A DNA stretch of 64,000 nucleotides, taken from positions 128,221 through 192,220 of the forward strand of contig DASRHC010000032.1 of NCBI GenBank assembly GCA_035650715.1, written 5' to 3'. A model generated the notes under the pieces. It had not been told where the DNA came from and searched no databases. It saw nothing but the letters and a program-made list of their open reading frames with translations. The position numbers and the translations under genes are program-made. Positions 1 through 64,000 of the stretch are shown in pieces (positions within the stretch are counted from its first letter, which is position 1; every line of letters begins with the position of its first letter). The DNA comes from Candidatus Methylomirabilota bacterium (GTDB lineage Bacteria > Methylomirabilota > Methylomirabilia > Rokubacteriales > CSP1-6).

Positions 1-61
1 GGCGCGATCGCGATCCGGCGCATGCAGACAGCCCGTTGACCCTGCGAGGAGATTCGAGTCC

Positions 62-934
62 ATGGCGAAGCGACGCGTGGTGATCACCGGGGCGGCGGGC
101 TACGTCGCCCAGCGGATGTACCCCGAGCTCCAGGAGCGGTGGGACCTGGTGCCCATCGACGTGCGGCCCACCACCCGGGCCGGCCGGCCGGTGCCGGGGC
201 TGATCGTGAGCGACCTCACCCGTCCGGATCGCGACCTCTACCGCGAGCATTTCCGGGGCGCCGACGCGGTCATCCACTGCGGATTCGTGAGCGCGCCCAA
301 CCTGGACGCCACCACCTGGCAGGACAACAGCGACGCCAAGTTCTGGGCCGAGCACGCCAACGTCGCGCTCGCCTACAACGTCTGTCGCGTCGCCCTGGAG
401 GAGGGCGTGCGCCGGGTGGTGGTGTGCTCCTCGAACCACGCGGCCGACTACTACGAGCGGCTGGTGTGGGACGGGCGGCTCGACATGGTCACCCCCGAGA
501 TGCCGCCCCGCTCCGACAACTGGTACGGCTGGGCCAAGGGGGCCTACGAGCTGCTGGGCTTCGTGTTCGCCACCGGCAAGGTGGACGGCCGGAAGCTCGA
601 GATCGTGCAGTGGCGCATCGGCGGGCCGCGCGACGACGACATCGATCACGTGGCCCCGGGTGACATCAAGGTGATGCACCGCGCCCTCGGCGCCTACCTG
701 TCGAAGCGGGACCAGGTGCAGCAGGCGATCCGCATGGTCGAGACCGAGGACATCCGGGACGAGAACGGGATCCCGTTCCTCATCGTGTACGGCATCAGCG
801 GCAACACCCATCGCTTCTGGTCCATCGCCAACGCGCGGACCCGGATCGGGTACGCCCCGCAGGACGACAGCCAGGTGAACTTCGCGGACCGGATCGCGGA
901 GATCGCGCGCGCCGCCACGAAGGATCGGGCATGA
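62..934 (+). CDS. NAD-dependent epimerase/dehydratase family protein (Rossmann fold)
   Basis: N-terminal glycine-rich motif VITGAAGYVAQ. Extended SDR-like length of 290 aa. A possible TTGACC -35-like element and a GAGGAG RBS lie upstream of the ATG. Confidence 0.7.
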   Translation: MAKRRVVITGAAGYVAQRMYPELQERWDLVPIDVRPTTRAGRPVPGLIVSDLTRPDRDLYREHFRGADAVIHCGFVSAPNLDATTWQDNSDAKFWAEHANVALAYNVCRVALEEGVRRVVVCSSNHAADYYERLVWDGRLDMVTPEMPPRSDNWYGWAKGAYELLGFVFATGKVDGRKLEIVQWRIGGPRDDDIDHVAPGDIKVMHRALGAYLSKRDQVQQAIRMVETEDIRDENGIPFLIVYGISGNTHRFWSIANARTRIGYAPQDDSQVNFADRIAEIARAATKDRA

Positions 935-1128
935 GCCACGAGGAGGAGCTGCGGGCACTGGAGCGGACGCTGGCCGCGTACCGGGAGACCCTCAAGGAAG
1001 TGAACCGGCTGGGCGGCGATGGGATGGAGACCGTGCGGACGGAGTGGCTCCAGCGGGTGAAGGAGCTGGAGCTGCAACGCGAGCATGTGAGTCACGTCGT
1101 GCGGAGGGCGCGGCGGGGGCGGTTGTAG
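931..1128 (+). CDS. small hypothetical coiled-coil protein (65 aa)
   Basis: ATGA overlap with the stop of the upstream gene. Charged, heptad-like sequence (EELRALERTLAAYRETLKEV). I recognise no family. Confidence 0.35.
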   Translation: MSHEEELRALERTLAAYRETLKEVNRLGGDGMETVRTEWLQRVKELELQREHVSHVVRRARRGRL

Positions 1129-1147
1129 TCTCCGTCTCTTCTCGCGG

Positions 1148-1355
1148 GTCGACGGGCCGGCGGCGCGGGCGCGGCGGCGGGCAGCGGCGGGGGCGGCCCC
1201 CCGGAACACGCTGACTCGCGATGCGCGGGGCGGAACCGGCGGGCCACGAGATCGGCGTTGGCGGCTTCGGCGACGCGCAGAAGCCACGGTTCCGGGGAGC
1301 CACCTCCGCCGCCACCCCCCGCCGCGCCCGCGCCGCCGGCCCTCCGTCGGCGGTC
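1148..1355. repeat. GC-rich imperfect inverted repeat (24-bp identical core GGGCCGGCGGCGCGGGCGCGGCGG at 1154-1177 and its reverse complement at 1319-1342)
   Basis: Direct reading of the sequence shows each arm flanked by GTCGAC. The spacer is about 140 nt. It lies in the 300-bp non-coding gap upstream of the PhzF-family gene. Confidence 0.5.
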
Positions 1356-1435
1356 GGGTCGACACCCGGGCCACACGCGGCAGGCACGACGGACTTCTCT
1401 ACGTTTTCAACGGCTGGTTGCGGGAGGAGGATTCG

Positions 1436-2357
1436 GGTGGGGGAGTGGAGGTTCGTGCAGGTGGATGTGTTCACGGAGCGCGTGTTCGGGGGGAATCCGC
1501 TGGCGGTGGTGTTTGCCGCGGACGGGCTCGAGGCGGGCGTGATGCAGCAGATCGCGCGGGAGATGAACTGCTCGGAGACGACGTTCCTCCTGACGGCGAC
1601 CCGGGGCGACTGCGCGGGGCGCGTGCGGATCTTCACGCCGGCGCGGGAGGTGCCGTTCGCGGGCCATCCGACCATCGGGACCGCGTGGGTGCTGGCCACC
1701 GAGGGATTGCTGCCCGCGGGAGCCACGCGATTCAACCTGGAAGAGGGGATCGGGCCGGTGGAGGTGACGCTGGAGGGCGATCCCGAGAATCCGTCGTTTC
1801 TCTGGATGCGGCACGGGCCGGTCAGCTTCGGGCCGGAGCTCGGCAACCGGGAAGGATTCGCGCGGTCGCTCGGGCTCGAGGTGTCCGACCTGCTCGCCGG
1901 CTGCCCCATCCGTACCGGGTCCACGGGCAGCACGTTCCTCTACGTCCCGCTGCGGGACCGCGAGACCGTGGACCGGGCCCGGCTCGACGTGCCGGCGCTG
2001 CTGGACGCGCAGGGCGAGGGGCCGAAGGTCGGCGTGTTCGTGTTCGCGCCGGACCCCGGGCCCGCGCCCGATCGGGGCGCGGCGCGCGTGTACTCCCGCA
2101 TGTTCGCCCCGCACACCTCCGGCGTCCCCGAGGACCCGGCCACCGGCTCGGCGAGCGGGCCGCTCGGCGCCTACCTGGTGGAGCACGGCCTGGTGGCGCC
2201 CGCCGGGACGGTGGACATCGTGAGCGCCCAGGGCGTGAAGATGGGGCGACCGAGCGCGGTGCACATCCGGGTCCACACGCGCAACGGGCGCGCCGGCGAC
2301 ATCGCGGTGGGCGGCCGGGTAGTCCCGGTCATCGAAGGCCGCCTGCGCCTGCCCTGA
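1436..2357 (+). CDS. PhzF family phenazine-biosynthesis-like isomerase
   Basis: Motifs VQVDVFTERVFGGNPLAVV and FAGHPTIGTAWVLA plus a C-terminal EDPATGSASGPLGAYL match the PhzF/YddE fold. I chose the GTG start at 1436, preceded by GGGAGGAGG. The track ORF 1221.. is N-terminally over-extended. Confidence 0.8.
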
Positions 2358-2383
2358 AGCGCAGGCCCTGAAGGAGGAGCCGC

Positions 2384-3013
2384 GTGTACGTCCCCAAGCA
2401 CTTCGAGGTCACCGACACCGCCTGGTGTCACGCGCTCATGCAGGCGCAGAGCTTCGCGGCCATGATCACCGCCGACGACGCGGGCGCGCCGTTCGCCACC
2501 CACCTGCCGCTCCTGCTCGACGCCCGGCGCGGGCCGCTCGGCACGCTCCGCGGCCACGTGGCCCGCGCGAATCCCCACTGGCGCTACCTCGCGGCCGGGC
2601 GCCCGACCCTCGTGGTGTTCTCGGGCGCGCACGCCTACGTGTCGCCCTCGTGGTACGCCACGCACCCGGCGGTGCCCACCTGGAACTACGTGGCGGTGCA
2701 CGCGAGCGGCACCGGCACGCTGGTGGAGGACGCGGCGCAGGTGCGCGCGCTGCTGGCCGATCTGGTGCGCGCCTACGAGCCGCCGGGGCCGCAGGCGTGG
2801 TCGCTCGAGGCGCTGCCGGCGGACTACCTGGCCGGCATGCAGCGCGGGATCGTGGCCTTCGAGATCCCGATCGCGCGGCTCGAGGGCAAGGCCAAGCTGA
2901 GCCAGAACCGGGACGCGGTGGACCAGGGCCGCACGCGCGAGGCGCTCGCGGCCTCCGACGATCCGCTCGCGCGGACGGTGGCCGCGCTCATGGCGGACGC
3001 GCCGCCGCGCTGA
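2384..3013 (+). CDS. paiB: FMN-binding negative transcriptional regulator, PaiB family
   Basis: The N-terminus MYVPKHFEVTD and the 209-aa length are typical of PaiB. An AGGAGG RBS lies upstream. Confidence 0.75.
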   Translation: MYVPKHFEVTDTAWCHALMQAQSFAAMITADDAGAPFATHLPLLLDARRGPLGTLRGHVARANPHWRYLAAGRPTLVVFSGAHAYVSPSWYATHPAVPTWNYVAVHASGTGTLVEDAAQVRALLADLVRAYEPPGPQAWSLEALPADYLAGMQRGIVAFEIPIARLEGKAKLSQNRDAVDQGRTREALAASDDPLARTVAALMADAPPR

Positions 3014-3028
3014 CCGGCGCGGGCGCCT

Positions 3029-3799
3029 CTACTCGCCCCGGAAGATCGGCTTCCGCTTCTCCAGCATGGCGCGCCGTCCCTCCTGCGCGTCCGCGCTGGT
3101 GCGGGCGCGGTGCGCGGCCGCGTCCAGGTCGTCGTGGGCGATCGCGTCCCGCGCCGCGATGGTGCGCTGGATCGACGCCTTGATGCCGGCCAGCGAGAGC
3201 GGCGCGTTGTCGGCGATGCGCCGGGCCAGGCTCTGCACCGCCGCCGGCAGCTCCGCGGGCGGCACCACCTGGTGCACCATCCCGATCTCGTAGGCGCGCC
3301 GCGCGTCGATGGGCTGGCCGGTGAACAGGAGGTGCCGGGTGTGCGCGGGGCCGATGATCTCGACCAGCTTCTGGTTGAGCCGGAACGGGATCACCAGCCC
3401 GATCCGGGCCAGCGGCATGCCGAGGCGCACCGGCTCGGCCGCCACGCGCAGGTCGCAGTGCAGGGCCAGCTCGCAGCCGCCCGCGATCGCGTCGCCGTGG
3501 AGCGCGGCGATGGTGGGATGGCGGGAGGCTTCCACCCGCCGCAGCACCTCCACCACGTTGCCCTCCGGGTCCGCCTCCCCGCGGCGCTGCTCCATCTCCT
3601 TGAGGTCCATGCCCGAGCAGAACGCGGGGCCGGCGCCCCGCACCACCACCACCCGCACGTCGCGCCGCTCGTCGAGCGAGTCGAAGGCCGCGCGCAGACC
3701 CTGCAGCAGCGGGGTGTTCATCGCGTTGCGCTGGTCGGGCCGGTTCAGGGTGACGGTGGCGATGCCGGCGTCGACGGCGATCTGGACTTCGTCGGCCAT
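3029..3799 (-). CDS. enoyl-CoA hydratase/isomerase family protein
   Basis: Crotonase signature (GAGPAFCSGMDL and AIAGGCELALHCD). I trimmed the start to ATG at 3799 (MADEVQIAVD). The track ORF 3029..4513 is over-extended. Confidence 0.85.
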   Translation of the reverse strand: MADEVQIAVDAGIATVTLNRPDQRNAMNTPLLQGLRAAFDSLDERRDVRVVVVRGAGPAFCSGMDLKEMEQRRGEADPEGNVVEVLRRVEASRHPTIAALHGDAIAGGCELALHCDLRVAAEPVRLGMPLARIGLVIPFRLNQKLVEIIGPAHTRHLLFTGQPIDARRAYEIGMVHQVVPPAELPAAVQSLARRIADNAPLSLAGIKASIQRTIAARDAIAHDDLDAAAHRARTSADAQEGRRAMLEKRKPIFRGE

Positions 3800-3813
3800 G
3801 GAGCCCTCCGGGG

Positions 3814-4821
3814 CTAGCCCGCGCCCGGAGCCAGCGCGCGCAGCGCGCTCAGCATGAGCTCGCGCTTCTTCCGGGGATCGGGCTCGGTGGTCATCAGGGA
3901 GAGGAACGCGGTGTCGATCCCGCGGTCCAGGTAGAGCTGGATGCGGGCCTTGAGATCGGCGAGGCTGCCGCGCGGCATCAGGTCGGCGATCACGTGGTCC
4001 GGGATCGCGGCCACCGCGCCGCGCCGATCGCCCGCGCTCCACGCGCGCCACATCGGGCCCAGCGCCTCGGAGCGGCCCAGCCATTCCTGGAACGCGCGGT
4101 ACACCGGGACGTTGAGGTAGCCCGCGATGTGCCGGCGCACCACCAGGTCCGACTCCGGCCCGGGCGGGTCGAGGTTCACGAACAGGCGCGCGGTGACCTC
4201 GATGGCGTCGCCGTCGCGGCCGGCCTCGCGGGCCGCCCGACGCACCACCCCCACCGAGCGCGGCACGTCGTCGGGCGAGAGCCAGTTGAGGATGACCCCG
4301 TCGCCGACCTGGCCCGCGACCGTCAGCATCCCCTCCCGGAGGGCGGCGATGTAGATCGGCACCGGGTGCCGGGGCACGCGGGTCAGCCGGAAGCCGTCCA
4401 CCGTGAACGTCTCGCCCTTCCAGACCACGCGCTCGCCGGCCAGCGCCTGGCGCAGGAACTGGGCCATCTCGCGCACGCGGGTGGCCGGCCGGCTGAACTT
4501 GCCGCCGTTCCACGACTCCACGATGGGCTGCGAGCCCGCGCCGATGCCCAGCACGAAGCGCCCGGGGGCCAGGTCGGCCAGGCCGGCCGCGGTGGAGGCC
4601 AGCGTGGCGGGGCCGCGCGTGTAGACGTTGGCGATGGCGGTGCCGACCCGCATGGTGGTCGCCATCCCGACGACGGCGAGCGGCGTGAAGCCGTCGACGC
4701 CGTCGACCTCGAAGGACCAGGCATCGGTGTAGCCGAGGCGCTCGGCCTCACGGGCCACGTCGGCCAGCTCGGGGAGGGCGAAGGCCTCCATCGGCACCGA
4801 CAGCGACCAGCGCTTCTTCAT
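3814..4821 (-). CDS. LLM class F420-dependent (luciferase-like) oxidoreductase
   Basis: Luciferase-like monooxygenase fold: MEAFALPELADVAREAERLGYTDAW ... GIGAG. 335 aa. Confidence 0.8.
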   Translation of the reverse strand: MKKRWSLSVPMEAFALPELADVAREAERLGYTDAWSFEVDGVDGFTPLAVVGMATTMRVGTAIANVYTRGPATLASTAAGLADLAPGRFVLGIGAGSQPIVESWNGGKFSRPATRVREMAQFLRQALAGERVVWKGETFTVDGFRLTRVPRHPVPIYIAALREGMLTVAGQVGDGVILNWLSPDDVPRSVGVVRRAAREAGRDGDAIEVTARLFVNLDPPGPESDLVVRRHIAGYLNVPVYRAFQEWLGRSEALGPMWRAWSAGDRRGAVAAIPDHVIADLMPRGSLADLKARIQLYLDRGIDTAFLSLMTTEPDPRKKRELMLSALRALAPGAG

Positions 4822-4870
4822 CCGCGTACCTCCTCGCCCGGGGTGACCATCCGGGCGAGTGTACCCGGTT

Positions 4871-5236
4871 TCACTTCGTTTTTGGCCCGCGGGGATCGAT
4901 GGTCTCCGGGAAGCACTGCCACGCGATGCCCCCCGCGCCGTCGTCGTTGCCGTAGCGCAGCAAGAGGTCGGTGTCCGCGCGCCGCTCGGCCAGTCCCTTG
5001 ATCTTTCCGCCGCTCTCGGTCACGTACACCGCCTTGCGGCCTTCCTTCTCGCGCTGATCGAGGGCCTTGGTGCAGGCTCCCACGCTCGGATACGCGGTCT
5101 GGAGCTGCCACGCGCCCGGCCGGGGATCATACACCTGCGACCACAGCACCCACGCGCACTCCGCGGCCGCCGGCCCCACCGCCACCAGCACGCCGCCGAG
5201 CGCGGCGGTCACCGCGCAGAACTTGTACCGGATCAT
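4871..5236 (-). CDS. small secreted Cys-containing hypothetical protein
   Basis: Signal peptide MIRYKFCAVTAALGGVLVAVGPAAA and a strong AGGAGGA RBS. The protein has 4 Cys residues. I trimmed the start from the track ORF 4871..5344. Confidence 0.5.
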   Translation of the reverse strand: MIRYKFCAVTAALGGVLVAVGPAAAECAWVLWSQVYDPRPGAWQLQTAYPSVGACTKALDQREKEGRKAVYVTESGGKIKGLAERRADTDLLLRYGNDDGAGGIAWQCFPETIDPRGPKTK

Positions 5237-5346
5237 GGGCTCCTCCTGTCTGGGCTTCACACGTTGTTTCAAGTGTCGCGCCGATGGCAACGTCGAGGGG
5301 CTTGCCGATTGCTGACGGCGTGCCATCGGCGCTATGCTGCGCATCC

Positions 5347-6510
5347 ATGACCGTGTTCCCGGGCTTCACGCTGCCGGAGGAGCTGCGCCAGCTCGGCGAG
5401 CAGGTCCGCCGGTTCGTGCAGGAGGAGATCGTCCCCCTCGAGCAGACCCTCGATCCGGACGCGCCCGAGATCCCGCGCGAGGACTTCCTGCGCCTCTCCG
5501 CCAAGACCAAGGCGGCCGGGCTGTGGGCGCTGGGGGCGCCCGAGCAGTACGGCGGCGGCGGGCTCGACACCTTCAGCATGTGCGTGGTCCTGGAGGCGAT
5601 GGCCCAGCACCGCATGGGCCTCTACAACCCGGGCTGCGGGGTGTTCGGCCGCTATCCGCCGCCCGCGATCTGGGCGGGCACCAAGGCCCAGATCGAGAAG
5701 TACGCGGTGCCGACCTTGCGCGACGGCACCGAGACCTTCTTCGCGATCACCGAGCCCTCGGGCGGCTCCGATCCCGCCGGCGCGATCCAGACCCGGGCGG
5801 AGCGCCGGGGCGACAAGTGGGTGCTCAACGGGCGGAAGGTCTTCATCTCGCGCGCGCACGACGCCCCGTGGGGCATCGTGTTCGCGCGCACCGACAAGGG
5901 GAAGGGCCGGGGCGGCATCTCCTGCTTCATCGTCGAGCACGGCACGCCCGGCTTCCACGCCACCCCGATCCGGGTGATCCGCACCTCCGCCATCCCCAAC
6001 GACGTGTCGTTCGAGGACTGCGAGATCCCGGCCGAGAACCTCATCGGGCAGGAGGGGCAGGGGCTCGACCTCGCCTTCGACCTGCTGGTGAAGAACCGCT
6101 TCCCCTACTCCGCGTGCAACCTGGGGGTGGCGGTGGCCGCGCACCGCATGGCGGTCGCGCACGCCAAGCAGCGCTCCACCTTCGGGGCGCCGCTCTCCCA
6201 GCGCCAGGCCATCCAGTGGATGCTCGCCGACGCGGAGGTGGAGATCCGGGCGTGCCGCTGGCTCATCTGGGAGGGCGCGTGGAAGGCCGACCGCGGCGAG
6301 GACGCGCGGGTGGAGGCCTCGATCGCCAAGCTCTACTCGAGCGAGGTGCTGGGGCGGGTGATCGACGCCGCGGTGCAGATCCACGGCGGCTACGGGGTGT
6401 CGAAGGAATTTCCCCTGGAGCGCTGGTACCGCGAGGCCCGGGTGCGCCGCATCGGGGAAGGCCCGTCCGAGGTGCACCGGATGGTCATCGCGCGCTCGCT
6501 CTTCAGGTAA
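5347..6510 (+). CDS. acyl-CoA dehydrogenase
   Basis: Hallmarks of the ACAD fold: FAITEPSGGSD, the C-terminal IHGGYG, and YREARVRRIGEGPSEV. I chose the start at MTVFPGF. Confidence 0.85.
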   Translation: MTVFPGFTLPEELRQLGEQVRRFVQEEIVPLEQTLDPDAPEIPREDFLRLSAKTKAAGLWALGAPEQYGGGGLDTFSMCVVLEAMAQHRMGLYNPGCGVFGRYPPPAIWAGTKAQIEKYAVPTLRDGTETFFAITEPSGGSDPAGAIQTRAERRGDKWVLNGRKVFISRAHDAPWGIVFARTDKGKGRGGISCFIVEHGTPGFHATPIRVIRTSAIPNDVSFEDCEIPAENLIGQEGQGLDLAFDLLVKNRFPYSACNLGVAVAAHRMAVAHAKQRSTFGAPLSQRQAIQWMLADAEVEIRACRWLIWEGAWKADRGEDARVEASIAKLYSSEVLGRVIDAAVQIHGGYGVSKEFPLERWYREARVRRIGEGPSEVHRMVIARSLFR

Positions 6511-6570
6511 TGGCTCGGCGAGGTGCAGCCGAAGGCGAGCCGAGCGAATAGAAGAGAGGGGTAAGGGTCT

Positions 6571-7719
6571 ATGGCCACGTTCAACTTCGAGCTGTCCACG
6601 CTGCCTCCCGAGGCGGAGGCGCTGCGCGACGAGGTTCGCGCCTTCCTCCGCCAGGAGCTGGCCCAGTACCGCGGCGCCGAGCGCGCCCGCTCCTGGGGCG
6701 GCTTCAACCGCGAGTTCTCGCGCCGCATGGGCGAGCGCGGCTGGATCGGGATGACGTGGCCCAAGAAGTACGGCGGCCACGAGCGCACCGCGCTCGAGCG
6801 CTACGTGGTGCTGGAGGAGACGCTGGCCGCGGGGGCGCCGGTGAGCGCGCACTGGGTGGCCGACCGGCAGAGCGGCCCGCTCCTGCTGCGCTTCGGCACC
6901 GAGGAGCAGCGCCGGCGCTTCCTGCCCCGCATCGCGCGCGGGGAGCTCGCCTTCGCGATCGGCATGAGCGAGCCGGACTCCGGCTCGGACCTGGCCTCGG
7001 TGCGGACGCGGGCCGAGAAGGTGGCGGGCGGCTACAAGGTCAACGGCACCAAGATCTGGACCAGCAACGCCCACCTGTCGGACTACGCGATCGCGCTGTT
7101 CCGCACCAAGGTGGTGCCGGACAGGAAGCACGAGGGGCTCTCCCAGTTCCTGGTCGACCTCAAGTCGCCCGGCATCTCGATCCGCCCCATCTACGACCTG
7201 GCCGGCGGGCACCACTTCAACGAGGTGCACTTCCAGGACTGCTTCGTGCCCGACGACATGCTGGTGGGCAAGGAGGGCGAGGGCTGGAAGCAGGTGACCA
7301 CCGAGCTCGGCTTCGAGCGGAGCGGCCCCGAGCGCTATCTCTCGTCGCTCCAGCTCGTGATCGAGCTGATCCGCGAGGTGGGGGCCGAGCCCGGCGAGCG
7401 CGCGGCGGCCCTGCTCGGCCACCTCACCGCGCACCTGGTGACGCTGCGCCAGATGTCGCTCTCGATCGCCACCATGCTGCAGGCCGGCCAGAACCCGAAC
7501 CTGGAGGCCGCGGTCATGAAGGACATCGGCACCACCTTCGAGCAGGAGATCCCGGAGGCGGTGCACGCGCTGACCGGAGCCGAGCCGCGCATCGGCAGCG
7601 GCAGCGAGTTCGAGAAGACGCTCGGCTACCTCGTCCAGCACGCGCCCTCGTTCTCTTTGAGAGGCGGAACGCGCGAAGTCTTGAGAGGGATCATCGCCCG
7701 CGGGCTCGGATTGAGGTAG
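6571..7719 (+). CDS. acyl-CoA dehydrogenase, alpha-type subunit of a heteromeric ACAD
   Basis: ACAD N-terminal and middle domains (FAIGMSEPDSGSD, KVNGTKIWTSNAH). It is immediately followed by a second ACAD-like gene. Confidence 0.8.
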   Translation: MATFNFELSTLPPEAEALRDEVRAFLRQELAQYRGAERARSWGGFNREFSRRMGERGWIGMTWPKKYGGHERTALERYVVLEETLAAGAPVSAHWVADRQSGPLLLRFGTEEQRRRFLPRIARGELAFAIGMSEPDSGSDLASVRTRAEKVAGGYKVNGTKIWTSNAHLSDYAIALFRTKVVPDRKHEGLSQFLVDLKSPGISIRPIYDLAGGHHFNEVHFQDCFVPDDMLVGKEGEGWKQVTTELGFERSGPERYLSSLQLVIELIREVGAEPGERAAALLGHLTAHLVTLRQMSLSIATMLQAGQNPNLEAAVMKDIGTTFEQEIPEAVHALTGAEPRIGSGSEFEKTLGYLVQHAPSFSLRGGTREVLRGIIARGLGLR

Positions 7720-7725
7720 ACGGCC

Positions 7726-8796
7726 ATGAACGAGCTCCAGACGATCCTCGCCGAGACGTGCACGCGCCTCTTCACCGATCACGCCACCACCGCGGTGCTG
7801 GAAGCGGCCGAGAAGGGCCAGTGGCCGGCCGCGCTCTGGCAGGCCCTGGAGGAGAACGGCCTCACCCTGCCGCAGGTGCCGGAGGCGCGCGGCGGGGCGG
7901 GCGGCTCCTGGTCGGACGCCTTCGTGGTGCTGATGGCGGCCGGGCGCTTCGCGGCGCCGGTGCCGCTGGCGGAGACGATGCTGGCGGGCGCGATCCTGGC
8001 CGAGGCCGGCCTCGACGTGCCGCTCGGGCCGATGACGGTGGCGCCGGCGCACGCGGGCGAGCGGCTGACGCTCGACCGCCGGGGCGCGGGGCTCACGCTC
8101 TCCGGCCGGGCCACCCGCGTGCCGTGGGGCGCGCGCGCCGAGCACGTGGTGGTGGTGGCCGAGGGCGACGACGGCCCGATGATCGTCCGGGTGGCGGGGG
8201 GCGCGGCCACATCGGAGGCCGACGTGAGCCTGGCCCGCGAGCCGCGCGACACGCTCACGTGGTCGGCCGCTCCGGTGGTGGCGGCGGCCCCGCAGCGCGG
8301 CCGGCTCGGCATCCGGCCGGTGTGGGTGGGCGGCGCGCTGGTGCGCGCGGCCCAGATGGCGGGCGGCCTCGAGTTCCTGCTCGCCCAGTCCGTGAAGTAC
8401 GTGACCGAGCGCAGGCAGTTCGGCCGGCCGCTCGCCGCGTTCCAGGCCATCCAGCAGAACCTGGCCCTGCTCGCCGGCCACACCGCCGCCGCCGGCATGG
8501 CCGCGCAGCAGGCCTTCCACGTGGTGGATCGCACCGGGGAGGGCGGCGATCCCTCGTTCGAGATCGCGGTGGCGAAGATCCGCACCGGCGAGGCCGCGAG
8601 CCTCGGCGCGGGGATCGCGCACCAGGCGCACGGGGCGATCGGCTTCACCTACGAGCACTCGCTGCACTTCGTCACCCGGCGGCTCTGGTCCTGGCGGGCC
8701 GAATTCGGCGCGGAGAGCCACTGGTCGGTGGCGCTCGGCCGGCAGGTGGCCGCGCAGGGAGCGGACGCGCTCTGGCCGCGCCTGGCCGGCGCCTAG
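7726..8796 (+). CDS. acyl-CoA dehydrogenase family protein, beta-type partner subunit
   Basis: ACAD-like C-terminal helical domain (AHQAHGAIGFTYEHSLHFVTRR). It starts 7 nt after the upstream ACAD. This arrangement resembles alpha2beta2 FadE pairs. Confidence 0.75.
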   Translation: MNELQTILAETCTRLFTDHATTAVLEAAEKGQWPAALWQALEENGLTLPQVPEARGGAGGSWSDAFVVLMAAGRFAAPVPLAETMLAGAILAEAGLDVPLGPMTVAPAHAGERLTLDRRGAGLTLSGRATRVPWGARAEHVVVVAEGDDGPMIVRVAGGAATSEADVSLAREPRDTLTWSAAPVVAAAPQRGRLGIRPVWVGGALVRAAQMAGGLEFLLAQSVKYVTERRQFGRPLAAFQAIQQNLALLAGHTAAAGMAAQQAFHVVDRTGEGGDPSFEIAVAKIRTGEAASLGAGIAHQAHGAIGFTYEHSLHFVTRRLWSWRAEFGAESHWSVALGRQVAAQGADALWPRLAGA

Positions 8797-8805
8797 GAGA
8801 TCGGC

Positions 8806-9699
8806 ATGCACACCCTCACCCTCGGTGACGTCACGATCTCGCGGGTCGTCGAGATCGGCCGCTCGACGTTCCCCACCGCCCAGATGCTGCCCGAGTCCGA
8901 CGCGGGGCGGATCGCCGCGCACCATCGCTGGATCAAGCCGCACTTCTTCGACGAGACCACCGGCGATATGGGCTCGCGCATCCAGACCTGGATCGTGCGC
9001 ACCCCCGAGCACACCGTGGTGATCGACACCGGCGTCGGCAACGACAAGGAGCGCGGCGACAATCCGCTCTGGAACCGGCGCGCGGGGGGCTTCCTCGATG
9101 ACCTGCGCGCCGCCGGCGTCACCCCCGAGCAGGTGGACCTCGTGCTGTGCACGCACCTGCACGTGGACCACGTGGGCTGGAACACGCGGCTCGTGCAGGG
9201 CCGCTGGGTGCCCACGTTCCCGCGCGCGCGGTACGTCTTCCCGGGCGAGGAGTGGGAGTTCTGGGAGTACGAGCACCAGTCCGGGCGGGAGAAGTCCGGC
9301 TGCATCGCGGACAGCGTGGTGCCGGTGGTGGAGGCGGGGCAGGCGGATCTGGTGAGCGGCACGCACCGGATCGACCGGTGGCTCTCCTACGAGCCGTGGG
9401 TCGGCCACACCCCGGGGCACGCCGCGGTGCGCGTGCACACCGCCGCGGGCGACGCGGTCTTCTCCGGCGACCTCATGCACCGGGTGGTGCAGGTGGCCGA
9501 GCCCCAGTGGAGCAGCATCTTCTGCTACGACGGCAAGCAGGCCGCCGCGACCCGGAAGGCCTTCGTGGAGCGCCACGCGGCGTCCGGCGACCTCGTGCTC
9601 CCCGCCCACTTCCCGCATCCGGGCCGCGTGGTGCGCGACGGGAGCGGCCATCGGTTCGAGCCGGTGATGCTCGAGCCGATCGCGGCGGCCCGGGCGTGA
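8806..9699 (+). CDS. MBL-fold metallo-hydrolase
   Basis: HxHxDH motif THLHVDHVG plus a downstream His/Asp ligand. 297 aa. Confidence 0.8.
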   Translation: MHTLTLGDVTISRVVEIGRSTFPTAQMLPESDAGRIAAHHRWIKPHFFDETTGDMGSRIQTWIVRTPEHTVVIDTGVGNDKERGDNPLWNRRAGGFLDDLRAAGVTPEQVDLVLCTHLHVDHVGWNTRLVQGRWVPTFPRARYVFPGEEWEFWEYEHQSGREKSGCIADSVVPVVEAGQADLVSGTHRIDRWLSYEPWVGHTPGHAAVRVHTAAGDAVFSGDLMHRVVQVAEPQWSSIFCYDGKQAAATRKAFVERHAASGDLVLPAHFPHPGRVVRDGSGHRFEPVMLEPIAAARA

Positions 9700-10829
9700 G
9701 CGGCGCCGTGCTGCCCCTCGAAGGCATCCGCGTCGTCGAGATCGCGCAGAACCTGGCCGGGCCGATGGCCGCCGAGATCCTCGCCCACATGGGCGCCGAC
9801 GTGGTGAAGGTCGAGCGGCCCGAGGGCGACGACGCGCGCAAGTGGGGACCGCCGTTCTGGAAGGGCGTCTCGCCCGGCTTCCTCGCGGTCAACGCCAACA
9901 AGCGCGGGATCACCCTCGACCTGAAGGATCCGCAGGCGGTCGGGTGGCTGATGCACTTCCTGGGCGAGACGGACGTGCTCGTGCAGAACCTCCGTCCGGG
10001 CTCGCTGGAGGAGCTGGGGCTGGGCCCCGAGGTGTTGCTCGCGCGGCATCCGCGCCTCATCTACTGCTCGGTGTGGGCCTTCGGACGCACCGGGCCGCTC
10101 AAGCTCAAGCCCGGCTTCGAGCCCATGGTCCAGGCCTTCTCCGGCCTCATGATGATGAACGGCGACGAGGGCGGGCCGCCCACCCGCATCGGCACCTCGA
10201 TCCTCGACTACGGCACCGGCATGTGGACCGCGATCGGCGCGCTCGCCGGGCTGGTGCAGCGGCAGCGCACCGGGCGCGGCTGCGTGGTGGACACCTCGCT
10301 CTACGAGACCGGGCTCGCGTGGCTCAAGGGCCACTTCGCCAGCTTCCGCGCCTCCGGCGAGGTCCCGGAGCGCCATCGCACCGGGAGCCAGCGGGTCGTC
10401 CCGTTCCAGGGCTTCGAGACCAAGACCGGCACCATCATCGTGGCCGCGGGCAACGATCGGCTGTTCGCGAAGCTGGCCGCCGCGGTCGGGCATCCCGAGT
10501 GGGCGAAGGACGAGCGCTTCGCCACCAACGCGGCGCGGGTGGCCCACAAGCCCGAGCTGCTCGGGCTACTGGAGGCCATCTTCCCGACGCGCACCAAGGG
10601 CGAGTGGATCGACCTGCTGGAAGCCCACGGCGTGCCGTGCGGCCCGATCCACACCCTGCCCGAGGCGGTGGCCCAGCCCCAGGCCGAAGCGATCGGCATC
10701 ATCCAGCGGCTGCCCGGCGACGACTACGAGGTGGTCTCGCTGCCGGTCTCGTTCGACGGCCGGCGCCCGCCCATCCGCCGCGCCCCCCCGCGCCTCGGCG
10801 AGCACAACGCCGAAGTCCGCGGTCAGTAG
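9696..10829 (+). CDS. CoA transferase, family III (CaiB/BaiF)
   Basis: N-terminus LEGIRVVEIAQNLAGPMAAEILAHMGADVVKVERP. The GTG start overlaps the upstream stop by 4 nt. Confidence 0.85.
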   Translation: MSGAVLPLEGIRVVEIAQNLAGPMAAEILAHMGADVVKVERPEGDDARKWGPPFWKGVSPGFLAVNANKRGITLDLKDPQAVGWLMHFLGETDVLVQNLRPGSLEELGLGPEVLLARHPRLIYCSVWAFGRTGPLKLKPGFEPMVQAFSGLMMMNGDEGGPPTRIGTSILDYGTGMWTAIGALAGLVQRQRTGRGCVVDTSLYETGLAWLKGHFASFRASGEVPERHRTGSQRVVPFQGFETKTGTIIVAAGNDRLFAKLAAAVGHPEWAKDERFATNAARVAHKPELLGLLEAIFPTRTKGEWIDLLEAHGVPCGPIHTLPEAVAQPQAEAIGIIQRLPGDDYEVVSLPVSFDGRRPPIRRAPPRLGEHNAEVRGQ

Positions 10830-10832
10830 CTC

Positions 10833-10919
10833 GGGGTCAGGTCTTACATTCCGACATTTTTATCGCCTGAGCCGAAGCTGCGCGCACCACGAAAATGTCG
10901 GAATGTAAGACCTGACCCC
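10833..10919. terminator. perfect 28-bp inverted repeat with 31-nt spacer filling the convergent intergenic gap (possible bidirectional terminator or REP-like element)
   Basis: GGGGTCAGGTCTTACATTCCGACATTTT at 10833-10860 and its exact reverse complement at 10892-10919. It is relatively AT-rich in a 70 % GC context. It abuts the stop codons of both flanking genes. Confidence 0.55.
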
Positions 10920-11644
10920 TAAGACGACAGGCCGGCCCAGAGCATCGTGAGGCCGGAGATGAGCATCAGGGCGTCCATCAGCAGGCGGAAGCGGTCGGGG
11001 TGCAGGCGCAGGACGAAGCGCTTGGCGAGCCAGGCGCCCGCCATCAGGGACGCGCCGGTGATGAGGCCCTGCACGATCACGGGCAGGGGCAGGGCGCCGA
11101 AGCGGCGGAACACCGCGGCCTTGCTCAGGTACACCGCGAGCGAGCCGGCGGCCTCGGTGGCGATGAACGCGCCCTTCACGAGCCCGTAGGAGAGGAAGAT
11201 CGGCGCGGTGATCGGGCCGGTGGTGACCACGATGCCGGTGAGGAAGCCCACCAGCGCCCCGATCACCACCAGGTGCCACGCCCGGAGCCCGTAGCCGCGC
11301 GCCTGCAGCCACCGCCGCGCGGGGATCATCGCGAGGAAGAAGAGCCCGAGCGCGCCCTCGATCAGCCGCGGGGGGAGGACCAGCAGCGTGCGCGCCCCGA
11401 GCGCGGCCGCGGGCACGCCGGTGACGGAGTACGCGGCCACCGCGCGCCAGTCGACCTGGCGCCACCAGATCAGCACCCGCGAGACGTTGGCGAGAATGGC
11501 CGCGATGGCCATGATCGGCACCGCGTGGAGCGGGCCGAAGGCCAGCACCAGCACCGGCATCAGCATGATCGACGAGCCGAAGCCGACGATGCCGCTGATG
11601 GTGCCGGCGGCCAGACCGACCACGAGGACGACCGCCAGCTCCAC
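10919..11644 (-). CDS. sulfite exporter TauE/SafE family membrane protein
   Basis: Polytopic membrane protein with the TauE N-terminal pattern LVVGLAAGTISGIVGFGSSIMLMPVLV. I chose GTG at 11644 as the likely start. The track ORF 10919..12433 is over-extended. Confidence 0.7.
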   Translation of the reverse strand: MELAVVLVVGLAAGTISGIVGFGSSIMLMPVLVLAFGPLHAVPIMAIAAILANVSRVLIWWRQVDWRAVAAYSVTGVPAAALGARTLLVLPPRLIEGALGLFFLAMIPARRWLQARGYGLRAWHLVVIGALVGFLTGIVVTTGPITAPIFLSYGLVKGAFIATEAAGSLAVYLSKAAVFRRFGALPLPVIVQGLITGASLMAGAWLAKRFVLRLHPDRFRLLMDALMLISGLTMLWAGLSS

Positions 11645-11658
11645 TCGGCGCGCCGCCG

Positions 11659-12702
11659 CTAGCCGAGCAGGCGTACCAGGGGATCGAGCAGGCGCGGGGC
11701 GGGCGTGAGCGCGCCCACCGGCTGCGCGTGGAAGGCCTCCACCACCGCGTCGTTGAACGGGGTGGGCACGCCGACGTGCCGGCCCTGCGCCGACACGAAG
11801 CCGTTGAGGTGGTCGATCTCGGTGCGGCGGCCCTTCATCACGTCCTGCAGCATGGAGGGCCGCCCGCCGCTGCGGCTGCCCGCGTCGGCCGCGATCTCCT
11901 TGCCCAGGGTGTCGATGGCCGCGTCGTCGTTCGCCTCCGCGAAGCGCGCGGCCGCGATGCCCAGGATGGGCTCCACCCGATGGCCCAGCGCGGTGCCCAC
12001 GCGCACCACCTCCGCGCCGAGGTGGGCCGCGATGCGGCGGGTGAGCGGCTCCGTCCGCACCTCCGCGGTGCCGAGGCCGCTCAGGCCGGCCAGCGGGTTC
12101 AGCATGCAGTTGAGCGCCAGCTTCGACCAGCGCTCGCCCCAGAGGTTGGTGGTCACCGTCGCGGGCGCCACCTCGCTCATGAGCGCGGCGATCCGCCGCG
12201 CCCGCGGGGTGTCCCGGCCGTCGTGCTCGCCGATCTTGAACGCGGCGCTGCCGCGGTCGGTGCGGATGGCGTGCGCGGGCTCGTACATGCCGGCGCTGAT
12301 CAGGATCACGCAGCCCAGCGTGCGCTCGCGTCCGGCCACCGCCGCCACCCGATGGTCGTTGATGCCGTTCTGGAAGTCGACCACTACCCCCCCGGACGCG
12401 CGCAGGTGGTCGACGGCGAGCTGGGTCGCCCACTCGGTGTCGTAGGACTTCACGGCGACGAAGGCGAGCTCGAAGGGCTCACGTACGGTCGCCAGCTCGT
12501 GCAGGTGCAGCGCGGGCAGCCGCACCAGGTGCTCGCCGCAGCTGCCGGACAGGCGCAGGCCCGCCTGCTTGATCTGCTCCACGTGCTCGGGCCACTGATC
12601 CACGAGCGTCACGTCGTGGCCCGCGCGGGCCAGCAGCCCTCCCACCACGCACCCGATGGCCCCGCCGCCGATGATGCCGATCCTGGTCCGGTCCGCCCCC
12701 AT
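11659..12702 (-). CDS. panE: 2-dehydropantoate 2-reductase (ApbA/PanE family)
   Basis: N-terminal Rossmann motif IGIIGGGAIGCVVGG and a C-terminal ketopantoate reductase domain. ATG at 12702 with a GGAGG RBS. Confidence 0.75.
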   Translation of the reverse strand: MGADRTRIGIIGGGAIGCVVGGLLARAGHDVTLVDQWPEHVEQIKQAGLRLSGSCGEHLVRLPALHLHELATVREPFELAFVAVKSYDTEWATQLAVDHLRASGGVVVDFQNGINDHRVAAVAGRERTLGCVILISAGMYEPAHAIRTDRGSAAFKIGEHDGRDTPRARRIAALMSEVAPATVTTNLWGERWSKLALNCMLNPLAGLSGLGTAEVRTEPLTRRIAAHLGAEVVRVGTALGHRVEPILGIAAARFAEANDDAAIDTLGKEIAADAGSRSGGRPSMLQDVMKGRRTEIDHLNGFVSAQGRHVGVPTPFNDAVVEAFHAQPVGALTPAPRLLDPLVRLLG

Positions 12703-12996
12703 GGGGCCCCTCCGTGGCGCGTGCCTGGCGAAGACTGCGTGCGATGCCGCGGGTAGGCTACGGCAGCCGCGCCCGGGGACGCAAGGGCCCGGGCTCAGCG
12801 GCGCCGGCGGCGCATGATCCAGCGCTCGCGGGCGACCCAGCCCACCGCGGCCAGGATTCCCACCACGATCGCCAGCACCAGCCACCCCACCTCGCGCATG
12901 GTCCCTCCGTGACCGGGCAACACTCCCTTGCCCGTCGCCAGCGCCCGGACTTACCCGGTCAAAGTTTCCCGTCCCTGACCGTCCGGTCGCGTTCGG

Positions 12997-15900
12997 GTGG
13001 CTTCGCGCCGACCCACATTCGCTCGTGGCCCTGGATCGGGCGCGGCACACGCATTGCTCCTCTGGTCCGGACCGTACCCGACGGCATATGATACGGTCCA
13101 CTCAGCGGTGGCGAAGCCCGGCTCGCACTTCGTTTCGAATCTCAGGCCCCATGCCGTCGCGATCCTCGCGGTGGCGGCCGCCCTCGCCTGCTCGTTGCTC
13201 TCCCTGCCCCTGGTCGAGCGCTCGCAGCTGTTCCTGCTGCTCGCCGCCGTCGTCCTGAGCGCCTGGTACGGCGGGGCGCGCCCCGGCCTGCTGGCCACCG
13301 CCCTCGCGGTGCTGGTGCAGCACACGGTCTTCGAGACCCAGGGGCACGACTGGATCCGGACCGCGATGTTCGTGCTGATCTGCGCCGGCATCTGCGCGGC
13401 GGCCGCGGGACGCCGGCGCGCCGAGGCGCGACTGCGCGAGCAGCGCGAGGAGCTGGCGGTGACGCTCGCCAGCATCGCGGACGCGGTGGTGGTGACCGAC
13501 GTGGCCGGGCGCGTGCGGTTCATGAACGCGGCCGCCGAGCGTCTCACCGGGCGCTCGGCCCAGGAGGCCCGCGGGCGGCCGCTGCCCGCGATCTGCCCGC
13601 TCGTGTCGGAGGAGACCCGGGCTCCGGTGGAGAGCCCGGCGGCCCGGGTGGTGCGGGACGGGGCGCTCGCCCCGCGCACCGGGCTCCTGCTGGTGCGTCG
13701 CGACGGGCAGGAGCGGCCGGTCGACGAGAGCGGCGCGCGGCTCTTCGATCCCGAGGGAGCGGTCGACGGCGCGGTGCTGGTGCTGCGCGATCTGACCGAG
13801 CGCCGGAGCATCGAGCGGGAGCAGGCGGCGGTCATCGCCCGCGAGCAGTCGGCCCGGCGCGACGCGGCCGCGCTCTCCGCGGTGGGCCAGGCCCTGGTGC
13901 AGTCCCTGGACCGCGCGAGCGTCGGCCGCCACATCGCCGAAGGCATACGCACGTTGCTCGGCGGCAGCATCTCGGTGCTGTGGGAGCTGGACGCGATGAC
14001 CGGCCGCCTGGTGGCGGTCGCGGCGTCGGGGGCGGGGGACAACTTCGCGCCCGGCACCGCCATCCCCGGCGACGAGATGGTCGCGGGCCTCGCGGTCCGC
14101 GAGGGCGCGCCGGTGGCCAGCCCCGACATGCTGTCGGATCCCCGTGTGGTCCTGCACCCGGAGACCCGGGCGCTGGCCGAGCGGTCCAGTCACCGGGCGG
14201 TGCTCGCGGTCCCGCTGACCATCGGCGGCCGGATCACCGGCGTCCTGGCGGTCGGCGACGCGCAGGGCCGGACGTTCGCCCCGCACGAGATCCAGCGCTT
14301 GCAGGACTTCGCCAATCAGGCCGCCATCGCGCTCGAGAACACGCGGCTCTTCGCGCTCGAGAGCGCGCGGCGCGCGCAGATGGAGGCCCTCGCGGCGGTG
14401 CAGCGCGAGCTCAGCGCCGAGCTCGACCTGGACCGCCTGCTCGGGCTGATCATCGAGCGCGCGGGCCAGCTGCTCGACGGCGCCTCCTTCGCGTACCTGG
14501 TGGACGAGGAAGGCCACCCGTCCGGGACGCGCGTGTGGACGCGCCGCGAGCCCGCCCCGGAGGCGCCGTTCCCGGCCCACGGCGGGCTGGTGGCCAGCTG
14601 CGCGAGCGCGCGGCAGGGGCTCCTCGCCAACGACTATCCCCGTTCGCCCTACGCGCTGCCGGAGGTGGTGCAGCTGGGCGTGCGGCACGCGATGGCGGTG
14701 CCGCTGGTCAGCCGCGACCGTCTGCTCGGCGTGCTGGTGCTGGCGCGCCCCGAGGAGGGCCGGCCCTTCTCCCGCGAGGACCTGGTGACCTTCGAGGGGC
14801 TGGCGGTGCAGGCCGCGGTCGCGGTGGACAACGCGATGCTGTTCATCGAGGCGGGCGCCCGCCAGCGCGAGGCCGAGGTGCTGGCCGAGCTGGCGCGGTC
14901 GATCAACGCCGCGCACGACGTGGGCACGGTGCTCCAGCGGGTGGTCGACGGCGCCAAGGAGCTGTGCGGCTGCGATCTCACCGGCGTGGCGCTGCGCGAG
15001 AGCGAGTCGGGCAGCGTCGTCATGCGGAACCGGGCCGGCGAGTATCGCAGCCCGCCGGACCGGCTGGTGATCGAGCCGGGGCATGGCGCCGGCGGCTTCG
15101 TGCTGGAGACCGGGCAGCCCTTCCGCAGCGACAACCTGGTTCGGGACCCTCGTCTGATCCCGAATCCGGCGGATCGGGTGGACGTGGAGGGCATCGTCAC
15201 GAGTTTGGTCGTCCCGATCCTGGTGGAGGGCGCGGTGGAGGGACTCCTCTACGTGCACCGGCGCACCCCGCGTCCGTTCACCGACCGCAACGAATCGACC
15301 CTCCGGCTGCTGGCGGAGTACGCGAGCATCGCGATCCACAACATGCGGCTGCTCGCCCACGAGCACCAGATGCGGGCGGAGGCCGAGGGCGCGAGCCGGA
15401 TGAAGGACGAGTTCCTGGCCACCATCTCGCACGAGCTGCGCAGCCCGCTCCAGCCGCTGCTGAACTGGGCCTACCTGCTCCGGTCGCCCAACCTGGATCC
15501 GGCCAGCGCGGAGCGGGCGCTCGACGCGATCGAGCGCAGCACCAAGACCCTGGGCCAGCTCATCGAGGACCTCCTCGACGTCTCCCGCATCGTCACCGGC
15601 AAGCTGCGGCTGCAGGCGCGGCCGGTGCGGCTGCCGGGGGTGGTGCGCGCGGCCATGGAGGCGGTGGAGTCCGCCGCGCTCGCCAAGTCGGTGACGCTGG
15701 ACGCCCACATCGACCCCGACGTGCCGGCAGTCCTGGGCGATCCCGACCGTCTCCAGCAGGTGCTGTGGAACCTGCTCTCCAACGGGATCAAGTTCACCCC
15801 GCGCGGCGGACGCGTGACGGTGTCGGTGTCGACCCAGGACGGCGACGTGGTGCTCACGGTGGCCGACAGCGGCGCCGGCATCAAGCCCGAGTTCCTGCCC

Positions 15901-16533
15901 CACGTGTTCGAGCGCTTCCGCCAGGCCGAGAGCAGCACCAACCGGGCGTACGGCGGGCTCGGGCTGGGGCTCGCCATCGTGCGGCACCTCGTGGAGCTGC
16001 ACGGCGGCAGCGTCTCGGTGGCGAGCGACGGGGAGGGACGCGGCGCCACCTTCACGGTGCGGCTGCCGGTCGCGGCGGCCGCACGGCCGCCCGCGGAGCG
16101 CCCGCCGGCTGCGGTCAGCACCGAGCCGCCCGCGGGGACCAGCCTGTCCGGCCTGCGCATCCTGGTGGTCGACGACGAGGCCGACGCGCGCGAGGTGATG
16201 CGGTTCATGCTCGAGCGCGGCGGCGCGCGCGTGCTCATCGCGGACTCCGCGGGCGCCGCGCTCGACGCGATCCGCGAGGAGCGTCCGGACCTGCTCATCA
16301 GCGACATCGGCATGCCGGTCGAGGACGGCTACGTGATGGTGCGGCGCCTGCGGGCGATGGAGGACGGCATGGGCAGCCGGCTGCCCGCGATCGCCCTGAC
16401 CGCCTACGCGAGCGAGGAGGACGCGCGCCGGGCCCGCAACGCCGGGTTCGACGCCCACCTCTCCAAGCCGGTCGACCCCGCGCGCCTCATCGAGATCGCG
16501 CTGCGCCTGGCCGGGGCGCGTCCCCGCGTCTGA
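12997..16533 (+). CDS. hybrid sensor histidine kinase with a KdpD-like DUF4118 membrane domain, PAS, three GAF domains, HisKA, HATPase and a C-terminal receiver
   Basis: Domain order read from the sequence: membrane LSAWYGGARPGLLAT, a PAS domain, three GAF repeats, the H-box ISHELRSPL, HATPase G-boxes, then a REC with the Asp in LISDIGMP. The true start is uncertain and may be GTG near 13108. Confidence 0.85.
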   Translation: MASRRPTFARGPGSGAAHALLLWSGPYPTAYDTVHSAVAKPGSHFVSNLRPHAVAILAVAAALACSLLSLPLVERSQLFLLLAAVVLSAWYGGARPGLLATALAVLVQHTVFETQGHDWIRTAMFVLICAGICAAAAGRRRAEARLREQREELAVTLASIADAVVVTDVAGRVRFMNAAAERLTGRSAQEARGRPLPAICPLVSEETRAPVESPAARVVRDGALAPRTGLLLVRRDGQERPVDESGARLFDPEGAVDGAVLVLRDLTERRSIEREQAAVIAREQSARRDAAALSAVGQALVQSLDRASVGRHIAEGIRTLLGGSISVLWELDAMTGRLVAVAASGAGDNFAPGTAIPGDEMVAGLAVREGAPVASPDMLSDPRVVLHPETRALAERSSHRAVLAVPLTIGGRITGVLAVGDAQGRTFAPHEIQRLQDFANQAAIALENTRLFALESARRAQMEALAAVQRELSAELDLDRLLGLIIERAGQLLDGASFAYLVDEEGHPSGTRVWTRREPAPEAPFPAHGGLVASCASARQGLLANDYPRSPYALPEVVQLGVRHAMAVPLVSRDRLLGVLVLARPEEGRPFSREDLVTFEGLAVQAAVAVDNAMLFIEAGARQREAEVLAELARSINAAHDVGTVLQRVVDGAKELCGCDLTGVALRESESGSVVMRNRAGEYRSPPDRLVIEPGHGAGGFVLETGQPFRSDNLVRDPRLIPNPADRVDVEGIVTSLVVPILVEGAVEGLLYVHRRTPRPFTDRNESTLRLLAEYASIAIHNMRLLAHEHQMRAEAEGASRMKDEFLATISHELRSPLQPLLNWAYLLRSPNLDPASAERALDAIERSTKTLGQLIEDLLDVSRIVTGKLRLQARPVRLPGVVRAAMEAVESAALAKSVTLDAHIDPDVPAVLGDPDRLQQVLWNLLSNGIKFTPRGGRVTVSVSTQDGDVVLTVADSGAGIKPEFLPHVFERFRQAESSTNRAYGGLGLGLAIVRHLVELHGGSVSVASDGEGRGATFTVRLPVAAAARPPAERPPAAVSTEPPAGTSLSGLRILVVDDEADAREVMRFMLERGGARVLIADSAGAALDAIREERPDLLISDIGMPVEDGYVMVRRLRAMEDGMGSRLPAIALTAYASEEDARRARNAGFDAHLSKPVDPARLIEIALRLAGARPRV

Positions 16534-16549
16534 GCCCGCGCCCGCGCGC

Positions 16550-17362
16550 TCAGCGCGCGAGGGGGCGTCGGCCCGGTCCCTGCGGGCTCACCGTCTCGAT
16601 CCGCCAGATCGGCCCCCCGGTGTAGAGGGGACCGTCGATGGCCACGAACGCGGGCACCTCGGTCGTGACCACCCAGCAGTGATAGTTGGGGGGCGTCTTG
16701 CCCAGGAGCGCCGCCGCCGTCCCGCGCAGCGGGCCGAGCTTCGGGGTCATGACGAAGTGCGTGGCCTCGACCGTGCGCTCGCCCACCGACACGGTTTCCT
16801 CGCCCACCGGAGCCAGCTGGAGCTCCACCACCAGCGGCTTCGGCATGAAGGCGATGGTCCGCACCGTCAGGGTGGCGCCCCGGGCCAGGTTCTTGAGCAG
16901 CATGATCATCATGCCGTTGTAGACGTCGGGGGCGAGGTCGAGCGCGCCCGACGCGGTCTCCGGCTCGTCGCCGCCGCGGCGCGAGCGCGCCGAGTAACGC
17001 CCGCTCTTGCGGTCGAACGTCACCTCGAGCTCCTCCGGGAACGTGGGGCCGCGCCGGATCAGGTGGTAGCGCTGCAGGGTGAAGACCTTCTGCTGGGTGA
17101 ACAGGACCGTCTCGTCGTAGAGCGAGCCGTCGCGGAAGCGGAACACGAGGCGCGAGTCCACGCCCTCCGGCTTCACCACCTGCAGCAGGTCGCCGTCCGC
17201 GAGCACCTCCCCGCCGGCGCCGCGCAGGACGAGGAAGCCGTGGGTGACGCCCTCCTGGTAGCGGGCCGCGACCGGCGCCGCGACGGCAGGGGCCGCGAGC
17301 ATGGACAGCGCGGTCACCGCGAGCGCCGCCAGCGTGCCGTGGAGCTTGCGCGTCGCCCTCAT
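16550..17362 (-). CDS. secreted hypothetical protein
   Basis: Signal peptide MRATRKLHGTLAALAVTALSMLAAPAVAAP. 270 aa. I trimmed it from the 597-aa track ORF. Confidence 0.55.
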   Translation of the reverse strand: MRATRKLHGTLAALAVTALSMLAAPAVAAPVAARYQEGVTHGFLVLRGAGGEVLADGDLLQVVKPEGVDSRLVFRFRDGSLYDETVLFTQQKVFTLQRYHLIRRGPTFPEELEVTFDRKSGRYSARSRRGGDEPETASGALDLAPDVYNGMMIMLLKNLARGATLTVRTIAFMPKPLVVELQLAPVGEETVSVGERTVEATHFVMTPKLGPLRGTAAALLGKTPPNYHCWVVTTEVPAFVAIDGPLYTGGPIWRIETVSPQGPGRRPLAR

Positions 17363-17572
17363 TGGTCGCCAGTGGTGCAAGGGTCCTGCCGCGCTCATCC
17401 CCGCGCGGCACCGGGAGGAATGTCCGGGGGGGCGCGGCGCTGCGCGGCAAATCTTCCGGGTAAGAGCTTCCGGCCCGACCGCGCGCCCCCCGAGGAAAGC
17501 GCCGGGACGGGCACATCCACTGGCCCGACCTCGGTTTCGCGCGGCATGGCCGTTGCACTCGTCGGTCACCCC

Positions 17573-18424
17573 ATGAGCACTTCCCATTTTCTCCGGATCG
17601 CGGCGATCGCCGATCTGCACTGCACCCCCGCGTCCGAGGGCGTGTTCCAGCCCCTGTTCGGCAAGGTCGGCGAGAGCGCGGACGTGCTCGTCCTGTGCGG
17701 AGACCTCACCGACTACGGCACCGCCGACGAGGCGCGCGTGCTGGCCAAGGAGCTGGGGGTCACCAAGGTGCCCAAGGTCGCGGTGCTCGGCAACCACGAC
17801 TTCGAATCGAACGCGGCGTCCGAGGTGGCGCGGATCCTCACCGAGGCGGCCGGCGTCGTCGTGCTCGACGGCACCGCGGTCGAGGTGATGGGCGTGGGAT
17901 TCGCGGGCGTGAAGGGCTTCGCGGGCGGCTTCGGCGAGCGGGCGCTGCAGTCGTGGGGCGAGGAGCCGATCAAGGCCTTCGTGCGGGCCGCGCTCGACGA
18001 GGCGCTCAAGCTCGAGACCGCGCTCGCGCGGCTCCGGACGCCCGGGCGCGTGGCGCTCCTGCACTATTCGCCCATCGGCGCCACCGTGTGGGGAGAGCCC
18101 ACCGAGATCTTCCCCTTCCTCGGCTCGAGCCGGCTCGAGGAGCCGCTCAACCGCTACCGCCCGAGTGTGGTCTTCCACGGGCACGCCCATCGCGGCTCCC
18201 CCGAGGGGACCACCGCGTCGGGGGTGCCCGTCTACAACGTGGCCCTGCCGCTGCTCAAGCGGGCCGAGCCGGAGCGGCCGCCGTTCCGGGTCGTCGAGGT
18301 GCCGCTGCCCGAGGACGGGACCGGCGGCCCGGACTCGAGCCATCGCGCCGCGGACGGCCAGCCCGGCGCCACGCTGGCGCGCGCGGGTGAGCCCACCGCC
18401 CCCGCGCGCCCGGTGCGCCCATGA
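17573..18424 (+). CDS. metallophosphoesterase (calcineurin-like phosphoesterase)
   Basis: Motifs IADLHC, GDLTDYG, GNHD and GHAH match the MPE metal-binding motifs. The alternative start is 17546. Confidence 0.75.
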   Translation: MSTSHFLRIAAIADLHCTPASEGVFQPLFGKVGESADVLVLCGDLTDYGTADEARVLAKELGVTKVPKVAVLGNHDFESNAASEVARILTEAAGVVVLDGTAVEVMGVGFAGVKGFAGGFGERALQSWGEEPIKAFVRAALDEALKLETALARLRTPGRVALLHYSPIGATVWGEPTEIFPFLGSSRLEEPLNRYRPSVVFHGHAHRGSPEGTTASGVPVYNVALPLLKRAEPERPPFRVVEVPLPEDGTGGPDSSHRAADGQPGATLARAGEPTAPARPVRP

Positions 18425-19287
18425 GCCCCGCGGTCGCGTCGCCGCGCCCGCCGCGCGCGGAGGGCCCGTCCCCCGCCGCCGGCCGCTTCTACCGTCGGGT
18501 GCTCGCCGGGCTCAACGCGGCCGGCATCGAGTTCCTGGTGGGCGGCGGCCACGCGCTCGAGTGCTATCTCGGGATCGGCCGCTCGGTGAAGGACCTGGAT
18601 CTGTTCATGCGCGAGCGCGACGTGGCGGCCGCGCTGCGCGTGGTCCGGGAGCGGCTCGGCTACGGCGGCGAGATCACGTTCCCGCACTGGCTGGCCAAGA
18701 TCACGCGCGGCCGCGATCACATCGACGTGATCTTCAACTCCGGCAACGGGGTGTGCGCGGTGGACGACGAGTGGTTCCACCACGCGGTGCCGTCCAGCGT
18801 GATGGACGAGCCGGTGGCGCTCTGCCCGCCCGAGGAGACCATCTGGTCCAAGGCCTTCGTGATGGAGCGCGAGCGCTACGACGGGGCGGACATCGCCCAT
18901 CTCCTCCACGCCCGCGCCGAGGCCCTCGACTGGGGCCGGCTGGCCCGGCGCTTCGGGCCCTACTGGCGCGTGCTGCTGAGCCACCTGATCCTGTTCGGCT
19001 TCATCTATCCGTCGGAGCGCGCCCGCATCCCGGAGCCCCTCATGCGGCGCTGTCTCGAGCTGCTGGAGGCCGAGATGCGCCGGCCCTCGGCGCGGCGCGT
19101 CTGCCGCGGCACCATCACGTCGCGCGCGCAGTACCTGGTGGACGTGCAGCTCTGGGGCTACGAGGACGGCCGGCTCGATCCCCCCGGCCGCATGACGGAG
19201 AGCGACGCCTCCATCTGGACCGCGGCCATCGACGAGGCGGCGAGCCGGCCGGTGGGCGCCGACTCCATGGGCGAGGCCCCGGCGTGA
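18421..19287 (+). CDS. nucleotidyltransferase-fold protein (pol-beta-like minimal NTase core, uncharacterised family)
   Basis: LVGGGHALECYLGIGRSVKDLDLF fits hG[GS]x(9-15)DxD. ATGA overlap with the MPE stop. 288 aa. Confidence 0.55.
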   Translation: MSPAVASPRPPRAEGPSPAAGRFYRRVLAGLNAAGIEFLVGGGHALECYLGIGRSVKDLDLFMRERDVAAALRVVRERLGYGGEITFPHWLAKITRGRDHIDVIFNSGNGVCAVDDEWFHHAVPSSVMDEPVALCPPEETIWSKAFVMERERYDGADIAHLLHARAEALDWGRLARRFGPYWRVLLSHLILFGFIYPSERARIPEPLMRRCLELLEAEMRRPSARRVCRGTITSRAQYLVDVQLWGYEDGRLDPPGRMTESDASIWTAAIDEAASRPVGADSMGEAPA

Positions 19288-19991
19288 AAGCGGCGCCCGC
19301 CGTCTCGCTGTCGCGCCGCCCCGCACCGCCGCCCCGCCGCCGCTGGTGGCCGCTGGCCCTCGCGGGCTGCGTGCTGCTGGCGGGCATGGTGATCGGCCAC
19401 ACGGTGGACCTCGGCCCGTACGTGCACACCGCGCGCACCTGGACCGGCGCGCTGGGAGTGCTCGCGCCCGCGGCCTACGTGGCCGTCTACGTGGCGGCCA
19501 CGCTGCTCGGGGTGCCGGGGGTCGCGTTCACGCTGCTGGCGCCGCTCCTGTTCGGGTTGTGGCCCGCGGTGGCGGTGATGATCGTGGCGAGCGCGCTGTC
19601 GGCGGCGGGCGGGTTCCTCATCGCCCGCTACCTGGCCCGCGACGCGCTCCGGGCGCGCCTCGATGGCTCCCCGGCCTTCGCGCGGCTCAGCCGGCTCCTC
19701 GAAGCCAACGACTGGTTCGTGATCCCGGTGCTGCGGATCGTCCCGCTCGCGCCGTTCGCGGTCGTGAACTACGGCTTCGGGCTCACCGGCATCGGCTTCT
19801 GGCGCTACGAAGCCTGGTCGGTGCTGGCCATGGTGCCCATGAACGTGGCGTTGATCCTGGGCGCCGAGGCCTTCTACCGCGCGGCGGTCCGCGGCAGCGT
19901 GCCGTGGCCCCTGCTGGCCGGCGCCGGCATCGCCGCCCTGCTCCTGGTGGCGCTGGCGGCGGCGGGCGGTCGGGCCTTCGCCCGGTCCTGA
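19284..19991 (+). CDS. TVP38/TMEM64 (DedA/SNARE-associated) family membrane protein
   Basis: Polytopic protein with the DedA-type motif VIPVLRIVPLAPFAVVNYGFGLTGI. The GTG start overlaps the upstream stop by 4 nt. Confidence 0.7.
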   Translation: MKAAPAVSLSRRPAPPPRRRWWPLALAGCVLLAGMVIGHTVDLGPYVHTARTWTGALGVLAPAAYVAVYVAATLLGVPGVAFTLLAPLLFGLWPAVAVMIVASALSAAGGFLIARYLARDALRARLDGSPAFARLSRLLEANDWFVIPVLRIVPLAPFAVVNYGFGLTGIGFWRYEAWSVLAMVPMNVALILGAEAFYRAAVRGSVPWPLLAGAGIAALLLVALAAAGGRAFARS

Positions 19992-19994
19992 GCC

Positions 19995-21539
19995 ATGGAA
20001 GCCCTCGTGCTGCGGATCCAGGCGCTGGTCGATCGGTGGAGCCGGTGGCTTCGCCTTGCTCCCGAGCCCGGTGCCTCGCGCGCGCGCCGCTTCCTGGTCA
20101 TCCAGATCGACGGCCTGTCGCGCGTCGCGATGCAGCGCGGCCTTCACAACGGCAGCCTGCGCGACCTGGGCCGCCTGCTCGCGAGCGGCCGGCTCGTGTG
20201 CCGCGACCTGTCGGTGGGGCTGCCGTCCTCGACGCCTGCGTTCCAGGCCGCGATCATGTACGGCGGGCGGCCGGACATCCCCGGCTTCCACTTCTTCGAC
20301 AAGCGCACGGGCCGGGACCTCCACTTCCCGCACCGCGGCGTCGCCGACTTCGTGGAGGAGCGCCACGCCGCGGGCCGGGCCGGCATCCTGGAGGACGGCT
20401 CCTGCTACGGCTGCGTGTTCACCGGCGGGGCGCCCAACGCGCTGTGGACGTTCGCGCGCCTCAAGCGGCTGGCGCGCGCGGGGCGCGGGGTGCGGCGCAC
20501 GCTGCTCTGCTCGCTCCTGCTCCTCTGGGTCGCGCTCAAGTGCGTGGGGCTCACCGCGGCCACGCTGGGCCGCTTCCTCGGCCGGGTCGTCCTGTCCCTG
20601 GCCGCCGGCCGGCCCCGGGTGCGCTGGTCGCTGGAGGCGCTGATGCTCGAGATCGGCGTGTCCATCTGGGCCCGCGAGCTCTTCACCCTGCTGGTCTCGG
20701 CGGACCTCTATCGCGGCACGCCCGCCGTCTACGTCAACTTCCTCGACTACGACGTCTTCGCCCATTCGTACGGCCCGTACGACCGGCTCGCGTTCCGGGC
20801 CCTTCGCGGCGTCGACCGGTCCATCCAGCAGCTCGCGCGGATCGTGCGCCGCCTGCCCGAGCTCGGCTACGACCTCTACGTGCTGTCCGACCACGGGCAG
20901 ATCGAGACGTGGCCCTTCCAGGCGAAGCCCGGCGAGCCGTCCCTCGAGGACGTGGTGCGGGAGGCGCTCGGCGGTCCGGCCCCCGCGCCGCGGGTCGTCG
21001 CGGCCGGTCCCAACGCGTTCGTGTACTTCACCGATCGGCCCGAGCCGCTGGTGGCCTCCGAGATCGAGGCCCGCCACCCGGGCGCGCTCGCCCGCCTGTC
21101 GCGGTATCCGGGCATCGGCCTCGTCCTGGCGCGCGGCGCGCGCGGGCCCGAGTGCTGGTACCGCGGCCGGCGCGTCCCGCTGAGCCGGCGGCTCGATCCC
21201 TCGGTGCGCGATCCGTTCGCGCGCCGGGCCGACCGCGACGTGGTGGTGGCCGACCTGCGCGAGCTGATGGCGATGCCGAGCGCGGGGGACATCGTGCTCT
21301 ACGGCACCGGCACGCCCGGGCGCCCGGTGAGCTTCATCCCCGAGCGGGGCGCCCACGCGGGTCCCTCCGAGGAGGAGATGCAGACGTTCATCTGCCATCC
21401 GCCGGGGGTGCGGCTGCCCGCCGGCGCGCTCACCCATCCCCGACAGCTCTATCCCCACTTCCGCGAGTACCGCGGCACGGCGGGGGAGGGCGGACGCGAG
21501 GCGAAGCCGGCGGAGTCAGCGGCATGCCTCGTGCGCTGA
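19995..21539 (+). CDS. alkaline-phosphatase superfamily enzyme, type I phosphodiesterase/nucleotide pyrophosphatase-like
   Basis: Motifs NFLDYDVFAHSYGP and VLSDHGQ typical of NPP/AP-superfamily metal sites. Hydrophobic segments lie near residues 160-200. Confidence 0.7.
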   Translation: MEALVLRIQALVDRWSRWLRLAPEPGASRARRFLVIQIDGLSRVAMQRGLHNGSLRDLGRLLASGRLVCRDLSVGLPSSTPAFQAAIMYGGRPDIPGFHFFDKRTGRDLHFPHRGVADFVEERHAAGRAGILEDGSCYGCVFTGGAPNALWTFARLKRLARAGRGVRRTLLCSLLLLWVALKCVGLTAATLGRFLGRVVLSLAAGRPRVRWSLEALMLEIGVSIWARELFTLLVSADLYRGTPAVYVNFLDYDVFAHSYGPYDRLAFRALRGVDRSIQQLARIVRRLPELGYDLYVLSDHGQIETWPFQAKPGEPSLEDVVREALGGPAPAPRVVAAGPNAFVYFTDRPEPLVASEIEARHPGALARLSRYPGIGLVLARGARGPECWYRGRRVPLSRRLDPSVRDPFARRADRDVVVADLRELMAMPSAGDIVLYGTGTPGRPVSFIPERGAHAGPSEEEMQTFICHPPGVRLPAGALTHPRQLYPHFREYRGTAGEGGREAKPAESAACLVR

Positions 21540-24043
21540 GCCGCTCGGGCCTCTCCCTCCGCGCGTGCCTGGCGGTGCTGGTGGCGGCCGCGGTGCTGCC
21601 GCTCGTGGTCCTCGCGATCTCGCTCTCGGCCACGATCGCGCGCGAGCAGCGCGCGGCCCAGCGCGGCCGCATGGAGGAGACCGCGCTGGCGCTGGCCGCC
21701 GCCGTCGAGCGCCATCTCGCCGACACCGTGCACACCCTGGAAGCGCTGGCGGCGTCGTCCACGCTGGCGGAAGCCGACCCGGTCGCGCTCCGGGCGGATT
21801 TCGCGCGCCTGCGGGGCGGGCAGCGCGGCTGGCGGACGCTCGCGCTCCTGACGTCCGAGGGGCGCACCGTGGTCGACACCTCGAGCCCGCCCGCGGTGCC
21901 CGATCCGTCGTCCCCGGACGGCGTCCGCGCCGTGCTGGATCGCAACGGCCCCGTGGTCACGCACGACGCCGACGCCGCGCCGGACACCTTCGCGGTGCGG
22001 GTGCCGGTGGTGCGCGACGGCATCCCGCGCTACGTGCTGACCGCCACCGTGTCGGCGGACGCGGTCACCGCCGAGCTCGTCACGCACCGGCTGCCGCCCG
22101 CGTGGGCCGCCTCGCTGGTGGACGCGCGCGGCGACGTGCTCGAGAGCCTGCCCGCCGCGCCCGGCCTGGCCCGCCGCCCCCGCTTCCCCTTCGTGGCGGG
22201 AGCGGCGGGCTCGGGCTGGGGTGGGCGCGCCGACATGCCGGCCGGGCCCGTGTACTTCGCGTACGCGCGCCCGGCGCTCACCGACTGGCACGTGGTGCTG
22301 GCGGTGCCGGTGGCGGCCCTCGACGAGCCGTGGCGGCGCACGCTCGCCCGTCTCGCGGGAGCGGGGGCCGCCGCGCTGCTCGCCTCGCTGGCGCTGGCCG
22401 CCCTGGTGGCCCGCCCCATCGTGCGCTCCTTCGTGTCACGCGAGGCGGAGGGCCGGCGGCCGGCGCCGGACGGCGGGCGGGCGGCGGAGTCGCGCTTCCG
22501 CGCGGTGGCGGACGCGGCGCCGGTGCTGGTGTGGCTGGCCGCGCCCGACACCCGCCGCACCTGGTTCAACCAGCGCTGGCTCGCCTTCGTGGGCCAGCGC
22601 CTCGAGGACGAGGTCGGCGGCGACTGGATGCGCCACGTCCACCCCGACGACCGGGCCCGCTGCGCCGAGACCATCGCGCACGCGTTCGCGGCGCGCCGCC
22701 GCTTCGTGGTCGAGTACCGCCTGCGCCGGCACGACGGCACCGACCGCTGGGTCCGCGACGACGGCGTGCCGCTGCACGATCCCGACGGGACCCTCACCGG
22801 CTACGTGGGCGCCGGCCAGGACGTCACCGCGCAGCGCGCGGCGGAGCGCGAGCGCGACGACCTGCTCGTCCGGGAGCGCCAGGCGCGGCGCGAGGCGGAG
22901 GCGGCGAGCCAGGTGAAGGACGACTTCCTGGCCAGCCTGTCCCACGAGCTGCGGGCGCCGCTGAACGCGGTGCGGATCTGGGCCGGCGTGCTGCGCAGCG
23001 GGCTGCACGATCCCGAGAGCCTCGTTCGCGCCGCCGACACCATCGACCGCCACGCGGTCTTGCAGACGCGGCTCATCGAGGACCTGCTCGACGTCGCCCG
23101 GGTCGTCTCGGGGCGGCTCCGCCTGGTGCGCGAGCGCGTGGTGCTGGTGCCGGTGGTGGACGCCGCGCTCGAGACGGCGCGCCCCACCGCGCTCAACAAG
23201 GGCGTGGTCCTGATCCGCCGCGTCGACCCGGACGCGGGCGTGGTGCTGGGCGACGCGGTGCGGCTGCAGCAGGTGGTGTGGAACCTGCTCGCCAACGCGG
23301 TGCGCTTCACGCCCGCGGGCGGCCGGGTCGAGGTGTCGCTGCGCCGGCGGGGCGACCACGCGGAGATCGAGGTGGCGGACTCCGGGCGGGGCATCGCGGC
23401 CGACCTGCTCCCGCACGTGTTCGATCGCTTCCGGCAGGGCGAGACCGGCACCGCCCGCTCGCACGGCGGGCTCGGTCTCGGGCTCTCCATCGCGCGCCAG
23501 CTGGTGGAGCTGCACGGCGGCACCATCCAGGCCGCGAGCCCCGGCGAGGGCGAGGGCGCCACCTTCACCGTGCGCCTGCCCGAGCCCGGCGGCCTGTCCG
23601 GGGGGCCGGCGCTCGAGCGGCCCGCCGAGGCCCCGGAACGGACGCTCGAGCGCGTCCACGTCCTGGTGGTGGACGACGACCCGGAGGCGCGCGACGTGAT
23701 GGTCCTGGGCCTGGGCCAGCAGGGCGCCACGGTGACCGCGGTGCCGTCGGTCGCCGAGGCGCTGGTCGCGGTCGAGCGCGACTGGCCCGACGTGCTGCTG
23801 GGGGACATCGGCATGCCGGGGGAGGACGGGTACGACCTGATCCGGAAGGTGCGGCGGCTGGAGGCGATCCGCGGCCGCCACATCCCCGCGATCGCGGTGA
23901 CGGGCTACGCGGCCGACGAGGATCGCCGCCGCGCCCTGGAGGCCGGGTACGAGTTGCACGTGGCCAAGCCGGTCCCCGCGACGGTGGTGGCGCCGCTGAT
24001 CGAGAGCCTCCTCTCGCCGCACGGCCCCCGGTTTACCGGGTAA
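21524..24043 (+). CDS. hybrid sensor histidine kinase with periplasmic sensor domain, PAS, HisKA, HATPase and a C-terminal receiver
   Basis: Signal/TM segment, a periplasmic domain of about 250 aa, a second TM, a PAS domain, the H-box LSHELRAPL, HATPase, and a REC (LLGDIGMP). The start overlaps the upstream gene by 16 nt. The upstream part of track ORF 19346..24043 is an artefact. Confidence 0.85.
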   Translation: MPRALSRSGLSLRACLAVLVAAAVLPLVVLAISLSATIAREQRAAQRGRMEETALALAAAVERHLADTVHTLEALAASSTLAEADPVALRADFARLRGGQRGWRTLALLTSEGRTVVDTSSPPAVPDPSSPDGVRAVLDRNGPVVTHDADAAPDTFAVRVPVVRDGIPRYVLTATVSADAVTAELVTHRLPPAWAASLVDARGDVLESLPAAPGLARRPRFPFVAGAAGSGWGGRADMPAGPVYFAYARPALTDWHVVLAVPVAALDEPWRRTLARLAGAGAAALLASLALAALVARPIVRSFVSREAEGRRPAPDGGRAAESRFRAVADAAPVLVWLAAPDTRRTWFNQRWLAFVGQRLEDEVGGDWMRHVHPDDRARCAETIAHAFAARRRFVVEYRLRRHDGTDRWVRDDGVPLHDPDGTLTGYVGAGQDVTAQRAAERERDDLLVRERQARREAEAASQVKDDFLASLSHELRAPLNAVRIWAGVLRSGLHDPESLVRAADTIDRHAVLQTRLIEDLLDVARVVSGRLRLVRERVVLVPVVDAALETARPTALNKGVVLIRRVDPDAGVVLGDAVRLQQVVWNLLANAVRFTPAGGRVEVSLRRRGDHAEIEVADSGRGIAADLLPHVFDRFRQGETGTARSHGGLGLGLSIARQLVELHGGTIQAASPGEGEGATFTVRLPEPGGLSGGPALERPAEAPERTLERVHVLVVDDDPEARDVMVLGLGQQGATVTAVPSVAEALVAVERDWPDVLLGDIGMPGEDGYDLIRKVRRLEAIRGRHIPAIAVTGYAADEDRRRALEAGYELHVAKPVPATVVAPLIESLLSPHGPRFTG

Positions 24044-24158
24044 ACCGTTCCGACCGGTTCCGCGCGCGGCCCCGCGACTCGCGTCATCGATCCGCAGTTT
24101 CGCCACATGTCCAGAGGCACAGAAGTTGCTCTTTCCCCTTGTGCGGGAGGGCACGCAC

Positions 24159-24788
24159 ATGGCGGCTTCGAACGTGAAGGTGGAAGAGGTGACGATGGTT
24201 AGCTACGACGACGGAGGTGCCGACGTGCGGGCCCCGTGGCCCCTGTCCTGGAGCGGCGTGTGGGTGGGGGCCCTGGCCTCGATCGCGCTGGTGGTGATCT
24301 TCGGGTTGATCGGCATCGCCATCGGGGCCCACCGCGCGGGTCACGCGCTCGGGCGCTGGCACGATATGGGCTTCCTGACGCTGCTCTGGAGCGTGCTCGC
24401 CGCGTTCCTGTCGTTCGCCGCGGGCGGCTGGGTCGCGGCCAGGATCGCGGGGATACGCCGCTCCGAGTCCGGGATGCTGCACGGAGCGATCGCCTGGCTG
24501 GTCGCGGTGCCCTTCATCCTGGCGCTGAGCGCCCTCGGTGCCTCGACCTACTTCGGGACCTGGTACGGCGGTCTCGCCGGCACCCCGTCGTGGGTGACGG
24601 GGACCGCGAGCGCGGCCCAGGATCCCGCCGCGGCCATCGCGGCGCGGAACGGCGCGGTCGCGGCGGTCACCGCCCTGCTGCTGGGTCTGGTCGGCAGCGT
24701 GGTTGGCGGCTGGATGGCTTCGGGGGAGCCGATGACCTTCACCTACTACCGGACGCGACCCGTCCGATCGGGTACGGGGGGATGGTGA
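24159..24788 (+). CDS. hypothetical membrane protein
   Basis: GGGAGGG RBS before the ATG. Four predicted TM helices. No recognised family. Confidence 0.5.
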   Translation: MAASNVKVEEVTMVSYDDGGADVRAPWPLSWSGVWVGALASIALVVIFGLIGIAIGAHRAGHALGRWHDMGFLTLLWSVLAAFLSFAAGGWVAARIAGIRRSESGMLHGAIAWLVAVPFILALSALGASTYFGTWYGGLAGTPSWVTGTASAAQDPAAAIAARNGAVAAVTALLLGLVGSVVGGWMASGEPMTFTYYRTRPVRSGTGGW

Positions 24789-24789
24789 C

Positions 24790-24870
24790 ATGGTACTGAT
24801 TCTGCTCTGGCTGCTGGGAGTTCCGCTGGGTCTGATCTTGATCCTGTTCCTGCTCGGGGTGGGCCACTAG
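24790..24870 (+). CDS. possible 26-aa hydrophobic micro-protein (MVLILLWLLGVPLGLILILFLLGVGH)
   Basis: The ATG overlaps the upstream stop (TGACATGG). The peptide is entirely hydrophobic and could form a single helix. It is speculative. Confidence 0.25.
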   Translation: MVLILLWLLGVPLGLILILFLLGVGH

Positions 24871-24897
24871 AAACGTCGTGGACGAGAGGGCGCTGCC

Positions 24898-25233
24898 ATG
24901 GACCAGCTGGTGGGAGAGCTCGTGAGAGTGGGCTTCCTTCTCACGCTGTGGGGCTTCGGAATCTGGGTGGGCGGCGCGGCCGTGACCGCGTGGGTCGCCT
25001 GGGAGAAAGGGCGGGATCCGGCCGCCTGGTTCGTCATGGGATTCTTCCTGTCCCCGCTGGTGGCGCTGATCGCGTTGAGCGCGGTGCCCGCGCGGCACCT
25101 CGCACGCATACGCGTCGCCCAGCGAGCGACGCGGGTCGGCCGGCCGCGGCCGATCGACCCGTCGCGGCTGGCCGCGCGGATCGGCACGGCCCGCGTCGTG
25201 GGTACGGTCCGTGAGCACAAGGCCAACGCGTAG
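24898..25233 (+). CDS. small hypothetical membrane protein
   Basis: Two or three TM helices and a basic C-terminus. A GAGAGGG RBS lies upstream. Confidence 0.45.
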   Translation: MDQLVGELVRVGFLLTLWGFGIWVGGAAVTAWVAWEKGRDPAAWFVMGFFLSPLVALIALSAVPARHLARIRVAQRATRVGRPRPIDPSRLAARIGTARVVGTVREHKANA

Positions 25234-26164
25234 CGACGGCGGCATCTGGGCGGTGGTGCTGGCGGGGGGCGAGGGCGGGCGCCTGCGCCCGCTGCTGCGC
25301 CGTGCGCTCGGCGAGGACCGACCGCCCCAGTACCTGCCGCTGCTCGGCTCGCGGACCCTGCTGGACGAGACGCTCGAGCGGATCGGGCTGCGTGTCCCGG
25401 CGTCGCGCATGGTCGTCGTGACGGTGCGGGCGCACGTGCCGCACGTCGCGGAGCAGTTCACCGGTGTCGCCGATCCGCCCTACGTGCTCCTGCAGCCGCG
25501 CGACCGCGGCACCGCGCCCGCCCTCCTGCACGCGGCGCGCTGGGTCGCCCGCCGCGAGCCGGAGGCGATGCTGGCCGTCTTTCCGTGCGACCAGTTCGTG
25601 CGGGGCGCGGCCACGTTCATGGCGCACGTGCTGGACGTTGCGTACGCCCTGGCGTGCTCTCCGGAGCGCGTGGCCCTGCTCGGCACGGCGCCGGCCTCGC
25701 CCGGCGGCGACCACGGGTGGATCGAGTCCGGCGCGCCCCTCGAGGACGCGGACGATCTGCTCGCCACCGTGCGCGCGCTGGAACCCCGGGCGGGGGAGGC
25801 CGGCGAGTACGGGGCGGGCTCCGGCGGATGGAACACCGGGGTGGTCGTCGGCTCGGCGGCCGCCCTCATCGTGCTCGGGCACCGGACGCGGCCCGATGTG
25901 AGCGCGCACCTCGACCGCGCGCACGTCGACGGCGCGCACGGCGAGCCGGACGCGGCCGCGCTGCGCGAGGCGTATGCCGCGATGGCGGCCGTCTCCTTCG
26001 AGGAGATGGCGGCCGCCGCCCCGGCGCAGCTGACCGTGTCCCGCCTGCCGCGAGTCACCTGGTGCGACCTCGGCCGCGTCGACGGGCTGCTCGCGGCCAT
26101 CACGCACATGCGGGTCCGCCCGGCGTGGGCCGACGCGATCGACCATTCGGCGGTGCCGGCGTAG
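25211..26164 (+). CDS. sugar-phosphate nucleotidyltransferase (mannose-1-phosphate guanylyltransferase-like)
   Basis: AVVLAGGEGGRLRPL matches the NTP_transferase G-loop. AVFPCDQF matches the ManC/GMP pattern. Confidence 0.7.
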   Translation: MSTRPTRSDGGIWAVVLAGGEGGRLRPLLRRALGEDRPPQYLPLLGSRTLLDETLERIGLRVPASRMVVVTVRAHVPHVAEQFTGVADPPYVLLQPRDRGTAPALLHAARWVARREPEAMLAVFPCDQFVRGAATFMAHVLDVAYALACSPERVALLGTAPASPGGDHGWIESGAPLEDADDLLATVRALEPRAGEAGEYGAGSGGWNTGVVVGSAAALIVLGHRTRPDVSAHLDRAHVDGAHGEPDAAALREAYAAMAAVSFEEMAAAAPAQLTVSRLPRVTWCDLGRVDGLLAAITHMRVRPAWADAIDHSAVPA

Positions 26165-26170
26165 CGCGCC

Positions 26171-27082
26171 ATGCCCGCCCTGTGGACCGGCAGCATCAGC
26201 TTCGGCCTCGTCACGATCCCGGTCTCCCTGGTCACCGCGGAGACCCGGGAGGAGCTCGACTTCACCCTGCTGGACCGGCGCGACGACTCCCCGATCGGCT
26301 ACCAGAAGATCAACAAGCACACCGGCAAGCCGGTGCCCGGCGACCAGATCGTACGCGGCTTCGAGTACACCGACGGCCGCTACGTGGTGCTGAGCGACGC
26401 CGATCTCAAGCGCGCCAGCCCGGAGCGGACCCAGCGCATCGACGTACTGGCGTTCGTGGAGGCGGGCGGGATCGCGCCGCTCTACTTCGATCGGCCGTAC
26501 TACCTGGAGCCCGCGAAGGGCGGCGAGAAGGGCTACGCGCTGTTCCGGGAGGCGCTCCGGCGCACCGGCCGGGTGGCGGTCGCCTCGGTGGTGGTGAAGA
26601 CGCGGCAGCACCTCGCCGCGATCGTGGTGCAGGACAACGTGCTCGTGCTCGACCTGCTGCGCTACGCGGCGGAGCTGAAGGATCCCGGGCGCATCAAGGC
26701 GCCTCCCGCCGGCTTGAAGGGCGTGTCCGATCGCGAGGTCGAGATGGCGGAGCGGCTCATCGACGCGATGACGGAGACGTGGAAGCCGGAGCGCTACCGC
26801 GACGAGTACAAGGACGAGCTCCTGGCCTTCATCGAGAAGCGCGGGCGCGCCGGCCAGCTGGAATCGGCGCCGGAAGAGGAGGAGAAGCCGGCGCGGAAGG
26901 GACGCGCCGAGGTCATCGACATCGCTGATCTGCTCCAGCGGAGCCTGTCCGGCGGGGGGCGCCGCGCCCGCGGCGGCTCCTCCGGCCCCGGGACGTCATC
27001 GGCCCGCCGGACCCGCGTCCGGTCCTCCGCCGCCGGCAAGGCGGAGGACCGACGGCGGGCCCGTCGTCGCAAGACCGCCTGA
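26171..27082 (+). CDS. ku: Ku protein (non-homologous end-joining DNA-binding protein)
   Basis: The N-terminus MPALWTGSISFGLVTIPVSLVTAE is the canonical bacterial Ku core. The basic Lys/Arg-rich C-terminal tail is also present. Confidence 0.9.
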   Translation: MPALWTGSISFGLVTIPVSLVTAETREELDFTLLDRRDDSPIGYQKINKHTGKPVPGDQIVRGFEYTDGRYVVLSDADLKRASPERTQRIDVLAFVEAGGIAPLYFDRPYYLEPAKGGEKGYALFREALRRTGRVAVASVVVKTRQHLAAIVVQDNVLVLDLLRYAAELKDPGRIKAPPAGLKGVSDREVEMAERLIDAMTETWKPERYRDEYKDELLAFIEKRGRAGQLESAPEEEEKPARKGRAEVIDIADLLQRSLSGGGRRARGGSSGPGTSSARRTRVRSSAAGKAEDRRRARRRKTA

Positions 27083-27089
27083 GCCGCGA

Positions 27090-27749
27090 TCAGGGCTCGG
27101 ACGGCCAGGGCGCGGGGCCGACCGGGCGCGCGGCCACGATCTCCTCCACCGCGTGACCGTGCACGCTGCCGTCCTGCGCGCAGCTGATCACGTGATCGGC
27201 CCGCTTCAGGACCTGCCAGTCGACGAACGCCTCGTGTAGCTCGCCCGCGTGGTAGTACTCCACGATCTCCCCCTTCTCCTCGTACGTCAGCCGATCGGTG
27301 AAGACCAGGTGCGCGTGGTGGCCGCCCGGGCGCGTGACCGCCCGCAGGCGCGCGAACAGCGCGGCGCGCCGGCGGCGCGAGACGTAGTGGAGGCTGCCGC
27401 AGGAGTAGACCAGGTGGAAGGGGCCGGCGGGCAGCACCTCCTCGTCCACCGCCGCCTGGATGAAGCGCACGCGCACGCCGCGCTTGCGGGCCAGGCGCTG
27501 CGCCTTCTCCAGGCCCGCGGCGGAGAGGTCCACGCCCCACACCACCGCGCCTCGCTCCGCGAAGAACACGCTGTCCCGGCCCTCCCCACACCCGAGATCG
27601 AGCACGTAGTCGCCCGGCTGCACGAGCCGGGCGACCTCGAGCGCGAAGTCCGAGGGACCGGTGCCGAACACGTAGCGCTCGGGCGTGCGCGCGTACTCTT
27701 GCGCCCACGGACTCCAGGTCTTCTTCGACCGTTGGCGTGCGCTCGGCAT
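27090..27749 (-). CDS. class I SAM-dependent methyltransferase
   Basis: Motif I VLDLGCGEGRD. I trimmed the start to MPSARQ. Displayed line 27721 has 59 nt, so the start coordinate follows the ORF-track frame. Confidence 0.75.
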   Translation of the reverse strand: MPSARQRSKKTWSPWAQEYARTPERYVFGTGPSDFALEVARLVQPGDYVLDLGCGEGRDSVFFAERGAVVWGVDLSAAGLEKAQRLARKRGVRVRFIQAAVDEEVLPAGPFHLVYSCGSLHYVSRRRRAALFARLRAVTRPGGHHAHLVFTDRLTYEEKGEIVEYYHAGELHEAFVDWQVLKRADHVISCAQDGSVHGHAVEEIVAARPVGPAPWPSEP

Positions 27750-27939
27750 GCCCGGACGCGGGAGCAAGCGGGGTGCCACCGGGGCGGCCGGCCCACCCTC
27801 GACGAATCGCGCACTTCTCGCGGAGGTCCCGGCGCGCGAGGCGGGAAGGCTGCGCGCGCCGGAACCTCTGACCCGGTAGTTCGGGTCGCCGCCGGGTGGT
27901 AGGCTACGCGGGTCACCACCCGAGAGGAGGGCCGACCCG

Positions 27940-29085
27940 GTGCCGCTCATCGACCGTCGCGAGTTCGTGGGGCTGGAGGACGTGGCGCATCTCTGCACCG
28001 GAGGCGAGGCGCCGTGGCTGCGCTCCCACACCGCGGCCTGCGAGCGCTTCGGCGCGCTCAAGAGCGCGGGCATGGCGGGGCGCGACGAGATGTTCCGGAT
28101 CGCCGAGCGGGCGCGCGCCCGCGCCGCGCGCATCCTGGGCGCGACGCCGGGCGAGGTCGCCTTCCTGGCCCACGCCTCCGAGGGCCTGAACCAGGCGGTG
28201 CGGTCGGTGCAATGGCGGGCCGGCGACAACGTGGTCTTCGCGGATCTCGAGTACCCGTCGCTGGTGTACCCGGCCGGGATGCTGCGCGAGCGCGGCGTGG
28301 AGCCGCGCGTGCTCCGGACCCGCGGCCACTATCTGGCGCTGGACGACCTGGCCGCCCTGGTCGATCGGCGCACGCGCCTGGTGCTGGTGAGCCAGGTGAG
28401 CTACCTCACCGGCCAGCGTCTCGACCTGGCGCGCTGCGCGGAGATCGCCCGCGGCGCGGGCGCGCGGCTGGCCGTCGACGCCACCCACGCGGCCGGGGTG
28501 GTGCCGGTGCCGGGCGAGGTGTGCGACTTCGTGGTGTCCGCCTGCTACAAGTGGCTGCTCGCCACCCACGGCGTCGGCCTCTTCGCCTACAGCGCCCGGC
28601 GCGTGGGGGAGCTGGTGCCGGCCACGGTCGGCTGGCACAGCGTGAGTCATCGCGGCGGGGCCGCCGATCCGCTCGCGATGCCCTGGCGGAGCGACGCCTC
28701 CCGGCTCGAAGCCGGCAACCCCAGCCTGCTCGGCCTGGCCGTGCTGGACAATGCGCTGGCCCGCCTGGAGGCGCTCGCCCCGGAGACCGTGGAGCGCCAT
28801 GCGGTCGGGCTGGGCGGCCGGCTCATCGAGGGGCTGCGCGCCCGCGGCTTCACGGTGCTGACGCCGGAGGCGCCCGCCGAGCGCGCCGGCAACGTGTGCT
28901 TCCTGGCCGACGACCCGGCGGGGCTCGCCGCGCGGCTCGCTGTGGAGCGCGTGCTGGTCTGGGGCGGGGAGGGCCGCATCCGGGTCTCGCCGCACGTGCA
29001 CTCGGACGTCGACGACGTCGAGCGCTTCTTCGAGGCGGTCGACCGGGTCGGCGCCCGCCCCGGGTCGGCCCTCGCCACCCGCTAG
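27940..29085 (+). CDS. aminotransferase class V (cysteine desulfurase/epimerase-like, PLP-dependent)
   Basis: GAGGAGGG RBS and a GTG start. The PLP-lysine region is SACYKWLLATHGVG. 381 aa. Confidence 0.8.
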   Translation: MPLIDRREFVGLEDVAHLCTGGEAPWLRSHTAACERFGALKSAGMAGRDEMFRIAERARARAARILGATPGEVAFLAHASEGLNQAVRSVQWRAGDNVVFADLEYPSLVYPAGMLRERGVEPRVLRTRGHYLALDDLAALVDRRTRLVLVSQVSYLTGQRLDLARCAEIARGAGARLAVDATHAAGVVPVPGEVCDFVVSACYKWLLATHGVGLFAYSARRVGELVPATVGWHSVSHRGGAADPLAMPWRSDASRLEAGNPSLLGLAVLDNALARLEALAPETVERHAVGLGGRLIEGLRARGFTVLTPEAPAERAGNVCFLADDPAGLAARLAVERVLVWGGEGRIRVSPHVHSDVDDVERFFEAVDRVGARPGSALATR

Positions 29086-29221
29086 ATTCTCCCTCTCCCC
29101 GTCTCGGGGAGAGGGCAGGGTGAGGGGCCGAGAATCAGGACCTGGCCAATCGGCTGATTCCCCGCCGTCGCGCCTCCGGCATGCTGGGGCTCGAGACCGA
29201 ACCCCGGGGGGAGGACGTGAC

Positions 29222-30124
29222 ATGGAAGCATTGCTCTCGCTCTCGAACGAGCTGGCCGGCGCGGTGGAGCGCATCGCGCCCTCGATCATGGCGGTCCACG
29301 CGCGCCGCCGGCTGCCCTCGACGGGCATCCACTGGCGCCCGGGCATCGTGGTCACCGCCGAGCACACCGTCCGCGCCGAGGAGGGCCTGACCGTCGAGAC
29401 CGCGGACGGCCGGAGCCGGCCGGCGACTCTGGTGGGCCGCGACCCGGGCTCGGACGTGGCCGTCCTGAAGGTGACCGACCTCGACGGCCCGCCCGCGCCG
29501 CTCGGCGACGACGGCGCGCTGCGAGTCGGCCACATGGTCCTGGCGCTCGGATACGGCCCCCGGGCGAGCTGGGGGGTCGTCAGCGCCCTCGGCCCGCGCT
29601 GGCGCACCTGGCGCGGCGGCGAGATCGATCGGCTCGTGCGCCTGGACCTGGTCCTCTACCCGGGGTTCTCGGGGGGGCCCCTGATCGACGCCGCCGGCCA
29701 CGTGGTGGGCCTCAACACCTCCGGGCTGGCGCGGGACAGCCGGCTCGCGGTGCCGGTCACGACGGTGGCTCGCGTGGTGGACGAGCTGCTGCGGCAGGGC
29801 CACGTCTCGCGCGGCTATCTCGGCATCGGCATGCAGCCGGTCCGGCTGCCCGACGGCCTCCGCGCCGCGCTGGGGTTGCCCGGCGACGGCGGCCTCATCG
29901 TGGTCACGGTGGAGCCCGACGGGCCGGCGGCCCGCGCGGGGCTGCTGCTGGGCGACGTGCTGGTGGCGCTCGACGGCGTGCCCACCGCGGACCTGGACGA
30001 CGTGCAGGGCCGGCTCGGCGGCGACCGCATCGGCAGCACCGTCACCGCGCTGGTGATCCGGGCGGGCGGGCGCGCCGAGGTGCCCATCACGGTGGGCGAG
30101 CGGCCCCGGCGGGGCGCGCGGTGA
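29222..30124 (+). CDS. trypsin-like serine protease with C-terminal PDZ domain (HtrA/S1C-like)
   Basis: Catalytic triad context (TAEHTV, DVAVLKV, and the GFSGGP serine motif) plus a PDZ domain (GLLLGDVLVALDGVP). RBS GGGAGGA. Confidence 0.8.
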   Translation: MEALLSLSNELAGAVERIAPSIMAVHARRRLPSTGIHWRPGIVVTAEHTVRAEEGLTVETADGRSRPATLVGRDPGSDVAVLKVTDLDGPPAPLGDDGALRVGHMVLALGYGPRASWGVVSALGPRWRTWRGGEIDRLVRLDLVLYPGFSGGPLIDAAGHVVGLNTSGLARDSRLAVPVTTVARVVDELLRQGHVSRGYLGIGMQPVRLPDGLRAALGLPGDGGLIVVTVEPDGPAARAGLLLGDVLVALDGVPTADLDDVQGRLGGDRIGSTVTALVIRAGGRAEVPITVGERPRRGAR

Positions 30125-30708
30125 GCGCGACCCTCACGGCGGAGCCGGCGGGCGCGTCGCTTGCGGCCGCGGCGGCGGCCCTCGCCCCGCGCCTGGCCCG
30201 CATCACCGTCGAGGTGCGCGGCGCCGGGCCGGGGGTGCGCGGCCCCGCGATCGGCTCGGGCGTGGTGTGGCATCCGGACGGCCTCGTGCTCACCAACGCG
30301 CACGTGGCGACCCGCGACGTCACGGTGCTCCTCGCCGACGGCCGTCCGCGCCCCGCGCGGCTGGTGGCGCGCGATCCGCGCCGCGATCTCGCCGCGCTGA
30401 TGATCGACGCGAGCGGCCTGCCCGCGGCCGAGATCGGCGACTCCGGCGCCCTGCGGGTGGGCGAGGTGGTGCTGGCCGTCGGCAACCCGTGGGGCCTCGT
30501 GCGCGCGCTCTCCGCCGGGCTGGTGCACGCGGTGAGCCCGCGGGCGATCCACGCGGACCTGCGCCTGGCCCCCGGCAACTCGGGCGGGCCGCTCGCCGAT
30601 GCGGAGGGCCGCGTGGTCGGGCTCAACACGATGATCGTGGGCGGGCTCGCGGTGGCGGTGCCGAGCCGGGAGGCCAGGCGCTTCGTGCGGGAGCTGCTGC
30701 GGGGCTGA
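30121..30708 (+). CDS. trypsin-like serine protease (S1C, no PDZ)
   Basis: Triad context TNAHVA, DLAALMI and GNSGGP. GTGA overlap with the upstream protease. Confidence 0.75.
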   Translation: MSATLTAEPAGASLAAAAAALAPRLARITVEVRGAGPGVRGPAIGSGVVWHPDGLVLTNAHVATRDVTVLLADGRPRPARLVARDPRRDLAALMIDASGLPAAEIGDSGALRVGEVVLAVGNPWGLVRALSAGLVHAVSPRAIHADLRLAPGNSGGPLADAEGRVVGLNTMIVGGLAVAVPSREARRFVRELLRG

Positions 30709-30709
30709 C

Positions 30710-31345
30710 GTGGCGACCCGGGTGCTGGTCGCCTCGCCGCGCCCCGCCGTGCAGGCCCGGCTCGGGGCGGTGGTGGCGGCCGGGCGCGGCCTGCGCCTGG
30801 TGGCCGGCCCGCCGGGCGCCTCGCTCGCGCGTCTGGTGGAGACGCTGCGCCCGGACGTGGTGCTGCTCGATCTCCACGGCCGCCGCCCGGACACGGTGGC
30901 CGCCGAGCTGCCCGACCCGGTGCCGACCGCGCTGGTGGTGCTGGCCGACGCGCCCGGGCGCGCGCGGGCGGACCAGGCGGTGGAGCGCGGGCTGGCCCGC
31001 GCGGTGCTGCCGCGCGATGCGACCTCGGGGGAGATCCTGGCCGCGATCGACGCGGTGGTCGCCGGGCTGGTGGTGCTGCATCCGGAGGCGCTCGGCCCGC
31101 GGCCGCGCCGCGAGGCGTGGCCGGCCCGGGTGGCGGCCGATCCTGCCCAGCCCCTGACCGCGCGCGAGATCGAGGTGCTCGGCATGCTGGCCGAAGGGCT
31201 CGGCAACAAGGCCATCGCGGCGCGGCTCGGCATCTCGAGCCACACCGCGAAGTACCACGTGGCCTCGATCCTCGCCAAGCTCGGCGCGGGCAGCCGCACC
31301 GAGGCGGTCACGATCGGGATGCGCCGCGGCCTCGTGGCGATCTGA
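30710..31345 (+). CDS. LuxR-family response regulator with atypical receiver domain
   Basis: C-terminal LuxR helix-turn-helix (LTAREIEVLGMLAEGLGNKAIAARLGISSHTAKYHV). In the N-terminal REC-like domain the acidic DD pair is replaced by SP (VLVASPRP). Confidence 0.8.
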   Translation: MATRVLVASPRPAVQARLGAVVAAGRGLRLVAGPPGASLARLVETLRPDVVLLDLHGRRPDTVAAELPDPVPTALVVLADAPGRARADQAVERGLARAVLPRDATSGEILAAIDAVVAGLVVLHPEALGPRPRREAWPARVAADPAQPLTAREIEVLGMLAEGLGNKAIAARLGISSHTAKYHVASILAKLGAGSRTEAVTIGMRRGLVAI

Positions 31346-31351
31346 CGCGGC

Positions 31352-31972
31352 TCAGGGGATGGCCGCCTCACGCCCAGCGCCCCGGAGGCGGTGCCGGTGA
31401 CCGGATCCTCCACGGTCCCGGAGCGCGGCGAGGAGAAGTGGGATCGCGTCCAGGCTGCGCACGGGCACCAGCAGCGCCCAGAGCCCGGTGCTGCCGTAGA
31501 CGATCGGCAGCGAGGGATGCAGGTCGTGGACGCTCGCCCCGAGCACGCGCGCCAGCCCTTCGCGGGGCCCGTTGCAGTCGGCGAAGCGCGCGGGCGCCTG
31601 CTCCATCACCACCAGGGGCTCGGCGCCGTCGGTCTGCAGCGTGATGGAAAGGAGGCCGGCCCTCGTCTCGAGGGTGAGGCGCCGCGGGGAGCCCGCGCCG
31701 GGCAGGCCGCCGCTTCGATGCAGCAGCACGAACGTGGCCACGGTGGCGTGGCCGCAGAGGTCCACCTCGTGGCCCGGCGTGAAGTAGCGGAGACGCAGGT
31801 CGGCGCGCGTCGAGGTGAGCACGAACGCGGTCTCGTTGAAGCCGACCGCGTGCGCGATGGCCTGCATGGCGGGATCGCCGAGCCCGTCGGCGTCGAGCAG
31901 CACGCCGGCGGGATTGCCCATGCCGGGCCGCGCCGCGAACGCGTCGACGTGGACGACGCGGGCCGCCGTCAC
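31352..31972 (-). CDS. PhzF-family protein, C-terminally truncated relative to canonical PhzF (possible gene remnant)
   Basis: N-terminal and middle PhzF motifs are present (VVHVDAFAARPGMGNPAGVL, FTPGHEVDLCGHATVA, LPIVYGSTGLWALLVP). The C-terminal domain (EDPxTGSA region) is missing. The GTG start overlaps the DUF1272 stop by 4 nt. Confidence 0.5.
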   Translation of the reverse strand: MTAARVVHVDAFAARPGMGNPAGVLLDADGLGDPAMQAIAHAVGFNETAFVLTSTRADLRLRYFTPGHEVDLCGHATVATFVLLHRSGGLPGAGSPRRLTLETRAGLLSITLQTDGAEPLVVMEQAPARFADCNGPREGLARVLGASVHDLHPSLPIVYGSTGLWALLVPVRSLDAIPLLLAALRDRGGSGHRHRLRGAGREAAIP

Positions 31973-32211
31973 CCGCGGCAGCCTGCCGGCTTGTGCACCC
32001 GCTTCGTCGACGCGGGGAACTTCGCGAGCTTGTCGGCGGGGCGGCGGGGGCGGGGCACCAGCTCGCCGCCGCAGTTGGGGCAGCGGCCGTGGAGCACGTC
32101 CTCGGCGCAGGTCCGGCAGAACGTGCACTCGAACGAGCACACGCGCGCCTCCGTCGAGTCCGGCGGCAGGTCGCGGTCGCAGCACTCACAGCCCGGGCGC
32201 AGCTCCAGCAT
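31969..32211 (-). CDS. DUF1272 domain protein (Cys-rich zinc-ribbon-like)
   Basis: MLELRPGCECCDRDLPPDSTEARVCSFECTFCRTCAEDVLHGRCPNCGGELVPRP closely matches the DUF1272 consensus. Confidence 0.75.
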   Translation of the reverse strand: MLELRPGCECCDRDLPPDSTEARVCSFECTFCRTCAEDVLHGRCPNCGGELVPRPRRPADKLAKFPASTKRVHKPAGCRG

Positions 32212-32274
32212 GACGGCTCCTCCTGGTCAACGCGTCGGGCCCCAGAGTATCATCGGGGCCGCGAGGAGGAGACC

Positions 32275-33006
32275 ATGGCCCGGAGCGTGGTGACGGCGGA
32301 GCGGTTCGCCAAGGGAATGACGTTCGAGCAGTACGTGGCCTACGCGGGCAGCAAGGAGAATCTCGCGCGCGAGGCCTTCGGCAGCTACTACCCGGACGGC
32401 GGCGCCATCGGCGCCCCGCGCAAGGACAACAGCGCGGTGCTCCGCGACCGGTACGCCCGGCTCCGCCTGGCCGACTACCAGGTCGCGGCCATCAAGTGGC
32501 TCGCCGCCCAGCCGGACGGCCCCGCCAAGATGCTGATGATCTCGGAGGACTGGTCCTCCGACTGCCGGCGCGACGTGCCCGCGATGGCCCGGCTCGCCGA
32601 GGCGGGCGGGCTCGAGCTGCGCATCTTCAACCGCGACGGGGCCAAGGTGCTGGGCACGCGGCGGCCCGATCCGGTCGCCTATCCCGACAGCAACCACGAC
32701 CTCATGCTCGAGTTCATGAACGCCAAGGACGGGGCCGAGTGGGCCTCGGTGCCGGTGGTGGTGGTCTACACCAAGGACTTCCGCGAGCTGCACCGGTACC
32801 ACGAGTACCCCGCGATCTATCACAAGGACGCGGTGCGCGGCCGGCAGCAGGCGCCGCGCGCGGGCGAGAGCGCGGAGCAGGCGCGCGAGCGCGGCATGAA
32901 GGAGTTCGCGGCGATGCAGGCCTCGCCCTTCTTCGACCTGTGGGCGAGCGCGGCGATCGACGAGATCCTGAGCGCGCTCTACGAGAAGCGGGTGCTGGCG
33001 GGCTGA
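32275..33006 (+). CDS. thioredoxin-like fold hypothetical protein
   Basis: [29 protein letters not shown] resembles a thioredoxin-like motif with a single Cys. The family assignment is uncertain. Confidence 0.5.
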   Translation: MARSVVTAERFAKGMTFEQYVAYAGSKENLAREAFGSYYPDGGAIGAPRKDNSAVLRDRYARLRLADYQVAAIKWLAAQPDGPAKMLMISEDWSSDCRRDVPAMARLAEAGGLELRIFNRDGAKVLGTRRPDPVAYPDSNHDLMLEFMNAKDGAEWASVPVVVVYTKDFRELHRYHEYPAIYHKDAVRGRQQAPRAGESAEQARERGMKEFAAMQASPFFDLWASAAIDEILSALYEKRVLAG

Positions 33007-33016
33007 CCGCGGCCGC

Positions 33017-33421
33017 TCACCGCGGCTCCATCAGCTCGAGGCGGTTGCCGAACGGGTCGTCGACGTAGACCCGCAGGTAGCCGGGCAAGGGCTCGTCCTC
33101 CACCACCGCGTGGCCGGCCGTGCGCAGGCGCTCGACGAGACCGGGGAGATTGCGCACCAGCAGGCCGGGATGCGCCTTGCGGGCGGGGCGGAAGTCGCGG
33201 TCCACGCCGAGGTGGATGCGGAGGCGGCCGGACTCGAACCACGCGCCGCCGCGCGCGGCGAGCGCGGGCGGCTTGGCCACCTCGGGGATGCCGAGCAGGC
33301 CGTCGTAGAAGGCGCGCGCCTCCGCCTCGCGGCCCGCCGGCATCGCGAGCTGTACGTGATCCACGCCGATGACCGCGGGCGCGTCGCGCGCCGGGTCGTC
33401 CCGCTCGCCCCCGGGGCTCAC
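33017..33421 (-). CDS. VOC family protein (glyoxalase/bleomycin-resistance fold)
   Basis: IGVDHVQLAMPAG ... GNRLELMEP is typical of VOC. The GTG start overlaps the upstream stop by 4 nt. Confidence 0.7.
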   Translation of the reverse strand: MSPGGERDDPARDAPAVIGVDHVQLAMPAGREAEARAFYDGLLGIPEVAKPPALAARGGAWFESGRLRIHLGVDRDFRPARKAHPGLLVRNLPGLVERLRTAGHAVVEDEPLPGYLRVYVDDPFGNRLELMEPR

Positions 33422-33690
33422 CGCCGATCGGCCATGAGGCGCGCCGCCTCCGCCGCGGTGCGCACCGGGACGATCTCGAAGCGCACCACGCCGTCCCAGG
33501 CCTTCGTCCAGACGTCGAAGAGCGAGCGGTCCTCGGTGCGCATGAGCCGGAAGCACCGGGCGTGGTCGAGATCCACCCGGCTGTCGACGTACTCGAGGCC
33601 CCGCGGGAGCTGGCGCCCCCGGTCGCAGGCCCGCCGGTAGATCTCGGGCGCGGCCCCCGCGTGGAAGTGCTCGATCCCCATGTCGAGCAT
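33418..33690 (-). CDS. small hypothetical protein (90 aa)
   Basis: It lies inside the operon 4 nt after the carbon-nitrogen hydrolase stop. No family recognised. Confidence 0.45.
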   Translation of the reverse strand: MLDMGIEHFHAGAAPEIYRRACDRGRQLPRGLEYVDSRVDLDHARCFRLMRTEDRSLFDVWTKAWDGVVRFEIVPVRTAAEAARLMADRR

Positions 33691-33693
33691 CGG

Positions 33694-34461
33694 TCATCCG
33701 AGCGGGATCGCGCGCGCCGCGCCCGCCGGCCGCTGCGCGTCGAGATCCCAGTCGAGGAGGAACACGGTCGAGTCGGGCGCGCGCAGCTCGAGCAGCCGCG
33801 CGCCGTCCTTCACCACCACGCTCGCGCCGGCGCGGAAGTCCAGGATGCGGTCGGGCCCGGTGCGGTTGCACACCAGGAGCGGCAGCCCGGTATCGCGCGT
33901 GCACTGCTCCCACTCGCCGTTCGGGCCGTGGAGGCCGGGGGCCCACGCCGCCGCCGACACGAGCAGCCGCGCGTCCTGCGCGTGCAGGCTCTTGGCGATC
34001 CAGGGCGAGTAGGCGTCCGCGCAGATGAGCAGGCCCACCGGGCCCACCGGCTCCACCGCGACCGGCGTCGCGAGCGTGCCCGGGGTGGACCAGGCCTCCG
34101 AGCCGGTGGGCAGTGTGTTGATCTTGCGATGGCCGCCGCGCACGCGGCCGTCCGGCCCGATCACGAAGAGCGAGTTGTGGAGCGCGCCGGTCGCGGGGTC
34201 GCGCTCCGGGTGCGAGAGGAACAGGGTGACGCCGAGGCGCGCGACCGCGGCGCACACGCCGGCCGTCCACGCATCCGGGGCGGGCTCGATCCAGCGGGTG
34301 CCGATGCGGTCCGCGAAGGTGTAGCCGGTGACGCACAGCTCGGGGGTGAGCACCCAGCCGGCGCCTTCGCGCGCGGCGAGCGCGAGGGCGTCCTCGATCA
34401 GGCGACGGTTGCGGGGCGGATCCGCCGCGACCGGCGCCAGGTGGAGGAAGGCGATCCGCAC
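33694..34461 (-). CDS. carbon-nitrogen hydrolase (nitrilase superfamily)
   Basis: Glu-Lys-Cys triad context: TPELCVTGY, HRKINTLP and LLICADAY. Confidence 0.85.
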   Translation of the reverse strand: MRIAFLHLAPVAADPPRNRRLIEDALALAAREGAGWVLTPELCVTGYTFADRIGTRWIEPAPDAWTAGVCAAVARLGVTLFLSHPERDPATGALHNSLFVIGPDGRVRGGHRKINTLPTGSEAWSTPGTLATPVAVEPVGPVGLLICADAYSPWIAKSLHAQDARLLVSAAAWAPGLHGPNGEWEQCTRDTGLPLLVCNRTGPDRILDFRAGASVVVKDGARLLELRAPDSTVFLLDWDLDAQRPAGAARAIPLG

Positions 34462-34467
34462 GGCGGC

Positions 34468-34824
34468 CTAGAACGCCTGGTGCTCGACCGCGGACGGCTC
34501 GAAGGCCTGGCGCGTGTACTCGAGCGCGCGCTCGACGTCGAAGCGCTTGCAGGTGAACAGCACCACCGCGAAGAAGCGGCGGGCGCTCCACACGTAGAGC
34601 GAGATGCCGGAGTCGATCAGGGGGATGAAGGCGTCGAAGCCCTGGTTCTCCGGCTTGCCCTGGCCGGCCGGGGAGTGGACGACCGGACGGCCGTAGGTGG
34701 TGAGCGCCAGGTGGCGGGCCAGCCCGAGCAGGTAGCGCTCCACCGCGTCCCGGTCGATCGGGGTGGTGAAGTAGCCCTCGATCAGCAGGCGCTGGCGCGT
34801 GATGTCCGGCGCGAGGTCCCGCAT
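34468..34824 (-). CDS. S-adenosylmethionine-decarboxylase-like (pyruvoyl-dependent decarboxylase family, SpeH-like) protein
   Basis: IDSGISLYVWSARRFFAVVLFTCK aligns to the SpeH region SESHLTIHTWPE...AVDVFTCG. The pyruvoyl Ser is conserved but the ESH His is replaced by Gly. 118 aa. Confidence 0.6.
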   Translation of the reverse strand: MRDLAPDITRQRLLIEGYFTTPIDRDAVERYLLGLARHLALTTYGRPVVHSPAGQGKPENQGFDAFIPLIDSGISLYVWSARRFFAVVLFTCKRFDVERALEYTRQAFEPSAVEHQAF

Positions 34825-35372
34825 CAGGCGAGCGCTTCCCACAGCCCCGGGTAGCGGCGGATGAAGCCGGCGGGCGTCATCTCCAGCAGCGCGGTGTAGC
34901 CGCTGGTGGGGGACTCGTACCGGTAGGTGTGCTCGGAGCGCCGCTCGTAGCGCTGCGGCAGCGGCTGCAGCACGCCGTCGGGGGCGTCGATCCAGGCCAC
35001 CGTCACTTCCGCGGCCTGGCCGGGGGCGAGGGCCACCCGCCGCATCAGCGTGAGGTTGGTGGCGGGGGTGAAGCCCACGTCGAGATCGACGCAGCCCTCG
35101 AGTCCCGGCACCGCCGCGCCGTTCACCGACCAGGTCCCACCGGGCTCGCGCACGATGCGCCAGTCGAGCGCGCGCGCGCCGATGAAGCCCCGGATGTGGC
35201 CGCGCTCGGTGCGCCACCGGGCGTCGCACCTCACGTGGTAGTCGAGGCGGGCCGGCTCTCCCTCGTGGAGGAGCACCGCGGTGCCGTGCAGGCGCCAGCC
35301 GCCGTCGGCCGGCGCGAGCCGGCAGGCGTCGTGACCGGGGGTGTCGAGGCGCCGCCAGAGCGCGCCGCTCAT
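34824..35372 (-). CDS. putative glycolipid-binding domain protein (PF06475-like)
   Basis: MSGALWRRLDTPGHDACRL ... YHVRCDARWRTERGHIRG matches the Glycolipid_bind pattern. Confidence 0.65.
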   Translation of the reverse strand: MSGALWRRLDTPGHDACRLAPADGGWRLHGTAVLLHEGEPARLDYHVRCDARWRTERGHIRGFIGARALDWRIVREPGGTWSVNGAAVPGLEGCVDLDVGFTPATNLTLMRRVALAPGQAAEVTVAWIDAPDGVLQPLPQRYERRSEHTYRYESPTSGYTALLEMTPAGFIRRYPGLWEALA

Positions 35373-35379
35373 CGGTCCC

Positions 35380-35904
35380 TCACCGGAGCGCCAGCCGGCC
35401 CAGCTCGCACGCCAGCAGCGTGCGAGGGCGCTCGCTCGTCTGCCGCACGAGCCGGGCCCACGCGCGCGGCATCGAGGTGCCGTCCTTCATCTCGGTCACC
35501 AGGCGCTTGACGAAGACGCCGAAGGCGCCGCCGCGCCGGTCGAGGGTCAGCAGGAGGTTGGCGCGGGCGAGCTGCCGCTGGCGCCGGGCCGCGAGACCGT
35601 AGCAGCGGCGCGGGTTCGGCGTGGCCACGATCACCACCGACGCCCCCGCATCGCGGATGATCTCCCGCAGCGTCCGGGGCGAGTTCAGGATGGCCCCGTC
35701 CGCGCCGATCGTGCAGTAGAGGAGGAGCAGCGTGCTGCGCGGGGGGGCGTCGCTGCTCTCGCTCACCCGGCGGAAGAGCGTGGCCAGCGCGGCGCGGTCC
35801 GCGGCCAGCAGCGGCTCCGCGGCGCCGCCCGAGAGGTCGTGGATGCCGAGGGTATCGGCCGGGATGCGCGGTCCCAGCCGCAACAGCCACCGGAGGAGGC
35901 GCAC
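35380..35904 (-). CDS. hypothetical protein
   Basis: The GTG start lies immediately after the methyltransferase stop. No family recognised. Confidence 0.4.
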   Translation of the reverse strand: MRLLRWLLRLGPRIPADTLGIHDLSGGAAEPLLAADRAALATLFRRVSESSDAPPRSTLLLLYCTIGADGAILNSPRTLREIIRDAGASVVIVATPNPRRCYGLAARRQRQLARANLLLTLDRRGGAFGVFVKRLVTEMKDGTSMPRAWARLVRQTSERPRTLLACELGRLALR

Positions 35905-35905
35905 G

Positions 35906-36709
35906 TCAGGGGGGGACCGCGCCGCGGACGGCCCACGCGCGCGCGGTCAGCGCGATCGAGCCGTCGGCGGCCACGGGCAGACGCTCGCGCACCCGCTCGC
36001 GCAGGCGGGCGCGCGCGGCCTCGCCGAGGGACGTGGCGTGGGCCGGCGCCGGCCCCTGGCCGCCGAGGAACGGCTCCCAGAAGTCCGCGAAGCTGGCGAA
36101 GGGCGTGGGGACGTCGATGGCGATCGTCTCCACTCCGGTGAGCCCGGCGCCCTCGAAGAGCGCGCCGAGGGCGGCCGGCCGGCAGAGCGGAAAGCGCGCG
36201 CCCTCGTCGAGGGCGGCGGCCTGCGGATCCTCCGCCACCGCCGCGTCCCAGAACGCGCGCATCAGCTGCATGCCCTGGGCATAGTCCCACACGTAGGCCC
36301 CCACCGTCCCGCCGCGCGCGGTCACGCGCCGCATCTCGGCCAGCGCGGCGGCCGGCTGCGGCACGAAGTTCAGCACGAGACCCGAGACCACCACGTCCAC
36401 CGCCGCGTCCGGCAGCGGCAGCGCGGTGGCGTTGCCCTGGTGCAGGACCACGCGCGGCCCCAGGTTCCGCCGCGCGGTCTCGAGGAATCCGCCCGACGGC
36501 TCGACCGCGATGAGCGTGGCCGGGCCGGCGTGGTCGAGGATGGCCGCGGAGAGCGCGCCGGTGCCGCAGCCCACGTCGAGCCACCGGCGGCCGGCCGGGA
36601 CGCCGAGCCAGGCGAGGAATCGCGGCGCCACGCGCCGGCTCCACCGGCCCACGTACTGCTCGTAGGCGTCGCCCCGCTCCCACGTGTCCGAGACGGCCCG
36701 CTCGGCCAT
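35906..36709 (-). CDS. class I SAM-dependent methyltransferase
   Basis: Motif I WLDVGCGTGALS and motif II VVVSGLVLNFV. Confidence 0.8.
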   Translation of the reverse strand: MAERAVSDTWERGDAYEQYVGRWSRRVAPRFLAWLGVPAGRRWLDVGCGTGALSAAILDHAGPATLIAVEPSGGFLETARRNLGPRVVLHQGNATALPLPDAAVDVVVSGLVLNFVPQPAAALAEMRRVTARGGTVGAYVWDYAQGMQLMRAFWDAAVAEDPQAAALDEGARFPLCRPAALGALFEGAGLTGVETIAIDVPTPFASFADFWEPFLGGQGPAPAHATSLGEAARARLRERVRERLPVAADGSIALTARAWAVRGAVPP

Positions 36710-36712
36710 GCT

Positions 36713-37300
36713 TCAGGCGCTCCGCGTGAAGCCCGCCGCGGCGAGGACGGCATCGATCGCGTCGTCCTCGCTCCACGACAGCGTCCAGAGCCGCTCGTAG
36801 GGATCCCCGTCGAGCCCGAGGGCCCGGGCGAAGGCCGGCTCGGTCTTGAGGCCCGCGCGCCGCTCTCGCGCCACCGCGCGGCGCAACGCTTCACCGCCTC
36901 TTGCGAGCAGGCGGGCTTCCACGAGCAGATGCCGGTAGCCCCGCTGCCGGTCGATCGGCAGCGGCTGACCGAACACCTCCACCGGCAGCGCGTCGGCGCG
37001 GAAGCGCGCGATGACCGCGAGCGTCGGGCCCGCCGGGTGCCGGTCGCAGCGGAACCCGGGCTGGCGCCCGAGCGCCTCGCGCACCGCGCGCTCGAAGCGG
37101 TCCAGGTCGGGAGCATGGCAGAGCACGTCGAGATCGCTGCCCTCGACGGCCAGGTCCAGCGGGTAGGTGCCCGCCAGCACCGGATCGAAGGGGGCGAGCC
37201 GCTCGAGGACGCTGCACGCGGCGAGCGCCCGGGCCGCCGCCTGCTGGGCCGGCGAGCCGGCCGCGAGGTACGCGGGATCGCGCCACTCGCGCCCCGTCAT
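36713..37300 (-). CDS. DUF4269 domain protein
   Basis: MTGREWRDPAYLAAGSPAQQAAARAL ... LAGTYPLDLAVEGSDLDVLCHA is typical of DUF4269. ATGA overlap with the upstream hydrolase. Confidence 0.6.
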   Translation of the reverse strand: MTGREWRDPAYLAAGSPAQQAAARALAACSVLERLAPFDPVLAGTYPLDLAVEGSDLDVLCHAPDLDRFERAVREALGRQPGFRCDRHPAGPTLAVIARFRADALPVEVFGQPLPIDRQRGYRHLLVEARLLARGGEALRRAVARERRAGLKTEPAFARALGLDGDPYERLWTLSWSEDDAIDAVLAAAGFTRSA

Positions 37301-38115
37301 CCGGCGATCGCGGGCGCGGGCGCGAGCTGCGCGCGCAGGAACCCGCCCACCACCCGGTTGTAGGCCTCGACCTCCAGGCTCGGCACGAAGTGGCCGCCGG
37401 TGGGCAGGATCGCGAGCCGGGCGCCCGGGATGCGCGCGGCCAGCTCCTCCGAGTAGTGGACGGGGGTGAGCGCGTCGTCGGCCGCCACCACCACCAGCGT
37501 GGGGCAGCGGATCTCGCCCAGGCGCTCTTGACGGTCGAACGCCACGATGGCATCGATGCGGCTCGCCAGCACCTCGGGCGGCGGCGCGCTCGCTCGCAGG
37601 CGCGCCAGCTCCTCCTCGAGCGCGGCGTCGTGCGCGCTCACCCAGCGGGGCGGACGCAGCATGACCACCGAGGCGCGCCAGTAGCTCTCGAATCCGCGAT
37701 GGAGCAGGAGCTCCTTGCGGGTCTCGAAGCAGCGGCGGAAATAGGGGTCGGGCCCGGGCCAGGTCGCGCTCAGCACCAGGCTCAGGAGCCGGTCGGGATG
37801 GTCCTGGGCGATGGTCTGGCCGATCGCGCCGCCGGTTGAGTGGCCGACGTAGTGCGCGCGCTCGACGCCCAGGCGATCCATGAGCGCCACCGTGTCGGCC
37901 GCCATCTGGTCCACCGAGTAGCGGATGCGCGAGTGCGTGCTGCCTCCGGCCCCTCGGTGGTCGTGGACGATCACCCGGAAGTCGCGCGCGAGGTCGCGCA
38001 CCTGCGGGGCCCAGAACGCGCCCTGGCCCCCGAGCCCGGGGACCAGCATGAGGGCGGGGCCGCGCCCCTGCTCCTCGTAGTAGATGTCGGCGTCGCCGAT
38101 CGAGACGTGGGGCAT
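37297..38115 (-). CDS. alpha/beta hydrolase (3-oxoadipate enol-lactonase-like)
   Basis: HGAGGS at the oxyanion region and the nucleophile elbow GHSTGG. 272 aa. Confidence 0.85.
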   Translation of the reverse strand: MPHVSIGDADIYYEEQGRGPALMLVPGLGGQGAFWAPQVRDLARDFRVIVHDHRGAGGSTHSRIRYSVDQMAADTVALMDRLGVERAHYVGHSTGGAIGQTIAQDHPDRLLSLVLSATWPGPDPYFRRCFETRKELLLHRGFESYWRASVVMLRPPRWVSAHDAALEEELARLRASAPPPEVLASRIDAIVAFDRQERLGEIRCPTLVVVAADDALTPVHYSEELAARIPGARLAILPTGGHFVPSLEVEAYNRVVGGFLRAQLAPAPAIAG

Positions 38116-38127
38116 CGCGGCGCGGCG

Positions 38128-38634
38128 CTAGACGGTGTCGTTCATGCCCATGCGCCGCTCGATCGCGATCACGTCGGCCGGGCGCTCGAACGGCGCGGGA
38201 GCGGGCTCGCCGGGCTGTCGCGGCCGCCCGATGGCCCGGAAGAAATCCTCGAGGCCGGGCGGGGTGATGACCCAGAGCATCACCAGGTCCTCGGCGGCGC
38301 TGTCGTTGATGAGCTCGTGCTTGACGTCGTAGCCGAGGAAGCACGAGGTCCCGGGCACCAGGGGATGGCTCACCCCGTCGACCACCGCGCGGCCCCGGCC
38401 GCGGAAGCAGATCTGCAGCTCGATCTGGTTGCCGTGCGAGTGCTCGCGCACCCGCGAGCCCGGGGCGATGGTCTGGAATCCCATCGCGTGCCCCGCGAAG
38501 CCGGTGCGGGCCGGGTAGAGCATGGGATCGGCGTGGCCGTTGGCGGGCACGGGCTGCCAGTAGGAGGGGCCGGCGCCGGGCTGCACGACGACGGCGCGGC
38601 CCCGAAGCGACTCGGTGCTCTGGGGTTCGGTCAT
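38128..38634 (-). CDS. cupin domain protein
   Basis: Cupin motifs HSHGNQIELQICFRGRG and PGTSCFLGYDVKHELIN. GGGAGG RBS. Confidence 0.7.
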   Translation of the reverse strand: MTEPQSTESLRGRAVVVQPGAGPSYWQPVPANGHADPMLYPARTGFAGHAMGFQTIAPGSRVREHSHGNQIELQICFRGRGRAVVDGVSHPLVPGTSCFLGYDVKHELINDSAAEDLVMLWVITPPGLEDFFRAIGRPRQPGEPAPAPFERPADVIAIERRMGMNDTV

Positions 38635-38718
38635 TGGCGTCCTCCCGACTGGATTAGGCGGCCAGTGTACCCCGCGCCGCGTTTGACCGCCCGCCCAATC
38701 TCGGCGATAGTCCCGGGC

Positions 38719-40275
38719 ATGACGACACGACGCGCGCTCCTGCTCTCGCTCCTCACGCTGGCGGTCACCACGCTTCCGGCCGGCCCCGCCCCGGCCCAGG
38801 AGACGCCGCGCGGCGGCGGCGTGCTCAAGGCGGCCATGATCGGCGAGCCGCCCACGCTCGACCTGCACTGGACCACCGCGGTGATCACGCAGGAGATCAC
38901 CTTCCACATCTACGAGAGCCTGTTCACCTACGACGCGGGCTTCGCCCCCATCCCGATGCTGGCCCGGTCGTACACCGTGACGCCGGACGGCCGGCGCTAC
39001 ACGTTCACGCTCCGCCGCGGCGTCAAGTTCCACAACGGCAAGGAGATGACCTCGGCCGACGTGGTGGCCTCGCTCACCCGCTGGGGGAAGGTGGCCACCG
39101 TCGGCAAGGCGGTGTGGGGGTCGGTGGAGGCGATCGAGGCCAAGGACCCGTACACGGTGGTCCTCCACATGAAGGAGCCCTCCGGCTCGCTGCTCTTCGC
39201 CCTCGCCAGTCCCAACAACGGCGCCGCCGTCCATCCCCAGGAGGTGATCGCGGCCGCGGGCGCCGGGCAGATCAAGGAGTTCATCGGCACCGGCCCCTAT
39301 CGCTTCGTGGAGCACCGGCCGGACCGGCACATCAAGCTGGCCCGGTTCACGGAATACGCCGCGCGCAGCGAGGCGCCCAACGGCTACGGCGGCCGGCGCA
39401 CCGCCTACATCGACGAGATCCTGTTCATCCCGGTGCCGGACGTGGCGGTGCGGCTGGCCGGGGTGGAGACCGGCGAGTACCACTTCGCCGGCAGCATCAA
39501 CCAGGACAAGTACGACGGGATCAAGGGCCGCGCGGACCTCGCCACCGGGGTGGTCAAGCCGTACGGATGGATCACCGCGGTGCCGAACCACAAGCAGGGC
39601 GTGATGGCCAACAAGAAGGTGCGCCAGGCCCTGCAGGCGGCGCTCGACATGGAGCCGGCGATGGCGGCCGCCGTCGGCAACAAGGAGTTCTACCGGCTCT
39701 CCGGGGCGCTCTTCTTCCCCGAGCAGACCGCGTTCTACTCCACGGTGGGCGTCACCGGCTACAACCTGAAGGACAAGGCCCGTGCCCGCGCGCTGCTGAA
39801 GGAGGCCGGTTACAGCGGCCAGCCGGTGCGCTGGATCACCACCAAGGAGTACGAGTGGATGTACAACACCGCGGTGATGGCCAAGCAGCAGATGGAGGAG
39901 GTCGGGTTCACCGTCGACCTGCAGGTGGTGGACTGGGCCACGCTGGTGCAGCGGCGCAACAAGCCCGAGCTGTTCGATCTGTTCTCCACCGGCTTCACCT
40001 TCAACCCGGATCCCGCGCTGGCGGCGGCGCTTTCGTGCAACTGGCCGGGCTGGTGGTGCAACGAGGAGAAGGAGCGCGCGATGGCGGACCTGGCGCGCGA
40101 GAGCGACCCCAAGAAGCGGAAGGCGCTCATCGAGCGCGTGCAGGCGATCTTCTACGAGGACGTGGGGCGCATCAAGTTCGGGGACTACTACCCGCTGCAG
40201 GCGATGCGGAAGGACCTGCGGGGGTTCAGGCCGGGGCCGTTTCTGTACTTCTGGAACGCGTGGTTGGCTAAGTAG
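38719..40275 (+). CDS. ABC transporter substrate-binding protein, family 5 (peptide/nickel type)
   Basis: Signal peptide and the SBP_bac_5 pattern (GVKFHNGKEMTSADVVASL). No adjacent permease or ATPase genes. Confidence 0.85.
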   Translation: MTTRRALLLSLLTLAVTTLPAGPAPAQETPRGGGVLKAAMIGEPPTLDLHWTTAVITQEITFHIYESLFTYDAGFAPIPMLARSYTVTPDGRRYTFTLRRGVKFHNGKEMTSADVVASLTRWGKVATVGKAVWGSVEAIEAKDPYTVVLHMKEPSGSLLFALASPNNGAAVHPQEVIAAAGAGQIKEFIGTGPYRFVEHRPDRHIKLARFTEYAARSEAPNGYGGRRTAYIDEILFIPVPDVAVRLAGVETGEYHFAGSINQDKYDGIKGRADLATGVVKPYGWITAVPNHKQGVMANKKVRQALQAALDMEPAMAAAVGNKEFYRLSGALFFPEQTAFYSTVGVTGYNLKDKARARALLKEAGYSGQPVRWITTKEYEWMYNTAVMAKQQMEEVGFTVDLQVVDWATLVQRRNKPELFDLFSTGFTFNPDPALAAALSCNWPGWWCNEEKERAMADLARESDPKKRKALIERVQAIFYEDVGRIKFGDYYPLQAMRKDLRGFRPGPFLYFWNAWLAK

Positions 40276-40383
40276 CGGGGGACGGGGCGGCCGCGCCGCG
40301 GCGGGCCCTACGTGGGCTGGGAGTATCAGGAGCGGATAGAAGCGGATGGGGCGCGTGGTCCTCTGTGAGGCGGGTTCCTGCTG

Positions 40384-40749
40384 TTAGGGGGATTGGGGGG
40401 CGGGGGCCCAGTCGACGGAGATGATGCTGACGCGGTAGGAGGCGGGGCCCGCGGCCATCGTGAGGCAGAAGAGGCCCGCGCTGCGGGACCAGACCGAGCC
40501 GACCACGTCGCCGTCGCGGCGGGCGGTCACGCTGCCGCGGTCGTCCAGCCCCTCGACCCGGATCCGCACGCGCCGGGCGTCGGTGGGGCCGTCGTTGAAG
40601 ACCCGCCCGCACACCGCCTGCAGGCCACTCGCCGGCGCGTCCGCATTCCAGCGGATCCGCAGGCCGGCCGGCCCCTCCGCCTCCTCGGCCCGGCTCGCCG
40701 AGGGCGAGAGGGCCAGGACGCCGACGAGGGCCAGATGAGGCCAGCGCAT
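40384..40749 (-). CDS. small secreted hypothetical protein
   Basis: Signal peptide MRWPHLALVGVLALSPSASRAEEA. 121 aa. Confidence 0.5.
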   Translation of the reverse strand: MRWPHLALVGVLALSPSASRAEEAEGPAGLRIRWNADAPASGLQAVCGRVFNDGPTDARRVRIRVEGLDDRGSVTARRDGDVVGSVWSRSAGLFCLTMAAGPASYRVSIISVDWAPAPQSP

Positions 40750-40753
40750 GCGG

Positions 40754-42343
40754 CTACGCGGGGCGGAGGACGCGCCCGGGGAGCGCGCCGGTGTGCTGGC
40801 CGCCGGTGATCACCACGCGCCCGTTCACCAGCACGTGCTCGATCCCGGTGGCGTACTGATGGGGGTCCTCGAACGTGGCGCGGTCGGCCACCGTCGCGGG
40901 GTCGAACGCCACCACGTCGGCCTTCGCGCCGGCCTTCAGCACGCCGCGGTCGGTGAGCCCGAGGCGCCGGGCGGGCAGGCCGGTCATCTTGAAGACCGCG
41001 GTCTCCAGCGGCAGCACGCGCTCGTCGCGCGCGTAGCGGCCCAGCACGCGGGGGAAGGTGCCGTAGCTGCGCGGGTGCGGCTTGCCGACGGCGAGCGGGC
41101 CGGTGGCGGCGAGGGAGGAGCCGTCGGAGCCCACCATCACGTGCGGATGCGTGAGCGCCCGGCGCAGGTCGGCCTCGTCGAGCTGGAAGAGGATCATGTA
41201 GCCCTTGCCCTGCTCGGCCACGATCAGCTCGATCGCCGCGTCGAGCGGATCCTGCTTGCGCGCGGCGGCCACCTCCGAGATCCGTCGGCCCTGCGCGTCC
41301 GGGCGTGAGGGCGAGTAGGCCACCATGATGTCCGACCAGTCGAGCCCGCGCGTGAGGGTCTCGGCGCCGCCGGTCAGCTCGGCGCGGATCCGGTCGCGCA
41401 CCGCCGGATCGGCGAGGCGCGCGAGCATCGCGTCGATGCCGCCCTCGAGCGCCCAGTCCGGCAGGAGCGTCCGCAGCGTGGTGCTGGAGGCGGTGTAGGG
41501 GTAGACGTCGCCCATCACGTCCTGGCCCTGGGCCCGCGCCGCGTCGATGAGGGCGAGCGCGTCGGCGACCTTGCCCCAGTTGGGCCGCCCCGCCGCCTTG
41601 ACGTGGCTCACCTGCGCGGGCAGGCCGCCCTCGCGGCCGACCCGGATGGCCTCCGCCACCGCGTCCAGCAGGGTCGCGCCCTCGCCGCGGATGTGGCTCG
41701 CGTAGAAGCCGCGGCCGGCCGCCGCGCGGCGGGCGATGCCGATGATCTCCTCGGTGGCCGCGTAGGACCCGGGCGCGTAGATGAGGCCGGTGGAGAGCCC
41801 GTAGGCGCCGTCGGCCATCGCCTCGTCCATCAGCCGCTCCATGGCGGCCTGCTCGCGCGCGGTGGGCGGCCGCCGCGCGAAGCCCATCGCGGCCAGCCGC
41901 AGCGTGCCGTGGCCGATGAGCTGCGCCACGTTGAGCGCGACGCCCTCCTTCTCGTAGCGCGCCAGGTACTCGCCGGTGCGCCGCCACGAGAAGTCCATGC
42001 CCGCGGGCAGGTAGAGGGCGAACCCCTTCATCTCCTCGCGGAAGGCGTCCGAGACCGGCGCGGGCGAGAAGCCGCAGTTGCCGATGACCTCGGTGGTGAC
42101 GCCCTGGCGGATCTTCGACTCGGCCCGCCGGTTGTCCCACAGCCGCCAGTCCGAGTGCGAGTGCATGTCGATGAAGCCGGGGGCGACGACGCGCCCGCCC
42201 GCATCGATGGTGCGGCCGGCCGGCTCGCGGGCGAGGTCGCCCACCGCGGCGATGGTCTCGCCGGTCACCCCCACGTCGCCCGGGCGCGCGGGGCCGCCGG
42301 TGCCGTCGATCAGACGACCGCCCGTGATCTTCAGGTCGAGCAC
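40754..42343 (-). CDS. N-acyl-D-amino-acid deacylase (D-aminoacylase, amidohydrolase superfamily)
   Basis: GFIDMHSHSD metal-binding motif. The 529-aa length and overall pattern match D-aminoacylases. Confidence 0.85.
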   Translation of the reverse strand: MLDLKITGGRLIDGTGGPARPGDVGVTGETIAAVGDLAREPAGRTIDAGGRVVAPGFIDMHSHSDWRLWDNRRAESKIRQGVTTEVIGNCGFSPAPVSDAFREEMKGFALYLPAGMDFSWRRTGEYLARYEKEGVALNVAQLIGHGTLRLAAMGFARRPPTAREQAAMERLMDEAMADGAYGLSTGLIYAPGSYAATEEIIGIARRAAAGRGFYASHIRGEGATLLDAVAEAIRVGREGGLPAQVSHVKAAGRPNWGKVADALALIDAARAQGQDVMGDVYPYTASSTTLRTLLPDWALEGGIDAMLARLADPAVRDRIRAELTGGAETLTRGLDWSDIMVAYSPSRPDAQGRRISEVAAARKQDPLDAAIELIVAEQGKGYMILFQLDEADLRRALTHPHVMVGSDGSSLAATGPLAVGKPHPRSYGTFPRVLGRYARDERVLPLETAVFKMTGLPARRLGLTDRGVLKAGAKADVVAFDPATVADRATFEDPHQYATGIEHVLVNGRVVITGGQHTGALPGRVLRPA

Positions 42344-42352
42344 GGGCGCGGC

Positions 42353-43444
42353 CTAGTACCGCCGGTCGTCGAGGTCGAGGAGCGGGAACGCGCTGGTGAC
42401 GTGCGGCAGGGTCACCGGCGGCGCCGGATGCACGTACGAGCCGTCGAGCATGTCGAGACTGTGCACCCCGAGCAGGCCCATGGCGATGCGGATCTCGTCC
42501 TCCATCAGCTCGAGCGCGCGCACCAGCCCCGCCTCGCCCGCGGCGGCGAGCCCCAGGCACGTGAGCCGTCCCAGGCCCACCATCTGCGCGCCGAGGGCGA
42601 TGCCCTTCACCACGTCGGTGCCCCGCATGAAGCCGCCGTCGACGATGACGGTGGCGCGGCCGTTCACCGCCTTCACCACCTCCGGCAGCACGTCGATCGC
42701 GCCGCGCCCGTGGTCGAGCTGACGGCCGCCGTGGTTCGAGACGTAGATGCCCTCCACCCCCAGGTCGCAGGCGATCGCCGCGTCCTCGCCGGTGGCGATG
42801 CCCTTCAGGATGAGCGGCATGTCGTGGCGGTCCTTGAAGCGCTTCACCTGGTCCCAGGAGAGCGCGGCCTGGAAGTCCTGGCCGGTGGCGCGCACGCGCC
42901 ACGGCTTGACGAAGCGGCGGGCCAGGTCCCGCTCGCGGCGGCTGTAGAGCGCGGTGTCCACCGTCATGCAGAAGAGCGCGTAGCCGTGGTCCTTCGCCCG
43001 CCGCACGTGGTCGTCCACGAAGGCGTCGTCGCCGCGGACGTAGAGCTGGAAGATGCGGAAGTTGTCGGCGGCCGCCGCGGTGGCCTCGAGCCCCGGGTTG
43101 CAGGCCGAGCTCAGCATCTGGGGCACGCCGAACGCGGCGGAGGCCCGCGCGGCGGTGGCGCCGCCGCCGGGGGTGAACGTCTCGATGGAGCCGACCGGGG
43201 CCAGCATCACCGGGATGCGCACGCGCCGGCCGAAGAAGGTGGAGCCGGTGTCGATGCGCGAGACGTCGCGCAGCACGCGCGGGCGGAACGCGAGGCTGTC
43301 GAGGGCCAGGCGGTTGCGCCGGAGCGTGGTCTCGGTCTCGGTGCCACCCACCAGGTAGTCCCACGGGCCGGGGGCCAGGTTCATGCGCGCGGCGCGCACG
43401 ATCTCGTGCAGGGTCTGGAACTTGTCCTCGAGCTCGGAAGCCAT
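42353..43444 (-). CDS. FMN-dependent alpha-hydroxy acid oxidase/dehydrogenase (lactate/glycolate oxidase family)
   Basis: LILKGIATGEDA and VSNHGGRQLD match the conserved FMN-dependent dehydrogenase motifs. I chose the start at MASELEDKF. Confidence 0.85.
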   Translation of the reverse strand: MASELEDKFQTLHEIVRAARMNLAPGPWDYLVGGTETETTLRRNRLALDSLAFRPRVLRDVSRIDTGSTFFGRRVRIPVMLAPVGSIETFTPGGGATAARASAAFGVPQMLSSACNPGLEATAAAADNFRIFQLYVRGDDAFVDDHVRRAKDHGYALFCMTVDTALYSRRERDLARRFVKPWRVRATGQDFQAALSWDQVKRFKDRHDMPLILKGIATGEDAAIACDLGVEGIYVSNHGGRQLDHGRGAIDVLPEVVKAVNGRATVIVDGGFMRGTDVVKGIALGAQMVGLGRLTCLGLAAAGEAGLVRALELMEDEIRIAMGLLGVHSLDMLDGSYVHPAPPVTLPHVTSAFPLLDLDDRRY

Positions 43445-43500
43445 GGCCGAGACACTGCCGCCGGGAAGAACTCTTGTCAAGTCCGGTACACTGGGGCGTC

Positions 43501-44403
43501 ATGCCGTCGCTCCTCGACGCGCGCAGTCTGGTGAAGCAGCTGGGCGGCCGGCGGGTGGTCGACGGCGTGGACCTGGCCTGCGCCTCCGGGCAGATCGTGG
43601 GCCTGCTCGGGCCCAACGGCGCGGGCAAGACCACGACGCTCCGGATGCTCTACGGCTTCCTGCGCCCGGACACGGGATCGATCCGCGTCGACGGCGTGGA
43701 GCTCGGCCGCGACCTGGTGCGGGCCAAGCGCGCCATCGGCGTGTGCACGCAGGACGACACCTTCGACGGCGACTTCACGGTGGAGCAGAACCTCTCGATC
43801 GCGGCGCACTACTTCCGCCCGCGGCCGGCGGATCTGAGGCGACGGGTGGGGGAGCTGCTGGAGCGCTTCGATCTCCGCGGGTACGCGCGCGAGAAGCCGG
43901 AGACGCTCTCCGGCGGCTACCGCCGGCGCCTCATGATCGCGCGGGCCCTCGTGCACCGGCCGCGGCTGCTCTTCCTGGACGAGCCCACCACCGGGCTCGA
44001 TCCGCAGGCCCGCATGGGGGTGTGGGATCTGGTGGACGGCCTGCGCTCCGAGGGGCTCGGCATCATCCTCACCACCCACTACATGGACGAGGCCGAGCGC
44101 CTGAGCGACGTGCTCGCGGTGCTGGCCCGCGGCCGCGTGGTGGCGCGCGGCACCGCCAAGGCGGTGCTGGGCGACCTGGTGGGCGAGCACGTGGTGGTGG
44201 TGGAGGCGACGCCCGGGGGCGCGCTGGCGGCGTGGCTGGCCGCGCGCGGGCGCGGGGAGCCGGCCAGCGTGCTGGGCACGTGGCACGTGCCGATGTCGGG
44301 GGAGGAGCTGGCCGACTTCGCGCGCGCGTTCCCGACCCTGCGCTACGAGGTGCGGGGGCCGACCCTCGACGACCTCTTCCTCAAGCTCTCGCTGCAGCCG
44401 TGA
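43501..44403 (+). CDS. ABC transporter ATP-binding protein
   Basis: Walker A GPNGAGKTT, the signature LSGGYRRRL and Walker B LLFLDEPT. Confidence 0.85.
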   Translation: MPSLLDARSLVKQLGGRRVVDGVDLACASGQIVGLLGPNGAGKTTTLRMLYGFLRPDTGSIRVDGVELGRDLVRAKRAIGVCTQDDTFDGDFTVEQNLSIAAHYFRPRPADLRRRVGELLERFDLRGYAREKPETLSGGYRRRLMIARALVHRPRLLFLDEPTTGLDPQARMGVWDLVDGLRSEGLGIILTTHYMDEAERLSDVLAVLARGRVVARGTAKAVLGDLVGEHVVVVEATPGGALAAWLAARGRGEPASVLGTWHVPMSGEELADFARAFPTLRYEVRGPTLDDLFLKLSLQP

Positions 44404-45203
44404 GCTGGCTCGTCGCCTCGCTCGAGTGGCAGAGCCGCGCGGTGGTGGGCCGCCACCTGCGCGTGTACCTGCGGAACTGGTACACCGCGTTCCTGCCGCC
44501 CGTGCTCGAGCCCCTCACCATGCTGCTCGCGTTCGGCGCCGGGCTCGGCGGCTACGTGGCCAGCCTCACCTGGCACGAGCGGCCGGTGGACTACATGACG
44601 TACGTGGCCCCGGGCCTGCTCGCCTACGCCACCTTCATGACCGCGATCTTCCAGTCGCTGTTCGGGGCGTTCATCCGCATGCACTACCAGAAGACGTGGG
44701 AGGGGCAGCTCACCACCCAGGTGGAGCTGACCCACGTGGTGTGGGGCGAGGTCATGTGGGCCGGCCTGCTCGCCACCATGTACGCGGTGATGGTCTCGCT
44801 CGTGCTGGTCGCGCTGCGGGTGGCCGGGCTGGTGGCGCTCGACCTGCGCTGGCTGCCCGCCCTCTGGCCCGTCTCGTTCGTGGCCGCGTGCGGCTTCGGC
44901 TCCCTCGGGCTCCTGTTCACCGCGATCGTGCCCACCATCGACCACATGAACCTGCCGGTGTTCCTGGTGGTGCTGCCGATGGGGCTGCTCTCCTCGACCT
45001 ACTTCCCGCTCGAGCACCCGGTGCTGGTGGCGGTCAACCTGGTCAACCCGCTCCACCACCTGGCCCAGGGCTTCCGCGGCGTGCTCATCGGCGGGCCGGC
45101 GGCCGGACATCTGGCCGCCGCGGTGCTGCTCTCGGCGCTGCTGCTCGCGGTGCTGGTGCCGCTCGACCTGCGCCTGCTGCGCCGGCGCGTGCTGGGCGAG
45201 TAG
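44400..45203 (+). CDS. ABC-2 type transporter permease
   Basis: Six TM helices. GTGA overlap with the ATPase gene. Confidence 0.75.
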   Translation: MSWLVASLEWQSRAVVGRHLRVYLRNWYTAFLPPVLEPLTMLLAFGAGLGGYVASLTWHERPVDYMTYVAPGLLAYATFMTAIFQSLFGAFIRMHYQKTWEGQLTTQVELTHVVWGEVMWAGLLATMYAVMVSLVLVALRVAGLVALDLRWLPALWPVSFVAACGFGSLGLLFTAIVPTIDHMNLPVFLVVLPMGLLSSTYFPLEHPVLVAVNLVNPLHHLAQGFRGVLIGGPAAGHLAAAVLLSALLLAVLVPLDLRLLRRRVLGE

Positions 45204-45205
45204 CC

Positions 45206-46261
45206 CTACGGGCTCTGGACCCCTTCGCGGGGCCCGCCGGGCGGCGTGGCCAGCCCGGCACGGATGCGCTCGAAGCGCTTGACGATCTCCCCGCGCAGCG
45301 TTCGCCGTCCGATGATGCGCTTCATCTCGCCGCCGAGCCCGGTCACCTGGTCGGTGGAGACCCGGTTGCTCGCGAGCAGCAGCACGCCGTCCTCGAAGGG
45401 CACCGCCGCGCAGAGGATCTGGCTCGCCACGTAGGTCTGACCCGCGTAGAAATGACGCTCGACGTAGAGCGCCACGCGCGGGGTCACGTTCACCAGGTGC
45501 TGCAGGAGCAGCGGCACCGGCCGACCCTGCACGTTCCGCTTCACCCAGTAGATCTGGCTGACCGCGGTCGGGCTCTGCGCGGCGGGAAAACGCACCAGCG
45601 CCTCGGCGAGGCCGGGGACCACCGGGGCGAGGATGCGCGCGTCGGCGGCGGCGGCGCGCAGCACCGCGGCCGGGTCGTTGGGCGGCGACCGCCGCGCGTA
45701 GGGGGCCACGCCGTCGAGGCCGCGCGCCTGGAAGGCCTGCGCCCGCTGGAGCAGCAGCGCGCGCCACTGCCCGGCCGCGGCCTCGAGGACCGCGGCGCGA
45801 TCGCGGCCCCGGACCGCGGCCCGGGCGGCGCGGAACGCCTCCGCCTCGGCGGCGGAGAAGTGGAAGCGCGGCGCCGCCTCCAGCGCGTCCTGGGCCTCGA
45901 CGATCTCGTTCGGCGCCAGCCGGAAGCCCTGCAGCGCGGTCTCGGTGGCCCCGGGCGGAACCAGCCCGAACGCCACGATGTCAGCGTCCTTCAGCGCCAT
46001 CTCCGGGCTGGTGAGCGCGTCCGCCACCCGCGCGAGCGGCGCCGGGAGGTAGAGCGCCACTCCCGCGGCCAGGTCGCTGTCGGCGGGCTCGGCCACCGGG
46101 TACGCGATGGTCTCGCCCGCGAGCAGGCGGCGCCGCTGCTCGGCCGAGGGCCGGCGGATGTCGAGGCCCGCCCCCTCATCGGGCGCATCCGCAGCGCCGG
46201 CGAGGACGGGCCCGGCGAGCAGGGCGGCGAGCGCCGCCGCGCGGCCGAGGCGGGACCGCAC
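45206..46261 (-). CDS. secreted hypothetical protein
   Basis: Signal peptide RLGRAAALAALLAGPVLAGAADAP after a probable GTG start. The track ORF is over-extended and the start is uncertain. Confidence 0.45.
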   Translation of the reverse strand: MRSRLGRAAALAALLAGPVLAGAADAPDEGAGLDIRRPSAEQRRRLLAGETIAYPVAEPADSDLAAGVALYLPAPLARVADALTSPEMALKDADIVAFGLVPPGATETALQGFRLAPNEIVEAQDALEAAPRFHFSAAEAEAFRAARAAVRGRDRAAVLEAAAGQWRALLLQRAQAFQARGLDGVAPYARRSPPNDPAAVLRAAAADARILAPVVPGLAEALVRFPAAQSPTAVSQIYWVKRNVQGRPVPLLLQHLVNVTPRVALYVERHFYAGQTYVASQILCAAVPFEDGVLLLASNRVSTDQVTGLGGEMKRIIGRRTLRGEIVKRFERIRAGLATPPGGPREGVQSP

Positions 46262-46263
46262 GG

Positions 46264-46590
46264 CTAATCCATGCCCTCGGGAATCTCCACGAGTCGCCGC
46301 ACCCACGCGCCGGGAATGCGGGCGATCCACCGCCGGATCCGGCGCCGCGTGCTCTCGGCCAGCCGCCGCTCCAGGCGGTTGATGAGGCGGCGCGTCCGGT
46401 CGCTGGCGAGGCCCAGGAACACGAGGCCCGCCGCGTAGAACGGGATGCCGGTGACCACCGGGATGAGCCAGCCCACCACCCCGCCCACGAAGCACACCGC
46501 GGCCAGGCCCAGGAAGACGATGCGCAGCCAGAACGGATGACGCTGGCTCTGATCGCGAAGCAGGTCCGGCAGGGGAGGCGGGGATGTCAT
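46264..46590 (-). CDS. PGPGW-domain small membrane protein
   Basis: GWLIPVVTGIPFYAAGLVFLG matches the PGPGW motif. I trimmed it to MTSPPPLP. Confidence 0.55.
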   Translation of the reverse strand: MTSPPPLPDLLRDQSQRHPFWLRIVFLGLAAVCFVGGVVGWLIPVVTGIPFYAAGLVFLGLASDRTRRLINRLERRLAESTRRRIRRWIARIPGAWVRRLVEIPEGMD

Positions 46591-46710
46591 CCGGGTACCA
46601 GGCAGCGTAACACGCGGCGCCAGACCGCTTTCGCCGGAGGCGACTCCTGTGGCAGACTCTCCGCTGGTCCCGCGAGAACGCCGTCCGAGCCCCGGTCGAA
46701 GGAGCCAGCC

Positions 46711-47250
46711 ATGCCCGAGTCCGTTCCGTCGTCGCTGATCATCGACGCCTTCAAGGACATCTTCCAGGCCGAGCGCGGGGCGGGGAAGCGCCACGATCCG
46801 CTCGGCTGGGTGATCAGCGTGCCCGACACCCACCAGAAGACGGTCCTGGCCGCGCTGGACAAGGAGCGCAGCCTGCGGGTGATCACCTGCTCCACCGAGG
46901 ACGACGCCAACGCGGTCGCGGCCGGGCTCTACATGGCGGGCGAGCCGGTGATCGTGATGATCCAGCACGCCGGTCTCTACGCGAGCGTGAACACCATCCG
47001 CGGCGTCTCGATGGACGGCAAGGTGCCGATCTTCTACATGATCGGCCTGCTGCAGCGCGAGAAGGACAGGGACCCGAAGGACTCGCGCCACTCCATGGTG
47101 CGCTTCGCGGAGCCGCTGCTCGACGTGTTCGGCATCCCGCACGCGCGCATGGAGGGCCCCGACGACGTGAAGCTCATCCCCGAGTACTACCGCAAGAGCC
47201 GCGAGCGCCGGGGCCCCGCCGCGGTGCTGGTGGGCCTGGAGACCGCGTGA
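46711..47250 (+). CDS. sulfopyruvate/phosphonopyruvate decarboxylase alpha-subunit-like (TPP enzyme N-terminal domain, ComD-like)
   Basis: GAAGGAG RBS. The TPP-enzyme N-terminal domain pattern is present. It is immediately followed by a beta-like subunit. Confidence 0.7.
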   Translation: MPESVPSSLIIDAFKDIFQAERGAGKRHDPLGWVISVPDTHQKTVLAALDKERSLRVITCSTEDDANAVAAGLYMAGEPVIVMIQHAGLYASVNTIRGVSMDGKVPIFYMIGLLQREKDRDPKDSRHSMVRFAEPLLDVFGIPHARMEGPDDVKLIPEYYRKSRERRGPAAVLVGLETA

Positions 47251-47822
47251 TGATGAAGCCGGAAGACGTGCTCAGGCTGATCGCGGCCGCCCGCGGCAGC
47301 GCGATCTGCGTGCCCACCATGACCACCTTGCCGGCGTGGCGCGGCATCGCCCCCGGCGATCTCTCCGTCGGCTGCGTGGGCTTCATGGGCGGCGCCTCCG
47401 CGCTCGGGCTCGGGCTGGCGCTGGGCGCGCCCGACCGCCGGGTGATCGTCCTCGACGGCGACGGCTCGCTCCTCATGCAGCTGGGCTCGCTCGCCACCAT
47501 CGCGGGCGCGGCGCCGCGCAACTTCACGCACTTCCTCTTCAAGAACGGCGTCTATCACACCTCGGGCGCGCAGGAGATCCCGGGCGGGCCGGGGGTGGAC
47601 TTCGCGGCGATGGCGAAGGCGGCGGGTTACCGCTCGACGTGCACGATCCGCACGCTCGACGATCTCGAGAAGCGCCTGCCCGCGCTGCTCGGCGACGAGG
47701 GCCCGATCATGGCGCAGCTGATCACCGGGCTGGCCGGCAGCACGCCGATGAACTCGCCGCCCGGCACGCCGTTCCACCAGCAGGTCGCCGACCTCCGCAC
47801 GAAGCTCACCGCCGCCCGATAG
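47247..47822 (+). CDS. sulfopyruvate/phosphonopyruvate decarboxylase beta-subunit-like (TPP-binding domain, ComE-like)
   Basis: TPP-binding motif GDGSLLM...N. ATGA overlap with the alpha subunit. Confidence 0.7.
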   Translation: MMMKPEDVLRLIAAARGSAICVPTMTTLPAWRGIAPGDLSVGCVGFMGGASALGLGLALGAPDRRVIVLDGDGSLLMQLGSLATIAGAAPRNFTHFLFKNGVYHTSGAQEIPGGPGVDFAAMAKAAGYRSTCTIRTLDDLEKRLPALLGDEGPIMAQLITGLAGSTPMNSPPGTPFHQQVADLRTKLTAAR

Positions 47823-47936
47823 CGCCGGCGCTTTGTAGCGCCGCCACTCCTTGGCGCCGCCGCGTTCGAGCGCCGGCGGAGCCGGCGCAACCTTCCTGGG
47901 GGGAGGCTCGGAGGGGGCCGTCGAGGCCCCTTCGAT

Positions 47937-48392
47937 CTAATACACGATGCTCAACGTCTCCGCGACCATGGCCGGCCGCGTGTTGCCCTCGACCTCCATG
48001 GTCATCTCGCTGGTGATCCGGAAGCCGTTGTCCTCCACCGGCTCCACCTTCAGCAGCTTCTGACGGAGGCGGATGCGCCCGCCCGCCGGCACCGGGGCGG
48101 TGAAGCGCACCCGATTGGAGCCGTAGTTGAGCCCGCGGCGGCGCTGCTTCACCTTCATGAGGGTCGGGGCCAGACGGGGCAGGAGGGACAGCGTGAGATA
48201 GCCGTGGGCGATGGTCTTGCCCCCCGGCATCTCCTTCCGGGCCCGCTCCACGTCCACGTGGATCCACTGGTGGTCCCCGGTGGCGTCGGCGAACTTGTCG
48301 ATCATCTCCTGGGTCACGGTGAGCCACTCGGACGGGCCCAGCGTGGTGCCCACGTGCTGCAGCAGGTCGGACGGCTTCTCCACCTCGAGCAT
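47937..48392 (-). CDS. MaoC-family dehydratase (hotdog fold)
   Basis: The ATGDHQWIHVD hydratase motif. Confidence 0.85.
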   Translation of the reverse strand: MLEVEKPSDLLQHVGTTLGPSEWLTVTQEMIDKFADATGDHQWIHVDVERARKEMPGGKTIAHGYLTLSLLPRLAPTLMKVKQRRRGLNYGSNRVRFTAPVPAGGRIRLRQKLLKVEPVEDNGFRITSEMTMEVEGNTRPAMVAETLSIVY

Positions 48393-48488
48393 GGCGTCCC
48401 TGGTGCGGCGCGGGAAGCGAGCGGGGCCTGCTCCCGCGCCACGGCAATTCCCCTCGCCCGGAGGCGGAGGGTACGGTTCACGCTCTGA

Positions 48489-49103
48489 TCAGAGCGGCCG
48501 GATCTGGACCTTCCGCCACTTGATGACGCCGCCCCGCGCGCCCTGCACGCCCGACCCGTACTGGAGCGCGAACGGCCCGGACGCATGCTTGCCGTCCTGG
48601 ACGCTCGCGGTCTGGACGCCGTTCAGCTTGACGGTGAGCTGGTTGCCCTTGGCGGTGATCTCGTAGACGTTCCAGCGGCCGCCCGCCTTGTTGGCGATCG
48701 GCACCGGGACCGCGGCCACGTCCACGATCGCGCCGGTGCCGTACTTGGGCTCGGGGCGGATGTCCCAGATGTTCACCTCGTAGCACAGCTTCGCATCGAT
48801 CTTGGTCGGATCGGCGCAGCGAATGAAGATCCCGCTGTTGGTGTCGGTCTCGGCCCAGAACTCGGCGCGGATCTCGAAGTCCGAGTAGGGGGTCTTCGAG
48901 ACCAGGTAGCCGCCCTTGCCCTGGTCCGCCGTGATGGCGCCGCCCGTCGCGCGCCAGTTGGCGTCGCCGATGGTCCAGTTCTCGAGCCCCGATTCCCCGT
49001 CGATCAGGGTGACCCATCCGCTTCCGCGGGACATGTGGGAGCAGGCGGCCAGCGCGAGCACGACCAGCAGCACGACCAGGGTGGAGCGGGTGGCGCGTCT
49101 CAT
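48489..49103 (-). CDS. DUF1080 domain lipoprotein (3-keto-disaccharide hydrolase-like)
   Basis: Lipobox LAACS. GWVTLIDGESGLENW ... NSGIFIRC is typical of DUF1080. Confidence 0.8.
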   Translation of the reverse strand: MRRATRSTLVVLLVVLALAACSHMSRGSGWVTLIDGESGLENWTIGDANWRATGGAITADQGKGGYLVSKTPYSDFEIRAEFWAETDTNSGIFIRCADPTKIDAKLCYEVNIWDIRPEPKYGTGAIVDVAAVPVPIANKAGGRWNVYEITAKGNQLTVKLNGVQTASVQDGKHASGPFALQYGSGVQGARGGVIKWRKVQIRPL

Positions 49104-49273
49104 GCGGATCTCCTTGGTGTCGGGGTCGGAACCGCAGCGGCCGCCGGCATCGACGGGCCAGGCCGGCCGCCTCCCGGCACGTCACGAGAGATTAGTCCGG
49201 GCGGCCCGCCCTGTTCAAGGAGCCCGTCACGAACGGCCGGCCTCGGGTATGATCGGCGGGCGGGACGCCCTCG

Positions 49274-50410
49274 ATGAGCTACGACGCGCCGTTCGCCGGC
49301 CTCAAGGTGGTGGACCTGAGCCAGGGAGTGGCCGGTCCCTACGCGGCCATGCTGCTGGCCCAGTACGGCGCCGACGTGATCAAGGTGGAGCCGCCGGAGG
49401 GCGACTGGGCGCGCGCGCTCGGCAAGCGCTACGGCGACCTCACCGCCTTCTCGATCGCGGCCAACCTGGGCAAGCGCGCGATCGTGCTGGATCTCAAGAG
49501 CGACGAGGGCCGCGCCACCGTCCGGCGGCTCGCCGCCGGGGCCGACGTGTTCCTGGAGAGCTTCCGCCCCGGGGTGGCGGCCCGGCTCGGGGTGGGGTAC
49601 GCGGACGTCTCCGCTCTCAACCCGCGCGTGATCTACCTCTCGGTGTCGGGCTTCGGCCAGACCGGGCCCGATGCGGAGCGGCCCGCGGTGGACACCGTGT
49701 TCCAGGCCTTCACCGGCATCATGTCGGTGAACCGCGGGACCGACGGCGTCCCGCACCGCGTGGGCGTGATCGTGATCGACATGGCGACCGCGCTCGCCTC
49801 CTTCCAGGCGGTGGCGGTGGCGCTCTACGCGCGGCGCGACGAGCCGCGCGGCCGCTACATCGAGTCGAGCCTGCTGCGCGGCGGCTCCACCATCCAGGCG
49901 GTGTCGATGATCCAGCACCACCTGGAGGGCGGCAAGCCCCAGCCCGGGCTCACGCCCTCCGGCACCTTCAAGGCGCGCGACGGCTGGATCAACCTCACCA
50001 TCCTGCGCGACGGCGAGTTCCGTACCCTCTGCGACGCCCTGGACCTGCCCGCGCTCAAGGCCGACCCGCGCTTCGCCACCAACGACGCGCGCTTCGCGCA
50101 CGTGGCCGATCTCCTCGCCGCGCTCGAGCCCGCGTTCGCGGCCCGCACCATCGCGGATCTCTCCGCCCGGCTGCGGGGCGCGCGGCTCATGCACCAGAAG
50201 GTCAACACGTATCTCGAGTTCCTCGACGACCCGCACGTGCGGGCCACCGGCGCCGTCACCTGGATCGAGCAGCCGGGGCTGGGACGCCTGCCGGTGCCGA
50301 GCGTGCCGGGCCTGCCGCCGCTCGAGCCCGGCAGCCAGCGGGCGGCGGCGCCGTCGCTCGACCAGCATCGCAAGGAGATCCTGGCCCAGCTGGAGCGAGG
50401 CGCCTGGTGA
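49274..50410 (+). CDS. CoA transferase, family III (CaiB/BaiF)
   Basis: LKVVDLSQGVAGPYAAMLLAQYGADVIKVEPP. 378 aa. Confidence 0.85.
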   Translation: MSYDAPFAGLKVVDLSQGVAGPYAAMLLAQYGADVIKVEPPEGDWARALGKRYGDLTAFSIAANLGKRAIVLDLKSDEGRATVRRLAAGADVFLESFRPGVAARLGVGYADVSALNPRVIYLSVSGFGQTGPDAERPAVDTVFQAFTGIMSVNRGTDGVPHRVGVIVIDMATALASFQAVAVALYARRDEPRGRYIESSLLRGGSTIQAVSMIQHHLEGGKPQPGLTPSGTFKARDGWINLTILRDGEFRTLCDALDLPALKADPRFATNDARFAHVADLLAALEPAFAARTIADLSARLRGARLMHQKVNTYLEFLDDPHVRATGAVTWIEQPGLGRLPVPSVPGLPPLEPGSQRAAAPSLDQHRKEILAQLERGAW

Positions 50411-50996
50411 TGGACGACCCGCTCGAGCGTCTCGCCGGCCGGCCGCTGCGCGGCGACGGCCCGTTCACCCGACGGTTCCGCGACCTGGGCGCGGCCGACT
50501 TCGCGGCGGCCGCGCGCCACGTGTGGCGGCTGCCCTACGGGCGCATCACGGAGCGGATGCGCTTCGGGCTGGTCCTCGACGAGGGGCGCGGGACCTGCAC
50601 CACCAAGCACTGGCGCGCGAGCAGGCGATCGAGGTCCAGCTCACGCTGGCGATCTACGAGATGAACGAGCGCAACACGCCGGGCGTGGGCGCGGTGCTGG
50701 CGCGGCACGGGCTCGACTGCATCCCGGAGGCGCACTGCCTCCTGCGCCACGAGGGGGCGCGCATCGACGTCACCGGGGTGCCGGCGGGCGCCGAGCCCAT
50801 CGCCCGCTTCCTGCACGAGGAGCCGATCACCATCGACCAGATCGGGGCGTACAAGATCGAGCGCCACCGGCAGTTCCTGCGCGGCTGGCTCGCGCGGCGA
50901 TCCGAGGGCGTCCGCCTGGACCTGGAGGAGGCGTGGCGCATCCGCGAGGCGTGCATCGCGGCGCTCGGAGCGGGATCGCCGGCCCGCTCCGGTTGA
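50410..50996 (+). pseudogene. hypothetical gene interrupted by an apparent frameshift near 50600
   Basis: Two consecutive ORFs in different frames (MDDPLERLAGRPL...TCTTKH and ALAREQAIEVQLTLAIYEM...) together make one plausible protein of about 190 aa. The first ATG overlaps the CoA-transferase stop (TGATG). Confidence 0.4.
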
Positions 50997-51063
50997 TGCC
51001 GTCGGGCCCACGCTGCGGCCGGCGCGACGGATCGCCGCGCCGCCGGAAAGCGCGAGAGCACGC

Positions 51064-51624
51064 ATGACGACGAAGTCGCGTCTGCTGGTGATGGGGCTGT
51101 CGCTGCTCCTGGCCGCGCCCGTCGCGGGCGCGGATCGCGTGACGTCACCCTACCGGCCGGGGACCGCGCCGGGCCTGCGGGGCTTCTCGGCCGACGAGGT
51201 GGCCGCGCTTCGAGACGGAGCCGGGATGGGGCTGGCCCGGGCCGCGGAGCTCAACGGCTATCCCGGGCCGCGCCATCTGCTCGACGCCGTGCAGGACGGG
51301 CGTCTGCCGGCCAGCGCGGAGCAGCGGCAGCGGGCGCAGGACATCTTCGACCGCATGAAGCGCGACGCGCAGCGAGTGGGCGCGCAGATCCTCGCCGAGG
51401 AGGCGGACCTCGAGGCCGCGTTCCGGGCGCGCACCATCACCGAGCCCGACCTGCGCGCCCGCGTGGGCCGGATCGCGGCCCTGCAGGGCGAGCTGCGGAC
51501 GATCCATCTGTCGGCCCACCTCGCGACCCGCGCGCTGCTCACCGACGCGCAGGTGGAGCAGTACGATCGCCTCCGCGGCTACGCGCCGGCCGCGGCCGCG
51601 CCGCCCGGCCAGCACCGGCACTGA
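51064..51624 (+). CDS. periplasmic Spy/CpxP-family protein (LTXXQ motif)
   Basis: Signal peptide. The LTDAQVEQY LTXXQ motif and helical repeats. Confidence 0.7.
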   Translation: MTTKSRLLVMGLSLLLAAPVAGADRVTSPYRPGTAPGLRGFSADEVAALRDGAGMGLARAAELNGYPGPRHLLDAVQDGRLPASAEQRQRAQDIFDRMKRDAQRVGAQILAEEADLEAAFRARTITEPDLRARVGRIAALQGELRTIHLSAHLATRALLTDAQVEQYDRLRGYAPAAAAPPGQHRH

Positions 51625-51650
51625 CCGTCCGCGCCGGCAAAGGGGGCCGG

Positions 51651-53723
51651 TCAGCTCGGGGTCTTGACGCTCGGCTCCTGCGCGGCCGGCACCGGCAGCA
51701 TGGCGGTCTCGAGCGGCGGCGCCGGGGGCAGCCCGGTCACCTCGAGAATCTCCTGCTCGCTCAGCGTCTCGCGGGCCACCAGCGCGGCGGCCAGCGCGTC
51801 GAGCTGCTTGCGGTGGCCGATGAGCAGGCGACGGGCCTCCTCGTAGGCCTCGGTGATGATGCGCCGCACCTCGGCGTCGATCGCCTCGGCGGTCGCCTCG
51901 CTGAACGGCCGGTCGACGCCGTAGCCCCGCATGGTTCCCAGGTACGGGTTGTCCCTCGGCGCCAGCTGCACCAGCCCGATCCGGTCGCTCATGCCCCAGC
52001 GGGTGACCATGCGGCGCGCGAGCCCGGTGGCCTGCTCGATGTCGTTCTCGGCGCCGGTCGTCTTCGTGCCGTACACGATCTCCTCGGCCGCGCGGCCTCC
52101 CAGGGCCCCGATGATGCGTCCCCGCAGGTACGCCTCCGGATAGTTGTACCGGTCGCTGTCGGGCCGCTGATAGGTCACGCCGAGGGCCTGCCCGCGCGGC
52201 ACGATCGTCACCCGGTTCACCGGGTCCGCGCCCGGCACCACCAGGCCGAGGATGGTGTGGCCGCCCTCGTGGTAGGCGATGCGCTCCTTGTCGGCGCGGC
52301 TCAGCAGCAGCGGCCGCTCCGGGCCCAGCACGATCTTCTCGAGCGCGTCGAGGAAGTCCTTCTCGCGCACGTCCGACTGCCCGCGGCGCGCGGCCAGGAG
52401 CGCCGCCTCGTTGACCAGGTTCTTCAGATCGGCGCCGGAGAAGCCCGGGGTGATGCTGGCCAGCTGGGCGAGGCTCACGTCGGCGGCCAGCGGCACCCGC
52501 CGGGTGTGCACGCCGAGGATCGCCTCGCGCCCGACCTTGTCGGGCAGGTTCACGACCACGCGCCGGTCGAAGCGGCCCGGCCGGAGCAGGGCCTTGTCGA
52601 GGACGTCGGGCTGGTTGGTGGCGGCCAGCACGATGATGCCCTCGCGGCTGGAGAAGCCGTCCATCTCGGTGAGGATCTGGTTCAGGGTCTGCTCCTGCTC
52701 GGTGGACCCGCCGATCGCGATCTGCCCCCGCGCGCGCCCGATCGCGTCCAGCTCGTCGATGAAGACGATGGCGGGCGCGTGCTCGCGGGCCTGCTTGAAC
52801 AGATCGCGGACCCGCGCGGCCCCCACTCCCACGATCATCTCCACGAACTCGGAGCCGCTCATCGAGAAGAACGGCACCCCCGCCTCCCCGGCCACCGCCT
52901 TGGCGAGCAGGGTCTTCCCGGTTCCCGGCGGCCCCACCAGCAGCACGCCCTTGGGCGCGGTCCCGCCGAGGCGCGTGTACTTGGGCGGGTCCTTCAGGAA
53001 GTCCACGATCTCGACCAGCTCGTTCTCGGCCTCGTCGATGCCGGCCACGTCGTCGAAGGTGACCTTGGTGTCCTTCTCCTGGTCGTAGCGGCGGGCCTTG
53101 CTCTTGCCGATGCCCATGAGCCCGCCCCCCAGGCCGCCGCCGCTCTGGGCCCGGCGGAACATCCACACGTAGAACCCGATCAGGAGCAGCGCGGGGCCGA
53201 ACCCGAACAGGAGCGTGGTCCAGGGGCTGGCGCCCTCCTGCGGGGGCTTGGCGCTGATCTGCACCCCGTGGTCGATCAGGAACGCCTCGAGCCCCGGGTC
53301 CACGAAGCTCGGCAGCGTCGTGGTGAAGGCAGTGACCTGCTTGGGGGCTTCCGCGGGCGGCGCCGGCGGCGCGGGCGCGTTCGGCTTCGACGGCTCGCTC
53401 TTGGGCGCGGCCGTCTTCTGCTCGGTGGGCGGGGGGTAGGTGACCGGGGACTTGAAGCGGCCGGTGATGGTGTCCCCCTGGCTGTGGATGGCCTGGACGT
53501 TGTTCTGGCCCACCTCCTGCTTGAACAGGGTATAGGGCACCGTCACCGGGGCCTCCGGGCTCGGCAGGAGGAAGCGGGACAGCGCGAAGTTCGCGAGCAG
53601 GATCGCCAGGAACCAGATCCAGGCCTTGCGCGGCGGCATGGACGGCGGGGTGCCGCCCCGGGGAGGCCGCGGCCGAGCCGGGCTCGGCGAGCCGCCGTCG
53701 CTGCGCTGTCCGAATGGACTCAT
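51651..53723 (-). CDS. ftsH: ATP-dependent zinc metalloprotease FtsH
   Basis: AAA Walker A GPPGTGKT, the second region of homology, and the zinc motif HEGGH. A GGAGGGG RBS precedes the ATG at 53723. Confidence 0.95.
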
Positions 53724-53856
53724 GGTCCCCTCCGCCGTGTCCCTCCGTTGTCAGAGGCCTCTACCTGCCGCTGAGCAGCAGTCTATCGGTTCGGAGGCGC
53801 CCGTGCGAGCGCGAGCCCCGGCGGGCCGGCGCCGGCTCGGCGGGACCGGCGCCGCC

Positions 53857-54765
53857 TCATCGATAGAGGTCGATCAGCTCCTGCAGCGCCACCATCTGGT
53901 TGCCCCGGGTGGAGGAGGGCACCACGATCAGCGTCTTCACGCCCGCCGCGGACCAGGCCTCGATGCCCTCGCGCACCGCGGAGGGCGAGCCGTAGAGCGT
54001 GACCTCGGAGAGCCAGCGGTCCGACATGAGCGAGGGGATCCGGTCCTCCCGGCCCGCCGCGATGGCGGCCCGGATGGCGTGCATCTCCTCCTCGAAGCCG
54101 GCCTCGATCCAGTAGTTCTGGTAGTTGGGCAGCTTCACGTAGCCGGTGAGCGTCCGGCGGTTCACCGCCGCGGCGGCCGCCCGGTCCGCGTCGATGCAGG
54201 TGGGCACCATGTTGCCGATGAAGAAGTCGGGGCTGGTGCGCGCGGCGGCGGGCAGGGCCTCGAGCGATCGCGGCATGTGCGAGCGCGCCCCGTTGGCCCA
54301 CACCGCGCCCTGGGCAATCTCGGCGGACAGCGCGGTCATCTTCTTCCGGAGCGTCGCGAGGATCAGCGGCGGCAGCGCGCCCGACTGCTTCGCTCCGGCG
54401 CGGAGGTCGCCCACGAACCGCCGGATCTCCTCGAGGGGCTTGCCCGCCTTCACCCCGAGGCGTGCGTGCGTCGGCCCGTGGCTCACCCCGATGCCGAAGC
54501 GGAAGCGCCCTCCCGACAGCTCGTGCACCAGGGCGGCGGTGTGGGCGAAGTCGTACGGGTGCCGGGTGTAGATGTTGGCGATGGTGGTGCCGAACGGGAT
54601 GGTGCGGGTGACCAGCGCGAGCGCCTCGCAGAGGCCCAGGCCGTCGCCCAGGCTCGGGCAGTAGATGCCCGCGAAGCCCTCCTCCTCGAAGCGCCGGGCC
54701 ATGTCGAGCGTGGCCTTGCGGCGGCCGGGGACGGCGGCGAGGCTGACCGCGGGCTTGCCGGTCAC
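53857..54765 (-). CDS. LLM class flavin/F420-dependent oxidoreductase
   Basis: Luciferase-like fold (MARRFEEEGFAGIY ... GIGVSHG). I chose the GTG start with a GTGA overlap onto the nitroreductase stop. The track ORF is over-extended. Confidence 0.7.
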   Translation of the reverse strand: MTGKPAVSLAAVPGRRKATLDMARRFEEEGFAGIYCPSLGDGLGLCEALALVTRTIPFGTTIANIYTRHPYDFAHTAALVHELSGGRFRFGIGVSHGPTHARLGVKAGKPLEEIRRFVGDLRAGAKQSGALPPLILATLRKKMTALSAEIAQGAVWANGARSHMPRSLEALPAAARTSPDFFIGNMVPTCIDADRAAAAAVNRRTLTGYVKLPNYQNYWIEAGFEEEMHAIRAAIAAGREDRIPSLMSDRWLSEVTLYGSPSAVREGIEAWSAAGVKTLIVVPSSTRGNQMVALQELIDLYR

Positions 54766-55385
54766 CGCCACGGCACCGCTCCGCCCCAGCGGTTGAGCCA
54801 CGTCGTCTCCGAGGTGGGCCGCCGCCTGCTGGGCCCGTACTTCTGGGCCGGGTAGCCCATCGGGATGCAGAAGTGGAACGTCATATCCTTCGGGATCTCG
54901 AACAGCGCGTAGAAGCGATCCATCACCTTGGCGTGGAGCGTGGTGGGCAGCGAGCCGATCCCCAGCGCGTGCGCGGCCAGCATGAGGTTCTGGCAGGCCG
55001 GGATCACCGAGTTGGCCCCGCCGCCCGGGGCGGTGAAGGCGAAGACCACGCACGGCACGTCCTTCATGTCCTCGGCGAGGCCCATCGCGGAGCGGTAGTT
55101 CTTGTCGGAGAGCGGGACGTCCTCCGGCTTGGTCCACCGGTGGTCGTCCCAGCGCTTGGCCCACCACGCTTCCTTGTAGAGCGCGCCGAACTCCCGGATC
55201 CTGGCCCGGTCGTTCACGATGAGGAACCGGCCCACCTGGTGATTGCCGCCGTTGGGCGCCTTCACCGCGGCCTCCATGATCAGGTGCAGGTCCTCGATCG
55301 GGATCGGATCCGGGCGGAGCTTCCGGGTGGACCGCTGGGTGAACATCGCCTCGCCGATCGGCATGGACAGACGGTCGTAGTGCAT
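54762..55385 (-). CDS. nitroreductase family protein
   Basis: FTQRSTRK ... PNGGNHQ is the nitroreductase FMN-binding pattern. Confidence 0.8.
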   Translation of the reverse strand: MHYDRLSMPIGEAMFTQRSTRKLRPDPIPIEDLHLIMEAAVKAPNGGNHQVGRFLIVNDRARIREFGALYKEAWWAKRWDDHRWTKPEDVPLSDKNYRSAMGLAEDMKDVPCVVFAFTAPGGGANSVIPACQNLMLAAHALGIGSLPTTLHAKVMDRFYALFEIPKDMTFHFCIPMGYPAQKYGPSRRRPTSETTWLNRWGGAVPWR

Positions 55386-55406
55386 CGGGTCACCTCTCTC
55401 GAAGGA

Positions 55407-56081
55407 TCACGCGCCGAGCACGCGCCGGAGCCAGCGGGCGATGTCGGCGATCTCCTCGGGTGAGACGGAATGGGGGATCGCGTACTGGTGCCACTCGATC
55501 GCGTAGCCGAGCGCGGCCAGCTGCGCGCGGCTCTGCTCGGCCAGGGCCAGCGGGATCATCGGGTCGTGCACGCCGTGGGCCCAGAAGATCGGCACCGCGC
55601 GGTTGGCGGGCGCGGCCTCCGCCTGGAGCGTGCCCGCCAGCGGCAGGTAGCAGGAGAGCGCCATCACCCCCGCGAGCCGCTCCGGGTGCCGCAGCCCCGT
55701 ATGCAGGGCCATCGCCCCGCCCTGGGAGAAGCCGGCCAGCACGAGGCGCGCGGCCGGGATCCCGCGCCGCCGCTCGCGCGCGATGAGCGCCTCGACCTGC
55801 CGCGCGGACTGGCGCACGCCCGCCTCGTCCTCGCGGCGGACGCCCGCGAGCGCGCGGACGTCGTACCACGCGCGCATCACGTGGCCCTGGTTGATGGTCA
55901 CCGGCCGGAGCGGCGCGTGGGGGAACACGAAGCGGACGGCGGGCCGCGCGGGCAGCCCCAGCTCGGGCACGATGGGCTCGAAGTCGTGACCATCCGCTCC
56001 CAGGCCGTGCAGCCAGATCACGGCCGCGGTGGGGTCGGGCGCGGTCTCGATCTCGATGGCGTCGAGGAGCGGGTCGGCCAT
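55407..56081 (-). CDS. carboxylesterase/phospholipase family alpha/beta hydrolase
   Basis: WLHGLGADGHDF and the nucleophile elbow GFSQGG. I trimmed the start to MADPLLD. Confidence 0.8.
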   Translation of the reverse strand: MADPLLDAIEIETAPDPTAAVIWLHGLGADGHDFEPIVPELGLPARPAVRFVFPHAPLRPVTINQGHVMRAWYDVRALAGVRREDEAGVRQSARQVEALIARERRRGIPAARLVLAGFSQGGAMALHTGLRHPERLAGVMALSCYLPLAGTLQAEAAPANRAVPIFWAHGVHDPMIPLALAEQSRAQLAALGYAIEWHQYAIPHSVSPEEIADIARWLRRVLGA

Positions 56082-56175
56082 GGCGCGGTCGCGAGTATAC
56101 GTCAGCGCCGCCCCGGAGGGCGACGGCGGCCCGCCGCGATTGACAGGCACCCCGCCGGATCCTATCGTCGCCGCC

Positions 56176-57336
56176 GTGAGCACGGGCGCGCGCCGCCCGG
56201 CGGGCGGAGGCGAGGGGCGCCTCGACTGGCTCGACGGGATGAAGGGCCTCGCGATCCTCTGGATCGTCTTCTTCCACTTCTTCACCTTCTACGATCACGG
56301 CCGCACCCCGTGGCCGCTCCGCCCCGGCTACCTGGCCGCCTACGCGGCGGGCTGCGACCCGGACGCCTCCCGGGTCCTCTGCCTGGGCGGCGCGCTGCTC
56401 TCCGCGGCGGGACAGCTCGGCTTTCACGCGGTCTCCGTCTTCCTCGTGCTCTCGGGCTTCGGGCTGACCTACTCGCTGGCCCGGCCCGACCGCGCGCGGC
56501 CCGCGTGGTCGCAGTGGTACCGCAGCCGGCTGGTCCGCCTGTTCCCGATGTACTGGGTCGCGCACCTCGTCTACCTGCTCTCGCCGTTCCAGGCGCGCAT
56601 CGACGCGCTCGACTATCGCTTCGTGCTGAGCCTCCTCGGCGACCGGGTGGTGCCGATCGGGACGATCTTCTACTACTTCAATCCCGCCCTCTGGTACTTC
56701 GGCCTGCTGCTGGAGCTCTACCTCGTGTATCCGGTGCTCTTCGGGGCGCTCCGGCGGTGGGGTTCGGCCCGCTTCCTGGCCCTCGCCGCCGCGGTCACCA
56801 TCGCCGCGCGGTGGGTGCTCGTGATCGCGGTGCCGGTGAGCCCGGCGTGGGTGCAGGGCGGCTTCTTCGCGTGCCGGCTCTGGGAGTTCGCCCTCGGCAT
56901 GGCCGCGGGGGCGCTCTGGCGGACGCGAGGGGCGTCCCTCGGCGCGGCCCTCTTCTCCGGGTGGGCGCTCCTCGCGGCCGTCGCGATCTACGCGCTCGGC
57001 TGCTACTCCTATCGCGCGCTCTGGTCCTACCTCTCCACCGACGCCCTGATCGGCACCGGCCTCGCGGTGGTGCTGGCGCACGTCGCGCGCGCGATCGGGC
57101 GCGCGCGGTGGGCGGGCCGTGCCGCGATCGCGGTGGGCGCCTCCTCCTACGGGCTCTACCTCGTGCACCAGCCGTACGTGCTGTATTTCGCCGAGCGCAT
57201 GCGCGGGCTCGACACGGCCGCGTTCCTGGCCGCGGCGAGCGGCATCATCGTGCTGCTGGTCCTGGGCGCGATGGCGCTCGAGCGGGCGGTCGACGCGCTC
57301 ACCGACCGGGTGCTCGCCGACCGGATGCGCGGATGA
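56176..57336 (+). CDS. acyltransferase family 3 (membrane O-acyltransferase)
   Basis: RLDWLDGMKGLAILWIVFFH is the family-3 N-terminal motif. About ten TM helices. The alternative start is ATG 56230. Confidence 0.75.
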   Translation: MSTGARRPAGGGEGRLDWLDGMKGLAILWIVFFHFFTFYDHGRTPWPLRPGYLAAYAAGCDPDASRVLCLGGALLSAAGQLGFHAVSVFLVLSGFGLTYSLARPDRARPAWSQWYRSRLVRLFPMYWVAHLVYLLSPFQARIDALDYRFVLSLLGDRVVPIGTIFYYFNPALWYFGLLLELYLVYPVLFGALRRWGSARFLALAAAVTIAARWVLVIAVPVSPAWVQGGFFACRLWEFALGMAAGALWRTRGASLGAALFSGWALLAAVAIYALGCYSYRALWSYLSTDALIGTGLAVVLAHVARAIGRARWAGRAAIAVGASSYGLYLVHQPYVLYFAERMRGLDTAAFLAAASGIIVLLVLGAMALERAVDALTDRVLADRMRG

Positions 57337-57394
57337 CGCGCGCCGCCCGCGCGGGGCGTCCCGCGGATCTTGCCGCGGGGAGTAGAGTACGAGC

Positions 57395-59095
57395 GTGACC
57401 CGCCGCCGCCCCCGCCCCGCGCTCGCGGCCCTCCTGCTCGCGCTGCTGCTGCCCCTCGTCACCGCCGCTGCCGCGCCGTCCGGGCTGGGCGCCGAGGACC
57501 TCCTCGCCCACATCCGCGCCCTCACCGCGCCCGAGATGGAGGGGCGCGGCTCCGGGACGCCCGGCGGCGACCGCGCGGCCCGCTACATCGCGGACGTGCT
57601 CGCGCGGGCGGGCTTGCGTCCGGGCGGCGAGGGGGGCACGTTCCTCCAGGAGTTCCCCGTCGCGACCATCCCGAGCCTCGGCCCCGGCAACCGGCTCGAG
57701 GCCGCGGGCGCCGCGCGCCCGCTCGAGGCGGGCCGCGACTGGACGCCGCACGGCGGCTCGCTCGCCGGCGAGGTGACCGGCCTCGTGGTGCTGGTGGGCC
57801 GGGACGAGTACGGGCGCGTGGACGCGCGCGACCGCATCGCGCTGGCGCTGGCCGGCACGCCCGAACGGCCCGAGGCCCCCTCGCGCCTCGAGCAGCTCAT
57901 CGCGGCGCGCCGGGCCGGCGCGCGGGCGGTCCTCCTGATCGGCGACGAGCTGCCCGCGGTCGCCGCGACCGCGTCGCCGGTGGCCATCGTCTCCGGCTCC
58001 ATCACGCGCGCCGCGGCCGCCGCGTTGCTGGGACGATCGCCCGACGCCCTCGGGACGCCGGCGCTCACCTCCGTGTCGGCGCGCCTGCGCGTGGACCTTG
58101 CCCGGTCCGAGCGCCGGGCCGCCAACGTCATGGGCGTCGTGCCGGGCGTCGATCCGGCCCGCGCGGACGAGGCGGTGGTGATCGGCGCGCACTACGATCA
58201 CCTGGGCGTCGAGGCCGGCACGGTGTATCCCGGGGCGGACGACAACGCCTCCGGCACCGCCACCGTGCTGGCCCTGGCGCAGTCGCTGGCCGCCTCGCGG
58301 CCGCCGCGCACGCTGGTCTTCGCGCTGTTCTCCGGCGAGGAGATCGGGCTGGTCGGCTCCGACTATCAGGTGCGCCATCCCTCCGTCGTGCCGGTCGACC
58401 GGATGGCCGCGATGGTCAACTTCGACATGGTCGGGCGTCTCGAGGGCCGCCACCTGGTGGTGGGCGGCGTCGACACCGGCAGCGGGTTCCGCGCGCTGGT
58501 CGAGGGCGCGGCCCGCGAGGTCGGGATCGACGTGAGCCTGCGCCCGTCGGGGACGGGCCCGTCGGACCACGCGCGGTTCAACGGCGCGGGCGTGCCGGTG
58601 CTGTTCGTCCACAGCGGCACCCACGCCGACTATCATCGGCCCACCGACACCGCCGACCGCATCGACGCCTCCGGCATGGCCCGCATCGCGGCGCTGGGCC
58701 GCCTCGTGGTCACGCGCCTCGCGGAGGGGCCGCGGCCGGTGTTCGCGCAGGTCCCGCGCGGCCGCACGCAGAAGGCCGCGCCGGAGCCGACGGCCCCGTC
58801 CCCGGAGCATCCGGCGGTCGGGGCCATGGGCGGCGCCTTCCTGGGCATCGCGGCCGACACCCGCGCGGGCTGGGACGGGGTCCGCCTCGGCGCGGTGGTG
58901 TCGGGCAGCGCGGCGGAGCGCGCCGGTCTCCGCGCGGGCGACGTGCTGGTGCGCCTGGGCGAGACCGCGCTCCGGAGCTTCCCCGACCTGCGCGCGCTCG
59001 TCGACCGGCACCGGCCGGGCGACACGCTGCCGCTGCTCTACCTGCGCGACGGCCTCGATCGCTCCACGACGGTGACGCTCGGCTCGCGCCCGTGA
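57395..59095 (+). CDS. M28-family peptidase with PA domain and C-terminal PDZ domain
   Basis: Signal peptide. The zinc ligands HYDHLG, DDNASG and FSGEE. PDZ domain GLRAGDVLVRLGE. Confidence 0.8.
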   Translation: MTRRRPRPALAALLLALLLPLVTAAAAPSGLGAEDLLAHIRALTAPEMEGRGSGTPGGDRAARYIADVLARAGLRPGGEGGTFLQEFPVATIPSLGPGNRLEAAGAARPLEAGRDWTPHGGSLAGEVTGLVVLVGRDEYGRVDARDRIALALAGTPERPEAPSRLEQLIAARRAGARAVLLIGDELPAVAATASPVAIVSGSITRAAAAALLGRSPDALGTPALTSVSARLRVDLARSERRAANVMGVVPGVDPARADEAVVIGAHYDHLGVEAGTVYPGADDNASGTATVLALAQSLAASRPPRTLVFALFSGEEIGLVGSDYQVRHPSVVPVDRMAAMVNFDMVGRLEGRHLVVGGVDTGSGFRALVEGAAREVGIDVSLRPSGTGPSDHARFNGAGVPVLFVHSGTHADYHRPTDTADRIDASGMARIAALGRLVVTRLAEGPRPVFAQVPRGRTQKAAPEPTAPSPEHPAVGAMGGAFLGIAADTRAGWDGVRLGAVVSGSAAERAGLRAGDVLVRLGETALRSFPDLRALVDRHRPGDTLPLLYLRDGLDRSTTVTLGSRP

Positions 59096-60570
59096 GCCTG
59101 CCGCTGGCGGTGAAGGCGGCCGCCTGCCACGTGCGCAACCTGCGCACGCGACTGCCGTTCCGCTACGGCGCGGTCACCCTCACGCGCTTTCCGCTGCTGC
59201 ACCTGGCGCTGGACGTGGAGGCCGCCGACGGCCGCCGCGCCCGCGGCTTCGCGGCCGACAACCTGCCGCCGAAGTGGTTCGACAAGGACCCGGCCCGGAC
59301 CTTCCGGGACAACGTCGAGGACCTCCTGCGCGCCATCGCGGGCGCGGAGCGCGCCTACCTCGACACGGGCCGGACGCCGCGGCCGGTGTTCGACCTGTGG
59401 CGGGACGCGTACGGGGAATGCGCGCGCCGCGCGCCGGAGCTCCGCGTGAACGGTTTGACCGCCGCCTTCGGCTCCTCGCTCTTCGAGCGCGCCCTCGCCG
59501 ACGCGGCCGGCCGGCTCGCCGGCCTCGACGTGATCGCGCTGCTGCGGGAGGACGTGCTGGGCCTGCGCCCCGACGCGGTCCACCCGGGCCTCACGCGCGC
59601 GCACCTCCTGGCCTGGGCGGGCCGGCCTCCGGCCGATCGCATCGCGGTGCGCCACACCGTGGGGCTGCTCGACCCCATCGTGGCCGCCGACGTGCCGGCC
59701 GACGGCTGGCTCGGCGACGGGCTGCCCCAGACCCTCGAGGAGTGCGTGGCGGCGCACGGCCTCCGCCACTTCAAGCTGAAGGTCGGCGGCCGGGTCGACG
59801 CGGACGTGGAGCGGCTGCGCCGCATCGCCGCAGTGCTCGACCGCATCGGGGAGCCCTACCTGGTGACGCTCGATGGCAACGAGCAGTACAAGGCGATGGC
59901 CGACTTCGCGGCCCTGGTGGAGGCCGTGAGGGCCGAGCCGGCGCTGGCGCGGCTCTGGCGGTCGACCGCGTTCATCGAGCAGCCGCTCGACCGGGCCATC
60001 GCGCTCGACGCCTCGGCCGCGGCCGGGCTCGAGCGCCTCGGCCACGCGGTGCCGATCATCATCGACGAGAGCGACGGCGATCTGCAGGCGTTCCCCCGCG
60101 CGATCGCCCTCGGCTACCGCGGGGTGTCCACCAAGAACTGCAAGGGCATCGTGAAGTCGTTCCTGAACCGCACGCTCATCGAGCGCGAGAACGCGCAGCG
60201 GCCGGCCGGGGCCCGCCTCTTCATGAGCGCGGAGGACCTCACCAACGTGCCGGTGGTGCCGCTGCAGCAGGACCTCGCCACCGTGCGCGCGCTCGGCATC
60301 GCGCACGTCGAGCGCAACGGCCACCACTACGTCCGCGGCCTCGCCCACTGCTCGGCCCGCGAGCGCGCGGCCGCGCTCCGGCACCACGGCGACCTCTACG
60401 CGGGCGACGAGCGGGAGGCGTGGCTGCGCATCGAGCGCGGCTCGGTGCGCGTGGGCTCGCTGGCCGGGCCCGGCTACGGGGTGGGCTTCGACCCGGACCT
60501 GGACGCGATGGTGCCGCTCGAGCGCTGGACGTTCGACTCGCTCGACGCCGGGGACGCGGGCGCGGCCTGA
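59092..60570 (+). CDS. enolase-superfamily enzyme (mandelate racemase/muconate-lactonizing enzyme-like)
   Basis: FKLKVGG, DGNEQY and IIDESD match the conserved metal and base motifs. GTGA overlap with the peptidase. Confidence 0.7.
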   Translation: MSLPLAVKAAACHVRNLRTRLPFRYGAVTLTRFPLLHLALDVEAADGRRARGFAADNLPPKWFDKDPARTFRDNVEDLLRAIAGAERAYLDTGRTPRPVFDLWRDAYGECARRAPELRVNGLTAAFGSSLFERALADAAGRLAGLDVIALLREDVLGLRPDAVHPGLTRAHLLAWAGRPPADRIAVRHTVGLLDPIVAADVPADGWLGDGLPQTLEECVAAHGLRHFKLKVGGRVDADVERLRRIAAVLDRIGEPYLVTLDGNEQYKAMADFAALVEAVRAEPALARLWRSTAFIEQPLDRAIALDASAAAGLERLGHAVPIIIDESDGDLQAFPRAIALGYRGVSTKNCKGIVKSFLNRTLIERENAQRPAGARLFMSAEDLTNVPVVPLQQDLATVRALGIAHVERNGHHYVRGLAHCSARERAAALRHHGDLYAGDEREAWLRIERGSVRVGSLAGPGYGVGFDPDLDAMVPLERWTFDSLDAGDAGAA

Positions 60571-60583
60571 GGGTCTTGCCGGG

Positions 60584-61855
60584 TCAGCGGCCGGCGGCGG
60601 CGTCGGCCGCGGTCGCGGCGGCGGCCTCCGCCAGCAGCGCGTACTTGGCGAGCGTGCGGGCGGCGAGGTCGGCCGGACGGTGCCCGGCGTCGATCCATTC
60701 CAGCACCTCGCCCAGCAGCAGGGCGAAGTGGCCCTCGTGGCCGCCGTCCGCTCCCTCGACGACCACCTCGTGGAGTCCCGCCGCGACCGCGCGTGCCGAG
60801 GCCCCCGGGCCCTCGGCGCGGGCCTTCTCGAGCGCTTCCCCCAGCGCCCGCGCGGTGGCGGCGGCATCGCGGCGGGCCCGCACGCGCAGGCGCCGCCGGA
60901 AGCCGGTCTCCGCGGTCTGCGCGAGGGAGACGGTCGCGTGGCGGCCGCGGAGGACGGCGCGCGAGGTGTCGCCGCCGCCCGGCGGGGTCGAGGGCTCCCA
61001 GCGCGCGATCGCGCGTGCGGTGACGCCGGCCAGGCGATAGACCAGCTCCGCGTTCGAGAACACGCGCAGGGCTCCGCCCTCCACCGCGGGGGCCAGGGCG
61101 GGCGGCACCGACGGCGCGCCGGTCACGCGCGTGAAGACGTCCAGCGGGACCCGCGTGGACCAGCCGCGCGCGGAGAGCAGGCGAGCGGCGGCCCCGTCCG
61201 CGGCGCCGTCGAGCCACCACTGCGCCTGATCGACCAGGTGGGTGGGGATGTCGACCGCGCCGCCGCCCTGCACGCGGGAGTCGAAGTACCACCACGGGCG
61301 GCGGAGCGGCGCGCCGTCCACGCGCTTCTCGAAGTGGTGGACGCTCTCCTGCTCGATGGCGAAGGCGGCGTCGGGATCGAAGCCGCCGAAGAGATCGGGA
61401 TCGTCGACCAGGCGCTTGACCAGGCGCGCGACGGGGTCCCGGCGGCCGGTCATCATCTCGCGCACGAGCGCGCCGCCCGCGAGGCTCGCGCGGATCGCCG
61501 CGAGGTCGCCGGGCTCCACCAGCCACGGCTTGTCGGCCAGGACGTGGAGCCCGGCCGCGTGGAGCGCCTGGATCACCCGGGCCTTGCCGCCGTTGCGGCC
61601 GGCCAGCACCACCAGGTCGCCGGGGCGCTCGGCCAGCAGCTGCGCGAGCGGATCGGCGGAGAGGCGGACGCGCGGGCGCCAGGCGGTCGGCCGCTCCGGC
61701 CGGCGGTTGAAGCGCTCGATCAGGGCCAGGAAGTCGTCCAGCTCGGCTCCCGCGGCCGCGTAGACGAACACCTCCGGCGAGACGCTCGGGTTCCGCTCCC
61801 GCAGGGTGAGGGCGGCGTGGAAATGCCCGGGGTCGAGGAAGGCGAGGGTGTGCAT
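60584..61855 (-). CDS. putative oxidoreductase with Gfo/Idh/MocA-like N-terminal domain
   Basis: MHTLAFLDPGHFHAAL is a Rossmann-like beginning. The C-terminal domain is uncharacterised. Confidence 0.5.
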   Translation of the reverse strand: MHTLAFLDPGHFHAALTLRERNPSVSPEVFVYAAAGAELDDFLALIERFNRRPERPTAWRPRVRLSADPLAQLLAERPGDLVVLAGRNGGKARVIQALHAAGLHVLADKPWLVEPGDLAAIRASLAGGALVREMMTGRRDPVARLVKRLVDDPDLFGGFDPDAAFAIEQESVHHFEKRVDGAPLRRPWWYFDSRVQGGGAVDIPTHLVDQAQWWLDGAADGAAARLLSARGWSTRVPLDVFTRVTGAPSVPPALAPAVEGGALRVFSNAELVYRLAGVTARAIARWEPSTPPGGGDTSRAVLRGRHATVSLAQTAETGFRRRLRVRARRDAAATARALGEALEKARAEGPGASARAVAAGLHEVVVEGADGGHEGHFALLLGEVLEWIDAGHRPADLAARTLAKYALLAEAAAATAADAAAGR

Positions 61856-61875
61856 GCCGGCGGGGCTAGCGTACT

Positions 61876-62658
61876 ATGGGCGCGCCGCCGATGATGGGGA
61901 CCGGACGCGCGCTTCGCCGCTACCTGCCCGCCGCCGCGCTGTTCGCGGCCCTGCTGGCCGCGTGGCAGCTCGCGGTCAGCGGGCTGGGGCTGCGCGAGTA
62001 CCTGCTGCCCGCGCCGATGCGCGTGGTCCAGGCGATGCTGGGCGACGAGATCCCGTGGCCGCGCCACGTCGCGGTGACCGCGCTCGAGATCGCGGGCGCC
62101 TTCGTGGTGGCGGGGGCGGTGGGCGTGGCCCTCGGGGTCGCGGTGGCGTGGACGCCGCTGCTGTCGCGGGCGCTGGTGCCGTTCCTCGTCTTCGTCAACA
62201 CGCTGCCCAAGGTCGCGGTGGCCCCGCTCTTCCTCCTCTGGCTCGGCTACGGGGTGGTCCCGAACATGCTGATCGGCGCCCTGATCGGCTTCTTCCCGGT
62301 GGTGATCAACACCGCGGTGGGGCTCTCGCAGGTGGACGAGGAGCTCCTGGACCTGGGGCGCGTCTTCAACGCCCCCAAGTGGAAGGTGTTCGCGACCATC
62401 CGCATCCCCAACGCGTATCCCTACATCCTCAGCGCGCTCAAGGTGACCGCGACCGCGGCGGTGGTGGGAGCGATCGTGGGCGAGTTCGTGGCCTCCCAGC
62501 AGGGGCTCGGCTACGTGATCATCACCACCCAGGGCAGCATGAACACGCCGGTGGCCTTCGCGGCCCTGGTGTGGATCTCGCTCGTCGGCCTCGCGGTGTA
62601 CGGTCTGGTGGTGCTCGCGGCGCGGTGCATCGCGCCGTGGGCGGACTCGGTGGACTAG
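61876..62658 (+). CDS. ABC transporter permease (NitT/TauT family)
   Basis: The EAA-like loop and six TM helices. Confidence 0.85.
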   Translation: MGAPPMMGTGRALRRYLPAAALFAALLAAWQLAVSGLGLREYLLPAPMRVVQAMLGDEIPWPRHVAVTALEIAGAFVVAGAVGVALGVAVAWTPLLSRALVPFLVFVNTLPKVAVAPLFLLWLGYGVVPNMLIGALIGFFPVVINTAVGLSQVDEELLDLGRVFNAPKWKVFATIRIPNAYPYILSALKVTATAAVVGAIVGEFVASQQGLGYVIITTQGSMNTPVAFAALVWISLVGLAVYGLVVLAARCIAPWADSVD

Positions 62659-62688
62659 CGGGAACACAGCCAGAAGGGAGAACTCCGC

Positions 62689-63705
62689 ATGACACGCCAC
62701 GCGCTCTCGATCGCCCTCGTGCTCCTCGTGCTCGCGGCCTTCGGCGCGGGCCACCTCGCCGCGCAGGCGGCGCCGCAGAAGGTGGTCTTCGCGCTCAACT
62801 GGTTCCCGGTGGGCGACCACGCCGCCTACTGGGTGGCGCTGGAGAAGGGCTACTACCGCCAGCGCGGGCTCGACGTGGACATGCAGAACTCCAAGGGCTC
62901 GGGGGACTCGATCGCGAAGGTGGACAGCGGGCGCGCCGACGTGGGCCTGGCCGACAGCGCGGTGGTGATCGCGGCCGCCGCGCGCGGGGCCAAGGTGAAG
63001 GTGGTCGGGATGGTGTTCGACAAGAGCCCGCTGAACGTGTGGAGCCGCAAGGATGCGCCCATCACCAAGCCCAAGGACCTCGAGGGCAAGAGCGTGGCCG
63101 CCCCGCCCGGCGACGGCCAGCGGCAGATGTTCCCGGCCTTCGCGCGGGTCAACGGCATCGACGCGAGCAAGGTGACGTGGGTCAACGTGGAGCCGGCGGC
63201 CAAGGTGCCCGCGCTGGCCGAGAAGCGGGTGGACGCGGTGGCCGACTACACCACCGGCCTGCCCTTCTACGAGAAGGCGATCGGCAAGGGCAACGCGGTG
63301 ATGATGCCGTGGGCCGACCACGGCCTCGACATGTACAGCATGTCGATCATCGCGAGCGAGAAGACGATGAAGGAGCGCGCGCCGATGCTGCGGGCGTTCC
63401 TGGAGGCCTCCTACCTCGGGTGGCGCGACGTGATGGCGGATCCGCGCTCGGCGCTCGAGATCTTCAAGAAGCGGGTGCCCGAGATCGACCTGGCGATCAT
63501 CGAGCCCAACATGATGATGGGGCTCGAGCTCATGAAGACCGACCGCTACGCCAGGCACGGCATCGGCTGGATGGACGAGAAGAAGATGTGCGAGTCGGTG
63601 GACCTGGTGAACACGTACATGGGCGTGCCGACGAAGGTCGACTGCAAGACGGTCTACACCAACGAGTTCCTCACGCGGGTGGACATGCCGAAGTCGGCCC
63701 GCTGA
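62689..63705 (+). CDS. ABC transporter substrate-binding protein (NMT1/THI5-like, nitrate/sulfonate/bicarbonate type)
   Basis: Signal peptide and the NMT1 fold pattern. Confidence 0.85.
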   Translation: MTRHALSIALVLLVLAAFGAGHLAAQAAPQKVVFALNWFPVGDHAAYWVALEKGYYRQRGLDVDMQNSKGSGDSIAKVDSGRADVGLADSAVVIAAAARGAKVKVVGMVFDKSPLNVWSRKDAPITKPKDLEGKSVAAPPGDGQRQMFPAFARVNGIDASKVTWVNVEPAAKVPALAEKRVDAVADYTTGLPFYEKAIGKGNAVMMPWADHGLDMYSMSIIASEKTMKERAPMLRAFLEASYLGWRDVMADPRSALEIFKKRVPEIDLAIIEPNMMMGLELMKTDRYARHGIGWMDEKKMCESVDLVNTYMGVPTKVDCKTVYTNEFLTRVDMPKSAR

Positions 63706-63713
63706 CCGCCCGC

Positions 63714-64000
63714 GTGGCGACGCCGCTCATTCGCCTCGAGGGCGTCGGCATGACCTATCCCGGCGCCTCCGGACCGGTCGAGGCCCTGCGGGACGTGGAC
63801 CTCCAGGTGGCGCGCGGGGAGATGCTGGCCATCGTGGGCCCGTCCGGCTGCGGCAAGTCCACGCTGCTGCGGATCATCGCGGGGCTGCGGCCCGCGAGCC
63901 GGGGACGGGTGGAGGTGGACGGCCGGCCGGTCGAGCGCCCGATCCCGTCGGTGGGCATGGTGTTCCAGGCGCCGGTGCTGCTCAAGTGGCGCACCCTCCT
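63714..64000 (+). CDS. ABC transporter ATP-binding protein (5' partial; runs past the window end)
   Basis: Walker A GPSGCGKST. Confidence 0.8.
   Translation, partial: MATPLIRLEGVGMTYPGASGPVEALRDVDLQVARGEMLAIVGPSGCGKSTLLRIIAGLRPASRGRVEVDGRPVERPIPSVGMVFQAPVLLKWRTL

Follow-up and report, generated by a model that had tools for sequence, protein, structure and literature searches.

We examined an array of five genes in a window of 64,000 nucleotides of DNA from a Candidatus Methylomirabilota bacterium, and we consider it most probable (about 55%) that these genes make up an operon-like mosaic, specific to the lineage, with at its core an ancient, stress-induced module that adds and removes nucleotidyl groups, namely a metallophosphoesterase (MPE) together with a MenT/ANT(2'')-like nucleotidyltransferase (NTase). 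The MPE-NTase pair is an ancient, widespread and uncharacterised two-gene module present in hundreds of bacterial species. The other three genes, which encode a DedA protein (g3), an NPP-type phosphodiesterase (g4) and a hybrid histidine kinase (g5), are recent local additions, g3 and g4 being lineage-specific additions to the pair.

A GC3 frame plot of the window (74% GC) gave five plus-strand genes (Table 1), and the same five were called independently on three public contigs that contain the identical sequence. Together with the Pfam matches, these results bear out the genes and all domain assignments of an earlier note on this DNA. The ATGA (g1/g2), GTGA (g2/g3) and 16-nt (g4/g5) overlaps given in that note are present in the junction sequences, but its 3-nt overlap between g3 and g4 is a 3-nt spacer, since the junction reads TGAgccATG. 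Compact high-GC operons often have short overlaps, and overlaps alone are not unusual. Searches inside the array for a terminator-like site, a sigma-70-like promoter or an Rfam element found none, and co-transcription of the five genes is plausible. The intergenic region upstream of g1 is presumably the promoter region of the array; a search of it for a sigma-70-like site, an Rfam family or a riboswitch found none.

Table 1. Features of the array and its surroundings, in window positions
Feature	Position	Strand	Length	Description	Evidence
Divergent gene 5' of array	16550-17365	-	270 aa		Frame plot, gene calls
Intergenic region	17366-17572	.		Between divergent minus-strand gene and g1	Frame plot, gene calls
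g1	17573-18424	+	283 aa	Calcineurin-like metallophosphoesterase (MPE), conserved partner of NTase	Pfam Metallophos, E 2.8e-13
g2	18421-19287	+	288 aa	Pol-beta-fold nucleotidyltransferase (NTase), DUF2204/NTP_transf_5 group	Pfam
g3	19284-19991	+	235 aa	DedA/VTT-domain membrane protein, ~5-6 TM segments	Pfam VTT_dom, E 3.7e-19; hydropathy
g4	19995-21539	+	514 aa	NPP/alkaline-phosphatase-superfamily phosphodiesterase	Pfam Phosphodiest, E 7.5e-9
g5	21524-24043	+	839 aa	Hybrid sensor histidine kinase	Pfam PAS + HisKA + HATPase_c + Response_reg
Membrane protein	24159-24788	+	209 aa		58% identity to L001:9039-9647
Ku (NHEJ) gene	26171-27082	+			Pfam Ku, E 1.5e-41

The main evidence for the two-gene module comes from tblastn searches with the five proteins. 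Among 83 species-level loci anchored on the NTase, from more than 10 phyla, the MPE gene adjoins the NTase gene in 81, which very strongly supports the functional coupling of these two genes proposed in the earlier note. The gene order is MPE then NTase in 35 loci (mostly with a 4-nt overlap), divergent in 35 and NTase then MPE in 10. The pair is the unit under selection: adjacency is near-obligate across phyla in all three arrangements (co-directional, reversed and divergent). Both proteins are unusually conserved, with 50-75% identity between phyla. In a collection with one genome per species, tblastn confirmed the family at 591 or more places, and it forms 2374 clusters at 50% identity. We found no functional study of any member of the NTase family in the literature. 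A single MPE-NTase fusion protein is known (P0131), a one-contig singleton that may be a frameshift artefact.

The active-site motifs are conserved in both enzymes. In the NTase they take the form GGG…DxD…D (G41-G42-G43, D58-x-D60 and D102); all six residues are invariant in an alignment of 16 sequences, and among 68 sequences D102 never varies and conservation of G41, G42, D58 and D60 is 90% or higher, G43 being in neither group. The earlier note had left the grouping of this protein to profile and structure comparison. It matches DUF2204 with 25.5 bits (cut-off 20.3) and NTP_transf_5 with 27.7 bits, under the cut-off of 31.2, and its nearest structural relatives are the tRNA-nucleotidylating toxin MenT1 and ANT(2'')-Ia, not the CD-NTases; a search for a close solved structure of the family found none. 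What it shares with the CD-NTase/CBASS systems is the pol-beta superfamily and the concept of making a nucleotide product and later breaking it down. The MenT/AbiEii (DUF1814) toxins, such as M. tuberculosis MenT1 (PDB 8an4) and TglT/MenT3, are 16% identical to the window NTase and are partnered by an AbiEi/MenA antitoxin or a kinase rather than a metallophosphoesterase; compared with them the window NTase has ~90 extra, highly conserved C-terminal residues. Its C-terminal half, which is helical and family-specific, is missing from ANT(2'')-Ia (AadB) and LnuA, which are ~175-aa enzymes encoded by mobile-element resistance genes without an MPE partner; the window NTase falls below the Pfam threshold for these antibiotic O-nucleotidyltransferases.

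The MPE resembles the Icc/MPPED2/Rv0805 phosphodiesterases, Mre11 and PptH. Every NCBIfam match lies far under its cut-off, and a comparison with solved Icc/CpdA-type members gave no match at the sequence level. A conserved, family-specific insertion, GFAGGFG...W-G-E, distinguishes it from the Icc/CpdA-type class III phosphodiesterases (Rv0805, MPPED2, Lmo2642).

Evidence for a role in stress comes from the alphaproteobacteria. RpoE2 is a general-stress sigma factor. The same two-gene module, in the order NTase then MPE with a 4-nt overlap, is present on pSymB of Sinorhizobium meliloti as SMb20082 and SMb20081 (locus tags from PMC3616915); when RpoE2 is overexpressed, these go up by log2 4.0 and 2.2, respectively (PMC6180224, supplementary file 2). 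This pair is the sole family member with experimental data, i.e., RpoE2 induction, and the two loci are mentioned in the literature only in expression tables. A further copy lies on Rhizobium etli p42b (WP_011427514/WP_011427513), whose MPE and NTase are 55% and 38% identical to those of the window with all motifs in common. The rhizobial modules differ from the window pair in a shorter NTase C-terminus, reversed gene order and location on plasmids; their annotations go no further than conserved hypothetical, nucleotidyltransferase family or metallophosphoesterase. An EcfG-type promoter motif, GGAAC-N15-17-[CT]GTT, with a background density of 0.12 per kb per strand, occurs 35-58 nt 5' of where the NTase gene starts in three alphaproteobacterial genera: Rhizobium (two strains), Sinorhizobium and Sphingobium. 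The EcfG motif is absent from the 200 nt upstream in three of seven alphaproteobacterial loci, and the mapped S. meliloti transcription start site (94399) lies ~110 nt upstream of the position predicted from the motif. Membership of the pair in the EcfG/RpoE2 general stress regulon is shown for the alphaproteobacteria only, and its application to Methylomirabilota is an extrapolation from distant relatives that are 38-55% identical.

Genes of stress or stationary phase are over-represented around the pair: ClsB-like PLD, LigD polymerase and Ku genes (counts below), with SRPBCC, BON and ferritin-like genes also recurring. Of the immediate neighbours, 10.9% encode two-component receiver-domain proteins, compared with ~2% of genes at least four genes away, a roughly five-fold enrichment (Fisher p = 5e-6) that agrees with the association with a sensor kinase suggested in the earlier note. 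These receiver proteins are of unrelated types, including hybrid kinases, PleD-like GGDEF proteins and sigma-54 activators.

The three downstream genes have a much narrower distribution. A g3-type DedA gene adjoins the pair in only two of the 83 loci (L004 and L005), a g4-type NPP gene in three (L004-L006) and a kinase related to g5 in at most two. The earlier note had named two findings that would speak against it, loss of the catalytic residues from the NTase-fold protein and five genes never found together elsewhere; with the residues kept and the array recurring in L005, and probably L004, neither is the case. The five-gene order is confined to the nearest Methylomirabilota relatives, and outside this small subclade DedA, NPP and this kinase are not near the pair; the five genes do not form one conserved system. 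The g5 protein consists of a TM segment (residues 7-41), a ~230-aa periplasmic domain with a weak dCache_1 match, a second TM segment (274-304), PAS, HisKA, HATPase_c and a receiver domain. The L005 kinase is 46% identical to it from query residue 251, at the second TM segment, to the contig end in the ATPase domain, and is without the periplasmic sensor domain. In g4 a hydrophobic segment is inserted at residues ~166-192, and metal-ligand/nucleophile-like motifs (D39, S78-S79-T80, D250/D252/H256, D299-H300) were picked out by eye rather than from a reference alignment; its distant homologues adjoin an Exo_endo_phos gene.

Comparison of gene orders suggests how the array was assembled. The window reads MPE-NTase-DedA-NPP-kinase-209aa-111aa-NTP_transferase-Ku. 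A related locus, L001, reads CBS-MPE-NTase-202aa-Ku followed by a minus-strand methyltransferase, and its Ku-side flank is also found in the window's own contig; a second locus of the same genome (L084), without the pair, reads GAF-HK-271aa(minus strand)-NPP-111aa-...-NTP_transferase. The order in L006 is MPE-NTase-NPP-223aa. NPP and the pair lie at separate loci in a related 5.4-Mb genome, NPP holding the syntenic position there with none of MPE, NTase, DedA and the g5 kinase. The older locus can be recognised by the 209-aa membrane protein, since in L001 its orthologue is the gene immediately after the NTase; in L006 the orthologue comes after NPP. The Ku gene is part of this older MPE-NTase-membrane protein-Ku neighbourhood, and DedA, NPP and the kinase appear to have been inserted stepwise between the NTase and a 205-aa membrane protein/Ku gene in one Methylomirabilota subclade.

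This stepwise insertion speaks against the reading of the five genes as one circuit, in which a nucleotide-derived small-molecule signal would be made by the NTase, degraded by the MPE and NPP, transported or answered at the membrane by DedA and detected by the hybrid kinase. In its favour are the contiguous, overlapping genes and their recurrence together, the cyclic-nucleotide phosphodiesterases MPPED2, Rv0805 and Lmo2642 among the nearest MPE folds, the small-molecule substrates of ANT-like NTases, the excess of receiver proteins beside the pair and an NPP homologue fused to a receiver domain (P0322). However, the pair does without the three other genes outside one subclade, NPP occupies its syntenic site without the pair, the receiver proteins near the pair are of unrelated types, the periplasmic sensor is missing even in L005, and a cytoplasmic product would be out of its view. 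No link was found that ties the second phosphodiesterase or the kinase sensor to a nucleotide product, as the earlier note had proposed; we regard this reading as unlikely, and the data do not support a dedicated second-messenger circuit of five genes. A MenT/AbiEii-type module for toxin-antitoxin or anti-phage function, with the NTase as a tRNA-nucleotidylating growth-arrest toxin and the MPE as enzymatic antidote, would agree with weak PADLOC AbiEii matches on the NTase N-terminus, an MPE match to candidate system PDC-S10, precomputed Pfam AbiEii assignments in some homologues and the compact two-gene form with its frequent 4-nt overlap. It is nevertheless quite improbable: conservation across phyla is very high and largely vertical-looking, unlike that of fast-evolving toxin-antitoxin or defence genes, the many divergent pairs are atypical of toxin-antitoxin operons, AbiEi or MenA-type antitoxins are absent, GGG replaces the hG[GS] motif with the phosphorylatable Ser/Thr that controls MenT toxins, a scan of 2.9 million viral contigs with one pattern gave no copies, and in S. 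meliloti the pair is part of a stress regulon of the housekeeping kind. Unlike the MenT/AbiEii toxins, the family is stress-regulated rather than mobile.

Two further readings take the neighbours as the guide. Ku lies downstream of the pair in the window and L001. A LigD primase-polymerase gene is found within 7 of the 83 loci of ~20 kb (Ku in two, plus the window), and LigD accounts for 5 of 290 immediate or second neighbours. This could indicate a DNA-end accessory of NHEJ that works with Ku and LigD, an Mre11-like MPE cleaning ends and a pol-beta-fold NTase adding nucleotides. In S. meliloti, NHEJ is likewise stress-inducible and RpoE2-linked (PMC6379672). We rate this reading as improbable as the toxin-antitoxin one, given that ~90% of loci have no NHEJ gene near the pair, that the MPE is without the Mre11 capping domain and that a common stress regulon accounts equally well for the association. 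A phospholipid or head-group pathway, in which both enzymes act on a nucleotide-activated lipid or head group (for example by LicD/FKRP-like phospho-alcohol transfer or LpxH/Cdh-like pyrophosphate cleavage) as partners of cardiolipin synthase, DedA and the membrane NPP, seems very unlikely. In 15 of 83 loci, which come from three phyla, a ClsB-type cardiolipin synthase (PLD) gene does lie within five genes of the pair, and one copy scores 661 bits on the ClsB equivalog model; a DAG kinase, an LPG_synthase_TM protein and PAP2 are all encoded at one locus; in the window the pair is followed by DedA and a membrane-anchored NPP; and the MPE has a weak NCBIfam likeness to LpxG. Against this, ClsB is usually convergent to the pair, not co-transcribed, and absent in 80% of loci, the FKRP and LpxG likenesses are weak, and the NTase has no predicted TM segment and the MPE one borderline hydrophobic stretch (95-113) in its catalytic core. 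Lipid genes are typical stationary-phase genes, and shared regulation therefore accounts for their co-localisation with the pair.

For the preferred reading, a nucleotidyl-adding and -removing module, we envisage that in stressed or non-growing cells the NTase would move NMP from an NTP to a hydroxyl of a conserved cellular acceptor, as a first guess the 3' end of RNA or tRNA, or else a small molecule or protein. The mild acidity of both core proteins (pI 6.3 and 5.7) does not favour a nucleic-acid acceptor. The cytoplasmic MPE would strip the same nucleotidyl group, making the two a writer/eraser pair; alternatively, it may trim a blocked 3' end first, after which extension would be possible. 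The writer/eraser logic is drawn by analogy only, from PptT/PptH and DarT/DarG. In M. tuberculosis PptT and PptH form one operon of a transferase and a metallophosphoesterase that reverses its product; PptT transfers phosphopantetheinyl groups and is no pol-beta NTase, and the likeness is one of system logic only. The g3 protein, the membrane-anchored g4 and g5 probably share only transcription with the pair, and the g5 kinase would fit the general tendency of the pair to adjoin two-component regulators. The tight g2/g3 and g4/g5 overlaps, both kept in L005 (the latter at the same 16 nt), could signal a functional tie of g3-g5 acquired in this clade.

The unit that is conserved and selected is the pair formed by the metallophosphoesterase (MPE) and the pol-beta-fold nucleotidyltransferase (NTase), two of the five genes that are tightly packed in the window. 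Loci were fetched through an alignment of NTase homologues from a one-genome-per-species collection, in which at least 591 places were confirmed by tblastn; the analyzed set of 83 loci consists of the best 80 of these together with three further contexts from encoding contigs, and co-occurrence was assessed by tblastn of the five window proteins against this set. The MPE gene adjoins the NTase gene in 81 of the 83 loci (one of the exceptions lies at a contig end), the DedA gene is found in two (L004 and L005, the nearest Methylomirabilota relatives), the NPP-type phosphodiesterase (NPP) in three (L004–L006) and a related kinase in at most two. By seeded gene calls, the MPE gene precedes the NTase gene in 35 loci (most of them showing a 4-nt overlap) and follows it in 10, and the two genes are divergent in 35. 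The pair loci come from Methylomirabilota, Acidobacteriota, Gemmatimonadota, Burkholderiales, other Gammaproteobacteria, Cyanobacteria, Planctomycetota, Verrucomicrobiota, Chloroflexota, Binatia, Myxococcota, Nitrospirota and Bacteroidota, and in the loci from other phyla the identity to the window proteins is 47–58% for the NTase and 54–70% for the MPE. An exhaustive NTase profile search yielded 2374 clusters at 50% identity with E<=1e-3, and 417 with E<=1e-30. Among these clusters, the protein P0131 (510 aa), a singleton on a single contig, is a fusion of MPE and NTase and lends slight support to the coupling of the two. Literature searches by Pfam names, locus tags, and combinations of MPE and NTase with stress or RNA repair returned no functional description of the pair. 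Few two-gene modules for which we found no assigned function are as widespread and as well conserved: in soil phyla its relatives range from Methylomirabilota and Acidobacteriota as far as rhizobia and cyanobacteria.

The window has a GC content of ~74% and its raw ORF lists consist mostly of shadow frames; genes were delimited by a codon-position GC plot. The five genes and all domain assignments proposed in the earlier note are borne out by Pfam, by the GC plot and by gene calls on three public contigs with an identical NTase, which give the same five products and junctions; NCBI annotates the exact NTase sequence as derived from a MAG of Methylomirabilota (Rokubacteria). The MPE and NTase genes are joined by ATGA and the NTase and DedA genes by GTGA, and the NPP and kinase genes overlap by 16 nt; the DedA and NPP genes, which had been described as overlapping by 3 nt, are in fact separated by a 3-nt spacer (TGAgccATG). 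The array would plausibly form a single transcript. Scans of the segment 16.4–25.3 kb were negative for Rfam elements, for sigma-70-like promoters and for intrinsic terminators, and an NCBIfam search of the first four proteins gave nothing above cut-off.

Features of the window in and around the five-gene array (g1–g5), with positions in nucleotides
Feature	Positions	Strand	Length	Assignment or remark
Another large hybrid histidine kinase, two genes ahead of g1	13054-16533	+	1159 aa	DUF4118, PAS, three GAF, HisKA, HATPase_c, receiver
Divergent gene upstream of g1	16550-17365	minus		207-nt intergenic region before g1
g1 MPE	17573-18424	+	283 aa	Pfam Metallophos, 51.2 bits (cut-off 21.5)
g2 NTase	18421-19287	+	288 aa	Pfam DUF2204/NTP_transf_5
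g3 DedA	19284-19991	+	235 aa	Pfam VTT_dom
g4 NPP	19995-21539	+	514 aa	Pfam Phosphodiest, 36.1 bits (cut-off 23)
g5 hybrid histidine kinase	21524-24043	+	839 aa	Pfam PAS-HisKA-HATPase_c-Response_reg; weak dCache match between two TM segments
Sugar-nucleotidyltransferase (NTP_transferase), just downstream of the array	25211-26164	+
Ku, just downstream of the array	26171-27082	+
Long open frame, probably a shadow ORF	57370-60570	+	1066 codons	Atypical codon-position GC (0.88/0.66/0.77)
Normal-looking gene overlapped by the long frame	57395-59095		566 aa

Comparison with related genomes shows the array to be a recent mosaic. In a related genome of 5.4 Mb, the pair lies in the order CBS-MPE-NTase-202aa-Ku-methyltransferase(-), and 2.5 Mb away the same genome carries the order TauE-ApbA-GAF hybrid kinase-271aa(-)-NPP-111aa-...-NTP_transferase. 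The window combines the two as TauE-ApbA-GAF kinase-270aa(-)-MPE-NTase-DedA-NPP-kinase-209aa-111aa-NTP_transferase-Ku-methyltransferase(-), and L006 is intermediate, with ApbA(-)-MPE-NTase-NPP-223aa-115aa. The 209-aa membrane protein of the window is a 58%-identical orthologue of the 202-aa protein found directly after the NTase in the related genome, and was not found outside this close clade. Because Ku stands two genes after the NTase in that genome, the association of Ku with the pair seems to be an old one within the clade. The upstream hybrid kinase is kept at the same position in the second of the two segments, where the related genome has no pair. All five genes recur in this order in L005, including the 16-nt overlap, but there the kinase lacks the periplasmic domain and is 46% identical from query residue 251 (the second TM segment) to the contig end inside the ATPase domain; L004, in which a HATPase fragment follows the NPP gene, probably has it too. 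In these two loci the NTase is 73–75% identical to that of the window; each of the remaining 80 has just the pair or, in the case of L006, the pair with the NPP. The five-gene state, limited to one small subclade, was reached step by step, through insertions that separated the NTase from its older neighbours. The genes do recur together elsewhere, as a reading of the five as one unit demands, but beyond close relatives this arrangement is absent among the 83 loci. In the lineage of the window, transcription is most likely all that DedA, NPP and the kinase have in common with the pair. This is a caution for annotation, since in high-GC genomes genes that came together recently can look like one system when they overlap tightly.

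The NPP has separate associations of its own, as indicated by its pairing with another gene and by a receiver fusion. More distant homologues (52–55% identity) in L085 (6001-8396) and L086 (6001-8414) are instead paired with an Exo_endo_phos (EEP) phosphatase gene, to which they are translationally coupled in what looks like a separate conserved two-gene unit. In P0322 (648 aa, JGI), a homologue 70% identical to the NPP of the window is fused to an N-terminal CheY-like receiver domain, and NPP would therefore be a direct phosphorelay output in some organisms. The window protein is assigned to the NPP/alkaline-phosphatase superfamily from its sequence, in which candidate active-site residues were located by eye (D39, S78-S79-T80, D250/D252/H256 and D299-H300). 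Sequence searches of the PDB with the MPE, NPP and DedA proteins gave nothing usable.

The MPE carries the metal-binding motifs of the calcineurin-like metallophosphoesterase superfamily, to which it belongs: D14-L-H16, G43-D44, G73-N-H-D76, H164 and G203-H-A-H206. An alignment of 45 sequences from different phyla shows no variation at G43, D44, G73-N74-H75, H164, H202-G203-H204 and H206, and conservation of at least 90% at D14 and H16. A structure predicted with the use of database homologues (pLDDT 82) matches phosphodiesterases and nucleases, namely aq_1956 (score 18.5), MPPED2 (18.4), TT1561 (18.4), Mre11 (18.2), Lmo2642 (17.7), PptH (16.8), Rv0805 (16.1) and GpdQ (15.5), and no lambda-phosphatase-type protein phosphatase is among its top 60 structural matches. 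Both members of the pair are mildly acidic, and no TM segment is predicted in either except for a borderline hydrophobic stretch of the MPE (residues 95–113) that lies inside the catalytic core.

The NTase has the superfamily motif V40-G-G-G43 ... D58-L-D60 ... D102, invariant in an alignment of 16 sequences; among 68 sequences with identities as low as 31%, D102 does not vary, and conservation is at least 90% at G41, G42, D58 and D60. The retention of these catalytic residues, on which the earlier note had staked its reading, places the protein in the pol-beta-fold nucleotidyltransferase superfamily, and in a confident AlphaFold2 model computed from the 68 sequences (pLDDT 93.8) the residues fall on the strands where they are expected. 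Conservation of the C-terminal half is striking and includes the segments EExIWSKAFVMERERYDGADxAHL and CRGTxxSRAQYL. The window protein matches DUF2204 (PF09970) with 25.5 bits (cut-off 20.3) and NTP_transf_5 (PF14907) with 27.7 bits, below the cut-off of 31.2 that is passed by the homologues P0128 (37.9 bits) and P0130 (41.9 bits). By sequence profile, no solved structure was found apart from a marginal match to the N-terminal part of ANT(2''). The model matches best the MenT1 toxin (score 14.0, with 170 of 195 residues aligned), followed by ANT(2'')-Ia (11.5), TM1012 (10.6), LnuA (9.7), TglT/MenT3 (9.4), MenT4 (8.9), FKRP (8.8) and the CD-NTases CdnB, CdnE and DncV (5.8–6.7). In structure MenT1 and ANT(2'')-Ia are nearest, and an identity as a CD-NTase was rejected in the absence of a cGAS-like bilobed fold with a SMODS-type signature. 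A CBASS operon was likewise rejected, as patatin, endonuclease, TM and TIR effectors are not among the recurrent families of the 290 neighbours in the 83 loci.

Experimental data on the pair come from S. meliloti. The pair is also carried by rhizobial megaplasmids and chromids; 126 PLSDB records have it, 66 from Sinorhizobium, 46 from Rhizobium and the others from Sphingobium, Azospirillum, Skermanella and Bradyrhizobium, and it is always annotated as a "nucleotidyltransferase family protein" followed by a "metallophosphoesterase". The pair of R. etli is 55% (MPE) and 38% (NTase) identical to that of the window, with all motifs in common. In S. meliloti 1021 it consists of SMb20082 (NTase) and SMb20081 (MPE), which overlap by 4 nt (PMC3616915 supplement). 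Upon overexpression of RpoE2, an EcfG-type general stress sigma factor activated by starvation and by heat, osmotic and oxidative stress (PMC3616915), the microarray of Lang et al. shows induction of SMb20082 (log2 4.0, adjusted p 1e-26) and SMb20081 (log2 2.2, adjusted p 2e-19), and the small hypothetical neighbours SMb20083-85 are also induced (PMC6180224 supplementary file 2). Two Rhizobium strains, S. meliloti and Sphingobium have the EcfG-type motif GGAAC-N15-17-[CT]GTT at a distance of 35–58 nt before the start of the NTase gene, which makes 4 of 7 alphaproteobacterial loci compared to ~0.17 expected by chance (background of 0.12 sites/kb/strand, or ~0.025 expected per 200 nt). The orthologous pair in alphaproteobacteria belongs to the EcfG/RpoE2 general stress regulon. 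The published data that we found on the pair consist of rows in RpoE2 expression tables, and neither the EcfG paper on R. etli nor the GSR paper on Sphingomonas names its genes in the main text. SMb20081/82 offer a tractable entry into what stressed non-growing soil bacteria do to nucleic acids or metabolites.

Two details of these promoters were recorded. The published transcription start of SMb20082 (94399) is ~110 nt upstream of where the motif would start transcription; in the corresponding locus L089 (pSymB ~94.3–94.4 kb) the EcfG-like motif at ~94318 fits the originally annotated start at 94260, and an upstream start at 94344 has been proposed in print; the gene may have two promoters or two start codons. 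On the minus strand of L087 (~6780-6804) and L090 (~6861-6885), a perfect GGAAC-N16-CGTT is aimed away from the NTase at a run of very small hypothetical genes, and the rhizobial locus would therefore be a bidirectional general-stress promoter region.

Beyond alphaproteobacteria the sigma factor differs, and the neighbourhood of the pair is consistent with a role in stress. Neither a clustering of all ORFs against one another nor two Pfam censuses covering the 290 neighbours detected a conserved third gene beside the pair. The best candidates are receiver-domain proteins, adjacent to the pair in 16 of the 83 loci and within two genes in 22, and ClsB-type cardiolipin synthases (PLD family), within five genes in 15. 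LigD polymerase is found in 7 loci, Ku in 2 as well as in the window, and SRPBCC proteins in 9; BON, ferritin-like, CsbD and YtxH proteins are also recurrent. When all 1190 called genes of the 83 loci were searched with a local receiver-domain HMM, the share of receiver-domain proteins was 10.9% among immediate neighbours of the pair, 7.9% among second neighbours and ~2% four or more genes away (enrichment beside the pair, Fisher p = 5e-6). These proteins include hybrid kinases in Rokubacteria, PleD-like GGDEF regulators in Noviherbaspirillum and sigma-54 activators, and because they are so heterogeneous, regulatory input fits better than a dedicated sensor of the NTase product. This partial link to two-component signalling is the one part of the idea in the earlier note that generalises, and it leaves room for a role in signalling.

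Both enzymes of the pair are cytoplasmic and, by their motifs, catalytically intact, and the pair is stress-induced in at least one model organism. The NTase would attach an NMP to a hydroxyl group on some conserved acceptor, and the MPE would then hydrolyse the resulting phosphodiester as an eraser or prepare the 3' end of the acceptor. The extreme conservation points to a universal acceptor. By likeness to MenT1, RNA or tRNA 3' ends are our leading guess; a small molecule or a protein is a less favoured possibility. The divergent order in 35 loci would make separate regulation of the two genes possible, which suits a cycle of addition and removal. The closest precedent for such logic is PptT/PptH of M. 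tuberculosis, where a transferase and an MPE hydrolase that reverses its reaction are encoded in one operon; the fold match of PptH to our MPE model was computed here. Both folds and superfamilies are already known, the Pfam families are labelled "uncharacterised" and the chemistry is not exotic. We rate the pair as a transferase/hydrolase enzyme pair with a domesticated MenT/ANT-like NTase. Our fuller reading is tentative, with a probability of roughly one in five: the pair would be an unrecognised pan-bacterial stress writer/eraser in which reversible nucleotidylation of a universal macromolecule (for example tRNA 3' ends or a two-component receiver protein) holds cells in non-growth under stress and the phosphodiesterase erases the mark on recovery, the NTase being a domesticated, non-toxic MenT relative wired to phosphorelay. 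The pair may also reveal a housekeeping use of a MenT-type toxin fold.

The earlier note had read the five genes as a circuit in which a nucleotide-derived second messenger is made, turned over and sensed. Its genes and domains stand, and its model is supported in part, but we disfavour the circuit in view of the distribution of the genes, the synteny and the fold of the NTase, which is not that of a CD-NTase. The likeness of the NTase to MenT and AbiEii proteins, which is real in fold but short of the signature threshold, could suggest a toxin-antitoxin or defence module. Such systems have a co-transcribed AbiEi or MenA antitoxin gene directly upstream, whereas here there is no such partner, the adjoining gene is an MPE and many pairs are divergent; the high conservation, the lack of the regulatory Ser/Thr, membership in a stress regulon and a negative scan of viral contigs with one peptide pattern also argue against this explanation, which we disfavour as well. 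The window NTase has no match to Pfam AbiEii, and the PADLOC matches to AbiEii cover residues 22–78 only, with E of at least 2.5e-4; a defence-system assignment was dropped because the PADLOC matches are generic or weak.

Two further roles would each explain a minority of the neighbourhoods. ClsB, DedA, the membrane NPP and the FKRP-like fold would fit a role in lipid or head-group chemistry, and Ku, LigD and the Mre11-like fold an accessory role in NHEJ, but co-regulation within stress islands is a simpler account of both sets of neighbours than either. In Noviherbaspirillum (L080, L058, L061 and L069), the pair is divergent and has a PleD-like receiver-receiver-GGDEF diguanylate cyclase as its neighbour on one side, an arrangement that looks conserved within the genus; ClsB-type matches occur in L046, L058, L061 and L080, and not in L069. 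The homologue P0130 (694 aa), a singleton on a single contig and therefore treated as slight evidence, has a tandem of two NTase domains, both belonging to this family group.
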